From: Bacteroidota bacterium
Lineage (GTDB): Bacteria > Bacteroidota > Bacteroidia > Bacteroidales > VadinHA17
NCBI GenBank assembly: GCA_030596025.1
Contig: JAUVKW010000002.1
Location: 1-47,821, forward strand
Length of the DNA: 47,821 nt
Direction of reading: 5' to 3'
Shown here: one piece after another, positions 1 through 47,821 of the stretch
Position numbering within the stretch: the stretch's first letter is position 1
Layout of the letters: every line of letters starts with the position of its first letter
Notes under the pieces: generated by a model
What the model was told of the DNA's origin: nothing
The model's database searches: none
Seen by the model: the letters and a program-made list of their open reading frames with translations, nothing else
Made by a program: the position numbers and the translations under genes

Positions 1-641
1 CCACCTGAAGCAGCTATCTCCAGTGCCCTTTTTACAGTTTCCTGACCTTTGACATCTGCAAAGTCGAGACCATATATATTTGCATGTTGTGAAAATAACT
101 TTTTAAGATCTACCCTTGTTTTCTGAAGTTCAATTTCCCCGTTTATGAACCTAACAACCTCTTTAAGGTTTTTCGCACCATAAACATCCAGTTCTTCTAC
201 AACAGCAGCCTCTTTTGCATTCTTTTCCGGGAGAATAATGCCTTTGAAACCCTCCTTTTTTGCTTGCAAAGCAATTGGCAAAACACCTTTAATAGGCTGC
301 AATCCGCCATCCAGTGAAAGTTCACCCATAATCAAATAATCACTTAACTTATCAGGCTTGATTTGTTCTGAAGATGCAAGAACACCAATTGCAAGTGTTA
401 AGTCGTATGCTGATCCTTCCTTGCGAATATCTGCCGGAGCCATATTGATGATAATTTGCTTACCAGGCCATTTTAAACCACATACTCCAAAAGCAGATAC
501 CATCCTGTGCTGGCTTTCCTTTACAGCATTGTCAGGAAGCCCGACAAGATAAAACCGGATGCCTCTGGAAACATTTACCTCGACAGTAACTGTTGTGGCA
601 TTAATTCCATAAACTGCACTGCCAAATGTTTTAACAAGCAT
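1..641 (-). CDS. comM: YifB/ComM Mg-chelatase-like AAA+ ATPase, N-terminal part (the 3' end runs off the window)
   Basis: It is absent from the ORF track because it is open to the window edge. My reverse translation from the ATG at 641-639 gives MLVKTFGSAVYGINATTVTVEVNVSRGIRFYLVGLPDNAVKESQHRM...LDFADVKGQETVKRALEIAASGG. This is the typical YifB/ComM N-terminal Lon-like domain leading into the Walker A region. Confidence 0.85.
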   Translation of the reverse strand, partial: MLVKTFGSAVYGINATTVTVEVNVSRGIRFYLVGLPDNAVKESQHRMVSAFGVCGLKWPGKQIIINMAPADIRKEGSAYDLTLAIGVLASSEQIKPDKLSDYLIMGELSLDGGLQPIKGVLPIALQAKKEGFKGIILPEKNAKEAAVVEELDVYGAKNLKEVVRFINGEIELQKTRVDLKKLFSQHANIYGLDFADVKGQETVKRALEIAASG

Positions 642-978
642 AACTGAACTTTAATACTTTAAGAATTTACCTAAGGCCAAATCCATAAACTCCTAATACT
701 CATAAATATAAAAATTATTAAATCCATTTCATAGCAAAGCAGCAGATTTCTATTTAAAAGTCTAAAACTGTAAACTGTTTTTAGGACGATACAAAGTTCG
801 AAGATAAATAAACTATATCACCCCGGGACGAAATATTAGATAGTTTAAAATGTATGCTCCAAAAATTAGAACAAAGCTTTTTTGAATAATCAGCGTTTTA
901 ATACAGCTTATTTAATTGCTTCAATAGACTTATAAAAGTAATCTTATTTCCCTTGCCAGCTTTCTTGTTTTTACTAAA

Positions 979-1992
979 TCAAAATTTCAAAAACAATTTT
1001 TCAAAAACTGTTCTATAGGCCCTGTTGGGTAAAGGGATAAGACGTCCTTTTTCTATTCTTTTGATATATTTAACCACCTGGTCATGATCATTTTGCAGGG
1101 GGAGTACCCTGTTCGTTAATTTAAACGTTGACCGTACGTATTGATTCCCTTTAATAAGTTCGAACCCATGTGTTGACATTAAATTGATTAGAGATTCAAG
1201 AGTAAAATGAAAAGTGTGAGAATTTTGAAGATATTTCAAAATATTCATATCATAATTCTTATGAATTTCTTTGATTCCAGGCACCTCAATATAAATTATA
1301 GTATTGTCACTTGAAAAATGTTTAATTAATTCAATTTCAGCATTAACATCCAGGATATGTTCAAGTACGTGTGAGTAAATAATTAAATCAGGTTTTTTAC
1401 TATTTGATAAGCTTTTTAAAGTTCCAACTTCCAAGTCAAGCCCGTGCAAATTTCTACCATAATCAATATACTGTTCACCTAAATCAATTCCCTTGACTTT
1501 GGCGCCTTTCTCTCTAAAGAAGTCAATTATTCCTCCTGCTGCACAGCCTACCTCCAATACATATGATGAGTCCGGGTTGAGGATATTATTCTTTTGCAAG
1601 AAGTCATAAATCTTCTTTCCTTTCCTCTTTTGTCGTAAGAAATATGATTCTGTTGGTTCTTCAATACCAACATACAACTTCTTTTGTTCATTGTTATAGA
1701 ATTTATTATATGATAGTTGGGTCATTCTGGGACTAGTATACCAGATGCCACAGGTTAAACATATATTTGTTGGAAAGTACAAACCATACCTGTCTTTTTC
1801 CCCGATCAAATCTCTATTTTTGTGATGACAAATAGGGCATTCCGTATCTTCAAATTGGTATTCTCCGCTTTCAATTTTTTGATTAATTAAATCTATCATT
1901 TCAAGTTGAAGCTTATTAAGAGTCAACTCGGGAGCATTGTTATTTTCTAATCTTTTCAATTTTATTATTCCCATAATTTGTTTTTGGGCCAT
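979..1992 (-). CDS. Class I SAM-dependent methyltransferase with an N-terminal CxxC...CxxC zinc ribbon
   Basis: 337-aa ORF. The SAM motif I is LEVGCAAGGIIDFF, followed by an acidic loop (KGIDLGE). The N-terminal zinc ribbon reads CPICHH...CLTCG. Confidence 0.8.
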   Translation of the reverse strand: MAQKQIMGIIKLKRLENNNAPELTLNKLQLEMIDLINQKIESGEYQFEDTECPICHHKNRDLIGEKDRYGLYFPTNICLTCGIWYTSPRMTQLSYNKFYNNEQKKLYVGIEEPTESYFLRQKRKGKKIYDFLQKNNILNPDSSYVLEVGCAAGGIIDFFREKGAKVKGIDLGEQYIDYGRNLHGLDLEVGTLKSLSNSKKPDLIIYSHVLEHILDVNAEIELIKHFSSDNTIIYIEVPGIKEIHKNYDMNILKYLQNSHTFHFTLESLINLMSTHGFELIKGNQYVRSTFKLTNRVLPLQNDHDQVVKYIKRIEKGRLIPLPNRAYRTVFEKLFLKF

Positions 1993-2149
1993 TGCAATGG
2001 ACAGTGAATTTCTTGAAGGTCCATTTTTGGCCTACATATTGAAATTTGCTAAAGTTATAAAAAGAATTGCCATATAACTTTTCCCATAATTGTTTATCAT
2101 TGTATGCAGAAACATGATGATATATTAGCCCACCCTTAAATGCAAGTGT

Positions 2150-3325
2150 ATGAGAATAGTGGAAAAATTTAAGAAAAAAAGGAATAAAATCCTCTATAAG
2201 AAAGGAATTATCAAACTTCCTGTAATAAAAAAATACAAATCCCAAAATCAAGTTATCCGGTTGAGCCACACAGCGGCATTTTTATTGTCGAATGCCGGTG
2301 ATGCCATATTACCAGTGAACCTGAAAGATTTATTTCACAATCGCTATGGCAAAATTAAATGGAATAATATTCATGTGCATAACATTGTAGACCAAAAAGC
2401 GATAATTAAAATTAACCAAAGTAAAGGTCTATTAATAGGAGGAGGAGGCCTTTTTTTAAAAGATACTAATCAGAATCTCCTGAGTGGCTGGCAATGGAAA
2501 TGTTCGGTTAAGGCCTTAGATCAAATTCAGGTGCCTATAGCCGTATTTGCTGTTGGCTATAACCGTTTTCGCGGACAAGATGATTTCGAACCTGTATTTA
2601 AAGAACATATTCAATTACTGACTAAAAAATCTGTTTATATTGGACTACGAAACCAGGGAAGCATCGAAGCTTATAAGAAATATATTCCCGAAACTTTACA
2701 TCATAAAGTGCGTTTTCAACCTTGTATGACAACCCTTATTTCAAAACTTTACCCTAGTCTTTTCAATATTGATCAAAAGAAAGATTTTATAGCCTTAAAT
2801 TGTGCATTTGACCGAAGGCAATTACGCTTTGGCGAAAGGGAAAATGAAGTTTTAATTAACATTTCCAAAGCTTGTAAAACATTATCAGAGAAATATCCTA
2901 TCAGATATTATACACATACAAGAGGAGATCGGAAAATGCTTCCTTACCTGGATAAAGCCAGGGTCGATTATAAACTAATTGATTTAAACGAAAAACACCC
3001 CAAACGAATAATTAAAGAATATTCCAGTGCCAAACTGGTAATTGGTATGCGCGGACATGCACAAATGATTCCCTTTGGTTGTAATACTCCAATTCTTTCG
3101 CTGATTTCGCATGATAAATTGCAATGGTTCCTTAACGACATCAATCATCCTGAATGGGGAGTAGATATAAAATCTAAGGATGTGGAATCGCAAATCATAA
3201 ATAAATCTTTAGAAATTCTAAAAAATTACAAAACTGTCCTGCAACAACTGCATACCGAACAGGACCATCTTTGGGAAATTTCTCAAAAGAATATAGGCGA
3301 TTTCCTTCTTCATACAAGAGATTAA
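2150..3325 (+). CDS. Polysaccharide pyruvyl transferase family protein (CsaB/WcaK-like)
   Basis: 391-aa ORF. It carries SNAGDAILPV near the N-terminus and LLIGGGGLF, both characteristic of the pyruvyl transferase family. The start is uncertain: the Lys-rich first 37 aa may not be real, and an alternative TTG lies at 2261. Confidence 0.65.
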   Translation: MRIVEKFKKKRNKILYKKGIIKLPVIKKYKSQNQVIRLSHTAAFLLSNAGDAILPVNLKDLFHNRYGKIKWNNIHVHNIVDQKAIIKINQSKGLLIGGGGLFLKDTNQNLLSGWQWKCSVKALDQIQVPIAVFAVGYNRFRGQDDFEPVFKEHIQLLTKKSVYIGLRNQGSIEAYKKYIPETLHHKVRFQPCMTTLISKLYPSLFNIDQKKDFIALNCAFDRRQLRFGERENEVLINISKACKTLSEKYPIRYYTHTRGDRKMLPYLDKARVDYKLIDLNEKHPKRIIKEYSSAKLVIGMRGHAQMIPFGCNTPILSLISHDKLQWFLNDINHPEWGVDIKSKDVESQIINKSLEILKNYKTVLQQLHTEQDHLWEISQKNIGDFLLHTRD

Positions 3326-3505
3326 TAGCTTAATGGATAAACAAAATACCATGTTTTCTGCAGCATGTATGGCCACATATTTTAAGTGAGCATATAAATG
3401 CGAATTTTATGTCGGCATCAGCTAACTTTCATTTTTAAATAGCAATAAGTATTAACCTATGTTACTCTATTCCGGTTTTTGTTTCCATTATTCTCCCGAA
3501 AAATA

Positions 3506-3576
3506 AAAAATCTACGATTTTTGTATTTTTTCGAGGATCCTCGAAAATCTAATTCGGTTTAGCCGAAAGATTTTCG
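3506..3576 (+). promoter_or_regulatory. Cluster of three dyad symmetries in the leader of the K+ channel gene
   Basis: Hairpin 3506-3522 reads AAAAATC tac GATTTTT. A 20-bp perfect palindrome lies at 3528-3547 (TTTTCGAGGATCCTCGAAAA). Hairpin 3542-3576 has 9 + 5 bp of stem (CGAAAATCT aa TTCGG tttag CCGAA AGATTTTCG). It shares CGAAAA (3542-3547) with the palindrome, so the two structures are mutually exclusive. Confidence 0.35.
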
Positions 3577-3645
3577 GGACATTCTTCTATCATTTTTTTG
3601 TATTTTTATTTTCTTAAAAGAGGTTTTTTTGTTCCTTTACAAAAA

Positions 3646-4458
3646 ATGAACAATCGATTAAAAAATAAGCTTTACAGGATTATTTTTGAAGCAGATACTG
3701 CTCCCGGTAAGAGTTTTGATATATTCCTTCTCATTCTCATCGGTCTCAGTATAGTTGCTGTATTGCTTGAGAGTGTGCCAGGTGTTCAATCTCAGTATGG
3801 ACATCAGCTTTATATTGCAGAATGGGTAATTACCTTTTTCTTCAGTATTGAATACATTTTTCGTATTTGGGTCGTGAAGCACCCTAAAAAGTACATTTTT
3901 AGTTTCTACGGCATCATTGATCTCCTGGCTATTTTACCAAGCTTTATCGGATTGTTTTTTGTCGGAGCCCAGGGCTTGATGATCATCAGGGGTATACGAC
4001 TGTTAAGAATTTTCAGGCTCTTCAAGCTTACCCGCTATACCAGTGAAGCTGATACTCTTCTAAGGGCATTAAAAGCCAGCAGGACAAAAATCTCAGTTTT
4101 CCTTTTTGCTGTATTTACCATAGTGATTTTTATTGGAACCCTGATGTACCTGGTAGAGGGAGAGGAGCATGGTTATACCAGCATTCCAAAAGGAATTTAT
4201 TGGGCCATAGTAACACTTACCACCGTAGGATATGGCGATATTGCTCCTGCCACCAATCTAGGGCAATTTATAGCCAGCCTGGTAATGATAATGGGTTACG
4301 GAATTATTGCAGTACCTACTGGAATTGTTACTGCCGAATTTGCAAAAAATAAATGGACAAAAAAACCTCTTAGTCGCAGTTGTTCAAATTGCCTGAAAGA
4401 AGACATTGACCCCGATGCCGTTTATTGTAAACATTGCGGAGAAAAACTAGAACCTTAA
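3646..4458 (+). CDS. Voltage-gated K+ channel (ion transport family) with a C-terminal zinc ribbon
   Basis: The selectivity filter is TTVGYGD. The S4-like segment IRGIRLLRIFRLFKLTRY has Arg/Lys at every third position. The C-terminus reads CSNC-x12-CKHC. I use the ATG at 3646 (MNNRLKNK) rather than the TTG at 3598 given in the ORF track. Confidence 0.85.
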   Translation: MNNRLKNKLYRIIFEADTAPGKSFDIFLLILIGLSIVAVLLESVPGVQSQYGHQLYIAEWVITFFFSIEYIFRIWVVKHPKKYIFSFYGIIDLLAILPSFIGLFFVGAQGLMIIRGIRLLRIFRLFKLTRYTSEADTLLRALKASRTKISVFLFAVFTIVIFIGTLMYLVEGEEHGYTSIPKGIYWAIVTLTTVGYGDIAPATNLGQFIASLVMIMGYGIIAVPTGIVTAEFAKNKWTKKPLSRSCSNCLKEDIDPDAVYCKHCGEKLEP

Positions 4459-4474
4459 TCTTAAAAATTTTAGG

Positions 4475-4482
4475 TAAATTTG
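4475..4482 (+). promoter_or_regulatory. Candidate -7 promoter box (TAnnTTTG) upstream of the small ORF/mutL unit
   Basis: TAAATTTG lies 19 nt upstream of the ATG at 4501. Confidence 0.25.
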
Positions 4483-4500
4483 TTCCTATAATATTTTGTC

Positions 4501-4785
4501 ATGTCACAATTACCAAGCTTTTTCAGAACACATCAACCAAAGAGGTTCAACTATACACCATTCTATTACAATGAGCAAAAAGAAGATCTGGAGCAACGAA
4601 CCAGCCAGATTAAACAAGACATGGGACTTGAAAATGGAGAAGTTTATGCCCCAAAAATAAGAAAGGGGCAAATGGGCAATTTCTACAGAAGAAAAAGAAA
4701 ACAAATTGAACGTCGTTCAAACATACGTTTATTTATAGTCATATTATTTCTTGCCCTTGCGGCCTGGCTCTTGTTTTTCAGGTAA
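4501..4785 (+). CDS. Small conserved-looking hypothetical protein with a C-terminal membrane anchor
   Basis: 94-aa ORF with a basic stretch (RRKRKQIERR) followed by a single hydrophobic helix (LFIVILFLALAAWLLFF). A TAAATTTG box lies 19 nt upstream. No family was recognised. Confidence 0.4.
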   Translation: MSQLPSFFRTHQPKRFNYTPFYYNEQKEDLEQRTSQIKQDMGLENGEVYAPKIRKGQMGNFYRRKRKQIERRSNIRLFIVILFLALAAWLLFFR

Positions 4786-4844
4786 AAAATATTCAGGTAT
4801 TTCAAATAATCCAATTCCAATCCTAAGTAATACAACATATTTCA

Positions 4845-6644
4845 ATGGCAGACATTATTCATCTATTGCCTGATTCAGTAGCCAATCAGATTGCGGCAGG
4901 GGAAGTTATCCAGCGCCCGGCATCCATTGTCAAGGAGCTGGTTGAAAATGCAGTCGATGCGGGAAGCACTGAAATAATGGTACTACTGAAAGAAGCCGGG
5001 AAATCAAGGGTACAGGTAATTGACAATGGTTGTGGAATGTCAGATACAGATGCCAGGATGTCTTTTGAAAGGCATGCAACTTCAAAAATTAAGGAAGCTA
5101 ATGATTTGTTTTCCATACGCACCATGGGGTTTCGTGGTGAAGCCCTGGCTTCTATTGCTGCAGTTGCCCAGCTTGAGCTTAAAACTTGTAAGAGGGAGGA
5201 AAAACTTGGAACGCTGATCAAAATCAATGGTTCAGAAATTGAAATTCAGGAACCCACCAGTTGCCCTTCGGGAACAAACATTATTGTAAAGAACCTTTTT
5301 TACAATATCCCTGCACGAAGGAAATTCCTGAAATCCAACTCCACAGAACTCAGGCATCTGGTTATCGAGTTTCAACGCATAGCTCTCACTCTTCCACAAA
5401 TTTCTTTTTCCTTATACCATAACGATTCTGAAATCTACAATTTATCTGCAGTTCCTTCCATTCCCCAAAGAATAGCGGGAATTTTTGGCAGGGGAATTCT
5501 TCCAAACCTTGTTCCTGTAAAAACTGATACAAGCATTGTAAATATCCGGGGGCATATTGGAAAACCTGAATTTGCACGTAAAACTTATGGTGAACAATTC
5601 TTTTTTGTGAATAATCGCTTTATGCGCCATCCGTATTTTCACAGAGCAGTTACCGCAGCCTATGAAGAAATCTTACCACCGGAAACTATCCCTTCATACT
5701 TTCTATATTTTGATATTGATCCGGAAAACATAGATATCAATATCCATCCTACAAAAACGGAAATAAAATTCGATGACGAAAGATCAATATGGCAAATATT
5801 AAATGCCAGCATAAGAGAAGCTCTTGGGAAATTTAATGTAATTCCTTCCATTGATTTTAACACTGAAGGATCTATTGAAATTCCGGTTTTGAATAAGGAT
5901 TCCCAGGCAAATCCACCTCAAATCAAAGTTGACCCGGGTTTTAATCCTTTCCGTGATAAGCAGAACCTGGAAAACTGGGAGAATCTATATAAGGAAAACC
6001 CTCATGTGGAACAGGGAAAGTGGCCCAACCAACAGGAAGATGTAAACACACAAAATGAGCTTTTTCAAACCGGGAGCCAGGCACAACAGAACCTTTTTCA
6101 TTTTAAGGGGAAATATATTCTTTCTCCTGTAAAATCGGGACTAATGGTCATTGACCAGAAAAGAGCCCACGAACGAATTCTTTATGAAAATTTCCTGGAA
6201 TTAAAATCTTCACTCAGAACCAGTGCTCAGAAAAGCCTGTTTCCTCATTCATTAAAATTAAACCCTGCCGATTACATACTTTTTAAAGAACTTTTGCCAG
6301 ATTTAAACAATATGGGTTTTGATATCCGTGACCTGGGAAATAACGCTTTAATAGTAAACGCCTATCCATCTAAAGTTCATATAAATGATCCCGTAGAAGC
6401 CCTGGAAGTATTACTCCATGAATACAAATCCACCCAGACCAATCTGGAAAAAGGACATAAAGAACGCCTTGCTCAATCCCTGGCAAAGGCATCTTCCATC
6501 CCTTATGGGAAAGTTTTGAGTCAGGAAGAAATGAAAGATTTAGTGGATCGTCTGTTTGCCTGCAACTCGCCCAACTATTCTCCCGGAGGAAAACCTGTCA
6601 TCTCTATTATTAGCATGGAAGAATTTGAAGAAAAATTCAATTGA
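4845..6644 (+). CDS. mutL: DNA mismatch repair protein MutL
   Basis: 599 aa. The N-terminal GHKL ATPase motifs are IAAGEVIQRPASIVKELVENAVDAG, DNGCGM and GFRGEAL. A C-terminal dimerisation domain is present. The gene ends in TGA. Confidence 0.97.
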   Translation: MADIIHLLPDSVANQIAAGEVIQRPASIVKELVENAVDAGSTEIMVLLKEAGKSRVQVIDNGCGMSDTDARMSFERHATSKIKEANDLFSIRTMGFRGEALASIAAVAQLELKTCKREEKLGTLIKINGSEIEIQEPTSCPSGTNIIVKNLFYNIPARRKFLKSNSTELRHLVIEFQRIALTLPQISFSLYHNDSEIYNLSAVPSIPQRIAGIFGRGILPNLVPVKTDTSIVNIRGHIGKPEFARKTYGEQFFFVNNRFMRHPYFHRAVTAAYEEILPPETIPSYFLYFDIDPENIDINIHPTKTEIKFDDERSIWQILNASIREALGKFNVIPSIDFNTEGSIEIPVLNKDSQANPPQIKVDPGFNPFRDKQNLENWENLYKENPHVEQGKWPNQQEDVNTQNELFQTGSQAQQNLFHFKGKYILSPVKSGLMVIDQKRAHERILYENFLELKSSLRTSAQKSLFPHSLKLNPADYILFKELLPDLNNMGFDIRDLGNNALIVNAYPSKVHINDPVEALEVLLHEYKSTQTNLEKGHKERLAQSLAKASSIPYGKVLSQEEMKDLVDRLFACNSPNYSPGGKPVISIISMEEFEEKFN

Positions 6645-6794
6645 ATCTTTTATGAGAAGTGACATTTTGACTGAAATTAGAATTTTTCATAAAATTTTTA
6701 ACTTTGGCTCAAGTATTGAAGTACTTCAGGCTATGAGCCACTTTGCAAAAAATATATTTATAGCTCAATAAGAATATCTAAAAAAATAACACCT

Positions 6795-7538
6795 GTGAAT
6801 AACTTCAGAACATCCTTTGCCGGAACACCTGCTGTGGTTAAAAACCTCATCATTTTAAATATCTTGTTTTTTCTTGCCACTTATGTAATGGAAGCTTCGT
6901 TTGGGCTGGATATCACTAAATACCTGGCTCTCTACCTTCCTTCATCTGAACATTTCAGGCCATACCAATTTATTAGCCATATGTTCATGCATGGAAGTTT
7001 AAGCCATATCTTCTTCAATATGTTTGCTTTATGGATGTTTGGAAGAGTACTGGAAAGTGTATGGGGGGGGAAACGATTTTTTATTTTCTATTTTGTTACC
7101 GGCATAGGTGCTGCTCTTATATATTCTCTGGTGAATTATATTGAGTTCTCAGCTGTGAAAGCACAAATGTCTCCTGATCAGATTGATTCTGTTTTACGGG
7201 AAGGATATATTGCCTTTGAGCAAGGAAAAAACTTTGTTGACCCTTTGATGAGAAAAATGAATCTATTTCTAAATACTCCTACTATTGGAGCATCAGGGGC
7301 AGTATTTGGGGTCTTACTGGGATTTGGGATGCTGTTCCCAAATACACAACTAATGCTGTTATTCCCTCCTATACCAATCAAGGCAAAATATTTTGTTATA
7401 TTTTATGGTGTTCTTGAGTTATTCCTGGCCTTCTCACAACCCGGAAGCAACATTGCTCATGTTGCTCATCTCGGAGGCATGATTTTTGGTTTTATCCTTA
7501 TCAAATACTGGGGGAAACAAAAAAATACTTTTTACTAG
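6795..7538 (+). CDS. Rhomboid family intramembrane serine protease
   Basis: 247 aa and multi-pass. It has HMFMHGSLSHIFFNM, the catalytic Ser motif GASGAVFG and the catalytic His in AHLGGM. It starts with GTG. Confidence 0.85.
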   Translation: MNNFRTSFAGTPAVVKNLIILNILFFLATYVMEASFGLDITKYLALYLPSSEHFRPYQFISHMFMHGSLSHIFFNMFALWMFGRVLESVWGGKRFFIFYFVTGIGAALIYSLVNYIEFSAVKAQMSPDQIDSVLREGYIAFEQGKNFVDPLMRKMNLFLNTPTIGASGAVFGVLLGFGMLFPNTQLMLLFPPIPIKAKYFVIFYGVLELFLAFSQPGSNIAHVAHLGGMIFGFILIKYWGKQKNTFY

Positions 7539-7545
7539 GAAGCCA

Positions 7546-8433
7546 ATGAATATTATTGAAGAAATAAAAAGCTCATATAAAAAAGGCAGTTCGCTCCACA
7601 AACTCCTGTATATAAACCTTGGATTATTCCTTGCTGTAAAGCTGGTGTATATTTTCCTCTTCCTTTTTAATGTTGAGGGAGCTGAAGTACTTGTAATAAA
7701 ATGGCTTGCTGTCCCTGCCTATCTTCCAGACCTGATTCTGAGAATATGGACACCCATTAGCTATATGTTCCTGCATGAAGGATTTATACACATCCTTTTT
7801 AATCTTTTATGGCTCTATTGGTTCGGGACTATTTTCCTTGAATATTTCGATCAGAAAAAGTTAATTACAGTTTATTTGCTGGGAGGATTATCCGGAGCTT
7901 TTCTGTATATTTTATCATTTAATGTATTTCCGTCTTTTGCTCCATTCCTGGAACAATCGGTTGCCCTGGGAGCCTCAGCCTCAGTAATGGCCATTGTTAT
8001 AGCAGTGGCGGCATATGTTCCAAACTATGTAGTAAGGCTATTATTAATAGGCCCGGTTAAAATTAAATATATTGCCATTGCTGTTTTTGTTTTCACTTCT
8101 ATTCTTGACTTTTCCACTAATACCGGAGGGAAAATAGCTCATATTGGGGGAGCAATGTTTGGGTTTCTATACGTCTCACAATACAAAAAAGGGAAGGATA
8201 TTGGAAAAGGCTTCGATAGTTTTATGGATAGCATTTTTAGCCTGTTTAAATCAAGAAGCAAATTAAAAGTAACTCATAGGAAGGCCCCAAAAAATGACCT
8301 GGATTACAATTCTATGAAAGCAGGTGAGCAAGAGGCTGTGAACCAGATACTTGACAAGATTTCAAAAGGAGGTTACGACAGTCTTACAAAAAATGAAAAA
8401 GAGACTTTGTTTAAAATGAGTGATAAAAAATAA
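7546..8433 (+). CDS. Rhomboid family protein (second tandem paralog) with a cytoplasmic C-terminal tail
   Basis: It has FLHEGFIHILFNL, GASASVMA and HIGGAMFG. The C-terminal tail contains ILDKISKGGYDSLTKNEKETLF. I use the ATG at 7546 (MNIIEEIK), 7 nt after the stop of the upstream rhomboid. Confidence 0.8.
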   Translation: MNIIEEIKSSYKKGSSLHKLLYINLGLFLAVKLVYIFLFLFNVEGAEVLVIKWLAVPAYLPDLILRIWTPISYMFLHEGFIHILFNLLWLYWFGTIFLEYFDQKKLITVYLLGGLSGAFLYILSFNVFPSFAPFLEQSVALGASASVMAIVIAVAAYVPNYVVRLLLIGPVKIKYIAIAVFVFTSILDFSTNTGGKIAHIGGAMFGFLYVSQYKKGKDIGKGFDSFMDSIFSLFKSRSKLKVTHRKAPKNDLDYNSMKAGEQEAVNQILDKISKGGYDSLTKNEKETLFKMSDKK

Positions 8434-8474
8434 GCAATTTTAGTTCCGGGAATATATAGTAAAAATAATCTTCA

Positions 8475-9587
8475 TTGAAAAAAACTCTATTCAGGATAAG
8501 TAGTTTATTGGGATATATTTTACTTCCTGGTATTTTATTGTCTTACCTTTCTATTTGGGTTAACCCTGGAGATTTGTGGTTTTTAAGTATTTTTGGCCTT
8601 TTTTACCCCTATTTTCTTATTGGGAATTTAATCTTGTTTGTTTATTGGATTTTTCGAAATAAAAAATTTGCCTTTCTGATTCTGATTGTAATTCTTTTAG
8701 GCTCAAATCACATAAGAAGTTATTTCCAATGGAAAGGTCCGGGAGCAAAAAAATACCAGAGTTTTATTTCCAATAAGGCATCTGATGTTAAAAACCTGAA
8801 AGTTTTAACCTACAATGTGAGATTGTTTAATTTCTATCAAAATGCAGATCCTGAAAATTCCTATAATGAATTCATACAAGTTATATTAAGCCAGAATCCT
8901 GATGTAATTTGCCTTCAGGAAGTCTTAATCTCTGAATATTCAGGAATTCCACTTGACAGGCTTAAAAAGGATTTTCGTCAAACTTCTTTCACGTATTGTA
9001 AGCTTATAAACAACCCTTCCGGAAGCAGAAAATACGGTAATGTTATCTTCTCTTCATATCCTATCATTAACAAGGGGGAGGTAGCCTTCAGCAAGACATA
9101 TAACCGAAGTATTTTTGCGGATCTGTTAATAGATGATGATACGCTAAGGATCTATAATAACCACTTACAGTCTTTTAATCTGGGATCAGAAAACTTTTCT
9201 TTTCTCACTGATTTTGAACATAATTTTGACGAAGACCCATTGGATGAAATTCAGGATATTTCGTTCCGAATGAAAGCAGCGTATGTTCAACGGGCAATAC
9301 AGGCAAACCAATTAAAATTGCATATCAGGCAAACCCATTTGCCAGTGGTTGTTTGCGGAGATTTTAATGACACTCCGGTCTCTTATGTTTATTATTGCAT
9401 AAAAAAAGACCTTAAAGATGCATTTGTAGAATCAGGGAAAGGCTTTGGAAAAACCTATGATCAAATATTTCCGGCTTTCAGAATTGATTATATTTTGCAT
9501 AGTAAAGATCTTTACCCCGTAGATTTCAAAACTCTTGATACTAAGTTATCTGACCATTATCCCCTGGTTACAAGTTTTGTTTTTTAG
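8475..9587 (+). CDS. Endonuclease/exonuclease/phosphatase (EEP) family membrane protein
   Basis: 370 aa. Three N-terminal TM helices are followed by EEP motifs: LTYNVRLF, ICLQEV, CGDFNDTP and SDHYPL. It starts with TTG. Confidence 0.75.
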   Translation: MKKTLFRISSLLGYILLPGILLSYLSIWVNPGDLWFLSIFGLFYPYFLIGNLILFVYWIFRNKKFAFLILIVILLGSNHIRSYFQWKGPGAKKYQSFISNKASDVKNLKVLTYNVRLFNFYQNADPENSYNEFIQVILSQNPDVICLQEVLISEYSGIPLDRLKKDFRQTSFTYCKLINNPSGSRKYGNVIFSSYPIINKGEVAFSKTYNRSIFADLLIDDDTLRIYNNHLQSFNLGSENFSFLTDFEHNFDEDPLDEIQDISFRMKAAYVQRAIQANQLKLHIRQTHLPVVVCGDFNDTPVSYVYYCIKKDLKDAFVESGKGFGKTYDQIFPAFRIDYILHSKDLYPVDFKTLDTKLSDHYPLVTSFVF

Positions 9588-10537
9588 ACAAACAATTGAG
9601 ATATTGTTTTAAGGTCTACATTTCCCCCTGTAACAATAATTCCAATTCTTTTTTCATGAATCTTTTCTCCATGTTGGAGGAGAATTGCAAGAGGAACAGC
9701 TGAGGATGGCTCTACAATAATTTTCATTCTGGTCCAAATTAATTTCATTGCTTCCACTATAGACTCCTCGCTGGCAGTAAATATTTCGTCAACATTATTT
9801 TGAATAATACTAAAAGTCAGAGGACTCATTGATGTAAGCAATCCGTCTGCTATAGTTTGCGGATTGACAGAAGGGATAAGTTTTTTCTGATAAAAAGAGC
9901 GAAATGCATCATCGGCACCTTCAGGTTCAGCCGCAATTACACTGCATGAGGGATGTAGTTCTTTGGCAACTATGCTCCCTCCACAAATCATCCCTCCCCC
10001 ACCTATTGGTGCAATTATACAATCCAGATCATCGTATTCTTCAAAAAGTTCCTTCACTGCAGTTCCCTGTCCGCAAATCACATTTCTATTATTGAAAGGA
10101 TGAATAAAAGTGGCTCCTGTTTTCTTCACTACCTCTTCCAACCCCGATTCACGTGCTTCAAGTGTTGGTTCGCAATATGTAATTTCAGCACCATAAAAGG
10201 CAACCGCATCCTTTTTTACCTGAGGGGCTGTGCGAGGCATTACAATATATGCAGGAATACCCTGTGTTTTTGCTGCCAGAGCAAGTGCAGCGGCATGATT
10301 TCCAGAAGAATGAGTAGCCACCCCTTTGCTAAGTTCACTATCATTAAGACACAATACAGCATTGGTAGCACCTCTAAATTTAAAAGCCCCGACTTTTTGA
10401 AAATTTTCACATTTAAAAAATAACTCCTTACCAAGTATGGAATTAATAGCCGATGAAGTAAGCACAGGTGTTCTGTGAACAAAGGGACTGATCCTCTTAT
10501 GGGCTGCCAGGATTTCCCGGTATTCAGGGATTTTCAT
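9584..10537 (-). CDS. PLP-dependent serine/threonine dehydratase (fold type II, serine racemase/TdcB-like)
   Basis: 317 aa. The PLP-lysine motif is FKFRGA, with SSGNHAAALA and the glycine loop GGGGMICG. Its 3' end overlaps the convergent EEP gene by 4 nt. Confidence 0.85.
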   Translation of the reverse strand: MKIPEYREILAAHKRISPFVHRTPVLTSSAINSILGKELFFKCENFQKVGAFKFRGATNAVLCLNDSELSKGVATHSSGNHAAALALAAKTQGIPAYIVMPRTAPQVKKDAVAFYGAEITYCEPTLEARESGLEEVVKKTGATFIHPFNNRNVICGQGTAVKELFEEYDDLDCIIAPIGGGGMICGGSIVAKELHPSCSVIAAEPEGADDAFRSFYQKKLIPSVNPQTIADGLLTSMSPLTFSIIQNNVDEIFTASEESIVEAMKLIWTRMKIIVEPSSAVPLAILLQHGEKIHEKRIGIIVTGGNVDLKTISQLFV

Positions 10538-10644
10538 TATGTGAATATTTTAATGTTAAATCTGCATTCGAGACAAGAACCTTGTTGATATAGTGACAAT
10601 TGTTCTTAAGATCAGCAATTCTTTTAATCGAATATCCAATTATT

Positions 10645-10709
10645 AGTCCCATAGGGACTTAATATTTATAGAGAAAATATGCATAAGAAATACAAGTCCC
10701 TTTAGGGAC
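10645..10709 (-). terminator. Two similar GTCCC-loop-GGGAC hairpins downstream of gene 10723-11493
   Basis: The hairpins are AGTCCC ata GGGACT (10645-10659) and GTCCC ttta GGGAC (10696-10709). On the minus strand the second one is followed by TTGTATTTCTT. Confidence 0.4.
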
Positions 10710-10722
10710 GATATATTATTGA

Positions 10723-11493
10723 TTATCTTTTGTTCCTCTTATAGGCCCAATATGAACCCTTCACCATGTAAAGGATATCATACTCGGAAGCATTCAAAAG
10801 GAATTCTTCACTTAAATGGCAATAATTCATAAAATCCTTCAGTTCCTGTCCCTGGAGTCCAGTAAGTTCCCCTACATTTTCTTCATTATATTTCGCTCTG
10901 ATAATTTTTTGCTTTAGCTGGTAGTCCAATATTTTCTGTAATTTAATCAGACTTTTTTCTTCTTTTGTTTTTATGGAAAAACTGAAACCTACATTAACCT
11001 TATCGTATTTAATAGCTTCCTCTCTGGTAATTTCCTGAATATATTCCAGGCTTTCTTCTGCAGGAGTTTTAGGGGGGATACTTGAAATGACTTTTCGTCT
11101 AAACTGAGCATAGTTTCCAAAACCTTCAACAGAGACGGGCTCAATCATATAAACTTTTTGACGCACCTGGATAATTCCCGAAAAATGATTGGAAGGCCAA
11201 AAACCGGGCAGGGAAAAATAACTTTCATTATAGCCCAATGCCGAAATAAACAAGGAGTCACATCGTCTCATCACAATTGTAAAAAACCCCAGTGTATCAC
11301 TTGTAGTTCCTATATTCAACCCAATGTTTAATATATGTGCATATACTATAGGTTTCCCTTCCCCGAGACTTTTTAACTGGCATTGAATGGTAACCAGGCT
11401 ATCGCCCGTATCTTCATTCTGACCGGAAAGAGTCAGTGAAAAAGAAAAAAAAACAAATCCGAAAAACAAACTTCTTTTTAGGAAATCCAACAT
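10723..11493 (-). CDS. Secreted hypothetical protein with a carboxypeptidase-regulatory-like N-domain
   Basis: 256 aa. A signal peptide is followed by a CarboxypepD_reg-like pattern (GKPIVYAHILNIGLNIGTTSDTLGFFTI...ISALGY). Confidence 0.5.
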   Translation of the reverse strand: MLDFLKRSLFFGFVFFSFSLTLSGQNEDTGDSLVTIQCQLKSLGEGKPIVYAHILNIGLNIGTTSDTLGFFTIVMRRCDSLFISALGYNESYFSLPGFWPSNHFSGIIQVRQKVYMIEPVSVEGFGNYAQFRRKVISSIPPKTPAEESLEYIQEITREEAIKYDKVNVGFSFSIKTKEEKSLIKLQKILDYQLKQKIIRAKYNEENVGELTGLQGQELKDFMNYCHLSEEFLLNASEYDILYMVKGSYWAYKRNKR

Positions 11494-11658
11494 ATAATCT
11501 TTCCCTGCTTTTTAAAAGCTTAAGCTTCTACATTCAAAATTAGTATTTGATACTGTTAAATTATAAGCAAGTAAAGATAAAGATTAATAAACTGAGAAAT
11601 AAGGAAAATTTGACTCCGAAGAAAGCAAATGAAAAAACAACTCTCATATTGTCAAATA

Positions 11659-14109
11659 CTAATGATTTTTTACATATTTCTCAAGCCATTGTAATGTTTC
11701 CCAGTGTTTATGCAACAATGACTCTCTTGCAGCATATCCATGACTTTCCATAGGTAACATTACCAGCCGAACAGTAGCACCATGCCCTTTTAAGGCAGAA
11801 AAATAACGTTTACTCTGTATAGGGAAAGTGCCACTATTATTATCTGCAATTCCATGAATAAGTAAGATCGGATCTTTTACCAGGTCTGCATGCATGAAAG
11901 GAGACATGGTATAGTAAAGTTCAGGAGCCTCCCAATAAGTTCTTCTTTCACTTTGAAAGCCAAAAGGGGTAAGAGTTCTGTTATAGGCACCACTTTCCGC
12001 GATACCTGCAGCAAACAATCTGGAATGCGTCAGGAGATTTGCGGTCATAAATGCACCATAAGAATGGCCACCTACAGCAACTCTTTTTGGATCGGTAACT
12101 CCCATTTCAACAGCTTTATTAATGGCTGCTTCAGCATTCGCCACCAATTGCTCTACAAATCCATCATTTGGTTTTACTTCCCCTTCCCCTACAATTGGGA
12201 AGGCTGCATTACTAAGAATAGCATAACCCTGAGTAACATAAGAAAGAATTGATCCCGCACGCACCCTTGTAAATGAATAGGGCGAACCCGAAACCTGACC
12301 TGCTGCTTTAGCATCCTCATATTCCCTTGGATATGCCCATAAAACAGTTGGCAATGGGCCATCTTTTTCCTTATCATATTCTGCTGGCAAATACAGAGTA
12401 AAAGAAAGATCAATTCCATCAGCCCTTTTGTATTTAACCAACTCCTTGGTAACACCTTCTAATGACGGATATGGATTTTCGAACTTTGTTATAGCTGATA
12501 TTTTTCCGCTCTTCAGGTTTCTTAAATAATAATTCGGAGGGAGTTTTTTTGACTGCCTGCTGGTTATTACCAGATTCTTTTTAATACTTATGATTTCCTG
12601 AACAGATTCATAGAATGGAGCTTCAGACCTCCATAATTCAGTAGTTTCTCCACTCTGGATATTATATTTCCTTATAAATGGTCTGTCTCCTTCCGGAGAA
12701 GAACCCTGACCAGTAAGTATAAGAAACTTGCTCTTGTCAGTAAAAAGCAGTACCCGCCTTCCATAATTGTTTCTCGATGTATAAAACCTTCCCGGGTTGC
12801 CATACCTGTCATCGGTCTTATATTCCATCATGAGTTTCTTGCTTGTCATTGGATTTGAAGGATCAAAAGAGCTAACAATTCGTGACCTGTCTTTTCTCAT
12901 ACCTTCATATAATACTGCAAAATTCTCATTCCCCCAGGTAATATTTGAAAACCTGGTTTTTGTAGCAATAAATTCAACAGGATCTCCTTGAAAAGGTGCC
13001 TCAATCGTATAAAACTGATCTCTGTATTCCACTTCCTTCTTCGGGTTTCCTTCATCAAGGGCTTCAACCCAATAAGCTGTTGCCGGTTTATCTGCACGCC
13101 AGCCAAAAGATCTTGGTCCCGGAAAAACAACATCAAATCCCCGGGGAAGATTCTCCCGTAATGGCATATCATAAAGAACCTTCAGCTCCTTGCCCTTAAT
13201 ATCCCATATGCTGGTTTTTGTGGGGAAATAGTAATAAGGCACTACATAAGAGAATGGTTTCAATACTTCAGAAACCATTAAATAATGTCCATCAGGTGAA
13301 GGTGAAATACTTGAATATATTCCACCTGGCCCAATCTGCATTACTCCTGATCCATCATATATCATCGGCTGTGAAGTTGCAAAATATTCAAAGATCATTT
13401 TATCACCGGGATTTTTAAGAAGATCCTGAAAAGTACGTGCAGCTCCACGTTTTCCCCTGTTTTCCTGTACTACAGGTCCTGCTGGAGTTGATGAAGGTTT
13501 GGGTCTGGGTCCTCTTTCTGAATCAACCACCTGGAAAATAATTGACTGATTATCTGACAACCATGTAAAACCACCACTTCGGGAATATCTTCCTCCTCTT
13601 ACCAAAACCTGGTTTAGATTATCTGCAATTTTCTTTGCCTTCAGGTCTGACACATCACATACCCATAGTTCAATACTTTTTGCTGTAGTATTGGTAAAAG
13701 CAAACTTGCTTCCATCATTCGACCATGTAAAACCCGAGATCTTGAGATTTGATGGTAAGCCTGTAACTTTCCTAAGTCCTGTTCCATCTATTTTCATTAT
13801 GGAAATCCCAGTTTGGTATGATTGGCGGCTAGTTCCATTTGTTGCAGGATCTATCCTTAAACCTGCAATCCTCAGCTCCTCCCTGGAAAGATCCTCAATG
13901 GTTTTTAATCCCGGTCTTTCCAATAAGGCTACAAAAGAATTATCAGGACTGATTGAAACAGAAGGTGTTTGCCAGGCATCCACAACTTCAATAATTGCTT
14001 CAGGAGGCAGCTGGTATATCAGGCTTTCCTGCCCTTGAATAAACTGAGAAAGTCCCAGGAGTACGATAATAATTGCTGAAGAAATAATTCCAAAAAGTGA
14101 TTTTTTCAT
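11659..14109 (-). CDS. S9 family serine peptidase (prolyl oligopeptidase/dipeptidyl aminopeptidase-like), secreted
   Basis: A signal peptide and beta-propeller region precede a C-terminal alpha/beta hydrolase domain. The nucleophile motif is GGHSYGAFM, with later D and H (HGIADNN, ESHGY). I prefer the ATG at 14109 (MKKSLF) over the TTG at 14121. Confidence 0.9.
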   Translation of the reverse strand: MKKSLFGIISSAIIIVLLGLSQFIQGQESLIYQLPPEAIIEVVDAWQTPSVSISPDNSFVALLERPGLKTIEDLSREELRIAGLRIDPATNGTSRQSYQTGISIMKIDGTGLRKVTGLPSNLKISGFTWSNDGSKFAFTNTTAKSIELWVCDVSDLKAKKIADNLNQVLVRGGRYSRSGGFTWLSDNQSIIFQVVDSERGPRPKPSSTPAGPVVQENRGKRGAARTFQDLLKNPGDKMIFEYFATSQPMIYDGSGVMQIGPGGIYSSISPSPDGHYLMVSEVLKPFSYVVPYYYFPTKTSIWDIKGKELKVLYDMPLRENLPRGFDVVFPGPRSFGWRADKPATAYWVEALDEGNPKKEVEYRDQFYTIEAPFQGDPVEFIATKTRFSNITWGNENFAVLYEGMRKDRSRIVSSFDPSNPMTSKKLMMEYKTDDRYGNPGRFYTSRNNYGRRVLLFTDKSKFLILTGQGSSPEGDRPFIRKYNIQSGETTELWRSEAPFYESVQEIISIKKNLVITSRQSKKLPPNYYLRNLKSGKISAITKFENPYPSLEGVTKELVKYKRADGIDLSFTLYLPAEYDKEKDGPLPTVLWAYPREYEDAKAAGQVSGSPYSFTRVRAGSILSYVTQGYAILSNAAFPIVGEGEVKPNDGFVEQLVANAEAAINKAVEMGVTDPKRVAVGGHSYGAFMTANLLTHSRLFAAGIAESGAYNRTLTPFGFQSERRTYWEAPELYYTMSPFMHADLVKDPILLIHGIADNNSGTFPIQSKRYFSALKGHGATVRLVMLPMESHGYAARESLLHKHWETLQWLEKYVKNH

Positions 14110-14317
14110 TTTTATAAACAATTAATTAATATTTGTAATTTCAGTTAAGATTTATTAGACCAAAGAAACCATAAAATGATTTCATTCCTTTCAAAACATC
14201 ACTGCACGAAGCATTGCATGGTTATTGTTTTACCGTTTAATAGCTATTAACCCGGAAAATGCATACATTTTCTACGATTAAGACTATGGCAGGGAATATC
14301 AGAAGCTTTCCCTGTTT

Positions 14318-15412
14318 TTAGTAGATTTCTTTCAATACCCCAAGTACATCATTGCTGTTTAAATCAACAATATTATTGCCCATTCTGTCTTTTGTAAAAG
14401 ATCGCTCTACAATATCTTCTAAATGGCCTTTGCTTACATTCCATTCTCTCAAATTAAACTTTACAATATTTCCAGGGATGGTGAGAATTATTTTCTCCAA
14501 TTCTGAAAGGCTGTTTATTCCTGTTTTACGAAAAAGCATTTCCAGTTGGGACTTAATTGCTTTTTCATTGATTTTAAGTAAGGGAATAACTGGCATCGAA
14601 CAGGCAATTCCATGAGGAATACCATAGGAAATTGTTAATGGGTAGCTAATTGAATGTGCTGCTGCTGTTTTGGTATTTGAGAATGCTAAACCAGCTAAAT
14701 TTGAGGCTTTTAGAAGATTGTTTCGTGTCTCAATACCATTGGGGTTCTTTTTTAACTTTATTACATTTTGAAAAATAATACTAATTGCTTCAATTGCATA
14801 ATTATTGGTTTTTTCACTGGCGTTTTTATTCCAAATCGCTTCGAAGCTATGGCTTAAAGCATCTAAAATGGTTGTAATCGATAATTCTAATGGCAAACTC
14901 AATGTTAGAGAGCCATCTAAGATTGCTACATCGGGATATAATTCAGGATATGAAATAGAATACTTTTTTTTATCTGTCATATCCCAAATAGTACTCCACA
15001 TAGTAACTTCACTTGCGGTACCATGTGTTGTAGGAATAAATATTGCCGGTATTCGATGTGGGAATGGAGATTTTAGGCTGAACAATTTCTTTAATCCATA
15101 AATCTCTGTTCCCATGGCAGCCATAACTGTTTTTGCAGTATCCATTACGGAGCCACCTCCTATTGCAATTACTCCATCATAGCTATTATTCCTGCTAAAG
15201 TCAATTGCAAGTTGACAGCTGGACAATGTGGGATTGTTCTCTATTTCACTGAATATGATTCTTTTATCAAACAGGTTTAATAAACCGATCCGTTTAATAT
15301 TTCCAAAAGATGTAATAACCAGCGGATTATAAATACTAAGTTCAGAGATAGATTTAGTTAAAGCTGTTTGCCAATTATCAGTTTCAATAACTTTAACAGG
15401 ATTATAATACAT
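14318..15412 (-). CDS. Iron-containing (group III) alcohol dehydrogenase. Predicted from context to be a phosphonoacetaldehyde reductase (PhpC/FomC-like).
   Basis: 364 aa. It has the GGGSVMDTAK nucleotide loop and His-rich metal motifs (LSHSFEAIW, AAHSISYP, PHGIAC). It lies 25 nt downstream of the phosphonopyruvate decarboxylase gene on the same strand. Confidence 0.7.
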   Translation of the reverse strand: MYYNPVKVIETDNWQTALTKSISELSIYNPLVITSFGNIKRIGLLNLFDKRIIFSEIENNPTLSSCQLAIDFSRNNSYDGVIAIGGGSVMDTAKTVMAAMGTEIYGLKKLFSLKSPFPHRIPAIFIPTTHGTASEVTMWSTIWDMTDKKKYSISYPELYPDVAILDGSLTLSLPLELSITTILDALSHSFEAIWNKNASEKTNNYAIEAISIIFQNVIKLKKNPNGIETRNNLLKASNLAGLAFSNTKTAAAHSISYPLTISYGIPHGIACSMPVIPLLKINEKAIKSQLEMLFRKTGINSLSELEKIILTIPGNIVKFNLREWNVSKGHLEDIVERSFTKDRMGNNIVDLNSNDVLGVLKEIY

Positions 15413-15437
15413 TTGGAATAGATCAGATAAAATACTA

Positions 15438-16568
15438 CTACTTTTTCAGAAATTCAATTAGATTGCTCTTGTTGTCTACCGGTTTAATAGTAGGCCTTCC
15501 CAAATCAGCCCTTGAGCCTGGCTTAAGTCTAATTTCCACCAGGCCGGGGCCACTTTTCTCAAGAAACCCGGCAATTTTGGCTGAAAGTTCATCGCTTGTT
15601 TCAACATTTAGAATAGTTTTATAATTCATGGACCTAAAAGTTCCCTGAACATCTATTGAATCAATAGATGTTTTTTGGCCACCCACCGATTCATGCACAT
15701 AATTATTCATTAGAATATGATAAAAGTTATCCGGCTGAGAGTTACCAATCGTTGCCAGGCTACCCATATGCATTAATAATGCACCATCTCCATCAATGCA
15801 TATCACTTTTCTTTTTGGCTGTGCCAGAGCTATACCCAGGGCTATTGAAGAACAATGTCCCATTGAGCCAACAGTTAAGAAATCTTTAAAATGCGGTTCT
15901 CCATTTTTTTCCCGTATTTCAAATATCTCACGTGAAGTTTTGCCAGTCGTAGAAACAATCACAGCATCATCCGGGATATTCTTTATTAGAATTTCCAATG
16001 CTTCTTCACGCATCATGAGATGATCATCAATTTTTTCAGAAGTGGAATTATAATCGTCAAAAGTTCCTTTTCTTATAACAATAGCATAAGGTTGATTCCC
16101 GGAGACAGATTTTTCAATCCCTTTTGTAACTTTTTGGGGCCAGTCAACATCATCAGGAGATAAAATACAATAGGGTATATTCATTGAGTTCAGCAAATCT
16201 AATTGTACTTTACCCTGTTTAATATGCTGTGGCTCATCTTTAACTCCAGGCTCTCCACGCCATCCAATTAGCAGAAGAATGGGAATTGAATACACTTCCG
16301 GGTCGGCAAGTGATAATAAAGGATTAATGGCATTGCCTAAACCTGAATTTTGCATATAAACTAATGATACTTTACCAGTACCAAGATGATAGCCTGTAGC
16401 TAAAGCAATAGCACTGCCTTCATTAACTGCAATAATATGCCGGTCATTTGACACATTATCATCAACACAAAGACAAAATTGTTTTAAAAGTGAATCTGGC
16501 ACACCTGTGAAAAAATCAATATTATTTTCAGCAAGTAGTTGAAAAAAATGTATTGGTTGAATGCTCAT
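15438..16568 (-). CDS. ppd: Phosphonopyruvate decarboxylase (ThDP-dependent; Ppd/AepY/Fom2-like)
   Basis: 376 aa. The ThDP motif is GDGALLMHMGSLATIGNSQPDNFYHILMNN (GDG-x-NN). Its start overlaps the stop of the upstream PEP mutase gene by 1 nt (TAATG on the minus strand at 16566-16570). Confidence 0.85.
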   Translation of the reverse strand: MSIQPIHFFQLLAENNIDFFTGVPDSLLKQFCLCVDDNVSNDRHIIAVNEGSAIALATGYHLGTGKVSLVYMQNSGLGNAINPLLSLADPEVYSIPILLLIGWRGEPGVKDEPQHIKQGKVQLDLLNSMNIPYCILSPDDVDWPQKVTKGIEKSVSGNQPYAIVIRKGTFDDYNSTSEKIDDHLMMREEALEILIKNIPDDAVIVSTTGKTSREIFEIREKNGEPHFKDFLTVGSMGHCSSIALGIALAQPKRKVICIDGDGALLMHMGSLATIGNSQPDNFYHILMNNYVHESVGGQKTSIDSIDVQGTFRSMNYKTILNVETSDELSAKIAGFLEKSGPGLVEIRLKPGSRADLGRPTIKPVDNKSNLIEFLKK

Positions 16569-17881
16569 TATTTATTTCCCGGAATAAGTGCTAATACCTC
16601 ATTAATTGAAATGCAATAATCATCAGATGCTTCTAAACCACGATCATGTTTTAATATAGATTCTGCTGTTTTGACCATAGCCGGGTAGGCACTTCTAACA
16701 AGATGGTTGCCATATATTACAATTTGAACTCCCAGTTTTTCAAAATCACTCACTGACATATGACTAAAAGTAGAGGGTACTACAACAAGTGGCACTTTTA
16801 TATCAAATTTTTGATAGGTCTTACAAAAATCAATAATTTCCTGTCCATCTTTCTTTTTACTATGAATCATAATTCCGTCAGCCCCAGCTGAAATATATGC
16901 TTTTGCTCTTTTCAGGGCATCATTCATGCCATTGTTTAATATCAAACTTTCGATACGGGCAAATATCATAAAATCATCTGTTATTAATGCATCTTTTCCT
17001 GCACGAATTTTTTCAGAAAAGTGTTCTATTGAATCCTGTTCCTGAAACACATCTGTACCAAATAATGAATTACGTTTAAGTCCAATTTTATCTTCAATAA
17101 TTACTGCAGAGACACCTAATCTTTCCATTGTGCGAACGTTAAATTGAAAATGTTCAATTTCCCCTCCTGTATCACCATCAATTATTATTGGTTTGGTGGT
17201 AACCTCAAGTATCTCTTCAACAGTTTGGAATCTGGAATAAAAATCAACAAGTTCAGTATCAGGCTTGCCTTTTGAAGTAGAGACTGTAAGGCTGCTTAAC
17301 CAGAGGGCATCAAATTCTCTAACCCCGCCGCTAACATATACTTTTGATTTTTCTACTATCAAACCGGTAATTCCATTATGGGCTTCCATTACACGCAAAG
17401 TGGGTCTTACACTTAACATTAATCGCAAAGATTTAAGACGCATATCGGGTGTTATCCCTCTTTTTTTTACTGCTTCAATTAATTGAGAGGATGAAATTCC
17501 TTTTGTGTATTTTGGCTCAATTAATTTACCATTCCACATTTTGAGGGCTTCAATAGCACGCTGACGTGTCTTTTTCTGAATACCCGTTTGCCAATCATCA
17601 CCATGTACCAGGAAATCTGGTCTTATTTTTTGCAGATTAGGAACATAATCCAATGACTTCTGTGGAACTACCTCATCAACACCTTTTAAACTCTCCACAA
17701 TGATTTTACGGTGATCATAGTCAGTATATGGAATGCGTTTATAGCTTGCAATGGCTTCATCTGTTAGTAAACCCACAATTACATAACCATATTTGCGTGC
17801 TTCGGCGATAATATTAAGATGACCTTCGTGAATAATGTCGGCCGCCATACCTACATATACTTTTTTTACTGCTTTGCTCAT
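16568..17881 (-). CDS. ppm: Bifunctional cytidylyltransferase / phosphoenolpyruvate mutase fusion (Fom1-like)
   Basis: 437 aa. The N-terminal ~140 aa is a HIGH-type cytidylyltransferase ([15 protein letters not shown] = HxGH, and later [10 protein letters not shown]). The C-terminal ~290 aa has the Ppm-diagnostic EDKxxxxxNS motif ([10 protein letters not shown]). Confidence 0.9.
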
Positions 17882-17966
17882 TATTATTATTTTGATTATT
17901 AGGTGCCCTGGAGTTGATGTTTTTGTAAATCAAATATATACAGCCTTAAAGTTATGAACAAAGAAA

Positions 17967-19178
17967 TTAAAATCCACGTTCTGCAATTGCACCATCATGC
18001 AGTTCGGCAATATAATTTTTATCCGGTACCCGCCAATTCCCATAACGTAAACTAAGATATTCTTCGGTATGTGCCGGAACCGGGATTTTACGTCCTTCCC
18101 ATACTATTTCATCCCTGGTATCGAAAAATTTTGCATCTACGTGTTTGAGAACACCGCTATCTATCCAGTGATATTTATCTTTTACCCTGTACACACAAAA
18201 TAAGTCAATATGAAAATTAACCTGTTGAAGTTTTTCCCAACTTGTCTTTATCTTAACAACCCTTGTATCGCCGCGAACCCAACATCGATTATATGTTTTA
18301 ACTTTCTTTTTCCGTATAATATAGCGTGGGAAAAATTTGAATTTTAAAGCTGCTGCCCTATCTGCATACTCAGCAGGAATGCTAATATCAGCATCATAAT
18401 CCCAGGGGATTAAATCCCCATCACGAACAATTCCAAGTAAAGTGCCGGCTTCAATCCAAAAGGGAATTTTATTTCTTTGAAGCTGATCAATAGTAAAAAG
18501 TAGCATTTCCTTCATTCTGGGAAGGTTATTACTATCTTGTAATTTAATCTTTTCTACAGGAATTTCCCCTTCTATTTTATTTTCAGGAATCGAATGAATT
18601 AAACTATCGTCTGCAAGAGCACCATCGTTAATCTGGGGCATCCAATTATCAGGTATTGATTGCCAGTCTCCATATCTATGATTTAAATAATCGTCAGTTT
18701 GTGATGGAATATTGTATGTGTTTCCGTCAAATTCTAACTTATCTAATTTATCAAAATACTTACTATTAATATGTTTACAATTTCGAATATCAACCCATCT
18801 AAATTCGTTTTTTTGCTTATACTTAACAGAAATAAACACTTTACTGCAAAAGTCTTTTGTTCCCCAACTATTTAATATGCTCAATGTAATAACTGAGCCA
18901 GGGAGCCACTTTCTGCGGGACATGTTTAGATAAGAATGAACACGATACAAAAACCCAAGTTTTTTTAGGGCATTCTGTAATACTACTAAATGCTGTTGAT
19001 CAACTGAAAGATAAACATCTTTCTCGCAACCTAGATCCATACCTTTTTTTTCACCCCAAACACCCAATAATGTATCAAAATCCAACCAAAACGGCACCTT
19101 ATTCTTATCAAGCAAATTGATCACATCCCTGAATAATTTTGTTTTTAGTTTCCGGTGAATATTTAATAGCTTAATCAT
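17967..19178 (-). CDS. LicD-family phospho(no)transferase with two tandem LicD-like domains (the N-terminal copy is degenerate)
   Basis: 403 aa. The C-terminal half has the LicD signature IPFWIEAGTLLGIVRDGDLIPWDYDADISIP. The N-terminal half repeats the scaffold (VPFWLDFDTLLGVWGE...; YLNHRYGDW versus YLSLRYGNW) but lacks the DxD. Confidence 0.75.
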   Translation of the reverse strand: MIKLLNIHRKLKTKLFRDVINLLDKNKVPFWLDFDTLLGVWGEKKGMDLGCEKDVYLSVDQQHLVVLQNALKKLGFLYRVHSYLNMSRRKWLPGSVITLSILNSWGTKDFCSKVFISVKYKQKNEFRWVDIRNCKHINSKYFDKLDKLEFDGNTYNIPSQTDDYLNHRYGDWQSIPDNWMPQINDGALADDSLIHSIPENKIEGEIPVEKIKLQDSNNLPRMKEMLLFTIDQLQRNKIPFWIEAGTLLGIVRDGDLIPWDYDADISIPAEYADRAAALKFKFFPRYIIRKKKVKTYNRCWVRGDTRVVKIKTSWEKLQQVNFHIDLFCVYRVKDKYHWIDSGVLKHVDAKFFDTRDEIVWEGRKIPVPAHTEEYLSLRYGNWRVPDKNYIAELHDGAIAERGF

Positions 19179-19390
19179 ATATTGTTTTGTTCTGCTTTAT
19201 ATAATTTCCTGGGCTTTATTAAGAAAAATGTGTGTTGGATTCAATGGTTCAGTCTTCCTGTCAGTCAGGATTAAATTAATGGGTACAAAAGTAACTATTT
19301 TTCTTTACAACACTCATTATAAAGGAATCTGAATACTTTAAAGTATTTCTTGAAATATCCATATCATGGTCCCAGGGAAAATTATGTTAC

Positions 19391-20548
19391 TCAGGCAGGT
19401 AGGATATGTTTATCGATAAACTCCCGAACAGCACCGGATCCTCCTTTCCGGTCCAGAATGATTATTTTGCTAATGCCCTTTATTACATCCACCGCATCAT
19501 TTGGACATGCTCTTAAACCAACTTTCTCCAAAAGTTCTAAATCATTAATGTCATCTCCTATATATGCAATATTATCTAAGCCAATATTTTCCTTTTCACA
19601 GATGTTCCTGACTTTCTCAAGTTTATTGTTTTTAGCTCCTTGTACCAAATAATCGATTTTTAGTTTTTTTGCCCTTCTCTCAACTATTCTTGTGTTTTCT
19701 GATGTTATAATGCCCGTTTTTATTCCCCTGTTGCGTAGCAACTCAATCCCCATTCCATCCCTTGTGTTAAATTTTTTCAATTCATCTCCCTGTTCAGAAT
19801 AGTACATACCGGCATCGGTAAGCACTCCATCCACATCAGTAAGGAATAACATTATTTTATCCGGTTTGTCCTGATATAAAACATATTTGTGCATTATTTT
19901 CTCTGCAACTATCCAATCTTCCTCCTCATCTATTTCCAATGCTGTATATTCAGGCATCTCATAAATAGCAATATTTCCTGACAGTCTGTTCTTATGTTCT
20001 CTTATATTATCAATAGTATTAATATAAAAAGCACCATTCTCAACCAGCTGTCCCTGGAACTGCTGCCTTCTTGGCCGGTTTCTATAATCATAATTTATTG
20101 GCTTGCCACTGAGATCCCAGAAAAACCGCTTTAGTCTTGAGCAGCTTAGAAGTGAATTTACTTTTTCATCCTTAAAAACATTTAGGGCTTCTTCAAAGTG
20201 ATGTTTTCTTGTAAAAGGAGAGGTTGCCTGTACCAGCATGAAAATATTATCATCACATAGTTTTACATGTTCAATATATTCCAACATAACACTTTCAGTA
20301 GATGCTGTGTCTGATGCATTCTTATCATCTCTATCATAGATTTCAAGCTTTGAAAAATTAAATCCTGAAATGGTTTCTTTTATTAAATCAGAATCTGTGG
20401 CTACAACAATTCTGTCAATATTTTCAGACCGGTTAAGTTCACTTGCAACCCAGTATAATAATGGCTTTCCACAAAGAATTTTTATGTTTTTCCCGGGTAT
20501 AGACTTACTACCTCCCCGGGCAGGAATAAAAGCTATTGTTTTAGTCAT
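19391..20548 (-). CDS. neuA: CMP-nonulosonate synthetase (NeuA-type cytidylyltransferase) fused to a C-terminal KdsC-like HAD phosphatase
   Basis: 385 aa. The N-terminus reads IAFIPARGGSKSIPGKNIK, the CMP-sugar synthetase P-loop. The C-terminal ~155 aa has HAD motif I (DVDGVLTD) and GDDINDLE. Its start overlaps the stop of the upstream NeuB-like gene by 8 nt. Confidence 0.85.
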   Translation of the reverse strand: MTKTIAFIPARGGSKSIPGKNIKILCGKPLLYWVASELNRSENIDRIVVATDSDLIKETISGFNFSKLEIYDRDDKNASDTASTESVMLEYIEHVKLCDDNIFMLVQATSPFTRKHHFEEALNVFKDEKVNSLLSCSRLKRFFWDLSGKPINYDYRNRPRRQQFQGQLVENGAFYINTIDNIREHKNRLSGNIAIYEMPEYTALEIDEEEDWIVAEKIMHKYVLYQDKPDKIMLFLTDVDGVLTDAGMYYSEQGDELKKFNTRDGMGIELLRNRGIKTGIITSENTRIVERRAKKLKIDYLVQGAKNNKLEKVRNICEKENIGLDNIAYIGDDINDLELLEKVGLRACPNDAVDVIKGISKIIILDRKGGSGAVREFIDKHILPA

Positions 20549-21416
20549 TCTTCCGATATTTTAGTTTTTCCCTTTGTGCCTGTTCAATATTTAAAATCTC
20601 CTTATCCTTATAATTCAATGCCTTATGTGTTGCCTTAAGGTCTCTCGCCAATTTCCTAATTCCTTCAGGCTCTAACGAGGCTGCATGATCAGTTCCTTTC
20701 CATGTACGATCAAGGGTATAATGTCTCTCAATATACTCCGCTCCCAGTGTATATGCAGCAACATCAACAGCAATTCCAAGGTGATGGCCACTAAACCCTA
20801 TTGCTTTTACTTTAGACTCATACTTCTTTCTTAAGTTCAAAATCTCAAGAAGTGCTACATCTTCAAAAGGGACCGGATAACCAGAAGTACAAGCATATAT
20901 AACCACATCCTTTGTCCTGTTAAATCTGTCAAAAAGCTGTAATATGCCATCAATTTCATCCCTGGTTGTCATACCTGTTGATACATGAATTTCCCCATTG
21001 TAGTTTTTAGCCAACCATTCCATCATTTCTACATTATTATTACAGGCAGAAGGTATTTTTATCAATTTTGGATTCAATGAGCCTATCTCCTTTGCAGATG
21101 TAAGCTCCCATACCGAGCTTGAATATTCGATTCCAAAACCTTCACAGCATTTTTTTAACTCTGCATGCTGTTTCACATTAAATTCCAAATACTCACGATG
21201 GGCCCCATAGGAACCCCCATATGAGTTTATTGGATTTGGGTGGGGCGCATTGTATTGTTCTTCAGTAAGTAAGTCTTTATTGTTTCTTTTCTGAAATTTT
21301 ACAACATCAGCATTCCCGTACAGCTTTGCCACTTTGACAAGTTCTTTGGCTATATCAAGATCTCCCTTGTGGTTGCAACCAATCTCAGCGATTATTTTTG
21401 GATGATTATAATTCAT
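20541..21416 (-). CDS. neuB: NeuB-family nonulosonate (sialic acid/KDN 9-phosphate-type) synthase, short form without the C-terminal SAF domain
   Basis: 291 aa. It has IIAEIGCNHKGDLDIAKELV, KFQK and HYTLDR, typical of the NeuB TIM barrel. The ORF ends about 50 aa short of canonical NeuB, so there is no SAF/antifreeze-like domain. Confidence 0.85.
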   Translation of the reverse strand: MNYNHPKIIAEIGCNHKGDLDIAKELVKVAKLYGNADVVKFQKRNNKDLLTEEQYNAPHPNPINSYGGSYGAHREYLEFNVKQHAELKKCCEGFGIEYSSSVWELTSAKEIGSLNPKLIKIPSACNNNVEMMEWLAKNYNGEIHVSTGMTTRDEIDGILQLFDRFNRTKDVVIYACTSGYPVPFEDVALLEILNLRKKYESKVKAIGFSGHHLGIAVDVAAYTLGAEYIERHYTLDRTWKGTDHAASLEPEGIRKLARDLKATHKALNYKDKEILNIEQAQREKLKYRKND

Positions 21417-21711
21417 TTCTCTGTTTTTTCGGTTTTACCAAATTCAATCTTAAGTATTTAATATCGTAAAACAATAACTTAAACGGGATTAATCACAATA
21501 ACCTGATACATACTTTAAGTTAAATAATTTTCAACTCTAAAATATAATAATTCAACAATCAACAACAATGATAATGATTTTAGACAAAATATGTCTAAAT
21601 GTCACATTACAATCCATTAATTTGATTTTAATATCCAATTTGAATTCTAAACATATAAAGGATATATTCGCATTCTGGTTTGTGGGAAAACAAATTAGAG
21701 GAGGAAAGATT

Positions 21712-22731
21712 ATGGCTAATAAAGTATATGTATGTGGTACATTATACCATCTTTATGTTAGTAGTTTAAAAAATGTGGAGCCAGGCAACCAGGGGATTAA
21801 ATCATTGCTTATTGTGAATGACCACACCCCTAACCTATCTTCAATGGCTAAAAAGCTTGTTGAAAATAATTTTTTTTCTGACTATTTATATATCCCCTTC
21901 TATGAGATCAAAAGTAATCTGAAACTGGATACAGGGCTTATCAAAAGGAGTCTTTTCAGGAACAGAAATTTGATAAAATATGTTGAAGATAATTCTGATA
22001 TAAGAAAACAATTTGACTTCATCGGGGACTCAGAAATTAACTTGTTTTACAACCGTGGGATAAATTCTTTTTACTTCCTTACAAGGTTTAAGAAAAATAC
22101 CTTCATCCAACTCGAGAGTGGTATAGCCAATTATACTCCAATGGTTAGTATTCTTAAAGCCTTTAAGCGCAGATTCATACTGAAAACACCTCAGGGTGAT
22201 GGCAGGGACAAGCAAATAAAAAAAATTGAAGTGAAGTTTCCTGAAAATCTCCCCCCGGAGACAAGAAAAAAAGGGGTGAAACTTGATTTGCAGGACATAA
22301 TCGAATCTTTGGAAAATAGCAGAAAACAAGAACTACTAAATATATTTTCCCAGGGGCATAGTTTTTCATTAAATAACAATAAAAAACTTATCCTGATTAC
22401 CCAGCCCTTATCTGAAGATAAATTCATTACAGAGGATTACAAGATCTCTCTCTACAATAAGATCCTAAATGAATATGCTTCAGACTTTGAGGTGTATCTA
22501 AAGCCCCATCCAAGGGAGATAACCGAATACAAGGACAAATTTGATATTGATATAAATGAGCTTCCCCGAAACTTTCCACTTGAAATATTGAATTTTTCTA
22601 CCGAGATCGTATTTGATAAAGGGATAACTATTTTTTCCGGGGCCCTGAATAATCTTGAAAATATCGGGGAACGTATCTTTCTGGGTCAGGATTATGATAA
22701 GAAGCTGATCCAGAGAAAAAGGATAATTTAA
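21712..22731 (+). CDS. Putative GT52-like (Lst-type) sialyl/nonulosonyl transferase
   Basis: It carries YLKPHPRE (the HP motif of bacterial sialyltransferases), IFSGAL shortly after, LILITQPLSED, and an ESG at the position of the D/E-D/E-G motif. The order matches what I recall of Neisseria Lst. I chose the ATG at 21712, preceded by AGAGGAGGAAAG, over the ATG at 21568. Confidence 0.55.
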   Translation: MANKVYVCGTLYHLYVSSLKNVEPGNQGIKSLLIVNDHTPNLSSMAKKLVENNFFSDYLYIPFYEIKSNLKLDTGLIKRSLFRNRNLIKYVEDNSDIRKQFDFIGDSEINLFYNRGINSFYFLTRFKKNTFIQLESGIANYTPMVSILKAFKRRFILKTPQGDGRDKQIKKIEVKFPENLPPETRKKGVKLDLQDIIESLENSRKQELLNIFSQGHSFSLNNNKKLILITQPLSEDKFITEDYKISLYNKILNEYASDFEVYLKPHPREITEYKDKFDIDINELPRNFPLEILNFSTEIVFDKGITIFSGALNNLENIGERIFLGQDYDKKLIQRKRII

Positions 22732-23028
22732 GCTAATTTTGCTGCTGATACTTCAGAGGGAGCAGAAGATTTATTAATTATTATTAGAGAAAAAAATACA
22801 GCATTATTGAAGTAAAATATTGATCATTTGTCTTTATAAAAACATCCAGCATAACATATTTTTTCCTGAAATAGGAATGAAAAAACTTTAATATTACAGT
22901 TTTTGAAAAATCCTTTACAAATGCTGAAAATATGATTCCGACAGATGACTGGATAAAAATCTTACAAAATTAAACCTGATTCCCAATATATTTGGATAAT
23001 TTTACCCAATTGTCTTTAAAAAAATGAA

Positions 23029-23796
23029 ATGCCGAAGATTTCCGCAGTTATCATTAGTTATAATGAAGAAAAATATATAGGAAGGTGCCTTGAATCTCTA
23101 CAACAAGTAGCTGATGAAATTGTAGTTGTGGATTCCTATTCTCAAGATAAAACCAGAGAAATTTGTAAGACCTACAAGGTGAGATTTATAGAACATGAAT
23201 TTGAAGGCTATAGGCAACAGAAGAATTGGGCTATGGCCCAGGCCGAAAATGATATAGTACTTTCACTGGATGCTGATGAATGTCTGTCAGAAGAACTGAA
23301 AAATTCTATACAAAATGTAAAAAGCAGTTGGGAGGCGGATGCTTATTCTTTTAACCGCCTTAATAATTATTATGGGAAATGGATCAAACATTCAGGGGTT
23401 TATCCGGACAGGAAAATAAGATTATTTGACAGAAGAAAGGGAAAATGGGGTGGTGTTAACCCACATGATAAGTTCATAGTAAATCCTGGGGAGAAATATA
23501 AGTTTTTAACCGGAGATCTTCTACATTATGTCCAGGACTCAATTGATGATCATGTTGACAAGATCAGGTTGTTTTCCGGAATCAATGCCGGGGAATACTA
23601 TAAAATGGGGAAAAATTCTTCCTTTCTAAAGATTCTTGTTCATCCTTCATGGAGATTTTTTAAATCGTATTTTTTTAATATGGGGTTTTTAGATGGCTAT
23701 TATGGCTTTGTTATATGTTCCTTAAATGCCTATTCAAGTTTTTTGAAACATGTTAAAATCAGAAAGCTAAATATGAAAAGTAAGGATAAATCATAA
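23029..23796 (+). CDS. Glycosyltransferase family 2 (WaaE/KdtX-like)
   Basis: 255 aa. It has ISAVIISYNEE, VVVDSYSQD and a DxD (LDADE), typical of a GT-A fold GT2. Confidence 0.85.
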   Translation: MPKISAVIISYNEEKYIGRCLESLQQVADEIVVVDSYSQDKTREICKTYKVRFIEHEFEGYRQQKNWAMAQAENDIVLSLDADECLSEELKNSIQNVKSSWEADAYSFNRLNNYYGKWIKHSGVYPDRKIRLFDRRKGKWGGVNPHDKFIVNPGEKYKFLTGDLLHYVQDSIDDHVDKIRLFSGINAGEYYKMGKNSSFLKILVHPSWRFFKSYFFNMGFLDGYYGFVICSLNAYSSFLKHVKIRKLNMKSKDKS

Positions 23797-23822
23797 TGTC
23801 AAAATAATAAAATACATCTATT

Positions 23823-24512
23823 ATGAAGATAATAATACTTGCTGCCGGCATTGGTTCAAGACTGGGAAATCCTTTCCCAAAACCATTAACTCCCCTAAAA
23901 AATGGCAAAACCATAATGCAACAACAGGTAGAAAAACTAACTTCTTACTTTTCTCTTGATGATATATCAGTAATCATCGGGTTTAAAAAGGACCTGATCA
24001 TGGAAAGCTTCCCTGATCTTAGTTATATCTATAACCAATCCTTCGATCGTACAAACACATCAAAAAGCCTGCTAAAAGGTCTTAAGAAATATCCAAAATC
24101 TTCTATCTTATGGTTAAATGGAGATGTAGTATTTGACGAGAAGATATTGGAATATATATTACCCTATATTGCTCAGGATGCTTCATTTGTAGCAGTAAAT
24201 AATTCTGAGGTTGGAGATGAAGAAGTAAAGTACACTCTGGATAAGGATAAATATATTAACCTGATATCTAAAGAAGTGAAAAATGGCCTTGGAGAGGCTG
24301 TAGGCATAAATTATATTGCTAACAAAGACCTGTCTTCGTTTACAGGCAGATTAGAGGAATGTAAAGACATGGATTATTTTGAAAAAGGTCTTGAGCTGGC
24401 AATACAGAATGATCATATAAAAGTAAAAGCTGTAGATATCTCTGAATTTAATTGTGTGGAAGTTGATTTTGAAGAAGACCTGGAAAATGCAAATAGATTA
24501 TTTATTAAATAA
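23823..24512 (+). CDS. LicC/PntC-like nucleotidyl(cytidylyl)transferase
   Basis: 229 aa. The N-terminal signature is IILAAGIGSRLG..PKPL. Overall colinearity with LicC extends to the C-terminal VEVDFEEDLENA segment. Confidence 0.75.
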   Translation: MKIIILAAGIGSRLGNPFPKPLTPLKNGKTIMQQQVEKLTSYFSLDDISVIIGFKKDLIMESFPDLSYIYNQSFDRTNTSKSLLKGLKKYPKSSILWLNGDVVFDEKILEYILPYIAQDASFVAVNNSEVGDEEVKYTLDKDKYINLISKEVKNGLGEAVGINYIANKDLSSFTGRLEECKDMDYFEKGLELAIQNDHIKVKAVDISEFNCVEVDFEEDLENANRLFIK

Positions 24513-24514
24513 TT

Positions 24515-25558
24515 ATGAAGGCCATTCTATTTTGTGAGCTGCCTTACTCTTATGAAATATTATATCCCCTTTACAAAGCAGGTTTAAAAAGGGGCTACAA
24601 ACAGTTATGGTTTATCCCGGAAGCTGTTAAATCTCAACTCAAGCTGGACCCGGATCTAGAGATGACCTCCAGCATGAAGAATCTGGATGATTTTCAAAGC
24701 GATGCAATCCTGGTGCCAACCAATTCTATTCCACATTATCTCAGGGGTGTTAAGGTTCAGATATTTCATGGCTTTGCAGGAGAAAAAAAAGGCCACTTCA
24801 GAATAAGACATTATTTTGATCTGTACCTTACCCAGGGGCCTTATTTTACCAGGCAATTTAAGGCATTTGCAAAAAGGCATAAGAATTTCCATGTCGTGGA
24901 AACCGGCTGGTCAAAACCAGATCTTTATTATCAGGAACAATTATCCTTTCAACAAAAGAAAAAGGAAATCCTGGCTAATAACAGGGTCAAAACAATTGTT
25001 CTTTATGCCCCAACTTTCTCTCCTTCTTTATGCTCTGCCAAAGACCTGCTTCCTGAACTAATTTCACTGGCAAAGAGTGAACCAATTTATATGTTTATTA
25101 AGTTTCATGATAAAATGGCTCCTAAAACTATTCATGAATACAAACAAAGTTTTGACGGAATTGAGAACGTTGAAATTATGAACCAGAAAGATATCATCCA
25201 GGTCTTGAATATTAGTGATTATTTAATCTCAGATACCTCTTCCGTAGTTTATGAATTTATATTATTGAATAAACCGGCACTTACCTATAGATCCGGATCT
25301 AAAAATATTAACTGGCTTAATATTCGCAACTCTCAACAATTAATTCCTTCCTTCAAAAATATGGTAATAAATGACGAGTATGTATTAAAAAGGAAAAATA
25401 TAATTGCAGAATATCACCCATATACCGATGGAAAATCATCGGAAAGAATGTGGGATGCTATTGAAAAATATATATCGGAACAGGGTGTTCCTAAAAAAAG
25501 ACCATTGTCTTTTTACAGAAAACAAAAAGTTTATTCTCTTCACGGAAAATTAAGTTAA
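24515..25558 (+). CDS. CDP-alcohol phosphotransferase of the TagB/TagF (CDP-glycerol glycerophosphotransferase) family
   Basis: 347 aa. It has VLYAPTFSPS, IKFHDKM (at the position of the family His motif) and SDYLISDTSSVVYEFILLNKP. It starts 2 nt after the upstream nucleotidyltransferase stop. Confidence 0.75.
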   Translation: MKAILFCELPYSYEILYPLYKAGLKRGYKQLWFIPEAVKSQLKLDPDLEMTSSMKNLDDFQSDAILVPTNSIPHYLRGVKVQIFHGFAGEKKGHFRIRHYFDLYLTQGPYFTRQFKAFAKRHKNFHVVETGWSKPDLYYQEQLSFQQKKKEILANNRVKTIVLYAPTFSPSLCSAKDLLPELISLAKSEPIYMFIKFHDKMAPKTIHEYKQSFDGIENVEIMNQKDIIQVLNISDYLISDTSSVVYEFILLNKPALTYRSGSKNINWLNIRNSQQLIPSFKNMVINDEYVLKRKNIIAEYHPYTDGKSSERMWDAIEKYISEQGVPKKRPLSFYRKQKVYSLHGKLS

Positions 25559-26127
25559 TGACTTACCTGGAAACTATAGAAAAAGCCATAAAGGTAATGA
25601 GAAATGGAGGGATTATTCTATATCCCACTGACACAATCTGGGGTATTGGTTGTGATGCAACCAGGGAAGATACCGTAGAAAAAATATACAAACTTAAGGA
25701 AAGAAAAGACCGGAAAAGTATGCTGGTGGTAGTAAGCAATTCTGAAATGATTGCAGATTATGTACAGGAAGTTCCATCCATTGCCTGGGAGCTTCTTGAT
25801 GCTGCAAATGATCCGCTAACCATAATTTATCCAGGGGCAGTCAAGCTGGCAAATAATTTGGTAAGTAGCGATAAATCTATAGGTATACGAGTCTGTAAAA
25901 GTGAATTTTGCAAGGACTTGATCTCAAGATTCAGAAAGCCAATTGTTTCCACCTCCGCCAACATTTCAGGAAATACTTTTCCGAAAAACTTTCAGGAAAT
26001 AGACAGAAAAATTAAAACCGGGGTAGATTATATTTGTGATGTACCACAAATAAAGTTAAGCCCCGGAAAACCATCATCTATCATTAAGATAGGCCTGGGA
26101 AATGAGATTAAAATAATACGAAAATAG
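25558..26127 (+). CDS. tsaC: L-threonylcarbamoyladenylate synthase (TsaC/YrdC family)
   Basis: 189 aa. It has ILYPTDTIWGIGCDA, KERKDRKSM and VSTSANISG. Its start overlaps the TagF-like stop by 1 nt (TAATG at 25556-25560). Confidence 0.85.
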   Translation: MTYLETIEKAIKVMRNGGIILYPTDTIWGIGCDATREDTVEKIYKLKERKDRKSMLVVVSNSEMIADYVQEVPSIAWELLDAANDPLTIIYPGAVKLANNLVSSDKSIGIRVCKSEFCKDLISRFRKPIVSTSANISGNTFPKNFQEIDRKIKTGVDYICDVPQIKLSPGKPSSIIKIGLGNEIKIIRK

Positions 26128-26130
26128 GGG

Positions 26131-26841
26131 CTAGTCCCGTTTTTTAACATTCCCGGAACCACTTATACGAGCATCCACAGTTGCATTTCCATAGTAACTT
26201 ACATCACCACTTCCTGAAACAGACACCTCCAGTCTCGACTCTGCATATACACTGGCGTCACCTGACCCACTAATTTTCACTACAGCTTTTTCAACTTTAA
26301 AATCAGAAGCATCCACGTCACCAGAGCCACTAATGGCTATGCGTAAATTGCCGGCAACTTTAGAACCTGCAATCTGAATATCTCCTGAACCGGAAATCCT
26401 GGCAGAAACATCATCAAATACAAGCTCATCGAGATCGATCATTCCACTCCCACTTACAGAGAGGCCTAATTCAGACCCCTGTATCAAGGTAAGGTTCCTA
26501 ATTGTCCCTGAACCCGATACAGACATTTCGTCCCAATTAGGAGAACTAATCGAAATTTTTACTTTCTGGTACTTCGAAGGCCAGCGACGCGTATCATACT
26601 TAATCTTTAGTTTCCCACCTTCTACAACTGTTACAATATGCTCCAGGGTAGCCGGGTCTCCCACAAGAATCAATTCAGTTTTGGTTCCTTGTGAAATTTC
26701 AACATCCGCAGAAATAGCAAGTCCAAGTGCACTAAATTTACCTACATTTCTTTTTTCCTCCTTATCCGCTGAGGCATAACTATTTATCCCTGCCAGAAAT
26801 GCAGTTAAAACTAAAAAAGCAATCATTTTCCCTTTCATCAT
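26131..26841 (-). CDS. Head GIN domain / DUF2807-type secreted beta-helix protein
   Basis: 236 aa with a signal peptide. Seven quasi-periodic [VI]SGSG[DTMN] repeats occur about every 20-25 aa. Confidence 0.7.
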   Translation of the reverse strand: MMKGKMIAFLVLTAFLAGINSYASADKEEKRNVGKFSALGLAISADVEISQGTKTELILVGDPATLEHIVTVVEGGKLKIKYDTRRWPSKYQKVKISISSPNWDEMSVSGSGTIRNLTLIQGSELGLSVSGSGMIDLDELVFDDVSARISGSGDIQIAGSKVAGNLRIAISGSGDVDASDFKVEKAVVKISGSGDASVYAESRLEVSVSGSGDVSYYGNATVDARISGSGNVKKRD

Positions 26842-26919
26842 TAATATTATTAGTTAGTATATGATAAAGACGCCAAAAAAATAAAACTGTTGCAAGAATG
26901 GTGAAACAAAAAGTCCCGA

Positions 26920-27438
26920 TTACATATCTGCAATGCCATCTGGAATACTAATTATTAGAATATTGTCATCCCAATTTATGTCTATAATCAATTGGTTCTG
27001 AGCCGGGATCAATATTTCCCTGCCATTAAAGTCAACCACAAATAGAGAATTTCCTGGAATCTCAAGCAAATCAACAACTTCTCCAATAAGATGACCATGT
27101 TGATCCTTTATTGAAAATGCAATAAAATCCTTGAGCTTTATTTGCCTGGAAGCAATTTGTGAAATGTACTTATCCGGTATATAAACATCTCTCCCCAATA
27201 GCTCCCTGGCAGAAGTATCATCATCAATATTTTCAAACTTAATAATATAGAATGGGAAGCTGGTTTCTGAAAATTCTTCAATAAAAAAAGGAACCAGAAT
27301 TCCTTCAATTTTCAGGAATAATGATTCCATAATTTCAATTTCCACCTTTTCGGAAAGATTTGCTTTAAGTACAATCTTTCCCTGGTAGCCATGTGTTTTC
27401 GTCAGTCTGCCGAAGAGAGAACTATTCTCTTTGGTCAT
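26920..27438 (-). CDS. rimM: 16S rRNA processing protein RimM
   Basis: 172 aa. It has GRLTKTHGYQGKIVLK and a PRC-barrel C-terminus. It lies immediately downstream of rpsP, as in the conserved rpsP-rimM arrangement. Confidence 0.85.
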   Translation of the reverse strand: MTKENSSLFGRLTKTHGYQGKIVLKANLSEKVEIEIMESLFLKIEGILVPFFIEEFSETSFPFYIIKFENIDDDTSARELLGRDVYIPDKYISQIASRQIKLKDFIAFSIKDQHGHLIGEVVDLLEIPGNSLFVVDFNGREILIPAQNQLIIDINWDDNILIISIPDGIADM

Positions 27439-27472
27439 AGGAGAAATCTGTTAATTTATTTTGAGAGAAAAA

Positions 27473-28321
27473 TTACTTTGCTTTTTCCTCATTACCTGCT
27501 TCAGGCTCCTTTGCTTCTTCCTTTTTAGGTTCTTCCTTCACTTCCTCAACGGGAATTTCTTTTTTTTCTGCTTTTACTTTTTTTTCCTGAACAGCTTCTA
27601 CCGGAGCAGCTTTCTTTTCTTCAGCTTTTTCATCTGTTGAAGTTTTTACTTCTTCTACCTTTTCTTCTGTCTTGGCTTCTGCCGGAACAGCTTCTTCAGC
27701 TTTCACCTCTTCTACCTTTTCTTGTGCCTTGGTTTCTGCAGGAACAGCTTCTTCAGCTTTTACCTCTTCTACCTTCTTTGCAACATCACCTTCAGTTTCA
27801 GCAACAGCTTCTTTTCCTTCACTTGCTTTTTCTGATGCCGCTTTTACAGCTTCTTCAGCAAGTTCAGAATTTCTTAATGCAATTTCTTCAGCACGTTTCT
27901 CCTTAACTTTTGATTCTGCTTCAAGTCTTTTCTTAGTTTCATCAGCAGCAGCTTTACTCAAGCCATCTTTCTTGGTTTGAATCTTATCTTCTTTTTCTTT
28001 CATCCAGGACTGAAAACGCTTTTCAGCTTCCTCTTCAGAAAAAGCACCTTTTCTTACACCATTCAGCAAATGGTTCTTGTACATAACTCCCCTGTAAGAA
28101 AGTATATCCCTACAGGTATCTGATGGTTGAGCACCTTTTTGTAGCCAGTTCAAAGCACTATCAAAATTTAATTCGATAGTAGCAGGATTTGTATTTGGAT
28201 CATAACTCCCAACCCTTTCAATGAACTTGCCATCCCGTGGCGCCCTGCTATCAGTAATAACAATGTGATAGAAAGGTTTTTTCTTTCTACCTTGTCTTGA
28301 TAATCTGATTTTTACTGGCAT
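27473..28321 (-). CDS. rpsP: 30S ribosomal protein S16 with a long repetitive Lys/Glu/Ala-rich C-terminal extension
   Basis: The N-terminus is [42 protein letters not shown]. About 190 further aa are low-complexity and include [17 protein letters not shown] repeats. Confidence 0.95.
27647..27781 (-). repeat. 57-nt in-frame tandem repeat (2.4 copies) inside the rpsP 3' extension
   Basis: Copies at 27647-27703 and 27704-27760 differ at only a few positions. A partial third copy lies at 27761-27781. Each unit encodes 19 aa ([15 protein letters not shown][T/A]K..). Confidence 0.85.
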
Positions 28322-28367
28322 TGGTTCGCTTTTAAATTTAAATACTTACTTAAAAAATTTGTGGCTG

Positions 28368-28375
28368 CAAAGATA
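28368..28375 (-). promoter_or_regulatory. Candidate Bacteroidota -7 promoter box (TAnnTTTG) for rpsP
   Basis: The minus strand reads TATCTTTG, 47 nt upstream of the rpsP ATG. Confidence 0.35.
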
Positions 28376-28557
28376 CAATTATATTTTCCTTAAAAAAGCT
28401 TTTCATAGCAAATTTAATCAATCCCGGTAACCCCGGTCCCAGTCTTCATCATCTACCTTATATTCAGCTATGTACAACAATATTCGCAGGTAAGAAATCC
28501 TGATCTAAAAAATTTTCATAATTTATCAACAAACATATTTCTTCTAGTGGTTTTCTA

Positions 28558-28565
28558 TACCTTTG
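28558..28565 (+). promoter_or_regulatory. Candidate Bacteroidota -7 promoter box (TAnnTTTG) for dnaE
   Basis: TACCTTTG lies 63 nt upstream of the dnaE ATG. No clean -33 TTTG was seen. Confidence 0.3.
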
Positions 28566-28627
28566 TACAGAGGGAAACACCTTCTGCTTAAAGCAACCCA
28601 ATTGTTTAATTATCTGATCTTTACGAA

Positions 28628-31600
28628 ATGAGGCCCTTTACTCATTTACATGTTCATACTCAATATTCAATTCTTGATGGTGCATCAAGTGTTCCATTGA
28701 TTATTAAAAAAGCCAAGTCTGATAATATGACTGCCCTGGCTATTACCGATCATGGAAATTTATTCGGGGCCAAACATTTCTATGATGTTTGTAAATCAAA
28801 TGGCATCAAGCCAATTATAGGTTGTGAGGTTTACGTTGCAAGAAAAACTCGTTTCGATCGAATTGAAAAAACAGACCGGGGAGGAAATCACCTTATATTA
28901 CTTGCCAGGAATAAGACAGGTTATAAGAACCTGTCAAGGATAGTGTCACTTGCATGGATTGAAGGGCATTACTATAAGCCGAGAATTGATAAAGAACTTC
29001 TTAAAACCTATCATGAAGGAATTATGGTGTCTTCTGCCTGCCTTGGAGGGGAAGTGCCGCAAGCTATTTTAACCGGGCGGGATGATGATGCTGAAGAAAC
29101 TGTACTTTGGTTCAAAGATCTGTTTGGTGAAGATTATTACCTGGAATTACAACGACATAAAACAGGAGACGAAGAACTTGATTCAGATACTTTTGCCAAA
29201 CAAACCCTCGTAAATGAGAAGTTGATTGCCCTGGCAAAAAAGCATGATATCAAACTCATTGCCACCAATGATGTACATTTTATAAATGCCGAAGACGCAG
29301 AGGCACATGACCGACTTATTTGCCTGAATACAGGAAAAGATCTCGATGATCCCACACGCCTTAAATATACAAAACAGGAATTCTTTAAAACCCAGGAAGA
29401 AATGCAGGAATTGTTTTCTGATATTCCTGAAGCCCTGGAAAATACCGCAGACATTGCTGACAAAGTAGAGGATTATGACATGAATCATGCTCCCTTGATG
29501 CCTGATTTCCCTCTGCCTGAAGAATTTACAAATCCTGATGAATACCTGAGGTATTTAAGTTATAAAGGAGTTGAGAAAAGATACAAGGAACTTACTAAGG
29601 AGATTAAGGAAAGAATAGATTTCGAGTTGTCAGTGATCAGGAAAATGGGATATCCGGGGTATTTCCTTATCGTACATGACTTCTTAAATGCAGCCCGTGA
29701 TATGGGAGTATCTGTTGGGCCGGGAAGAGGTTCAGCTGCAGGATCTGTTGTAGCCTACTGTCTCAAAATTACTGAAATTGATCCTCTCAAATATGGTTTG
29801 CTTTTTGAAAGGTTTTTGAATCCTGACCGGATCAGCTTACCCGACATAGATATTGATTTTGATGAAGATGGCAGGGAAGATGTTATTAATTGGGTAGTAA
29901 ATAAATACGGAAAAGAAAAAGTAGCCCAAATAATAACTTTTGGATCTATGGCTGTAAAGATGGCTATACGGGATGTTGCAAGAGTGCAAAAATTGCCTTT
30001 ACCCGAGGCGGATCGCCTGGCCAAATTAGTTCCTGAAAAGCCAGGAATGACTTTTACAGCAGCTTATAAAGAGTCAAAAGAACTACGTGATGCAAAAAAT
30101 TCAGACAATCCTCTTATTGTTCAAACTCTCAAATATGCTGAGATTCTGGAAGGGTCTGTCCGGCACACCGGACTGCATGCCTGTGGAATAATTATAGGTA
30201 AAGAAGATCTGATAGATCATATCCCCCTATGTCATTCAAAAGATTCTAAGCTTTTAGTTACCCAATTTGACGGAGATTATGTGGAAGGTGTTGGTATGTT
30301 GAAGATGGATTTTCTGGGGCTCAAAACCCTTTCAATAATCAGAGATGCCGTTGAAAATGTCAAAGAATCAAAAGGAGTGGACCTGGATATTGATACCATT
30401 CCTCTTGATGACCCCAGGACCTATGAACTATACAGCAAAGGAGAAACTGTAGGTTTATTTCAATTTGAATCAGACGGAATGCGCAAGCATTTGAAAGCCC
30501 TTCAACCAAACCGGTTTGAAGATCTGATTGCAATGAATGCTCTTTATCGTCCGGGGCCTATGGAATATATTCCAAAATTTATCGACAGGAAACATGGGAA
30601 ATCTAAAATCCAGTATGACCTGCCGGTAATGGAAAAATACCTGAAGGAAACCTATGGGGTTACAGTTTATCAGGAACAAGTTATGCTTTTATCCATGGCT
30701 ATGGCAGGATTTTCCAGGGGTGAAGCCGATAAGCTAAGAAAAGCCATGGGGAAAAAGCAGAAGGGGGTAATGGATGCCTTGAAAGAAAAGTTCCTGAATG
30801 GCTGTTTGGAAAACAATATTGATCGAAAAATTGCCGAACAGGTGTGGCATGACTGGGAAGAATTTGCAAAATATGCCTTCAACAAGTCCCACTCCACCTG
30901 TTATGCTTATGTATCCTACCGGGAAGGATATCTAAAAGCACATTACCCCAATGAATATATGGCTGCTGTATTAAGCAGGAATATCAAAGACCTGAAAAAG
31001 ATTACCACCTATATGGACGAATGCAACAGGATGGGGATATCAGTTTTAGGGCCTGATATAAATGAAAGTAATATTAAATTTACTGTTAATAAAGATGGCA
31101 ATATCCGGTTTGGTCTGGGGGCTATAAAAGGAGTTGGTAAAAATGCCGCAAAGTTTATTCTGGAAAACCGAAAAGAAAACGGTGCATATAAGAATATTTT
31201 TGATCTTGCTGAAAGAGTTGACCTTTCTGCTGTTAATAAAAAAAGCCTGGAGGCTTGTGCTATAGCAGGTGCATTTGATTGTTTCAAAGATATTAGCAGA
31301 GAACAGTTTTTTGCTGCAGATAACAAAGGAAATAGCTTTATTGAAAACCTTATTAAATATGGAAACCGGGTTAGCCAGGAACAGAACACTTCCCAACAAT
31401 CCTTATTTGGAGGAACTGAAGAACAAGAATTTGCTACTCCCCAAATTCCTGATGCACCTTCCTGGCCAAAGCTGGAAAGATTAAAAAAAGAAAAAGAATT
31501 GGTTGGTATTTACATCTCTGCTCATCCACTTGATGATTATAAGTTTGAAATCAAATCATTGTCCAATATTGAGCTTTCAGAAATTGACGATCTTAAAAAA

Positions 31601-32110
31601 TTGAATGGTCGCGATCTTTCTTTTGCGGGAATTGTTTCTGATTTTAAAACCGGAACCTCGAAACATGGAAAACCATATGGTTTCTTAACCATTCAGGATT
31701 TAAGAGGATCATTCCGGATTGCCCTGTTCAATTCTGATTACCTTAATTATAGTAAATACTTCCAGAATGATTTGTCCTTGCTTGTTCGTGGAAAGGTGCA
31801 GGCATCCTATTATCGTGATGGAGAATATGAATTTAAAGTCAAATCAATACACCTGCTTGCAGAAGCCAAAGATCAATTAATTGAGTCAATAGTATTAAAC
31901 ATTCCTGTTAATGAAATAGAACCAAATTTTATAAATGATCTTGATAAAGTTTCTTCTGCTAAAGGAAATGTTTTATTCAAATTTAATATCTTTGATTCAG
32001 AAGAAAAAGTTCAGGTAAGCCTGTTTGCACGGAAAAAACGAATAAAATTATCCGGCAAATTACTTGAGTTTATTGAAAACCGCCCCGGTATGGAAATTAC
32101 ACTTAAATAA
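28628..32110 (+). CDS. dnaE: DNA polymerase III alpha subunit DnaE
   Basis: 1160 aa. It has the PHP domain (FTHLHVHTQYSILDG), polymerase core motifs (GPGRGSAAGS, PDIDIDF) and an OB fold at the C-terminus. Confidence 0.98.
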   Translation: MRPFTHLHVHTQYSILDGASSVPLIIKKAKSDNMTALAITDHGNLFGAKHFYDVCKSNGIKPIIGCEVYVARKTRFDRIEKTDRGGNHLILLARNKTGYKNLSRIVSLAWIEGHYYKPRIDKELLKTYHEGIMVSSACLGGEVPQAILTGRDDDAEETVLWFKDLFGEDYYLELQRHKTGDEELDSDTFAKQTLVNEKLIALAKKHDIKLIATNDVHFINAEDAEAHDRLICLNTGKDLDDPTRLKYTKQEFFKTQEEMQELFSDIPEALENTADIADKVEDYDMNHAPLMPDFPLPEEFTNPDEYLRYLSYKGVEKRYKELTKEIKERIDFELSVIRKMGYPGYFLIVHDFLNAARDMGVSVGPGRGSAAGSVVAYCLKITEIDPLKYGLLFERFLNPDRISLPDIDIDFDEDGREDVINWVVNKYGKEKVAQIITFGSMAVKMAIRDVARVQKLPLPEADRLAKLVPEKPGMTFTAAYKESKELRDAKNSDNPLIVQTLKYAEILEGSVRHTGLHACGIIIGKEDLIDHIPLCHSKDSKLLVTQFDGDYVEGVGMLKMDFLGLKTLSIIRDAVENVKESKGVDLDIDTIPLDDPRTYELYSKGETVGLFQFESDGMRKHLKALQPNRFEDLIAMNALYRPGPMEYIPKFIDRKHGKSKIQYDLPVMEKYLKETYGVTVYQEQVMLLSMAMAGFSRGEADKLRKAMGKKQKGVMDALKEKFLNGCLENNIDRKIAEQVWHDWEEFAKYAFNKSHSTCYAYVSYREGYLKAHYPNEYMAAVLSRNIKDLKKITTYMDECNRMGISVLGPDINESNIKFTVNKDGNIRFGLGAIKGVGKNAAKFILENRKENGAYKNIFDLAERVDLSAVNKKSLEACAIAGAFDCFKDISREQFFAADNKGNSFIENLIKYGNRVSQEQNTSQQSLFGGTEEQEFATPQIPDAPSWPKLERLKKEKELVGIYISAHPLDDYKFEIKSLSNIELSEIDDLKKLNGRDLSFAGIVSDFKTGTSKHGKPYGFLTIQDLRGSFRIALFNSDYLNYSKYFQNDLSLLVRGKVQASYYRDGEYEFKVKSIHLLAEAKDQLIESIVLNIPVNEIEPNFINDLDKVSSAKGNVLFKFNIFDSEEKVQVSLFARKKRIKLSGKLLEFIENRPGMEITLK

Positions 32111-32140
32111 ATTTTTTACTAACTAATAATAATTTTGAAT

Positions 32141-32458
32141 ATGACCGTAGAAGCTACCGATACAAATTTTGAAGAACTGGTACTGAAATCCGATAAACCT
32201 GTTATTGTTGATTTTTGGGCGGAATGGTGTGGCCCTTGCAGAATGGTTGGCCCTCTTTTAAGTGAGATTGCTGATGATTATGGGGATAAAGCTGTAGTGG
32301 CTAAATTAGATGTTGACAGTAATCCAAATGTGACAATGAAATACGGCATCCGGAATATTCCAACGGTTCTTTTTTTTAAGGATGGTGAAGTTGTTGACAA
32401 GCAAGTTGGGGCCGTTCCTAAAGGGCATTTTTCTTCAAAACTCGATGCGCTTCTGTAA
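32141..32458 (+). CDS. trxA: Thioredoxin
   Basis: The active site is WCGPC in the context VDFWAEWCGPCRM. The ATG at 32141 is preferred to the TTG at 32135. Confidence 0.95.
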   Translation: MTVEATDTNFEELVLKSDKPVIVDFWAEWCGPCRMVGPLLSEIADDYGDKAVVAKLDVDSNPNVTMKYGIRNIPTVLFFKDGEVVDKQVGAVPKGHFSSKLDALL

Positions 32459-32478
32459 GTCTTTTGTTTAGATATTCA

Positions 32479-32504
32479 GGCATAGGACTACCTATGCCTT
32501 TTTT
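32479..32504 (+). terminator. Rho-independent terminator after trxA
   Basis: An 8-bp perfect stem (GGCATAGG acta CCTATGCC) is followed by TTTTTT. It lies 20 nt after the trxA stop. Confidence 0.7.
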
Positions 32505-32543
32505 GTTTATAATCTATTTTCTTATTCATTAAGTATAACAAGT

Positions 32544-33128
32544 ATGATCTCAAAAGTATCGGTTTTCTGTTCATCAAGTAGTCTTGCAGGAGAAGTCTAT
32601 AGGGATGCCGTCAGAGATCTTGCAACGCTACTGGTTGAAAACAATATACTAGTACAATACGGAGGAGGCGATGTTGGCCTAATGGGACACCTGGCTGATA
32701 CTGTAATGGAAAATTCGGGGAAAATTCGGGGAATTATCCCTGAATTTATGGTGAAAGAAGGCTGGAGGCATCATGGAGTTGAGGATATGGACATTGTGGA
32801 GACCATGGCTGAACGCAAAAGAATAATAATGACTGATACCGATGGTATTATTGCCATGGCTGGCGGGTTTGGAACCCTTGAGGAGCTTTCTGAAGCAATA
32901 ACTTTAAAGCAACTCGGTCTGATAAATATTCCTATCATTATTCTAAACACCAATGGGTTTTATGATGAAATGTTCAATTTTTTCAGAAGAATGAGTTCTG
33001 AAAAATTAATCCGGGAGGAACATCATAAAATATGGAAAGAGGTAAAATTGCCCGGGGAGGTAATTACTCAACTCTTCAATACTCCAAAATGGGATTCAAG
33101 TAAAGCAAGAAAAAGAGCTGCTATTTAG
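32544..33128 (+). CDS. LOG family (TIGR00730) nucleotide phosphoribohydrolase
   Basis: 194 aa. It has GGGDVGLMG and the PGGxGTxxE-type motif AGGFGTLEE. Confidence 0.85.
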   Translation: MISKVSVFCSSSSLAGEVYRDAVRDLATLLVENNILVQYGGGDVGLMGHLADTVMENSGKIRGIIPEFMVKEGWRHHGVEDMDIVETMAERKRIIMTDTDGIIAMAGGFGTLEELSEAITLKQLGLINIPIIILNTNGFYDEMFNFFRRMSSEKLIREEHHKIWKEVKLPGEVITQLFNTPKWDSSKARKRAAI

Positions 33129-33939
33129 CAGGGATATCTATCATTCTGCCAATCGCAATATGTTTATAAACTTGATTCCCGGTTCCCGAACTCCAACGAT
33201 AATAGCTATTTTCACCAATGTGAAACCACATAGCACCTATTCCAACACCAGAGTATTTTATAACACCACCATCAAAATGAAGTCTTGCAATGTAATCGTA
33301 ATCCTCTGAATAAATTCCTTCATTATTACGGGTATCATCAAAATGACCACTATTTGCAGCATCATTTACAATAAGGCTGAAATCAATAGGACTGTATTCT
33401 GATAGTGCTGGATATGAACAGATGATCATCACATGACCTGTTGTGCTTCCTTCCTCCTCATGGATATAGGATATAATATCACCCGGGCGCACATCTTCAA
33501 GATTGTTAATACGAATCCAGCAGTTATTTCCATTGCTTTCAGAAGGCAGGGTGACAAAATGATTATAATAATCTTTTGCCAGAGAAGTAAGGCCGCTTTT
33601 ACTGCTTTTTGGAAATTCATCATAATGTGTAAGGGAAACTTCCTTAAGTATGGTTTCTACATATTTTGAACAATCTACAATAAGGTAACCACCCTCCACG
33701 TCAGTTATATAATTGTTCAGTGTATAGTCTGTAGTATGCAGCAAACTCATCACCCTGTCAACTTCGGTAATTACTTTTCCTCCCCAAATATTATCTTCTT
33801 CGATAAGCTCAAGTAATTTATTTCCCTGGGACTCAATGGGATCATCAATAGGTGCAACTTTTGATTTTTCACAAGCCGAAAAGAAGAAGACTGAACTTGC
33901 AAATACAAACAATATTATTATATGCCTGAAACTTATCAT
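33121..33939 (-). CDS. Lipoprotein, possibly an NlpC/P60-like papain-fold hydrolase
   Basis: 272 aa. The signal peptide ends in a lipobox Cys (FFFSAC). A candidate nucleophile (VDCSKYV) and a downstream PGDIISY...TGHVMI resemble the Cys...His arrangement of NlpC/P60/CHAP enzymes. The family call is tentative. Confidence 0.4.
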   Translation of the reverse strand: MISFRHIIILFVFASSVFFFSACEKSKVAPIDDPIESQGNKLLELIEEDNIWGGKVITEVDRVMSLLHTTDYTLNNYITDVEGGYLIVDCSKYVETILKEVSLTHYDEFPKSSKSGLTSLAKDYYNHFVTLPSESNGNNCWIRINNLEDVRPGDIISYIHEEEGSTTGHVMIICSYPALSEYSPIDFSLIVNDAANSGHFDDTRNNEGIYSEDYDYIARLHFDGGVIKYSGVGIGAMWFHIGENSYYRWSSGTGNQVYKHIAIGRMIDIPAK

Positions 33940-33989
33940 TATGCAGTGATATTCAGCTACAAAGGTACTACAATTCCAGTAATCTTATA

Positions 33990-35357
33990 CTAAAACCATT
34001 CTTTCAATCTTGAATAAAGAAACCTCCGGTTTATTTTAAGATATTCAGCTGTTTTCGATTGATTATAATCAAATTTTGTAAGAGCCTCATTAATGATCTT
34101 TTTTTCCACGGAAGTTATTACCTCCTTTAAAGACATACCCTCATCAATCATTCCTATATAATTAATCTTGTCCAAATCATCATTAGCCGATGCAGGTAAC
34201 TGGTCGATATTTAGCATTTCGCTTGTCGCAGTAACTATAGCACTATGAATAGTATTTTCCAGTTCCCTTACGTTGCCCGGCCAATTATACTTTTTCAGCT
34301 TACTGATAATTTGTGGAGACACAACCATCTTCTTATCATTTCTATATTTCTGCACAAAATGTTGTACAAGAAGGGTCATATCGGAAGACCTTTCTCTAAG
34401 CGGAGGTACATTTATACATACCACATTCAACCTATAGAACAAGTCCTCTCTGAAATTCCCGGCTTCCACTTCAGCTTTAATATCCTTATTCGATGATGCC
34501 AAAATCCGAACATTAACATCAACATATTTATCTCCTCCTACTCTGAAAAAAGGTTGTTTCTGCAAAACCCTGAGCAACTTTACTTGAAGTGGGGGTGGCA
34601 TACTGTTGATCTCATCGAGATATACCGTACCCCCATCAGCTATTTCAAAAAGTCCTTTACGCTGTGCAAAAGCTCCGGTGAAAGCCCCTTTTTCATGACC
34701 AAATATTTCACTTTCCAGTAAAGATTCTGAAAGAGCACCGCAATTAATCTTTACATATGGTTTGTCATGAAAACAGGAATGACGTTGGATAGCATCAGCA
34801 ACTAGCTCTTTACCGGTTCCACTCTCTCCCTGGATCAATATAGTGGCATCTGTAGCAGCCAGTCTGCCTATAAGTTTATAGATTTCCTGCATTTTCGGAC
34901 TTTTCCCAATTATGTTGTTTCCCGGCATAAGGGTTCCGGAACTATCAACAAGAGTTCTGAGTTGCTTAAGCTCTGTTAACAGACTACCATACTGGAAAGC
35001 CCGTTCCACAATTAGCAAGAATTCATCCAATTCAAAGGGTTTCTCAATATAATCGAAGGCCCCGAGTTTCATAGCTCTCATGGCTCGCTCGCTGGTTCCA
35101 AAAGCGGTAAAAACAATTACCTGAACATCTTTGTTAATACGTTTTATTTTTCCCAGGACATCAAGACCATTCATATCCGGCATATTAATATCCAGAATAA
35201 CAAGACCCGGACACTTCTCTGAAAAGCATCTAATAGCGGATGCTCCACCTTCAGCTAACATTATTGAATAACCTAAAGGCGAAAGTAAATCACTTATATT
35301 ACGCCTGATTGATGATTCATCATCAACTACCAATATGATTTTTTCATCAACATCCAT
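33990..35357 (-). CDS. Sigma-54-dependent response regulator (NtrC/ZraR/AtoC type)
   Basis: 455 aa. It has a receiver domain (ILVVDDE...LDINMPDMNG), an AAA+ domain with GESGTGKE and the GAFTGA loop (KGAFTGAFAQ), and a C-terminal Fis-type HTH. Confidence 0.92.
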   Translation of the reverse strand: MDVDEKIILVVDDESSIRRNISDLLSPLGYSIMLAEGGASAIRCFSEKCPGLVILDINMPDMNGLDVLGKIKRINKDVQVIVFTAFGTSERAMRAMKLGAFDYIEKPFELDEFLLIVERAFQYGSLLTELKQLRTLVDSSGTLMPGNNIIGKSPKMQEIYKLIGRLAATDATILIQGESGTGKELVADAIQRHSCFHDKPYVKINCGALSESLLESEIFGHEKGAFTGAFAQRKGLFEIADGGTVYLDEINSMPPPLQVKLLRVLQKQPFFRVGGDKYVDVNVRILASSNKDIKAEVEAGNFREDLFYRLNVVCINVPPLRERSSDMTLLVQHFVQKYRNDKKMVVSPQIISKLKKYNWPGNVRELENTIHSAIVTATSEMLNIDQLPASANDDLDKINYIGMIDEGMSLKEVITSVEKKIINEALTKFDYNQSKTAEYLKINRRFLYSRLKEWF

Positions 35358-35368
35358 TAAAGCTTGTT

Positions 35369-36901
35369 TTAGTTAGATATAGGTAAAGTAATAATGCATT
35401 TTGTTCCTTTTTCCTTATTTTTCTGAAAGGATATACTCCCACCATGGGCTGCTATAATCTCATGAGAAATTGATAAGCCAAGACCAGTTCCCGTTTCTTT
35501 TGAAGTAAAAAACGGATCAAAAATATTTTTCAAAATATCATCCGGGATTCCTTTACCACTATCTGAGATCTCAATAGTTATCACTGACTCTTTTTCTTTG
35601 AAATCTGTTTCAATCAATATTTCCCCCCTGGCATCAATCGATTCAACTGAATTCGTAATAATATTTATTAATACCTGTTTCAGGGAATTGGTATCTGCAT
35701 TAACCAGGGGCAGATCTTCTATTAACTTCTTTTTTATCTTGATCTCCTTACCGGAATTTTCATAATTGATAAGGCTTATTATTTCTTCTATTGCCTGGTC
35801 AATACTTATTGGTTTGAGATTTTTATAGATAGGTCTGGAGAATACTACCAAACGTTTTACCAGACCCGATAATCGATTAATTTCATCTATAACCAAATTG
35901 AATGAATCTGGATCGATTTTTTCCTGAAGCTTTGGCTTGGCCGCTGCTTCCTTTTGCCACATTTGCACTCGCATCTTAATGATGGAAAGAGGGGTTTTAA
36001 CTTCATGAGCAACAGCCGCTATCATATTCCCCAGAGATGCAAGTTTTTCTTTTTGCTGTAGTTCTCTTTCCAGTTCCTGCCTTTGCTTATACTCTTTTTC
36101 GATAAGGTCAAGCATAATGTTAATACTGGCCGGAATAAACCCAAACAAACCTCCTCTTCGCTTCAATCTGTAGCCTGGATCTTTCGTAGTATCTTTGAGT
36201 TCGATACGAATATTCTTAATTCCGTTACGCAGAAAGATACTAAACATGGCCATACTTACAAATCCTACAAGAAAAATAATAGTAAGAAAATTTATTACTT
36301 TTTTCAATCTTGTAAGGGGTAATTCACGTTCAATATGTATCCTGACCCAAACCGATCCCACTACCTGTTCCTCATATTTAAAGGGATGAGTGGCCAAAGG
36401 GAATATAGCCGGATCGAAAGCATGTATATCTACGATTGATATGTTTTTTTCAATGGATTCAATAGCTTGATTTTTAATTATATTATACGATCGGGGAGGA
36501 GGACCATAAACCGGAATTGGAGGGTCGGAAGTAGGAAATGCATATCCTATAAAATCGTTAAGCTTTTTTATATAAAATCCACCTTCCAGCCCTTTAATTT
36601 CAATCATATGTCTCTTTATCAATTCTGCCAGGGAGTCCTCAATTTTCAGAGAAGATGCTATTGAAATAGTAGAACCATCCAGTAGTTCAGAAAGCTGTTG
36701 TTGAATGGTATCATTATCTTCAAGTTCTGCAGTAATATAATATGCATATTCCTCACAAATGCTTTTTCGCCCTTCAATAAGATTCTTTTCCCATTTTTCA
36801 AAGAAGTAGAAATTAACAGCGATGATTGCTATAATAGAAATCACTGCTATCAGCCCAATATATAGGATCTTTCTATATTCCTTCGATAATTTCATTTCCA
36901 T
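35369..36901 (-). CDS. Sensor histidine kinase with an ~180-aa extracytoplasmic domain
   Basis: 510 aa. Two TM segments flank a periplasmic region. The H-box is AHEVKTPLS, with N and G boxes (NIITNSVES, GTGLGLSISHEI). Confidence 0.9.
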   Translation of the reverse strand: MEMKLSKEYRKILYIGLIAVISIIAIIAVNFYFFEKWEKNLIEGRKSICEEYAYYITAELEDNDTIQQQLSELLDGSTISIASSLKIEDSLAELIKRHMIEIKGLEGGFYIKKLNDFIGYAFPTSDPPIPVYGPPPRSYNIIKNQAIESIEKNISIVDIHAFDPAIFPLATHPFKYEEQVVGSVWVRIHIERELPLTRLKKVINFLTIIFLVGFVSMAMFSIFLRNGIKNIRIELKDTTKDPGYRLKRRGGLFGFIPASINIMLDLIEKEYKQRQELERELQQKEKLASLGNMIAAVAHEVKTPLSIIKMRVQMWQKEAAAKPKLQEKIDPDSFNLVIDEINRLSGLVKRLVVFSRPIYKNLKPISIDQAIEEIISLINYENSGKEIKIKKKLIEDLPLVNADTNSLKQVLINIITNSVESIDARGEILIETDFKEKESVITIEISDSGKGIPDDILKNIFDPFFTSKETGTGLGLSISHEIIAAHGGSISFQKNKEKGTKCIITLPISN

Positions 36902-36936
36902 AGAACAATTAAAACCGGCTCTGATTTGCCTGTAAT

Positions 36937-37917
36937 TTAAAAAAGATCTTTATCAATTACATAATTATTCAAAGCTTCTGCCAGTTCAGGAGAATTTTCT
37001 TTAAAAACATTATATATTGGTTCCTTGTTCTTTAAAACTACTTTTGAATATACCGACTGGCTTATTATTGTTTCCTTATATCTGTTTTTATTTTTTTCGG
37101 GCATCAGTACATTACCCATAATAGTATTCGGATTTAAAATTTCTTCAAGATCAATTTCTGCATAATCGAAAGCCAGTTGCCATAATTTTTCTGAATAGCC
37201 AAAATGGCTACAGTTTAAGCTTAAATATAAAGATTCAACATCTTCGGGTAATTGAGATAATGCTTCTTCAATATAAACCGTGATAAGCATTTCGGTGTCT
37301 TCTCCATCAGGATTTCGTTCTATATAGGATTGTAGTTCAGGACATGCCTGGGTAATGATCCTCTCTTCTGAAAAGCCTCTTTTGAGCAGAGCCTTTCTAT
37401 GACTATCTTCAGAAATAGTAGTTATAGTACCGGTAATGATCACTGCCGATTTTTCATTCTGTGAAAGACGATCGGAGATTAATATCACACCTGATTCAAC
37501 AATCCCAATAACTGGCGTGTTAGATTCCTTCACAAAGTCGGTTTCTCTATAGATAACAGAAAGGGTATTGCACCCAATCAATATGACGTCAGGATGAAAT
37601 TTATTTTCAATACCACTTAAAACCGAACTAAACACATGTATTTTTTCCTCTCTTGAATTCAGTGAATTATAACCATAATTAGCATTAAACAATGCATTCA
37701 CAAAAATCAGACTTACCCGTTTATAGTATCCTGATCCTGCAATTTTTTTTGCAATATCATCTAAAACTGCCAGGCCTCCAAGACCCGAATCCGTGATTAC
37801 AACAGTAATCTCCTCTTTATCAAATATTGAGTTATATGGTTCTTCTCCCCTGGCACACCCATTTATAAGGGAGAATAGAAAACAACTTAAAAAAAATACT
37901 CTGAAGCTTGATACCAT
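36937..37917 (-). CDS. Asp/Glu racemase family protein (MurI-like) with an N-terminal lipoprotein signal peptide
   Basis: 326 aa. MurI-like motifs are VVITDSGLGGLAVL, the first catalytic Cys in IGCNTLS and the second Cys in LNCSHFGY (equivalent to GCTHYP). The N-terminus MVSSFRVFFLSCFLFSLINGC looks like a signal peptide plus lipobox. Confidence 0.65.
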   Translation of the reverse strand: MVSSFRVFFLSCFLFSLINGCARGEEPYNSIFDKEEITVVITDSGLGGLAVLDDIAKKIAGSGYYKRVSLIFVNALFNANYGYNSLNSREEKIHVFSSVLSGIENKFHPDVILIGCNTLSVIYRETDFVKESNTPVIGIVESGVILISDRLSQNEKSAVIITGTITTISEDSHRKALLKRGFSEERIITQACPELQSYIERNPDGEDTEMLITVYIEEALSQLPEDVESLYLSLNCSHFGYSEKLWQLAFDYAEIDLEEILNPNTIMGNVLMPEKNKNRYKETIISQSVYSKVVLKNKEPIYNVFKENSPELAEALNNYVIDKDLF

Positions 37918-37944
37918 TGTATTTAAAACTTAAATGGTTAATAA

Positions 37945-37980
37945 TAATAAGCTGTGAACAAGAATGTCCACAGCTTATTA
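37945..37980 (-). terminator. Hairpin terminator between the beta-helix gene and the racemase operon
   Basis: A 12-bp perfect stem (TAATAAGCTGTG / CACAGCTTATTA) has a 12-nt loop. It lies 20 nt downstream of the stop at 38000-38002, and A/T-rich sequence follows on the minus strand. Confidence 0.6.
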
Positions 37981-37999
37981 AGAAACCAGAATCTGCAAT

Positions 38000-40900
38000 T
38001 TACTTAATGATAAGCTTTTGGGTACTTATCTGATCTTTTGAATTCTGCATTTTCACGAAGTACAAACCTTTCGATCCACTATTGAGATTTACAGGAATCA
38101 AAGTTTTGTTATCCAGATTCTCAAGTTTTTCTATAACACGACCTGTAATATCAATTATGTGTACTTCTGTTATGTTTTCATCTTTCACTTCAATTACAAA
38201 GCTTCCGTTTGATGGATTTGGATAAAGTAATACATCAAATTCAAACTTTGCTTTGAATTGTCCAATTCCAGATATGCTTCCATATTCGTAAGCACCAATA
38301 TCTATCTCTGTTCCTCTGTCCAGACCTCTAATATCTGTAGTTGGTACATCTTCCTCAGTATTTGTTCCCTCTGCAATTAAAATGGAAGCAGATACAAGAT
38401 TCCAGTCGCTGGCAGGATCATAACCCTGGTATCCTGGTGATCCGCTAATATTAACAAAACCCAGGTCGGTATAAATATCATTTACAGGTCCGACATATAG
38501 CATTTCGGTGGCCGTACATGATGAAATACTTAAAGTATCCAGAGCACAATTCATTATCGTAGCATAAGCACCAGCATTTGCCATATTACTTGTATTGCTG
38601 ATATCGTAAGCACGCACGTCACTACCATCCTGATTTCTCCAGAATACACAATTAACAATTTTGGGTTCTGTATTCATATACGGAGAAGAAGAGCCCTGAT
38701 AGTTCCTGATAGCAGGTCCATACGTTCCGCCTCCACCCGGGTCATTATCCGGAAGAGCATTAAAAACAAATGTACAGTTATAAAACTCGGGAGAGCACTC
38801 AAAATTCCTGATGGCTCCTCCTTCATCGTTAGCCCAGTTATTTGCAAACACACAATTTATGAATTTGGCACGAGTACCTGAAGCATTGTATATGGCACCG
38901 CCATCATCATTTGCATATCCCTTAATAAAATAACAATTTTTAACCATCGGACTGGAAACTTCATCGCCGCTTCTGTACATATACATCGCAGGACCATCGT
39001 CGCAATAATTATCAAAGAAAGTACAATTCAACACATTTGGGGAAGATGCCCTGAGTTTCATGCCTGCACCATTACTGCCACTTACATCCGAGAATCCTCC
39101 GGTAATGGTAAATCCATCGATTGTAGTGGCTGATGATAAATACTCCCCAAAAATTACCCTGCTACCATTTCCCCCGGTAAGAAATCCATTGCCATCAAGA
39201 TCCGCACTGAGTTTTGTTTCATTTGACTGTCCCATTCTGAAAGCAGACCTCTGGTCTTTTGAGCTTTCTGTACCTGCAAAACCGCCATATAGGCTAACAC
39301 CGTCAACAAGAGTAAATGAAGAATCAACTAATTCACCTGGTGTCAGGTATGTACCTGCCGCAACCCATACTTCATCGCCAAAGCTGCCGGCCAGGAGGGC
39401 ATCCTGGATGCTACCCCTGGCATTTGCCCATGATGATCCGTCACCAGTTCCTCCTGGTTTAACATAGCTTATGCTTGCTATTATCTCAGTGAAAGAAACC
39501 TCAATGGTGGTATTGGCAGTAATTAAGGACAATGTATAAGTATAGGCTCCCCCACTAATTGAAACAAGGTCGCCACTGGCATCTGTTGAATTCACAGTAA
39601 ATGTTTCAATCTTATAACCTATATCAGGACTAATTGTATATACAGTTACATCAAATTCTGTAACTAAAGAATCGCCGGAAGGATCAATGCTGCCATTTGC
39701 TCCGGCTGTTGCAGTTACAGTATACTCGGGAGCTACTAATACAAATGTAACCTCAACTATCCCGTTGGCAGCTACAGCTGTAGCCGTATAGGTAAAAGTA
39801 TCATTACCATTATCAACCAGCGAACCCATTATATCTGTACTATTATAAGTTGCAGTAGTGATCTCATAACCAGACGCTGGAGCAAGTATAAATGGCAGGT
39901 CATTACCCGCTGCAACATATCCTTTTTCAGGGCTGACAGATCCATCTCCAATGACCACTGCATCAATTATATAATCCCAGGCTGCAGCTCCGTATTCATA
40001 GGCCCCAATATCAGGATTTGCATCCCTTAATCCATAATTAATATCAAGGACAGGAGCTCCTTCTGCAATACCTGCATCAATCAATACTGATGTGCCCTGT
40101 ATATCCCAGTCGGCTGCCGCATCATATCCGTCTTTCCCTGCGGTACCAGCTGTATTTACGAACAGTGGATCGGTTGAACTGATATCGACTATTCCTGTTG
40201 CGGTTGTACCTGTAGCAGTGTAAGTTCCCTGAAAGGCACAATTTGTAAGGGTTGCCGTAGCATCTGTGGTAAGTGTAAGATCTTCATTAAGCACTCCCGC
40301 TTCCAGGTTGTCCCAGAAAACACAGTTTATCAATGTCGGTGAGGATAAAGCATTATTGGCATCAAAAGCCGAACCATCTCCATCGGTCAGTGTATTCCTG
40401 GTAAATGTACAATTAATAAGGGTCGGAGATGATTTATATGTTCTAAATGCACCGGCATCTGTATCTGCAGAGTTATTCTCAAAAACACAATTTGTAAAAA
40501 CTGCATTACAGCCTGTGGCAGTATATGCAGCTCCCCCTTTATCATCTGCGAAATTAGCAGTAAAAAAACAACTATTGACATCAGGAGTTGCAGCACCATA
40601 CAGATACAATCCTGCCCCGTTGTCATCACAATAATTATAAGCAAATGTACAATTAGAGATGTTCATATCTCCCCCGTTAAGACGTAAACCTCCTCCATCA
40701 GAGCCGGAATCATCTGCATATCCATCCCTGATAGTAAGCCCATCCAGTGTGGTAGCTGAAGTAATGTCTTCACCATACATAACTCTTGTAGCATTGGCAG
40801 CATCATTAATGCCATTTTTATCAATATCACCACTAAGAATGGTTTCGTTTGCTCCTCCCATCCTAAAATCAGTACGTTGAATGGGGCTTGTTTCAGTACC

Positions 40901-41167
40901 TGCAAAACCACCATATAAACTTACTCCTTCCTTAAGGACAAACAGAGTGTCTCCAGGAACATAATATGTGCCAGCATGGATCCATATTTCAGACCCGGCT
41001 GAAGCAGATTCAATTGCATCCTGAATACTTCCTGTGGTAGTAGCCCACGAGCTGCCATCCCCACTGCCCCCATCAGAAACATAAATTATGGTCTGGGCAT
41101 TTGCCAGACCCACAGTTGCAATAAATAGCAAAACTGCGATAAACTTCATTTTGTAAAGATTTTCCAT
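38000..41167 (-). CDS. T9SS-secreted protein with two right-handed beta-helix modules, two InlB-B-repeat-like Ig domains and a C-terminal sorting domain
   Basis: 1055 aa with a signal peptide. The module beginning YVSDGGSGDGSSWATTTGSIQDAI...LYGGFAGTETS...DIGAYEYG is repeated as YVKPGGTGDGSSWANARGSIQDAL...LYGGFAGTESS...DIGAYEYG. The C-terminus (LYPNPSNGSFVIE...GLYFVKM...KLIIK) is a type A T9SS CTD. An alternative start lies at 41149. Confidence 0.8.
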   Translation of the reverse strand: MENLYKMKFIAVLLFIATVGLANAQTIIYVSDGGSGDGSSWATTTGSIQDAIESASAGSEIWIHAGTYYVPGDTLFVLKEGVSLYGGFAGTETSPIQRTDFRMGGANETILSGDIDKNGINDAANATRVMYGEDITSATTLDGLTIRDGYADDSGSDGGGLRLNGGDMNISNCTFAYNYCDDNGAGLYLYGAATPDVNSCFFTANFADDKGGAAYTATGCNAVFTNCVFENNSADTDAGAFRTYKSSPTLINCTFTRNTLTDGDGSAFDANNALSSPTLINCVFWDNLEAGVLNEDLTLTTDATATLTNCAFQGTYTATGTTATGIVDISSTDPLFVNTAGTAGKDGYDAAADWDIQGTSVLIDAGIAEGAPVLDINYGLRDANPDIGAYEYGAAAWDYIIDAVVIGDGSVSPEKGYVAAGNDLPFILAPASGYEITTATYNSTDIMGSLVDNGNDTFTYTATAVAANGIVEVTFVLVAPEYTVTATAGANGSIDPSGDSLVTEFDVTVYTISPDIGYKIETFTVNSTDASGDLVSISGGAYTYTLSLITANTTIEVSFTEIIASISYVKPGGTGDGSSWANARGSIQDALLAGSFGDEVWVAAGTYLTPGELVDSSFTLVDGVSLYGGFAGTESSKDQRSAFRMGQSNETKLSADLDGNGFLTGGNGSRVIFGEYLSSATTIDGFTITGGFSDVSGSNGAGMKLRASSPNVLNCTFFDNYCDDGPAMYMYRSGDEVSSPMVKNCYFIKGYANDDGGAIYNASGTRAKFINCVFANNWANDEGGAIRNFECSPEFYNCTFVFNALPDNDPGGGGTYGPAIRNYQGSSSPYMNTEPKIVNCVFWRNQDGSDVRAYDISNTSNMANAGAYATIMNCALDTLSISSCTATEMLYVGPVNDIYTDLGFVNISGSPGYQGYDPASDWNLVSASILIAEGTNTEEDVPTTDIRGLDRGTEIDIGAYEYGSISGIGQFKAKFEFDVLLYPNPSNGSFVIEVKDENITEVHIIDITGRVIEKLENLDNKTLIPVNLNSGSKGLYFVKMQNSKDQISTQKLIIK

Positions 41168-41722
41168 AATAGTTATATTTAGTTAATTGAAGGATTATTG
41201 AATTAGCAGTACAAATTACCTAAAGCAAATTTAATTATTAAATAATAATAATTCACTTCAGATTCACTATAGTTCCAAAAAAATAACATACTTTATTATA
41301 CTATAATCATACCAGAAATTATTATTCTGGATCATGTAATCAACCTTGCCAGCCATTATACTTAACAAACAGTTAATTTAAGAATCAGGTACAATCCCAG
41401 GCATGATCAGATATAAGATATATGAAGCTTCCTCTTTGAAATGATTTAAAAATCCCCTTGCTTATTTGAATACACTCTAAATAAAATGGGGAGGAATAAC
41501 TGCTGAAACCAGAGAAAAGTGTGAAAAAACTGCACGCTGACTGTGTTGAATTATCACAAAAAGATGCGACTAAACTAATAAGCAGCTTATCTTTTAAAAA
41601 ATACACTTGCATTTGTGGATGGAACATATTTTTTACATAAGTTTATAACAGGATGATAGAAACCTGGCATTTTAATTCTTTAAAACTCCAGAAGATTTCT
41701 ATTCTTTTTTCGCTACAATTTT

Positions 41723-41760
41723 TTATTGATTTTTCAATAATTCCAGGTCAATTATTGAAA
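41723..41760 (+). promoter_or_regulatory. Operator-like inverted repeats just upstream of the susC-like start
   Basis: The motif TTATTGA/TCAATAA occurs three times (41723-29, 41734-40, 41752-58). They include an 11-bp perfect inverted repeat, TTTCAATAATT-n7-AATTATTGAAA (41732-41760), 18 nt before the ATG. Confidence 0.3.
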
Positions 41761-41777
41761 CTATTAAACTAATACAT

Positions 41778-44700
41778 ATGAAAAACACTTGTAACATGAA
41801 ATTCAGGGCGACAGCAATGCTACTATTGTTTTATGTGCTGTGTATTCCAGCTTTTCAAGGATTTGGTAATTCCTCGTACCTAAATGATTCTAAACTTAAG
41901 TACCAGCAAGTAGCACTTACCGGAACAGTTACTGATGAAGATGGTCAAACTCTCATCGGAGTAACAATTGTAATTAAAGCCAATCCTTCCATTGGCGTAA
42001 CCACCGATGTTGACGGGAATTTTTCAATACAGGTAAACACTGGTGATATCCTGGTTTTCTCCTTTGTTGGAATGAAAACCCAGGAAGTTCTAATTACCGA
42101 TCAGCAGAAGTTATCTATAATACTATTGACTGATGCTACAAAACTATCAGAGGTTATTGTTGTTGCCTATGGTGTTACTAAAAGAGAAAGCTTTACCGGA
42201 TCGGCCAGTGTTGTAAGTGCTGATAAAATAGAAAGCAGACCGGTTTCTTCCTTTACAGCTGCTCTTGCAGCAAATACTACAGGAGTAGTAATTAACACTT
42301 CCGGCCAGCCTGGTGATGCCGAAGTAGTACGAATAAGGGGGACAGGTTCAGTCAATGCTTCTAACTCACCTCTATATGTCATTGATGGAGTAGCTGTGAA
42401 CATGAGCGACCTTACCCAATTCAGCGCGGTAGATGCTAACCCAATGGCAACTATTAACCCAAGTGATATATCATCGATAACCGTTCTAAAAGATGCCGCC
42501 GCATCTTCTCTGTATGGTTCACGTGCAGCAAATGGAGTGATACTAATAACAACCAAACAAGGGAAAGAGGGCAAAACAAAATTTAATCTTGACGTACAAC
42601 TGGGTGTGGCAAACGGACTCTATACCAAGCCTATGGCTAATAAAGATGAATTTGCTGAACTTTGGGTTACAGGCGAACTACACAGGATAATGGGTATTGA
42701 CGCAATTTTCACAGGTTTGAGCCCAATTGAGTATATAAAGAATACTTATGATAATGAAAATACTTATAACTTTTATCTCAACAGAGCCAGAAATAATTTC
42801 AATTCTACCTTTGCTATAGACGGAACTGAATATGATTTCTGGGGTGATGGTTATGATGAGTATCCTAACACCGACTGGTACGATGTAGTTTCCAGGCCTG
42901 GGGGGACTCAAAAAATTAATCTTTCGGCATCCGGAGGTCAGAATGGATTGACCTTTTTCACATCAGGCGAATATTTTAAGCAAACTGGAACCATTATTGG
43001 TTCTGACCTTACCCGTTTTTCAGGCCGGCTGAATATTACTGCCAAAACAAATAAATTTGTCTGGTTCGGTGTGAATATGTCCATGTCATACTACAATCAA
43101 AACGGACCACTGCAAGGCAACTTATATGCAAACCCCTTACGCGCAGCAGCAAATATTCCGCCTGTGGTCCCGGTTTACATAGATGGAGAACCAAACCTCT
43201 CCCTGCCCGGAGATATACTGAATAATTATAACCCTGTAGCTATAATGGATATGAATATTTATAATTCATATAGTTATCGAACTCTGGGAACTGCATGGGT
43301 ACAACTAAACTTAACTGAAGACCTGTTTCTTAAGTCAACTTTCGGATATGATAACCGGCCTAATTACGAAACAAGATGGGAGAACAAAGATATTGGAACA
43401 GGAGCCGGGTATGATGGCAGACGTCAGGATATAGAGACTCTCAGACGCAGACTGACTTCCTCTACTATTCTCAACTATGACAAAAGTTTTAATGAAAAGC
43501 ATAATTTTTCTGCCCTGGCCGGCTGGGAAGCTGAATGGACACATACAAATGTGCTTGGAGGAGTTTCAACCGGATACGTAACTAACCTTACTCCCATTTT
43601 GAGTTCCGGGACCATACCTACAGAAGCCATTGGAAGATCTTATGATGATGCTCTGCTTTCAGCTTTGTCCAGGATAAACTATAACTACAAAAACAAATAT
43701 TACGCACAGGTAAGTTATCGGGCCGATGCCTCCTCCAGATTTGGTCCCGATACTCGTTGGGGCCACTTTTATTCTGTTTCTGGTTCATGGAGGCTTTCTG
43801 AAGAAGCATTTATGAATTTCAAATGGCTTGATGATGCAAAAATACGTGCCAGTTATGGAATAAATGGAACCCTGCCAGGCGGACTCTATGATTATCTTGG
43901 CAACTACACTCTTGGATTTGATTATTTCAATATGTCAGGGGCTCGTGTTACAAATGTGGCTAATATGGGATTGAGCTGGGAACAAAGTGATAATGTAAAC
44001 CTGGGTTTTGAAATAAAAGTTTTTGATGGCAGAATATTTGCAAGTGCTGAATACTATAGTCGTCACGCCAAAGATCTGTTATTTGACCGTCAGATTTCCA
44101 GAACCACGGGATTTACTAACGCAACTGTAAATATGGGAGCCATGAAAAACTACGGGTTTGAATATACACTTGATGCTTATGTGCTACGCTTAAGTAACTT
44201 GTCATGGAACCTGGTACTAAATATTTCAACACTTACGAATGAAATTACTGAACTCCCAAATGACAATGTTGGGGCAACCAATATTGACAGGGTTGGATAT
44301 GCTGAAGGATCATTATACCTGCCTGAATATGCAGGTGTTGACACTGAAACCGGATCTCCCATGTGGTACCATATTGATGAAACATCAGGTGAAAAAACCA
44401 TTACGCTTGAATATAGTGAAGCAACCCGGCAAATTATAGGAACCCGTGAGCCAAAATATTATGGCGGTCTTTCTTCATATTTGAGGTACAAGAATTTTGA
44501 CCTGGATATACTATTGTCATATGCATGGGATTTCTACACTCTGGATTATTGCTCAAGCAGATACACCCAAACAGATGGCGGACAGTCGTATCTCAATGCG
44601 GAAACCTCTCAATTAGATAGCTGGACTCCGGTAAATACTTCCTCCAGTAATCCAATACGATGGAACGGAACCACTAATGGAAGCCAGTTTTCAACCCGCC

Positions 44701-44939
44701 AGGCATACAATGGTGCATATTTCAAAATGAAAAATATTAAGCTTAGTTATCAGATACCTTCAAACCTGGTAAGTAAAGTAAGAATTTCAGCATGCAAACT
44801 TTATGTGCAAGCTGAAAACCTCATTGTACTGACAGAAATGCCAAACTTCGATCCTGAAATTAGAGTTAATGGTTATCGCTATGTTTATGACTTCCCCCCA
44901 CCTCAAATTTTCAGTTTTGGAATAAATCTTAGTTTCTAA
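41778..44939 (+). CDS. SusC/RagA-family TonB-dependent outer membrane transporter
   Basis: 1053 aa. It has a CarboxypepD_reg N-domain (LTGTVTDEDGQTLIGVTIVIK), a plug (SITVLKDAAASSLYGSRAANGVILITTKQG), a long barrel and a terminal aromatic residue (INLSF). An alternative start lies at 41796. Confidence 0.95.
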   Translation: MKNTCNMKFRATAMLLLFYVLCIPAFQGFGNSSYLNDSKLKYQQVALTGTVTDEDGQTLIGVTIVIKANPSIGVTTDVDGNFSIQVNTGDILVFSFVGMKTQEVLITDQQKLSIILLTDATKLSEVIVVAYGVTKRESFTGSASVVSADKIESRPVSSFTAALAANTTGVVINTSGQPGDAEVVRIRGTGSVNASNSPLYVIDGVAVNMSDLTQFSAVDANPMATINPSDISSITVLKDAAASSLYGSRAANGVILITTKQGKEGKTKFNLDVQLGVANGLYTKPMANKDEFAELWVTGELHRIMGIDAIFTGLSPIEYIKNTYDNENTYNFYLNRARNNFNSTFAIDGTEYDFWGDGYDEYPNTDWYDVVSRPGGTQKINLSASGGQNGLTFFTSGEYFKQTGTIIGSDLTRFSGRLNITAKTNKFVWFGVNMSMSYYNQNGPLQGNLYANPLRAAANIPPVVPVYIDGEPNLSLPGDILNNYNPVAIMDMNIYNSYSYRTLGTAWVQLNLTEDLFLKSTFGYDNRPNYETRWENKDIGTGAGYDGRRQDIETLRRRLTSSTILNYDKSFNEKHNFSALAGWEAEWTHTNVLGGVSTGYVTNLTPILSSGTIPTEAIGRSYDDALLSALSRINYNYKNKYYAQVSYRADASSRFGPDTRWGHFYSVSGSWRLSEEAFMNFKWLDDAKIRASYGINGTLPGGLYDYLGNYTLGFDYFNMSGARVTNVANMGLSWEQSDNVNLGFEIKVFDGRIFASAEYYSRHAKDLLFDRQISRTTGFTNATVNMGAMKNYGFEYTLDAYVLRLSNLSWNLVLNISTLTNEITELPNDNVGATNIDRVGYAEGSLYLPEYAGVDTETGSPMWYHIDETSGEKTITLEYSEATRQIIGTREPKYYGGLSSYLRYKNFDLDILLSYAWDFYTLDYCSSRYTQTDGGQSYLNAETSQLDSWTPVNTSSSNPIRWNGTTNGSQFSTRQAYNGAYFKMKNIKLSYQIPSNLVSKVRISACKLYVQAENLIVLTEMPNFDPEIRVNGYRYVYDFPPPQIFSFGINLSF

Positions 44940-44955
44940 AAAATTAATCGATAAG

Positions 44956-46491
44956 ATGATGAAAACTATAAATAAAAAAATAAATGCCGGGATCCTTGCT
45001 TTTCTCCTGCTAATTTCATCAGGCTGCGAGGACTTTCTGGATAGGTATCCAGATAACGCTCTCACTGCTGAACAGTTATTTTCAGATATAGAATATGCAC
45101 AAACAACAATAACAGCCCTGTACGACTTGCTTTCTGAAACCTATCTTCTTGGTAGAAATGTTCCTCTTCGGGGATCATTAAAAGGGGCTGACTTCTTTCA
45201 TTTTGTTGAAAATCCAGATAAGCGTTTCGACCGGGAATATAAATATGCTGAAATATCATCCAGCGCAGGATACGCAGGTTATTTATGGAATTATTGTTAT
45301 AAAACAATCGCCAACTGTAACAGTATCGTTTCAATTATTCCTGAACTAGATGGTACGACAGAATTCAAAAACAATATGCTTGCACAGGCAATGACGATTA
45401 AAGCAATCTCTTACCTGGAATTATTAAGGGCTTTTTCATATCCACCATGGATGGCGGAAGATGATGAGTTGTACAGCATGGGTGTTCCCTTGCTGAAAAA
45501 TGCAAGTGATCATTCGAACGCTATTGAAAATCCGCCAGGAAGAAAAAGTCTTGGGAATTGCTATGACTATGTAATCGAATTACTTGAAGAATCACTCCTC
45601 TTAATTGATAACAATACCGATAAACAATTTCTTACCAAACAAGCTATTCAGGGCATTTTGGCTAATGTATATTTATACAATGAGGAATGGCAGCTTGCTC
45701 TTGATGCTGCAATAAATGCTGAATCCCTGGGAGGAAACATGATTGGCAAATCGCAATTTATCAATAACATGACTCAAAGATTCAATAGTGAAGCCGTTTT
45801 TGAAATTTATTACGATCTCAATGATAACCCTGGTACCAGTTGCATTGCTTATTATGCTGTAAAATCGGTAAATTCGCAAGGTCGTATTGATGCAAACTCA
45901 GTTGGTTATGGCGATTATGGTGCATCAAATACCTTTATCAACCTTTTCGTACCTGAAGATATCAGAAATGAACTGTTTAAAGAAGACAAAACCAGTTCTT
46001 CATCCACTCAGCCAGGAGAGCCAGGCTATTCTGCACGAGCTTATCATAAGTATATGGGTATTGAATCAGCCCTGGTCCATGAAGTAGCCTATTTACGTTT
46101 ACCAGAAATTATTTTGGTAGCTGCAGAAGCTTATTCTGAACTAGCAAATGATGTCAAGGCCCTGGAATACCTGAATAAAGTTTACGTAGCACGCACCGGG
46201 ATAACACTTACCGGGATAACCGGTCAGGATTTGAAAAATGAAATTTTTAATGAAAGAAGAAGAGAGCTGGCACTCGAAGGTCATGAATTATATGACTATT
46301 TGAGAAAAGGCAAATCATTTACACGTGATTTTTCACATCCCTCCCCCTTAACGATTGATCCTGTTAGCGGACGTAATGATGAACTTTTTCACAAGGTAGT
46401 TTATCCGATTCCCCAACCAGAAATGGATGCAAACCCAAATCTGAGAGATGCACAAAATCCGGGATATGCCCCGTACCAGGGAGGACTATAG
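44956..46491 (+). CDS. SusD/RagB-family nutrient-binding lipoprotein
   Basis: 511 aa. The lipoprotein signal ends LLISSGCEDFLD. It has TPR-like SusD features (ERRRELALEGHELYDYLR) and lies 16 nt downstream of the susC-like gene. Confidence 0.9.
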   Translation: MMKTINKKINAGILAFLLLISSGCEDFLDRYPDNALTAEQLFSDIEYAQTTITALYDLLSETYLLGRNVPLRGSLKGADFFHFVENPDKRFDREYKYAEISSSAGYAGYLWNYCYKTIANCNSIVSIIPELDGTTEFKNNMLAQAMTIKAISYLELLRAFSYPPWMAEDDELYSMGVPLLKNASDHSNAIENPPGRKSLGNCYDYVIELLEESLLLIDNNTDKQFLTKQAIQGILANVYLYNEEWQLALDAAINAESLGGNMIGKSQFINNMTQRFNSEAVFEIYYDLNDNPGTSCIAYYAVKSVNSQGRIDANSVGYGDYGASNTFINLFVPEDIRNELFKEDKTSSSSTQPGEPGYSARAYHKYMGIESALVHEVAYLRLPEIILVAAEAYSELANDVKALEYLNKVYVARTGITLTGITGQDLKNEIFNERRRELALEGHELYDYLRKGKSFTRDFSHPSPLTIDPVSGRNDELFHKVVYPIPQPEMDANPNLRDAQNPGYAPYQGGL

Positions 46492-46526
46492 GGTATTAAA
46501 CAATTAATGAATATTATCTGTTGAAA

Positions 46527-46823
46527 TTACTTCAGGATAATCTTCTTCGTATTTATGCCTTTCTTGTCCTTAATCCATACAAAATAGAGACCAGGTAATT
46601 GCTGATCCAAATTGATTTCTGTTATATCTTTAGTAGAATACCCCTGGTAAATACGTTTACCACTGGCATTGAATATGGAAATATAAAACGGACTGAATGC
46701 TTGAATATTCAGAAAGCCTTCAGACGGATTTGGATATACAAGCACGTTCCCCTCTCCTTTTGTAACCAGACTACCGGAAGAAGTCGTATTTTCAGGAAAG
46801 GTATTTGAGAGGGCTTCATACAT
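46527..46823 (-). CDS. Stand-alone T9SS C-terminal sorting domain. Most likely the detached 3' part of the upstream cargo gene.
   Basis: 98-aa ORF. VYPNPSEGFLNIQ...GLYFVWIKD...KKIILK is a canonical Por secretion tail. There is no signal peptide. It is in the same frame as ORF 46887-47783. Confidence 0.6.
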   Translation of the reverse strand: MYEALSNTFPENTTSSGSLVTKGEGNVLVYPNPSEGFLNIQAFSPFYISIFNASGKRIYQGYSTKDITEINLDQQLPGLYFVWIKDKKGINTKKIILK

Positions 46824-46886
46824 TTTAAGCCAACCTATGAAATCATTCCTGAGTTTTGACTTTTCCTGCTCAATATGTATAAACCT

Positions 46887-47783
46887 TCAACTACAATTAA
46901 TTGCATTCTGGGTACAAGGGAAAATACTGTTATTGATGAACCTACCCTGAACGTTCGTAAAAGCTATCAGTCTCGACCAGCCGAGATCAATATGGGCAAT
47001 TTTGAAGCTTAAAGAATTATCTACTTTGTAAAGTTCATTCTTCAGGATGGAAATATAATCAGGATCAGTAGTTATCCTGGTTCCATTACTCATAATTACA
47101 TAGGGATCTCCAGTGCCTTTAGCAAATCCATGAAGCTGAACAAAAAAAGTATTATCAAGCTCATTATAAAGAACTTCTGTAGTTTTCTGAAAAATCGATA
47201 CCAGGTTATGTGGGTTATCTGAAACCCTGTAGGCAGTTGAACTACTACTACTACATGCTGAAGTAGTACCGGAACATGCTGAATAGCTGCTGTGATTACA
47301 ACGGTGAGTGCCACTAATAAAAAATGCCTTTGCCCCCAATCTCTTGAAACAGAATATCCCTTGTTTTCCTGTATTTAAGTCATAAACCGGATGAGGAGAC
47401 TGAATCACAAGCTGACTTCGGAGAGGATACCGATTAATAATAAAGGTACCCCAATAATGCAGCCTGTTACTTTTTTCTTCCAGAACATAATAAAAAGCAT
47501 GAGGTGAAACACTATTATCCTCAAATTCTATAATCTGATAATTTACCAAATCTGCTTTTTGACGTGCAAGGGACAAATCATCATTTAAAAGATATGTCAT
47601 TAATTCCTGCCAGGTATCCAGATCACTGGTTCCAGGTATTGAATAATCATTCCCACTGTTTCCCGGTAAATTATCGATATATGAATTTATATGTAATTCA
47701 ATATCTCCGGTTAATGTTTGACTAAATAAACCAGTTAATACAAATTGAGTGAAAAGAGCACTGATCAATATTATCTTCTTCAT
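46887..47783 (-). CDS. Secreted hypothetical protein, possibly a zinc amidase/poly-gamma-glutamate-hydrolase-like fold. It ends at an in-frame TGA upstream of a T9SS sorting domain.
   Basis: 298 aa with a signal peptide (MKKIILISALFTQFVLTGLFSQ). Candidate metal motifs SPHPVYDLNTG and VQLHGF resemble the HxxxxE...H pattern of the PghP/FGase-type fold. This is a weak assignment made by eye. Confidence 0.55.
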   Translation of the reverse strand: MKKIILISALFTQFVLTGLFSQTLTGDIELHINSYIDNLPGNSGNDYSIPGTSDLDTWQELMTYLLNDDLSLARQKADLVNYQIIEFEDNSVSPHAFYYVLEEKSNRLHYWGTFIINRYPLRSQLVIQSPHPVYDLNTGKQGIFCFKRLGAKAFFISGTHRCNHSSYSACSGTTSACSSSSSTAYRVSDNPHNLVSIFQKTTEVLYNELDNTFFVQLHGFAKGTGDPYVIMSNGTRITTDPDYISILKNELYKVDNSLSFKIAHIDLGWSRLIAFTNVQGRFINNSIFPCTQNAINCS

Positions 47784-47821
47784 AAGTTTATGTCTTTTTA
47801 ATAATAAACTAAATGCTGTGG

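Follow-up and report, generated by a model that had tools for sequence, protein, structure and literature searches.

Ten intact genes, identified from the list of open reading frames together with Pfam and NCBIfam searches, and one decayed LicD remnant lie between an S9 peptidase gene (11659-14121) and tsaC (25558..26127, + strand; Sua5/YciO/YrdC family, PF01300) in the 47.8-kb stretch of DNA that was analyzed as a whole (the window). The original prediction had named both flanking genes correctly, and every item that it listed was recovered in place by Pfam and NCBIfam. Its count of eleven genes was one too high, because ten ORFs are intact and its own itemized list also held ten. The domain content upheld its description as a composite glycan-tailoring island. 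At the nucleotide level, blastn divided the region into three modules with sharp breakpoints: module C (14317-19206), module B (19410-22730), and module A (23026 onward). The tsaC gene starts at the last base of the stop codon of the TagF-like gene that closes module A, and the same adjacency to tsaC was repeated in loci L112, L113, L032, L120, L121, L126, L128, and L282. tsaC is probably a conserved boundary gene that stands outside the pathway.

A family scan of the 47.8-kb window (ORFs of at least 120 aa, E <= 1e-3) gave no match for Wzx/Wzy, an initiating transferase, an exporter, LicA/LicB, NeuC, or polyol-phosphate supply, and thus bore out the claimed absence of assembly and export genes. 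Priming, polymerization or flipping, and export would be encoded at other sites of the genome. A polysaccharide pyruvyl transferase gene (2150..3325, + strand; PF04230) is a candidate for a further, distally located component of this glycan system; its product was 73% identical to the pyruvyl transferase of locus L032, which sits directly downstream of NeuA-HAD there. The three putative cytidylyltransferases of the island had been assigned to three different folds or families. They do represent three families but only two folds, as PF02348 and PF12804 both belong to the GT-A-type nucleotidyltransferases.

Gene content and predicted functions of the three modules

Module C (14317..19206) comprises four genes, for a Fom1-like cytidylyltransferase-PEP mutase fusion (CyTase-Ppm), a phosphonopyruvate decarboxylase (Ppd), an iron-containing alcohol dehydrogenase (Fe-ADH), and a tandem LicD protein (LicD2). 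The bifunctional CyTase-Ppm (16568..17881, - strand; PF01467 (CTP_transf_like) and PF13714 (PEP_mutase)) matched TIGR02320 with 390.5 bits (cutoff 319.6) and contained a motif of 10 residues and the motif HEGH. Its N-terminal domain was 60% identical (80/133, E 7e-53) to the cytidylyltransferase domain of Fom1 (5x3d), the enzyme demonstrated to make CMP-2-hydroxyethylphosphonate (CMP-HEP) according to Cho 2017, as cited in PMC6697681. Ppd (15438..16568, - strand; TPP_enzyme_N and TPP_enzyme_C) scored 465.5 bits against TIGR03297 (cutoff 312.5), and the presence of Ppm and Ppd supported the phosphonate branch of the original prediction. The Fe-ADH (14318..15412, - strand; PF00465, PF25137), whose gene adjoins that of Ppd in all relatives, is predicted to be a phosphonoacetaldehyde reductase of the PhpC/FomC type. 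Its best NCBIfam match was TIGR03405 (Phn_Fe-ADH) with 241 bits, as compared with 162 bits for the next family, but this score lies below the TIGR03405 cutoff of 424 bits, which counts against the assignment. No aminotransferase was found beside Ppm-Ppd in a Pfam/NCBIfam scan of the window ORFs. As an Fe-ADH is present instead, the product should be HEP and not 2-aminoethylphosphonate (AEP).

LicD2 (17967..19178, - strand) matched PF04991 in two stretches. The two halves were 28% identical to each other (E 5e-25), and the sole match in the PDB was FKRP (4.5e-8). Trp259, Asp260, Asp262, and Asp264 of the C-terminal half were invariant in 116/116 family members, and this motif is missing from the N-terminal half, so that the N-terminal copy is predicted to be degenerate and the C-terminal copy catalytic. 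Taken together, PEP mutase would convert PEP to phosphonopyruvate, Ppd would convert phosphonopyruvate to phosphonoacetaldehyde, Fe-ADH would form HEP from the latter, the Fom1-like N-terminal cytidylyltransferase domain would activate it as CMP-HEP, and LicD2, via its C-terminal copy, would place the hydroxyethylphosphonyl group on a hydroxyl of a sugar.

Module B encodes a short NeuB, a NeuA-HAD fusion, and a GT52 enzyme. The fusion (19391..20548, - strand; PF02348 and HAD) is predicted to act as CMP-KDN synthetase and KDN-9-phosphate phosphatase. Its HAD half passed the NF058599 model for KDN-9-phosphate phosphatase (180.7 bits, cutoff 180), in support of the proposed KDN-type nonulosonate branch. 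The top PDB match of the HAD half was 3e81 (E 1e-41; database name "Acylneuraminate cytidylyltransferase"), which we take to be BT1713 of Bacteroides thetaiotaomicron. The NeuB-family protein (20541..21416, - strand; 291 aa; PF03102, 220 bits) is a predicted KDN-9-phosphate synthase in which Pfam detected no SAF domain; its 205 bits fall short of the NCBIfam equivalog cutoff of 400 for Neu5Ac synthase, a point against the reading of this module. The genes for NeuB and NeuA-HAD overlap by 8 bp, and the pair was kept in most of the best 80 of at least 568 matching loci, among them loci of Bacteroides species with 65-68% identity. The GT52-family (sialyltransferase family) glycosyltransferase (21568..22731, + strand; PF07922, 72 bits; PF07388, 49 bits) is a predicted KDN transferase and is syntenic with NeuB in L032, L112, and L114-L116. 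A KDN pathway starting from mannose 6-phosphate has been described (PMC6200933). Here, NeuB would condense PEP and mannose 6-phosphate to KDN-9-phosphate, the HAD half of the fusion would dephosphorylate it, the NeuA half would make CMP-KDN, and the GT52 enzyme would transfer KDN to the glycan.

Module A (23026-25558) ends at tsaC, is common to several Bacteroidota families, and consists of a GT2 glycosyltransferase (23029..23796, + strand; PF00535), a nucleotidyltransferase of LicC/PntC-like fold (NTP3; 23823..24512, + strand; NTP_transf_3, PF12804), and a CDP-alcohol phosphotransferase-like protein of the TagF/TarL family (24515..25558, + strand; 347 aa; PF04464, Glyphos_transf). The AF2 model of NTP3 (pLDDT 92) gave PntC (6pd1/6pd2) as the top Foldseek matches with TMq values of 0.81-0.83, and LicC (1jyk) reached 0.81; the lead of PntC/LicC over IPCT and GlmU in this ranking was narrow. 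At least 8000 homologues of NTP3 exist, and the best 120 listed were 66-98% identical and mostly from Bacteroidota where an organism was named. A profile of the TagF-like family matched TarL (8va1) with 3.8e-16, the APTF, KFHD, and SDTSSxxYEF motifs being aligned, as compared with 2e-4 at best for UDP-GlcNAc 2-epimerases. The AF2 model of the TagF-like protein (pLDDT 90) had TagF (3l7m) as its top fold match, but the predicted fold was indistinguishable from that of UDP-GlcNAc 2-epimerases, which weakens the assignment.

In all loci fetched, NTP3 was immediately followed by the TagF-like gene. The pair was kept across families of Bacteroidota, in most cases together with a small LicD and frequently ending at tsaC. 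The GT2 gene stayed with the pair in L112, L113, L032, L121, and L128, and the TagF-like protein of Maribacter sp. HTCC2170 carries a GT2 domain as a fusion. These results supported the claim of a second activation/transfer pair. NTP3 may activate a small phospho-alcohol, which the TagF/TarL-like enzyme would then transfer, and GT2 would add a hexose.

Mosaic structure of the locus

Close relatives carry module A alone, A plus B, or all three modules, implying that the modules have been exchanged independently. L113 has the core and small LicDs, L032 combines the core with the KDN/GT52 genes and a pyruvyl transferase, and L201 and L003 hold the phosphonate cassette only. Module C shared 78% nucleotide identity with L201 and 73% with L003 over exactly 14317-19206; the homology ends at the stop codon of the Fe-ADH gene on one side and 28 bp upstream of LicD2 on the other. 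LicD2 adjoins CyTase-Ppm-Ppd-FeADH in all relatives. Module C is a recently grafted cassette that was excised from a different operon. In Marinimicrobia, and in MAGs and metagenome contigs of further uncultured bacteria, the operon that we call canonical has the order ABC exporter-LicD2-CyTase-Ppm-Ppd-FeADH-TagF-TagF.

The 297-bp gap between GT52 and GT2 (22732-23028) contains no ORF longer than 23 aa. It does contain the remnant of a small LicD (22739..22894, - strand), which was detected by tblastn with the 199-aa LicD of L113 (78.6% identity over 28 aa, E 2.8e-9) and by blastn as fragments matching L113 7609-7682 and 7959-8041.

The ten-gene arrangement was found in identical order on an independent metagenome contig, L112, with 89-98% amino acid identity, and purifying selection acts on each of the ten in this comparison (dN/dS 0.05-0.45). 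This repetition and the maintenance by selection confirmed that the arrangement is not due to chance.

Recurrence of the module combinations

The combination of phosphonate and KDN-type genes was found again in a few unrelated bacteria. The scenario in which the modules are never co-inherited, raised with the original prediction, applies to the nearest relatives, which hold them separately (L113, L032, L201/L003), but not to more distant bacteria, as HEP genes and NeuA/NeuB are rejoined in Lachnospiraceae, Paenibacillus, and Alteromonadaceae. By locus, this pairing was present at L092 and at five surveyed sites besides the window (L005, L250, L263, L267, and L270). KDN/Neu, GT52, LicD, NTP3, and TagF genes occur together in Cyclobacteriaceae. 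Thus, of the "two unrelated activation/transfer systems" in the original prediction, both systems are present, but they are not unrelated neighbors, since Neu/KDN, GT52, and LicD genes also lie beside NTP3-TagF in Cyclobacteriaceae and relatives. Against a shared function, NeuA and NeuB were both present in only 5/42 HEP-type Ppm loci.

Weighing of alternative readings

From the domain identities, motifs, module boundaries, synteny, and co-occurrence observed here, we infer the substrates, the order of steps, and the convergence of all three modules on one glycan, with the phosphonate placed on a KDN-bearing glycan. It is possible, at a clearly lower probability, that the modules are functionally independent, that the slot at tsaC is a recombination hot spot, and that the HEP cassette, KDN/GT52, and NTP3-TagF act on different glycoconjugates, e.g. 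LPS core, capsule, and glycoprotein. The separate inheritance in the closest relatives points in this direction, as it implies that the phosphonate cassette and the KDN module can each do without the other, and so do the LicD relic as a sign of replacement at the site and the uneven synonymous divergence from L112 (0.17-0.33 in the HEP cassette and 0.04-0.09 in the flanks), which suggests recombination tracts. In addition, the 212-bp gap between NeuA-HAD and LicD2 holds a TAnnTTTG promoter-like match from which the HEP cassette may have its own transcription, and Ppm was present in only 1 of the best 80 of at least 568 NeuA-HAD loci. Independence is countered by the reunion of the same functional sets in distant lineages (L114-L116, L092, L005, L267, and L270), by the location of the HEP cassette immediately downstream of NeuB-NeuA-HAD in the same orientation, and by L032, where the pyruvyl transferase, also a glycan-decorating enzyme, occupies the position of the cassette. 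Moreover, assembly genes are missing from the island, so that its enzymes must all feed glycans built elsewhere.

HEP might also be incorporated as a building block and not as a cap, with CMP-HEP serving as a C-P analogue of CDP-glycerol. The TagF-like enzyme, with or without LicD2, would then link HEP via its free hydroxyl in alternation with KDN or hexose, yielding a teichoic acid-like phosphonate polymer. HEP indeed has an extendable hydroxyl that AEP lacks. Among 70 CyTase-Ppm loci, a TagF-like gene was found within 10 kb in 20/42 of the Fe-ADH (HEP) type but in 1/28 without Fe-ADH (Fisher p 4.5e-5, uncorrected and with phylogeny ignored). Two TagF-like genes directly follow Fe-ADH in the canonical operon, the first of which encodes a protein 34% identical to the TagF-like protein of the window, and in L092 the HEP and KDN genes are interspersed with genes for four TagF-domain proteins, of which two are GT4 fusions. 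However, the TagF-like gene of the window belongs to the resident core and is paired with NTP3 in genomes without Ppm in the fetched loci, the cassette came without TagF genes of its own, and a literature search found no TagF-family enzyme that uses a phosphonate donor. We therefore consider such a polymer unlikely. Still less probable, to the point of being remote, is a role of the phosphonate genes in making a small-molecule natural product or the head group of a phosphonolipid. Fom1/Fom2/FomC-like enzymes begin fosfomycin biosynthesis (PMC6697681). The canonical operon is devoid of glycosyltransferases and includes a CDP-alcohol phosphatidyltransferase besides the MsbA-like ABC exporter, a possible sign of a lipid-linked product in that setting and a point against glycan decoration. 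Neither gene came along with the cassette, however, and a Pfam/NCBIfam scan of the window revealed no radical-SAM methyltransferase, HppE/HEPD/MpnS-type oxygenase, ATP-grasp, or NRPS. The LicD family is known for transfer to glycans, and the cassette retained its LicD-family transferase, which now lies among glycosyltransferases.

A mosaic surface-glycan tailoring locus, whose enzymes would equip a surface glycan with KDN, HEP, and a second phospho-alcohol, is thus the reading that we favor as reasonably probable. A literature search found no publication on the combination of phosphonate and KDN modules. Each of the three modules is of an already known kind, and together they most likely serve to decorate a surface glycan with KDN, a sugar resembling sialic acid, and with 2-hydroxyethylphosphonate as a carbon-phosphorus group. 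In this uncultured, Bacteroidales-like member of the Bacteroidota, the locus most likely occupies a recombination-prone slot adjoining tsaC.

Gene Content of the Island and Predicted Functions of Its Proteins

Between 14318 and 25558, ten ORFs with a length of 80 aa or more were found, which make up two divergent blocks. The original prediction had counted eleven genes in this glycan-tailoring island, but its own list also held ten, and every protein family that it had named was borne out by Pfam and NCBIfam scans. The minus strand block encodes an Fe-ADH (14318-15412), a phosphonopyruvate decarboxylase (Ppd; 15438-16568; TIGR03297, 465.5 bits, cutoff 312.5), a cytidylyltransferase-PEP mutase fusion (CyTase-Ppm; 16568-17881; TIGR02320, 390.5 bits, cutoff 319.6), a protein with two LicD stretches (LicD2; 17967-19178; PF04991), a NeuA-HAD fusion (19391-20548), and a NeuB of 291 aa (20541-21416). 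The plus strand block encodes a GT52 (21568-22731), a GT2 (23029-23796), an NTP_transf_3 protein (NTP3; 23823-24512), and a Glyphos_transf protein, hereafter TagF-like (24515-25558). On one side the island is flanked by an S9 peptidase gene, on the other by tsaC of the Sua5/YciO/YrdC family and then by DUF2807, rimM, rpsP, and dnaE genes. The absences claimed for the window were upheld as well: no other window ORF of 120 aa or longer matched a flippase, polymerase, initiating transferase, exporter, choline kinase or permease, NeuC, or polyol-phosphate supply family. Farther along the window lie a histidine kinase and its sigma-54 response regulator (33990-36901), a beta-helix protein of 1055 aa bearing a C-terminal T9SS sorting domain (38000-41167), and a SusC/SusD-like pair (41778-46491), all unrelated to the island.

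[quoted passage not shown] The N terminus of the fusion (PF01467, 57 bits) contains an HEGH motif of the HxGH type and was 60% identical (80/133; E 7e-53) to the CyTase domain of Fom1 in the crystal structure 5x3d. Fom1 turns HEP (2-hydroxyethylphosphonate) into CMP-HEP according to Cho et al. 2017, as reported in PMC6697681. The start of ppd coincides with the last base of the stop codon of the Ppm gene (16568). For the adjacent Fe-ADH, the best model was the phosphonate cluster model TIGR03405, with 241 bits and thus below the cutoff of 424 bits, and no aminotransferase domain was matched in window ORFs of at least 120 aa. HEP rather than AEP is therefore the predicted branch. LicD2 (PF04991, 77 bits) is an internal duplication, the halves of which are 28% identical (E 5e-25). 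Residues Trp259, Asp260, Asp262, and Asp264 of the C-terminal copy (W-D-x-D-x-D) are invariant in 116/116 family members, and the N-terminal copy lacks this motif across the same 116. Its sole solved relative in the PDB is FKRP, which uses CDP-ribitol; it is solely the constant adjacency to CyTase-Ppm that suggests a CDP- or CMP-activated donor for LicD2. The tandem LicD family is rare (~200 proteins in 5.8 billion) and stood beside this pathway in every context inspected. This coherent family is the likely CMP-HEP transferase.

The NeuA half of the NeuA-HAD fusion matched PF02348 (74 bits) and NeuA structures (up to 6e-37). The HAD half passed the cutoff of the KDN-9-phosphate phosphatase model NF058599 only marginally (180.7 bits against 180), and its best PDB match was 3e81 (E 1e-41), which we take to be BT1713 of Bacteroides thetaiotaomicron. 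NeuB contains PF03102, lacks a SAF domain, and scored under the equivalog cutoffs for Neu5Ac synthase and PseI; it was 65-68% identical to NeuB genes of Bacteroides that precede NeuA-HAD. GT52 was recognized by PF07922 (72.1 bits; gathering score 26.1) and by PF07388 (48.8 bits).

NTP3 matched PF12804 with 57.8 bits. A phmmer search of the PDB did not connect it with LicC or PntC, even at E <= 10. The closest Foldseek neighbors of its structural model (pLDDT 92) were PntC (6pd1/6pd2, TMq 0.81-0.83) and LicC (1jyk, 0.81), only narrowly ahead of inositol-1-P cytidylyltransferase (IPCT) and GlmU and at 19-24% identity in the alignments. The homologues of NTP3 number at least 8000; the 120 best among those listed were 66-98% identical and, where the organism was named, mostly from Bacteroidota. 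The TagF-like protein (347 aa) matched PF04464 with 67 bits. Its family profile aligned with TarL (3.8e-16) including the APTF, KFHD, and SDTSSxxYEF motifs, and with Cps3D (3.7e-9), against no better than 2e-4 for UDP-GlcNAc 2-epimerases. The model (pLDDT 90) has a GT-B fold with TagF as the top match, but approximately tied with UDP-GlcNAc 2-epimerases. Scores against the equivalog models were 36 bits for TarL (cutoff 1000) and 30 bits for TarF (cutoff 550). At the level of these profiles, the protein is a member of the family only, with no equivalog-level identity to TagF, TarF, or TarL. A role as nonulosonate transferase or NeuC-like epimerase, raised by weak matches to BFO_1060 and Epimerase_2, was dropped on two grounds: many genomes have the NTP3-TagF pair but no Neu genes, and the motifs align with TarL and not with epimerases.

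Mosaic Junctions and Variation of the Slot

Module borders were set by blastn against relatives, the MAFFT alignment of the gap between GT52 and GT2 being too gappy to use. The predicted HEP cassette (Fe-ADH, Ppd, CyTase-Ppm, and LicD2; 14317-19206) shared 78% of its nucleotides with L201 and 73% with L003, two comparison loci from other genomes or metagenome contigs, and homology ran from exactly the Fe-ADH stop codon to 28 bp upstream of LicD2. The putative KDN module (NeuA-HAD, NeuB, and GT52; 19410-22730) was 75% identical to locus L032 from a Bacteroidales MAG. The third module (23026-26547) comprises the core, i.e. GT2, NTP3, and TagF-like, plus tsaC and is common to the loci L112 (97%), L113 (86%), and L032 (68%). 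As judged from these alignments, the island is a mosaic of three modules with sharp junctions.

Fragments of a small LicD gene were detected on the minus strand at 22739-22894, within the 297-bp gap between GT52 and GT2 (blastn; tblastn 78.6% over 28 aa, E 2.8e-9). No ORF is left there; the counterpart in L113 is intact and divergent from GT2. In L112 the relic has apparently been deleted, as the gap measures only ~62 bp. An 8-aa match at 19351-19374, considered as a second LicD relic, was taken as chance (E 0.71, wrong polarity).

The slot differs in content among the relatives. L113, the TagF of which is 86% identical, has an S9 peptidase, dapD, LicD, NTP_transf_3, GNAT, LicD, and the core, and its slot lacks Neu genes and Ppm. 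In L032, a pyruvyl transferase directly follows NeuA-HAD, and NeuB, GT52, and the core come next; phosphonate genes and the S9 peptidase are absent from this slot. L112 holds all ten genes in the order of the window. The S9 peptidase at the island border (11659-14121, minus strand) is present in L113 (89% identity) and missing at the syntenic position in L032, showing that the left border of the variable slot differs among relatives. Correspondingly placed dapD genes stand at this border in L113 and Maribacter; dapD is absent there in the window. A polysaccharide pyruvyl transferase gene 73% identical to that of L032 was found in the window at 2150-3325 (plus strand), ~16 kb away, beyond mutL and an ion channel gene. 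It is relocated and inverted relative to L032, lies beside a class I methyltransferase gene (979-1992, minus strand), and may be part of the same glycan system. Because the window retains this gene, the idea that the phosphonate cassette had replaced, in a simple swap, the pyruvyl transferase of L032 was rejected.

Compared with L112, dN/dS was 0.05-0.45 across all genes. Synonymous divergence over 14318-27438 amounted to 0.17-0.33 for the HEP cassette, 0.26 for GT2, and 0.15 for NTP3, which is 3-6 times the value for Neu/GT52, TagF-like, and the flanking housekeeping genes (only 0.04-0.09). This unevenness fits recombination tracts and suggests separate histories within one conserved gene order. 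Neither direct nor inverted repeats were found flanking the island, no integrase or transposase domain was matched in the scanned window ORFs, and no Rfam element was found. Modules were probably swapped by homologous recombination in the flanks. Scanning for sigma-70 promoters and intrinsic terminators, with models ill-suited to Bacteroidota, performed no better than on shuffled sequence; the TAnnTTTG count hinted only weakly at promoters upstream of LicD2 and of GT2.

Neighborhoods of the Core and of the Predicted HEP Cassette

The core is old and widespread. NTP3 lies directly 5' of the TagF-like gene in Lutibacter, Maribacter, Flavobacterium, Carboxylicivirga, Rikenellaceae, and Cyclobacteriaceae; the pair is joined by a small LicD in ~12/17 loci, and tsaC often follows directly 3'. 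The order in Maribacter sp. HTCC2170 is dapD, GT2, LicD, a PF01467 cytidylyltransferase, NTP3, a TagF-GT2 fusion, and tsaC. This fusion is a single protein of 610 aa (L282, 7684-9516, CP002157.1) and, by the Rosetta stone argument, suggests joint action of GT2 and the TagF-like enzyme. In the window, the start codon of tsaC begins on the final base of the stop codon of the TagF-like gene (25555-25561). The adjacency of the two genes is kept in L112, L113, L032, L120, L121, L126, L128, and L282, i.e. it extends from Bacteroidales-like MAGs as far as Maribacter sp. HTCC2170 of the Flavobacteriaceae, and it may reflect co-transcription only or a functional link. In the Cyclobacteriaceae loci L114/L115 (69 collection blocks) and in L116, the NTP3-TagF pair occurs with NeuA(-HAD), NeuB, LicD, a LicC-like NTP transferase, and GT52. 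Thus, the association of nonulosonate genes, GT52, and LicD with this pair is recurrent and not a chance adjacency.

The usual home of the HEP cassette is a canonical operon with the order MsbA-like ABC exporter, tandem LicD, CyTase-Ppm, Ppd, Fe-ADH, TagF-like, TagF-like, which was found in L197, L199/L200, L201, L203, and L001-L003. A CDP-alcohol phosphatidyltransferase gene sometimes follows 3', and a glycosyltransferase is absent from the operon. Its carriers are Marinimicrobia and further uncultured bacteria represented by MAGs and metagenome contigs, some of them marine by source. The operon looks like a self-contained system for a HEP polymer or a HEP lipid.

The neighborhood survey covered 111 CyTase-Ppm loci, one per GTDB species and collected in two scans; such loci number at least 583 in all. 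The 70 with at least 5 kb on both sides (within L001-L031 and L202-L281) were scored over ~10 kb with small HMMs built from sequences gathered here, and the 42 loci with Fe-ADH beside Ppm-Ppd were compared with the 28 without it by Fisher tests uncorrected for phylogeny. TagF-like proteins accompanied Fe-ADH in 20/42 loci and occurred in 1/28 without it (p 4.5e-5), a link that is strong, but phylogenetically uncorrected. The distribution of a separate LicC/PntC-like NTP transferase was the reverse (12/42 against 24/28; p 2.5e-6). LicD was scored in 13/42 and 17/28 loci (p 0.026), NeuB in 6/42 and 0/28 (p 0.07), and NeuA in 7/42 and 0/28 (p 0.04). Hence, under the same phylogenetic reservation, there is a dichotomy between HEP-type clusters, associated with TagF-like proteins, and clusters without Fe-ADH, associated with a separate LicC/PntC-like NTP transferase.

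NeuA and NeuB were both present in the survey loci of Lachnotalea glycerini DSM 28816 (L005), Paenibacillus nanensis DSM 22867 (L250), a proteobacterial MAG that also has GT52 (L263), an Aestuariibacter (L267), and Paraglaciecola hydrolytica S66 (L270). They also accompany HEP genes in L092, a locus from a Lachnospiraceae MAG reached through NeuA-HAD. The L. glycerini locus encodes, on one strand, NeuA, NeuB, a methyltransferase, TagF, an unknown protein, an NTP transferase, CyTase-Ppm, Ppd, Fe-ADH, and GT2. In L092, HEP and KDN genes are interleaved with phosphomannose isomerase, Maf-type domains, and four TagF domain proteins. The same locus contains a choline-binding-repeat protein and a 1295-aa protein (5106-8993) composed of an Fe-ADH-like region, a TagF domain, and an MptE/Maf-like domain. 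Among the best 80 NeuA-HAD loci, Ppm was seen in only 1. The joining of phosphonate and nonulosonate genes, which the original prediction had pointed out, is recurrent but uncommon.

Proposed Pathway, Its Target, and Related Systems

Family membership, motifs, module junctions, and co-occurrence are directly documented by the analyses above. In the pathway for which we infer substrates, acceptors, and a common target glycan, the HEP cassette would make CMP-HEP, and LicD would pass the hydroxyethylphosphonyl group to a sugar hydroxyl. The KDN module would make CMP-KDN, and GT52 would pass KDN on. The core would activate and transfer a small phospho-alcohol, and a hexose would be added. One shared glycan is favored because the HEP cassette has the orientation of NeuB-NeuA-HAD and is located directly downstream of these genes, because a decorating enzyme stands there in L032, and because the island contains no assembly genes. 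These features speak against the modules acting on separate targets, an alternative that is kept alive by the gap of 212 bp upstream of LicD2, which contains a TAnnTTTG match, and by the independent inheritance of the modules.

It is also conceivable, but in our judgment improbable, that CMP-HEP is the C-P analogue of CDP-glycerol and that TagF-like and LicD enzymes build phosphonodiester polymers resembling teichoic acids, here with KDN. The canonical operon would then define an unrecognized class of "phosphono-teichoic" surface polymers, and the window would represent phosphonate polymer chemistry grafted onto a glycan of the sialic acid type. The HEP esters of marine dissolved organic matter might then originate from such polymers; according to PMC8942020 and references cited there, HEP esters are a major, poorly sourced part of marine organic phosphorus. 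The window lends the polymer no specific support, since its TagF-like gene belongs to the core, which is also present in genomes lacking Ppm at the loci examined.

Each module is of a described kind, namely Fom/Pnt logic (PMC6697681), the HEP branch (PMC8942020), KDN (PMC6200933), and TagF/TarL transferases. In the literature, we found no description of a HEP cassette joined to a nonulosonate or sialic acid pathway, of the tandem LicD family as the transferase of this cassette, or of a preference of HEP clusters for TagF-like (or glycerophosphotransferase) partners, and nothing relevant on CMP-HEP outside fosfomycin. Nonulosonate genes go unmentioned in the text of the ppm inventory PMC8942020 ("neuraminic" occurs 0 times).

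With Fom1-Fom2-FomC, which catalyze the early fosfomycin steps in Streptomyces wedmorensis (for this kind of enzyme, see PMC6697681), the cassette shares the three-enzyme logic and the CyTase-Ppm fusion, and CMP-HEP is expected. Unlike the fosfomycin pathway, the window has no Fom3, FomD, or Fom4/HppE, and a LicD transferase follows instead. With LicD in place of the later Fom enzymes, CMP-HEP is predicted to be a transfer donor rather than a transient intermediate as in fosfomycin. In Pnt pathways, the phosphonate is cytidylylated and then transferred to a cell-surface glycan by a LicD-type enzyme (Rice et al. 2019, PMC6697681), and the same succession is predicted for the window. The characterized Pnt examples make AEP by an aminotransferase and use a PF12804 PntC (PMC6697681), whereas the window has a predicted HEP branch with Fe-ADH, a PF01467 activating domain, and the rare tandem LicD. 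Nucleotidyltransferases fused to Ppm are common, and PF01467 fusions represent 23.6% of Ppm proteins (PMC6697681). Polysaccharides that carry esterified HEP are an established class of products, known from exopolysaccharides of Stackebrandtia and Glycomyces, which belong to a phylum other than that of the window, and 8.5% of ppm neighborhoods are of the HEP type (Li and Horsman 2022, PMC8942020).

Bacteroides thetaiotaomicron follows the route Man-6-P to KDN-9-P to KDN to CMP-KDN (PMC6200933). The window resembles this pathway (BT1714 synthase, BT1713 phosphatase, and CMP-KDN synthetase) in its short NeuB and its HAD phosphatase of the KdsC type, and its NeuB-NeuA-HAD pair was 59-68% identical to pairs from Bacteroides species. 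It differs in that its genes, the substrate of which may be Man-6-P or ManNAc-6-P, are linked to GT52, a phosphonate cassette, and the TagF/NTP pair. The TagF-like protein shares C-terminal domain motifs and the GT-B fold with the wall teichoic acid enzymes TagF/TarL and the TagF-like capsule polymerase Cps3D and is paired with a nucleotidyltransferase, as in teichoic acid and Cps3D systems, and GT-fused in Maribacter. Unlike TagF/TarL, it has only 347 aa, lacks the polymerase N-terminal extension, and comes from a Gram-negative host. The lipooligosaccharide decoration systems of Haemophilus and Neisseria (lic1, Lst) combine an activator of the LicC fold with a LicD transferase and an enzyme of the GT52 sialyltransferase family. 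The window likewise joins a LicC-fold activator, LicD, and GT52, presumably for a surface glycan; in contrast, it has no LicA kinase or LicB permease, and de novo KDN synthesis and a phosphonate donor for LicD are predicted.

Glycans decorated with phosphonates are phosphatase-resistant, and the decoration alters surface charge and antigenicity. Cultured carriers of analogous loci are L. glycerini DSM 28816, P. hydrolytica S66, and P. nanensis DSM 22867, with Maribacter sp. HTCC2170 as a carrier of the core alone. One slot that holds the core, the core plus KDN, or the core plus KDN and the HEP cassette constitutes a clean natural experiment, and its variants show modular swapping of anionic surface decorations by bacteria.

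Follow-up and report, generated by a model that had tools for sequence, protein, structure and literature searches.

A predicted CMP-2-hydroxyethylphosphonate pathway within a glycan gene region of a Bacteroidota genome

Three adjacent genes in the window (the whole 47.8-kb stretch of a marine-type Bacteroidota chromosome analysed here, which is also the portion of the genome covered by our searches) encode a cytidylyltransferase–PEP mutase (Ppm) fusion protein, a phosphonopyruvate decarboxylase (Ppd) and an iron-type alcohol dehydrogenase (ADH). They are predicted to make CMP-2-hydroxyethylphosphonate (CMP-HEP), which would then be used as donor for the decoration of a surface glycan, a reading to which we assign a probability of about 0.65. 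A role of CMP-HEP as glycan-decorating donor had been proposed in the first-pass annotation of this DNA and is supported by homology and comparative context; adjacency to a LicD-family gene, together with genes for the synthesis of sialic-acid-like Kdn, for glycosyltransferases and for a TagF-like protein that had gone unmentioned, lends further support to the glycan use. The pathway is of a kind already catalogued and is not an antibiotic cluster.

Table 1. Features of the phosphonate trio and the surrounding glycan genes (positions in the window).
Feature	Position	Strand	Basis
Cytidylyltransferase–PEP mutase fusion gene	16568-17881	minus	ORF, 437 aa
N-terminal HIGH-type cytidylyltransferase domain, aa 1-145	17447..17881	minus	PF01467, E 3e-15
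PEP mutase domain, aa 150-437 + stop codon	16568..17434	minus	TIGR02320
Phosphonopyruvate decarboxylase gene (Ppd/Fom2-like)	15438-16568	minus	TIGR03297 profile match
Fe-type alcohol dehydrogenase gene (ADH)	14318-15412	minus	PF00465 + PF25137
Two-domain LicD-family phosphotransferase, 403 aa	17967..19178	minus	PF04991, two matched stretches
CMP-nonulosonate synthetase (N-terminal) + Kdn-9-phosphate phosphatase (C-terminal) fusion	19391..20548	minus	PF02348 + HAD domains
NeuB-family nonulosonate synthase	20541..21416	minus	PF03102, E 3.6e-65
GT52 / polysialyltransferase-like glycosyltransferase	21568..22731	plus	PF07922 E 5.7e-20, PF07388 E 9.9e-13
GT2 glycosyltransferase	23029..23796	plus	PF00535, E 3.8e-21
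MobA/LicC-fold nucleotidyltransferase	23823..24512	plus	PF12804, E 2e-15
TagF-like CDP-alcohol:glycan phosphotransferase (Glyphos_transf)	24515..25558	plus	PF04464, E 1.4e-18

Predicted route from PEP to CMP-HEP

The coordinates first given for the trio, 14318-17881, correspond exactly to its three ORFs, whose matches, at E-values between 1e-32 and 1e-140, are far beyond chance. Earlier statements on their layout held up as well: the ten-residue motif diagnostic of Ppm lies at aa 263-272 (nt 17066-17095), a HIGH-type cytidylyltransferase is fused to its N-terminus (PF01467, aa 8-140), and direct reading of the sequence finds the Ppm stop overlapping the Ppd start (TAATG, 16566-16570), through which the decarboxylase is predicted to be translationally coupled to the fusion gene.

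The C-terminal mutase domain of the fusion protein scores 390.5 bits on TIGR02320 (cut-off 319.55; profile positions 1-283 of 284), matches the PEP mutases in PDB 1M1B and 5UNC (E about 1e-40) and would carry out the first step, from PEP to phosphonopyruvate. Its unfavourable equilibrium would be drawn forward by the coupled decarboxylase, yielding phosphonoacetaldehyde in a second step; Ppd reaches 465.5 bits on TIGR03297 (cut-off 312.5; profile positions 1-360 of 360) and contains the thiamine-diphosphate motif GDG-x25-NN at aa 260-289. Both Ppm and Ppd exceed curated equivalog cut-offs.

The third gene encodes an Fe-ADH and not an aminotransferase, as was initially stated and as full-length matches to PF00465 and PF25137 bear out. 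We predict a group III Fe/Zn alcohol dehydrogenase of the PhpC/FomC type that would convert phosphonoacetaldehyde to HEP (step three). Its best NCBIfam model is TIGR03405 (Phn_Fe-ADH; 241 bits, next model 161 bits), with a score that falls short of the curated cut-off of 423.7 bits. Residues D184, H188, H253, H267, K150, T249, Y257 and R343 are present and correspond to PhpC residues described in PMC13576164; among them His188, Tyr257, Thr249, Lys150 and Arg343 are counterparts of reported metal- and HEP-binding residues. The residues described as diagnostic of PhpC-type phosphonoacetaldehyde reductases are in place. Among solved structures, sulfoacetaldehyde reductase 6JKO comes nearest; the same enzyme served, as entry 6JKP, for comparison with the PhpC model (PMC13576164), and SarD has Gln and Phe in place of His188 and Tyr257, respectively. 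Phylogenetic placement favours this assignment: in a neighbour-joining tree of Ppm-linked ADHs and generic Fe-ADHs, the enzyme sits inside the Ppm-linked clade, separate from generic Fe-ADHs with His at position 257.

In the fourth step, the N-terminal domain would convert HEP and CTP to CMP-HEP. It carries the motifs HEGH (aa 18-21) and YTKGISSS (aa 125-132) and is 60% identical (80/133 residues; 179 bits, E 1.6e-51) to the CyTase domain of Streptomyces Fom1 (PDB 5X3D), which was shown to produce CMP-HEP (PMC6697681, PMC9088020), with far weaker matches to ethanolamine-phosphate (67 bits) and glycerol-3-phosphate cytidylyltransferases (52 bits). We predict it to be a Fom1-CyTase-like CTP:2-hydroxyethylphosphonate cytidylyltransferase, although HEP specificity is not proven by the PF01467 fold alone, since PF01467–Ppm fusions are found also in the AEP-transaminase gene-cluster family GCF 743 (PMC8942020). 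The whole route from PEP to CMP-HEP is predicted from orthology to characterised enzymes.

Glycan genes and conserved gene order

Directly upstream of the fusion gene lies the gene for a LicD-family protein, a candidate for the transfer of the HEP-phosphonyl group from CMP-HEP onto a glycan hydroxyl. Its C-terminal half contains GTLLGI...WDYDAD (aa 245-264), its N-terminal half DTLLGV at aa 35 without the acidic motif, and it matches the PDB structure of the CDP-ribitol transferase FKRP (E 4.5e-08). Orthologs occupy the same position in L001, L002, L005 and L085 (64-95% identity), the last of which is the locus of the window as found in a second assembly, with the same fusion–Ppd–ADH order, and in L007 and L014 (45-51%); L086 and L087 likewise have a LicD gene of matching size ahead of the fusion gene.

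The minus-strand operon begins with the gene for the NeuB-family synthase, whose product is probably Kdn-9-phosphate; the protein has no C-terminal SAF domain and scores 205 bits on TIGR03569, under the cut-off. The next gene, overlapping by 8 nt, encodes the synthetase–phosphatase fusion, of which aa 233-380 score 180.7 bits on the KDN-9-P phosphatase model NF058599, slightly over its cut-off of 180. Divergently transcribed is the gene of the GT52-like protein, a candidate Kdn transferase with 95% identity in L085. The MobA/LicC-fold nucleotidyltransferase would provide a second activating enzyme in the locus; its PDB matches, to glucose-1-phosphate and inositol-1-phosphate cytidylyltransferases, are weak, and LicC and PntC are not among them. 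The TagF-like protein matches PDB structures of TarL and Cps3D and is a candidate for an alternative or additional user of CMP-HEP; its orthologs (34-38% identity, 180-218 bits) directly follow the ADH gene in L001, L002, L005-L012, L086 and L087, and such genes adjoin the trio in most Neomarinimicrobiota-type loci. The trio of L091 has Wzx, Wzy and TagF-like genes on its flanks. Genes for a flippase, a polymerase or an initiating transferase were not found in the window locus.

CMP-HEP would serve as a CDP-alcohol-like donor, from which the LicD-family enzyme, and possibly also the TagF-like enzyme of the divergent operon, would move the hydroxyethylphosphonyl group onto a sugar hydroxyl, so that a surface glycan would carry a phosphonate ester. 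Gene adjacency and the analogy with LicD, FKRP and TagF chemistry suggest this transfer step. The decorated glycan probably contains Kdn, since the operon would make CMP-Kdn and a GT52-like transferase is encoded with it; this is the weakest part of the scheme.

ADH homologs of at least 41% identity directly follow fusion and Ppd genes in 15 species-representative loci, and the same order occurs in two more metagenome contigs. The labels of the MAGs concerned cover at least five phyla (Neomarinimicrobiota, Cloacimonadota, Dehalococcoidia, Acidobacteriota and Chrysiogenia), while several loci are labelled just "uncultured bacterium". An Fe-ADH gene also adjoins Ppm in L088, L089 and L091, which were chosen from the cytidylyltransferase side by similarity to the Fom1 CyTase and show no aminotransferase; in L089, Ppd lies two genes upstream. 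A class-V aminotransferase was likewise absent among the best 25 of 77 Pfam families matched by 50 trio-flanking ORFs of 13 related loci, where a strong match should have surfaced because these 25 reached as far as single-member families at E 5.6e-26. Cassettes with 64-89% identity to the four-gene LicD–fusion–Ppd–ADH unit occur in unlabelled MAGs, in loci that have another organisation and resemble those of Neomarinimicrobiota-labelled MAGs. The unit appears to behave as a portable cassette, here inserted into a Bacteroidota glycan locus.

Alternative outputs

A phosphonolipid output, in which CMP-HEP would be joined to diacylglycerol or another lipid alcohol by a CDP-alcohol phosphatidyltransferase whose gene would lie beyond the window, we regard as unlikely. 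In other phyla, lipid output is suggested by a CDP-alcohol phosphatidyltransferase (in three loci with an LPG_synthase_TM-like protein) after the trio. The CDP-OH_P_transf gene comes right after ADH in L018 and L040, after two TagF-like genes in L001, L002, L005 and L086, and near the trio in L017 and L089. Three of the 50 flanking ORFs match LPG_synthase_TM, probably the shared 320-342 aa ORF adjoining the trio in L016, L018 and L040, and large groups of CDP-OH phosphonolipid clusters have been described (PMC8942020). In the 47.8-kb window, however, Pfam scans found no CDP-alcohol phosphatidyltransferase, and the trio shares its operon with LicD, Kdn synthesis genes and glycosyltransferases, in an arrangement kept exactly in L085.

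It is also improbable that the ADH acts on some other phosphorylated aldehyde or ketone that feeds the NTP_transf_3 and TagF-like pair, with a phosphonate derived from AEP or phosphonoacetaldehyde via a transaminase elsewhere; phnW may lie beyond the 47.8 kb. Besides the score under the TIGR03405 cut-off, this would be favoured by 58%-identical ADHs in L003/L004 and the P0059 locus, which have no Ppm or Ppd within 10 kb but do have nucleotidyltransferases, TagF-like proteins and CDP-OH transferases. The ADH is thus not strictly dependent on a neighbouring C-P synthase, and these loci could represent phosphonoacetaldehyde salvage or another ADH substrate there. Yet the fusion–Ppd–ADH order is kept in MAGs labelled with five phyla, the PhpC-type Tyr257, Arg343 and His188 are present, and the L003 ADH nests within the Ppm-linked clade, which suggests a recent loss of neighbours and not a different family. 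Salvage of AEP to HEP by phnW and phpC has, moreover, already been proposed for pepM-less genomes (PMC9381506).

HEP might also be a mere intermediate, turned by a methylphosphonate synthase or HEP dioxygenase encoded elsewhere into surface methylphosphonate or hydroxymethylphosphonate, as in Nitrosopumilus. The Ppm-Ppd-Pdh-MpnS route is known from marine microbes (PMC8931226, PMC9381506), and mpnS or hepD may lie beyond the 47.8 kb; we nevertheless think this very unlikely, given a Ppm-fused cytidylyltransferase 60% identical to an enzyme acting on HEP itself and the absence of a cupin-type oxygenase both from Pfam scans of the window and beside the trio in the Pfam-annotated L001, L002, L085, L086 and L087.

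A diffusible, antibiotic-like phosphonate with tailoring genes elsewhere is least credible: fosfomycin biosynthesis opens with the same three enzyme types (PMC9088020) and the related marine locus P0115 combines fusion and ADH with three B12-radical-SAM enzymes, but P0115 too has Wzx, Wzy and glycosyltransferases and is thus glycan-directed, and the trio of the window sits between LicD and Kdn genes and housekeeping genes. The first-pass claim that tailoring genes are missing stands: Pfam scans of the substantial non-nested and several short ORFs of the window found no radical-SAM/B12 enzyme, cupin epoxidase, DUF402 or class-V aminotransferase, nor any FomD-type hydrolase, ATP-grasp, NRPS or resistance-kinase gene in the 47.8 kb.

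Comparison with known systems

The fusion protein has the architecture of Streptomyces Fom1, an N-terminal PF01467 cytidylyltransferase (60% identical) followed by a PEP mutase, and a TPP-dependent phosphonopyruvate decarboxylase and group III Fe-ADH complete the HEP/CMP-HEP route as do Fom2 and FomC. Unlike the fosfomycin pathway of that actinomycete, the window of our Bacteroidota host lacks Fom3 (B12-radical-SAM methyltransferase), Fom4 (epoxidase), FomD (CMP hydrolase) and the FomA/B kinases, and whereas cytidylylation is transient in fosfomycin synthesis, CMP-HEP is here predicted as the final donor used by a transferase.

The logic is shared with the PntC/LicD AEP clusters of Atopobium rimae, Olsenella uli and Treponema denticola (Rice et al., 2019; PMC6697681), in which Ppm (often nucleotidyltransferase-fused) and Ppd lead to a CMP-phosphonate used by LicD-like phosphotransferases or by glycosyltransferases for surface decoration. 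Those clusters, however, employ an AEP transaminase and a PF12804 (LicC-fold) cytidylyltransferase to produce CMP-AEP, whereas the Fe-ADH and PF01467 (HIGH-fold) domain of the window lead us to expect CMP-HEP.

The trio also resembles the ppm neighbourhoods of the PhpC (HEP) branch, with Ppm, Ppd, a PhpC-like Fe-ADH and no AEP transaminase, which make up 8.5% of those surveyed in complete RefSeq genomes (Li and Horsman, 2022; PMC8942020). Members include the HEP-exopolysaccharide cluster of Stackebrandtia nassauensis and the methylphosphonate cluster of Nitrosopumilus, which differs from the window in the addition of MpnS; from the exopolysaccharide of one member a HEP conjugate was isolated (PMC8942020). 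The LicD–fusion–Ppd–ADH cassette, the link to Kdn genes and Bacteroidota/Marinimicrobia hosts do not feature in that survey. Novelty is modest: earlier publications cover fusions of PF01467 with Ppm, the HEP branch and glycans bearing HEP (PMC6697681, PMC8942020), and annotation pipelines already label homologs "phosphonoacetaldehyde reductase" and [quoted passage not shown].

The ADH has its Fe/Zn-ADH fold and its residues for metal and substrate (numbered H195, Y264, K157 and R349 in Paraburkholderia fungorum) in common with catabolic HEP dehydrogenases of the PhpC type (Piazza et al., 2026; PMC13576164). Their genes lie beside phnX or phnY-phnA and the enzymes work in the oxidative direction, whereas the ADH gene of the window follows Ppm and Ppd in a biosynthetic operon with no C-P hydrolase nearby.

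Finally, the transfer of a CMP-linked alcohol-phosph(on)ate onto a glycan hydroxyl by a LicD-family enzyme has its counterparts in the Lic phosphocholine pathway (LicC and LicD) and in FKRP/fukutin (CDP-ribitol). Unlike the Lic pathway, the predicted route would require neither a kinase (LicA) nor a transporter (LicB), since the C-P compound arises already "phosphorylated", and a phosphonate ester would result instead of the phosphodiester of Lic and FKRP.

The fusion protein and the alcohol dehydrogenase

The region from 14318 to 17881 holds exactly three consecutive ORFs on the minus strand, encoding a phosphoenolpyruvate (PEP) mutase with an N-terminal cytidylyltransferase (CT) domain (CT-Ppm), a phosphonopyruvate decarboxylase (Ppd) and an iron-type alcohol dehydrogenase (ADH). 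[quoted passage not shown] The first-pass annotation, made from the sequence alone, had pointed to this diagnostic motif as well as to a HIGH-type cytidylyltransferase at the N-terminus, and the latter is borne out by a PF01467 domain ahead of the mutase domain with the motifs HEGH (aa 18-21) and YTKGISSS (aa 125-132), which fit the patterns HxGH and (R/Y)TxGIS(T/S). Fusions of PF01467 to Ppm account for 23.6% of Ppm proteins (PMC6697681). The reported overlap of the Ppm stop and the Ppd start (TAATG) could also be read in the sequence, and Ppd contains the thiamine-diphosphate motif GDG-x25-NN at aa 260-289.

Genes of the phosphonate cassette and the adjoining nonulosonate genes, with the basis for their assignment
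Feature	Position	Strand	Basis
Fe-type ADH, complete	14318-15412	-	PF00465 and PF25137
Ppd (Fom2/AepY type)	15438-16568	-	TIGR03297, 465.5 bits (cut-off 312.5)
CT-Ppm fusion	16568-17881	-	437 aa; PF01467 at aa 15-136, then PEP_mutase at aa 160-410
LicD-family protein	17967-19178	-	403 aa, two domains; PF04991, 77 bits, two stretches
CMP-nonulosonate synthetase + Kdn-9-phosphate phosphatase fusion	19391-20548	-	NF058599, 180.7 bits (cut-off 180)
NeuB-type synthase	20541-21416	-	without SAF domain

When the fusion protein is compared with the entire PDB, entry 5X3D ranks first, the isolated cytidylyltransferase domain of Fom1 from Streptomyces wedmorensis (179 bits, E 1.6e-51, 80/133 residues or 60% identical), followed by weaker matches of the CT domain to the cytidylyltransferases for ethanolamine-phosphate (ECT, 67 bits), glycerol-3-phosphate (TagD, 52 bits) and choline-phosphate (CCT, 24 bits). 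The Fom1 domain has been demonstrated to convert CTP and 2-hydroxyethylphosphonate (HEP) to CMP-HEP (PMC6697681, PMC9088020), and the JGI pipeline labels homologs [quoted passage not shown]. Since the similarity of the window CT to Fom1 is close to that to its equivalents in MAGs labelled Cloacimonadota, Acidobacteriota or Dehalococcoidia (62-66% identity), the domain is unusually conserved. These comparisons support its prediction as a Fom1-type HEP cytidylyltransferase, and the 60% identity suggests an evolutionary link to Fom1; the "transient cytidylylation" of fosfomycin may have been derived from a widespread surface-tailoring module. When the protein collection was searched with the Fom1 CyTase sequence, Fom1 was not among the matches, most of which were partial sequences on long-read contigs with frameshifts.

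The third gene had been read as an Fe-ADH and not as the transaminase expected for 2-aminoethylphosphonate (AEP), and the domain assignment over its full length agrees. The best NCBIfam model is TIGR03405, an Fe-ADH of phosphonate clusters, with 241.4 bits (next model 161), a score that does not reach the curated cut-off of 423.7. The ADH family is broad, since trio-linked ADHs of other lineages (L036, L050 and L088) share only ~28-38% identity with the window enzyme. A literature search for "PsrA", the current NCBIfam name of TIGR03405, returned nothing; homologs with 55-71% identity are named "phosphonoacetaldehyde reductase" by NCBI. The nearest solved structure is the sulfoacetaldehyde reductase SarD (6JKO/6JKP), and it was against the sulfoacetaldehyde reductase structure that Piazza et al. 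checked their model of PhpC, with Asp191, His195, His260 and His274 as metal ligands and Lys157, Thr256, Tyr264 and Arg349 as HEP-binding residues, Tyr264 being Phe in sulfoacetaldehyde reductase (PMC13576164). The window ADH has the Asp-His-His-His metal site as D184, H188, H253 and H267 and the counterparts of the substrate pocket as K150, T249, Y257 and R343, matched to the P. fungorum numbering by a nearly constant offset (7; 6 for the arginine) and not by direct alignment. Aligned to SarD (6JKO), Tyr257 lies opposite Phe and His188 opposite Gln. Across 84 ADH homologs, T249, Y257 and R343 occur in every Ppm-linked enzyme and are replaced in generic Fe-ADHs, e.g., by His257.

In a neighbour-joining tree labelled by gene context, which does not include the FomC, PhpC and DhpG sequences themselves, the window ADH is nested in the Ppm-linked clade and generic Fe-ADHs form a separate cluster, a placement in line with the first-pass reading. 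Next to the Ppm-linked clade lie enzymes from SAR11, Sphingomonas, Bacillus and Planctomycetota with the T/Y/R signature and no Ppm neighbours, whose hosts overlap those reported for catabolic PhpC.

Conservation of the gene trio and its exceptions

A scan based on the ADH alignment, with one genome per species, yielded 80 loci onto which homologs of the window proteins were mapped. On informative contigs, ADH homologs with at least 41% identity lie directly behind CT-Ppm and Ppd, with the exception of L003/L004 and the P0059 locus. The order fusion-Ppd-ADH was found in 15 species-representative loci (L001, L002, L005, L007-L010, L012-L018 and L040) and again on three contigs retrieved via the protein index (L085-L087); the taxon labels comprise Neomarinimicrobiota, Cloacimonadota, Dehalococcoidia, Acidobacteriota and Chrysiogenia, and several loci are labelled only "uncultured bacterium". 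Approached from the side of the Fom1 CT, the comparison covers three informative loci (L088, L089 and L091; L090 was left out as too fragmented), and all three have an Fe-ADH beside Ppm. One of them, L089, contains two copies of CT-Ppm.

The exceptions bear on the substrate of the ADH. Neither Ppm nor Ppd is present within 10 kb of the ADH in L003 (ADH at 10001-11095), L004 and the P0059 locus, and it is mainly on these loci that we keep the rival explanation that the ADH acts on a substrate other than phosphonoacetaldehyde. Their ADH is 58% identical to that of the window and retains the PhpC signature residues, and the L003 enzyme falls inside the Ppm-linked clade of the tree. In their position on the chromosome they agree with the L001-type loci, with LicC-fold nucleotidyltransferases where the fused CT is missing, together with TagF-like and CDP-alcohol transferases; L003 additionally encodes an inositol-1-phosphate synthase and the P0059 locus a short LicD. 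In the simplest reading, the C-P synthase was displaced at these loci and the aldehyde is supplied otherwise. A salvage of AEP through phnW and phpC has been proposed by Lockwood et al. (PMC9381506). A role of the window ADH as glycerol or propanediol dehydrogenase can be dismissed, as the respective NCBIfam models score 20-39 bits vs 241 for the phosphonate model.

Glycan neighbourhood, host and predicted product

Upstream of CT-Ppm, the same operon encodes the LicD-family protein, the CMP-nonulosonate synthetase fusion and the NeuB-type synthase, and divergent genes at 21568-25558 encode a GT52/polysialyltransferase-like protein, a GT2, a PF12804 nucleotidyltransferase (23823-24512, for which no close solved relative was found in the PDB) and, next to it, a TagF-like transferase (24515-25558). 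A predicted complete Kdn route (19391-22731), made up of the NeuB-type synthase, the synthetase-phosphatase fusion and the divergent GT52/polysialyltransferase-like gene, shares the operon or promoter region with the phosphonate genes. The C-terminal domain of LicD contains GTLLGI...WDYDAD, with WDYDAD (aa 259-264) providing the acidic D-x-D motif; its N-terminal domain is degenerate and lacks the acidic motif, and FKRP is the PDB match of the protein. The whole arrangement is not an assembly accident, because an ENA metagenome contig (L085, sample ERZ23498500) repeats the same eleven genes and their flanks with 89-98% protein identity. No flippase, polymerase or priming transferase was found at the window locus, which therefore would modify a glycan assembled elsewhere. 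Housekeeping genes separate the phosphonate genes from a class-I methyltransferase and a pyruvyl transferase for polysaccharides some 11 kb away (979-3325), which may represent a separate glycan-modification function.

At an unrelated marine locus (P0115, JGI 3300072015), a NeuB and a CMP-sugar synthetase also lie beside CT-Ppm and ADH. Ppd is not visible there, and the neighbours include a 2-hydroxyacid dehydrogenase, three B12-binding radical-SAM enzymes of the Fom3 class, a sulfatase/phosphodiesterase-type transferase, methyltransferases, Wzx and Wzy; the product may be a glycan bearing methylated HEP derivatives.

The affiliation of the contig is reflected by MutL, whose best labelled relatives are from Bacteroidales, Prolixibacteraceae and other Bacteroidetes (56-61% identity), by a SusC-like TonB-dependent receptor and SusD-like lipoprotein pair (41778-46491) and by proteins with type IX secretion system (T9SS) tails, including a 1055-aa beta-helix/PMP-repeat protein with a T9SS C-terminal sorting domain (38000-41167) and a separate 98-aa ORF with little beyond the Por_Secre_tail domain (46527-46823). 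Together these point to a Bacteroidota host, which the SusC/SusD pair supports jointly with the sigma-54 two-component system (33990-36901). A Marinimicrobia host, to which the closest labelled ADH homologs would point, was rejected in view of MutL, SusC/SusD and the T9SS cargo. Ribosomal protein S16 (27473-28321) has a ~200-aa C-terminal extension rich in Lys, Glu and Ala with a 57-bp tandem repeat (27644-27775, 2.3 copies, 90% match).

The cassette of LicD, CT-Ppm, Ppd and ADH recurs in L001, L002 and L005, unlabelled MAGs with loci of Neomarinimicrobiota type, at 64-70%, 85-87%, 72-77% and 69-77% identity, respectively, but in loci organised differently from that of the window, flanked by an ABC exporter on one side and by two TagF-like genes and a CDP-alcohol phosphatidyltransferase on the other; ADHs from labelled Marinimicrobia reach 71% identity. 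From these similarities we infer that the cassette was shared laterally. No tRNA or mobile-element genes were found at its borders, the GC content of the locus (32-37%, flanks 36-41%) gives no clear island boundary, and a scan for promoters and terminators returned counts equal to those of shuffled sequence.

Judged by orthology at each of the four steps, the mutase domain would convert PEP to phosphonopyruvate, coupled to the decarboxylase that would yield phosphonoacetaldehyde, the ADH would reduce the aldehyde to HEP and the N-terminal CT domain would activate HEP to CMP-HEP. Chemically, CMP-HEP is a CDP-alcohol analogue, and LicD, FKRP and TagF-type enzymes move the alcohol-phosphate part of CDP-alcohol donors onto hydroxyls. 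A transferase, for which gene adjacency offers the candidate as well as the acceptor, would thus put HEP on a glycan as a phosphonate ester, sugar-O-P(O)(O-)-CH2CH2OH. The first-pass view of CMP-HEP as donor for glycan decoration is supported by homology and context as a predicted function. HEP esters of this kind have been reported in marine polysaccharides (as cited in PMC9381506).

In almost every locus of Neomarinimicrobiota type, an ortholog of the TagF-like transferase (34-38% identity) comes directly behind the ADH; in some of these loci the Ppm-fused CT is the sole activating enzyme, so that CMP-HEP might also be the donor of the TagF-like enzymes. In other lineages CMP-HEP probably also feeds lipid head-groups: a CDP-alcohol phosphatidyltransferase is found behind or near the trio in loci labelled Acidobacteriota, Chrysiogenia and Dehalococcoidia, and among the loci outside the FCB group this holds for L016, L018, L040 and also L017 and L089. 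In L016, L018 and L040 an ORF of 320-342 aa beside the trio is probably the LPG_synthase_TM-like membrane protein, which suggests a HEP-containing phospholipid at trio loci outside the FCB group. HEP carries a free hydroxyl of its own, and the trio is accompanied by LicD-type as well as TagF-type CDP-alcohol transferases, which are the sole users in sight at the L001-type loci, where no activating enzyme other than the fused CT is seen. CMP-HEP may for these reasons be a chain-forming unit and not a terminal cap. We regard it as unlikely that TagF- and LicD-type enzymes use HEP in this way and that the cassettes are then a major marine source of HEP esters; if true, one would expect either an oligo- or poly-(hydroxyethylphosphonate), a "polyphosphonate" resembling teichoic acid, or a Kdn-containing glycan with HEP bridges.

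Comparison with known phosphonate systems

Unlike the AEP pathway (Ppm-Ppd-AEPT), the window has no class-V aminotransferase (PF00266, PhnW/AEPT) according to Pfam scans of its substantial non-nested ORFs and several short ones. This family was likewise not among the best 25 of 77 Pfam families in 50 trio-flanking ORFs from 13 loci, a ranking in which single-member families appeared down to E 5.6e-26, so that a strong aminotransferase match should have shown. The same scans of the window agree with the earlier statement that tailoring genes are lacking, as they returned no radical-SAM/B12 protein, cupin epoxidase or DUF402 hydrolase; in contrast to the fosfomycin cluster, the families of Fom3, Fom4/HppE, FomD and the FomA/B kinases are all missing from the scanned ORFs.

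PhpC-type neighbourhoods make up 8.5% of the surveyed ppm loci, and for one of them a HEP-exopolysaccharide has been isolated (PMC8942020). How phosphonates, once cytidylylated, become attached to the cell surface continues to be called enigmatic (PMC6697681), and in the literature searched we found no description of a transfer of CMP-HEP to a glycan. The organisms behind the marine phosphonate material that feeds aerobic methane production are not well known (PMC9381506, PMC8931226). The window locus, with its predicted function, leaves the known categories unchanged. It adds to them a quantitative link to Fom1, a check of the PhpC residues, the conservation of the trio across phyla, a portable cassette containing LicD, the association with Kdn genes and alternative glycan and lipid outputs, the trio being paired with glycan-type or lipid-type transferases in MAGs whose labels span five or more phyla. 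The four-gene cassette beside the Kdn genes offers a small, testable system for CMP-HEP-dependent phosphonylation of glycans.
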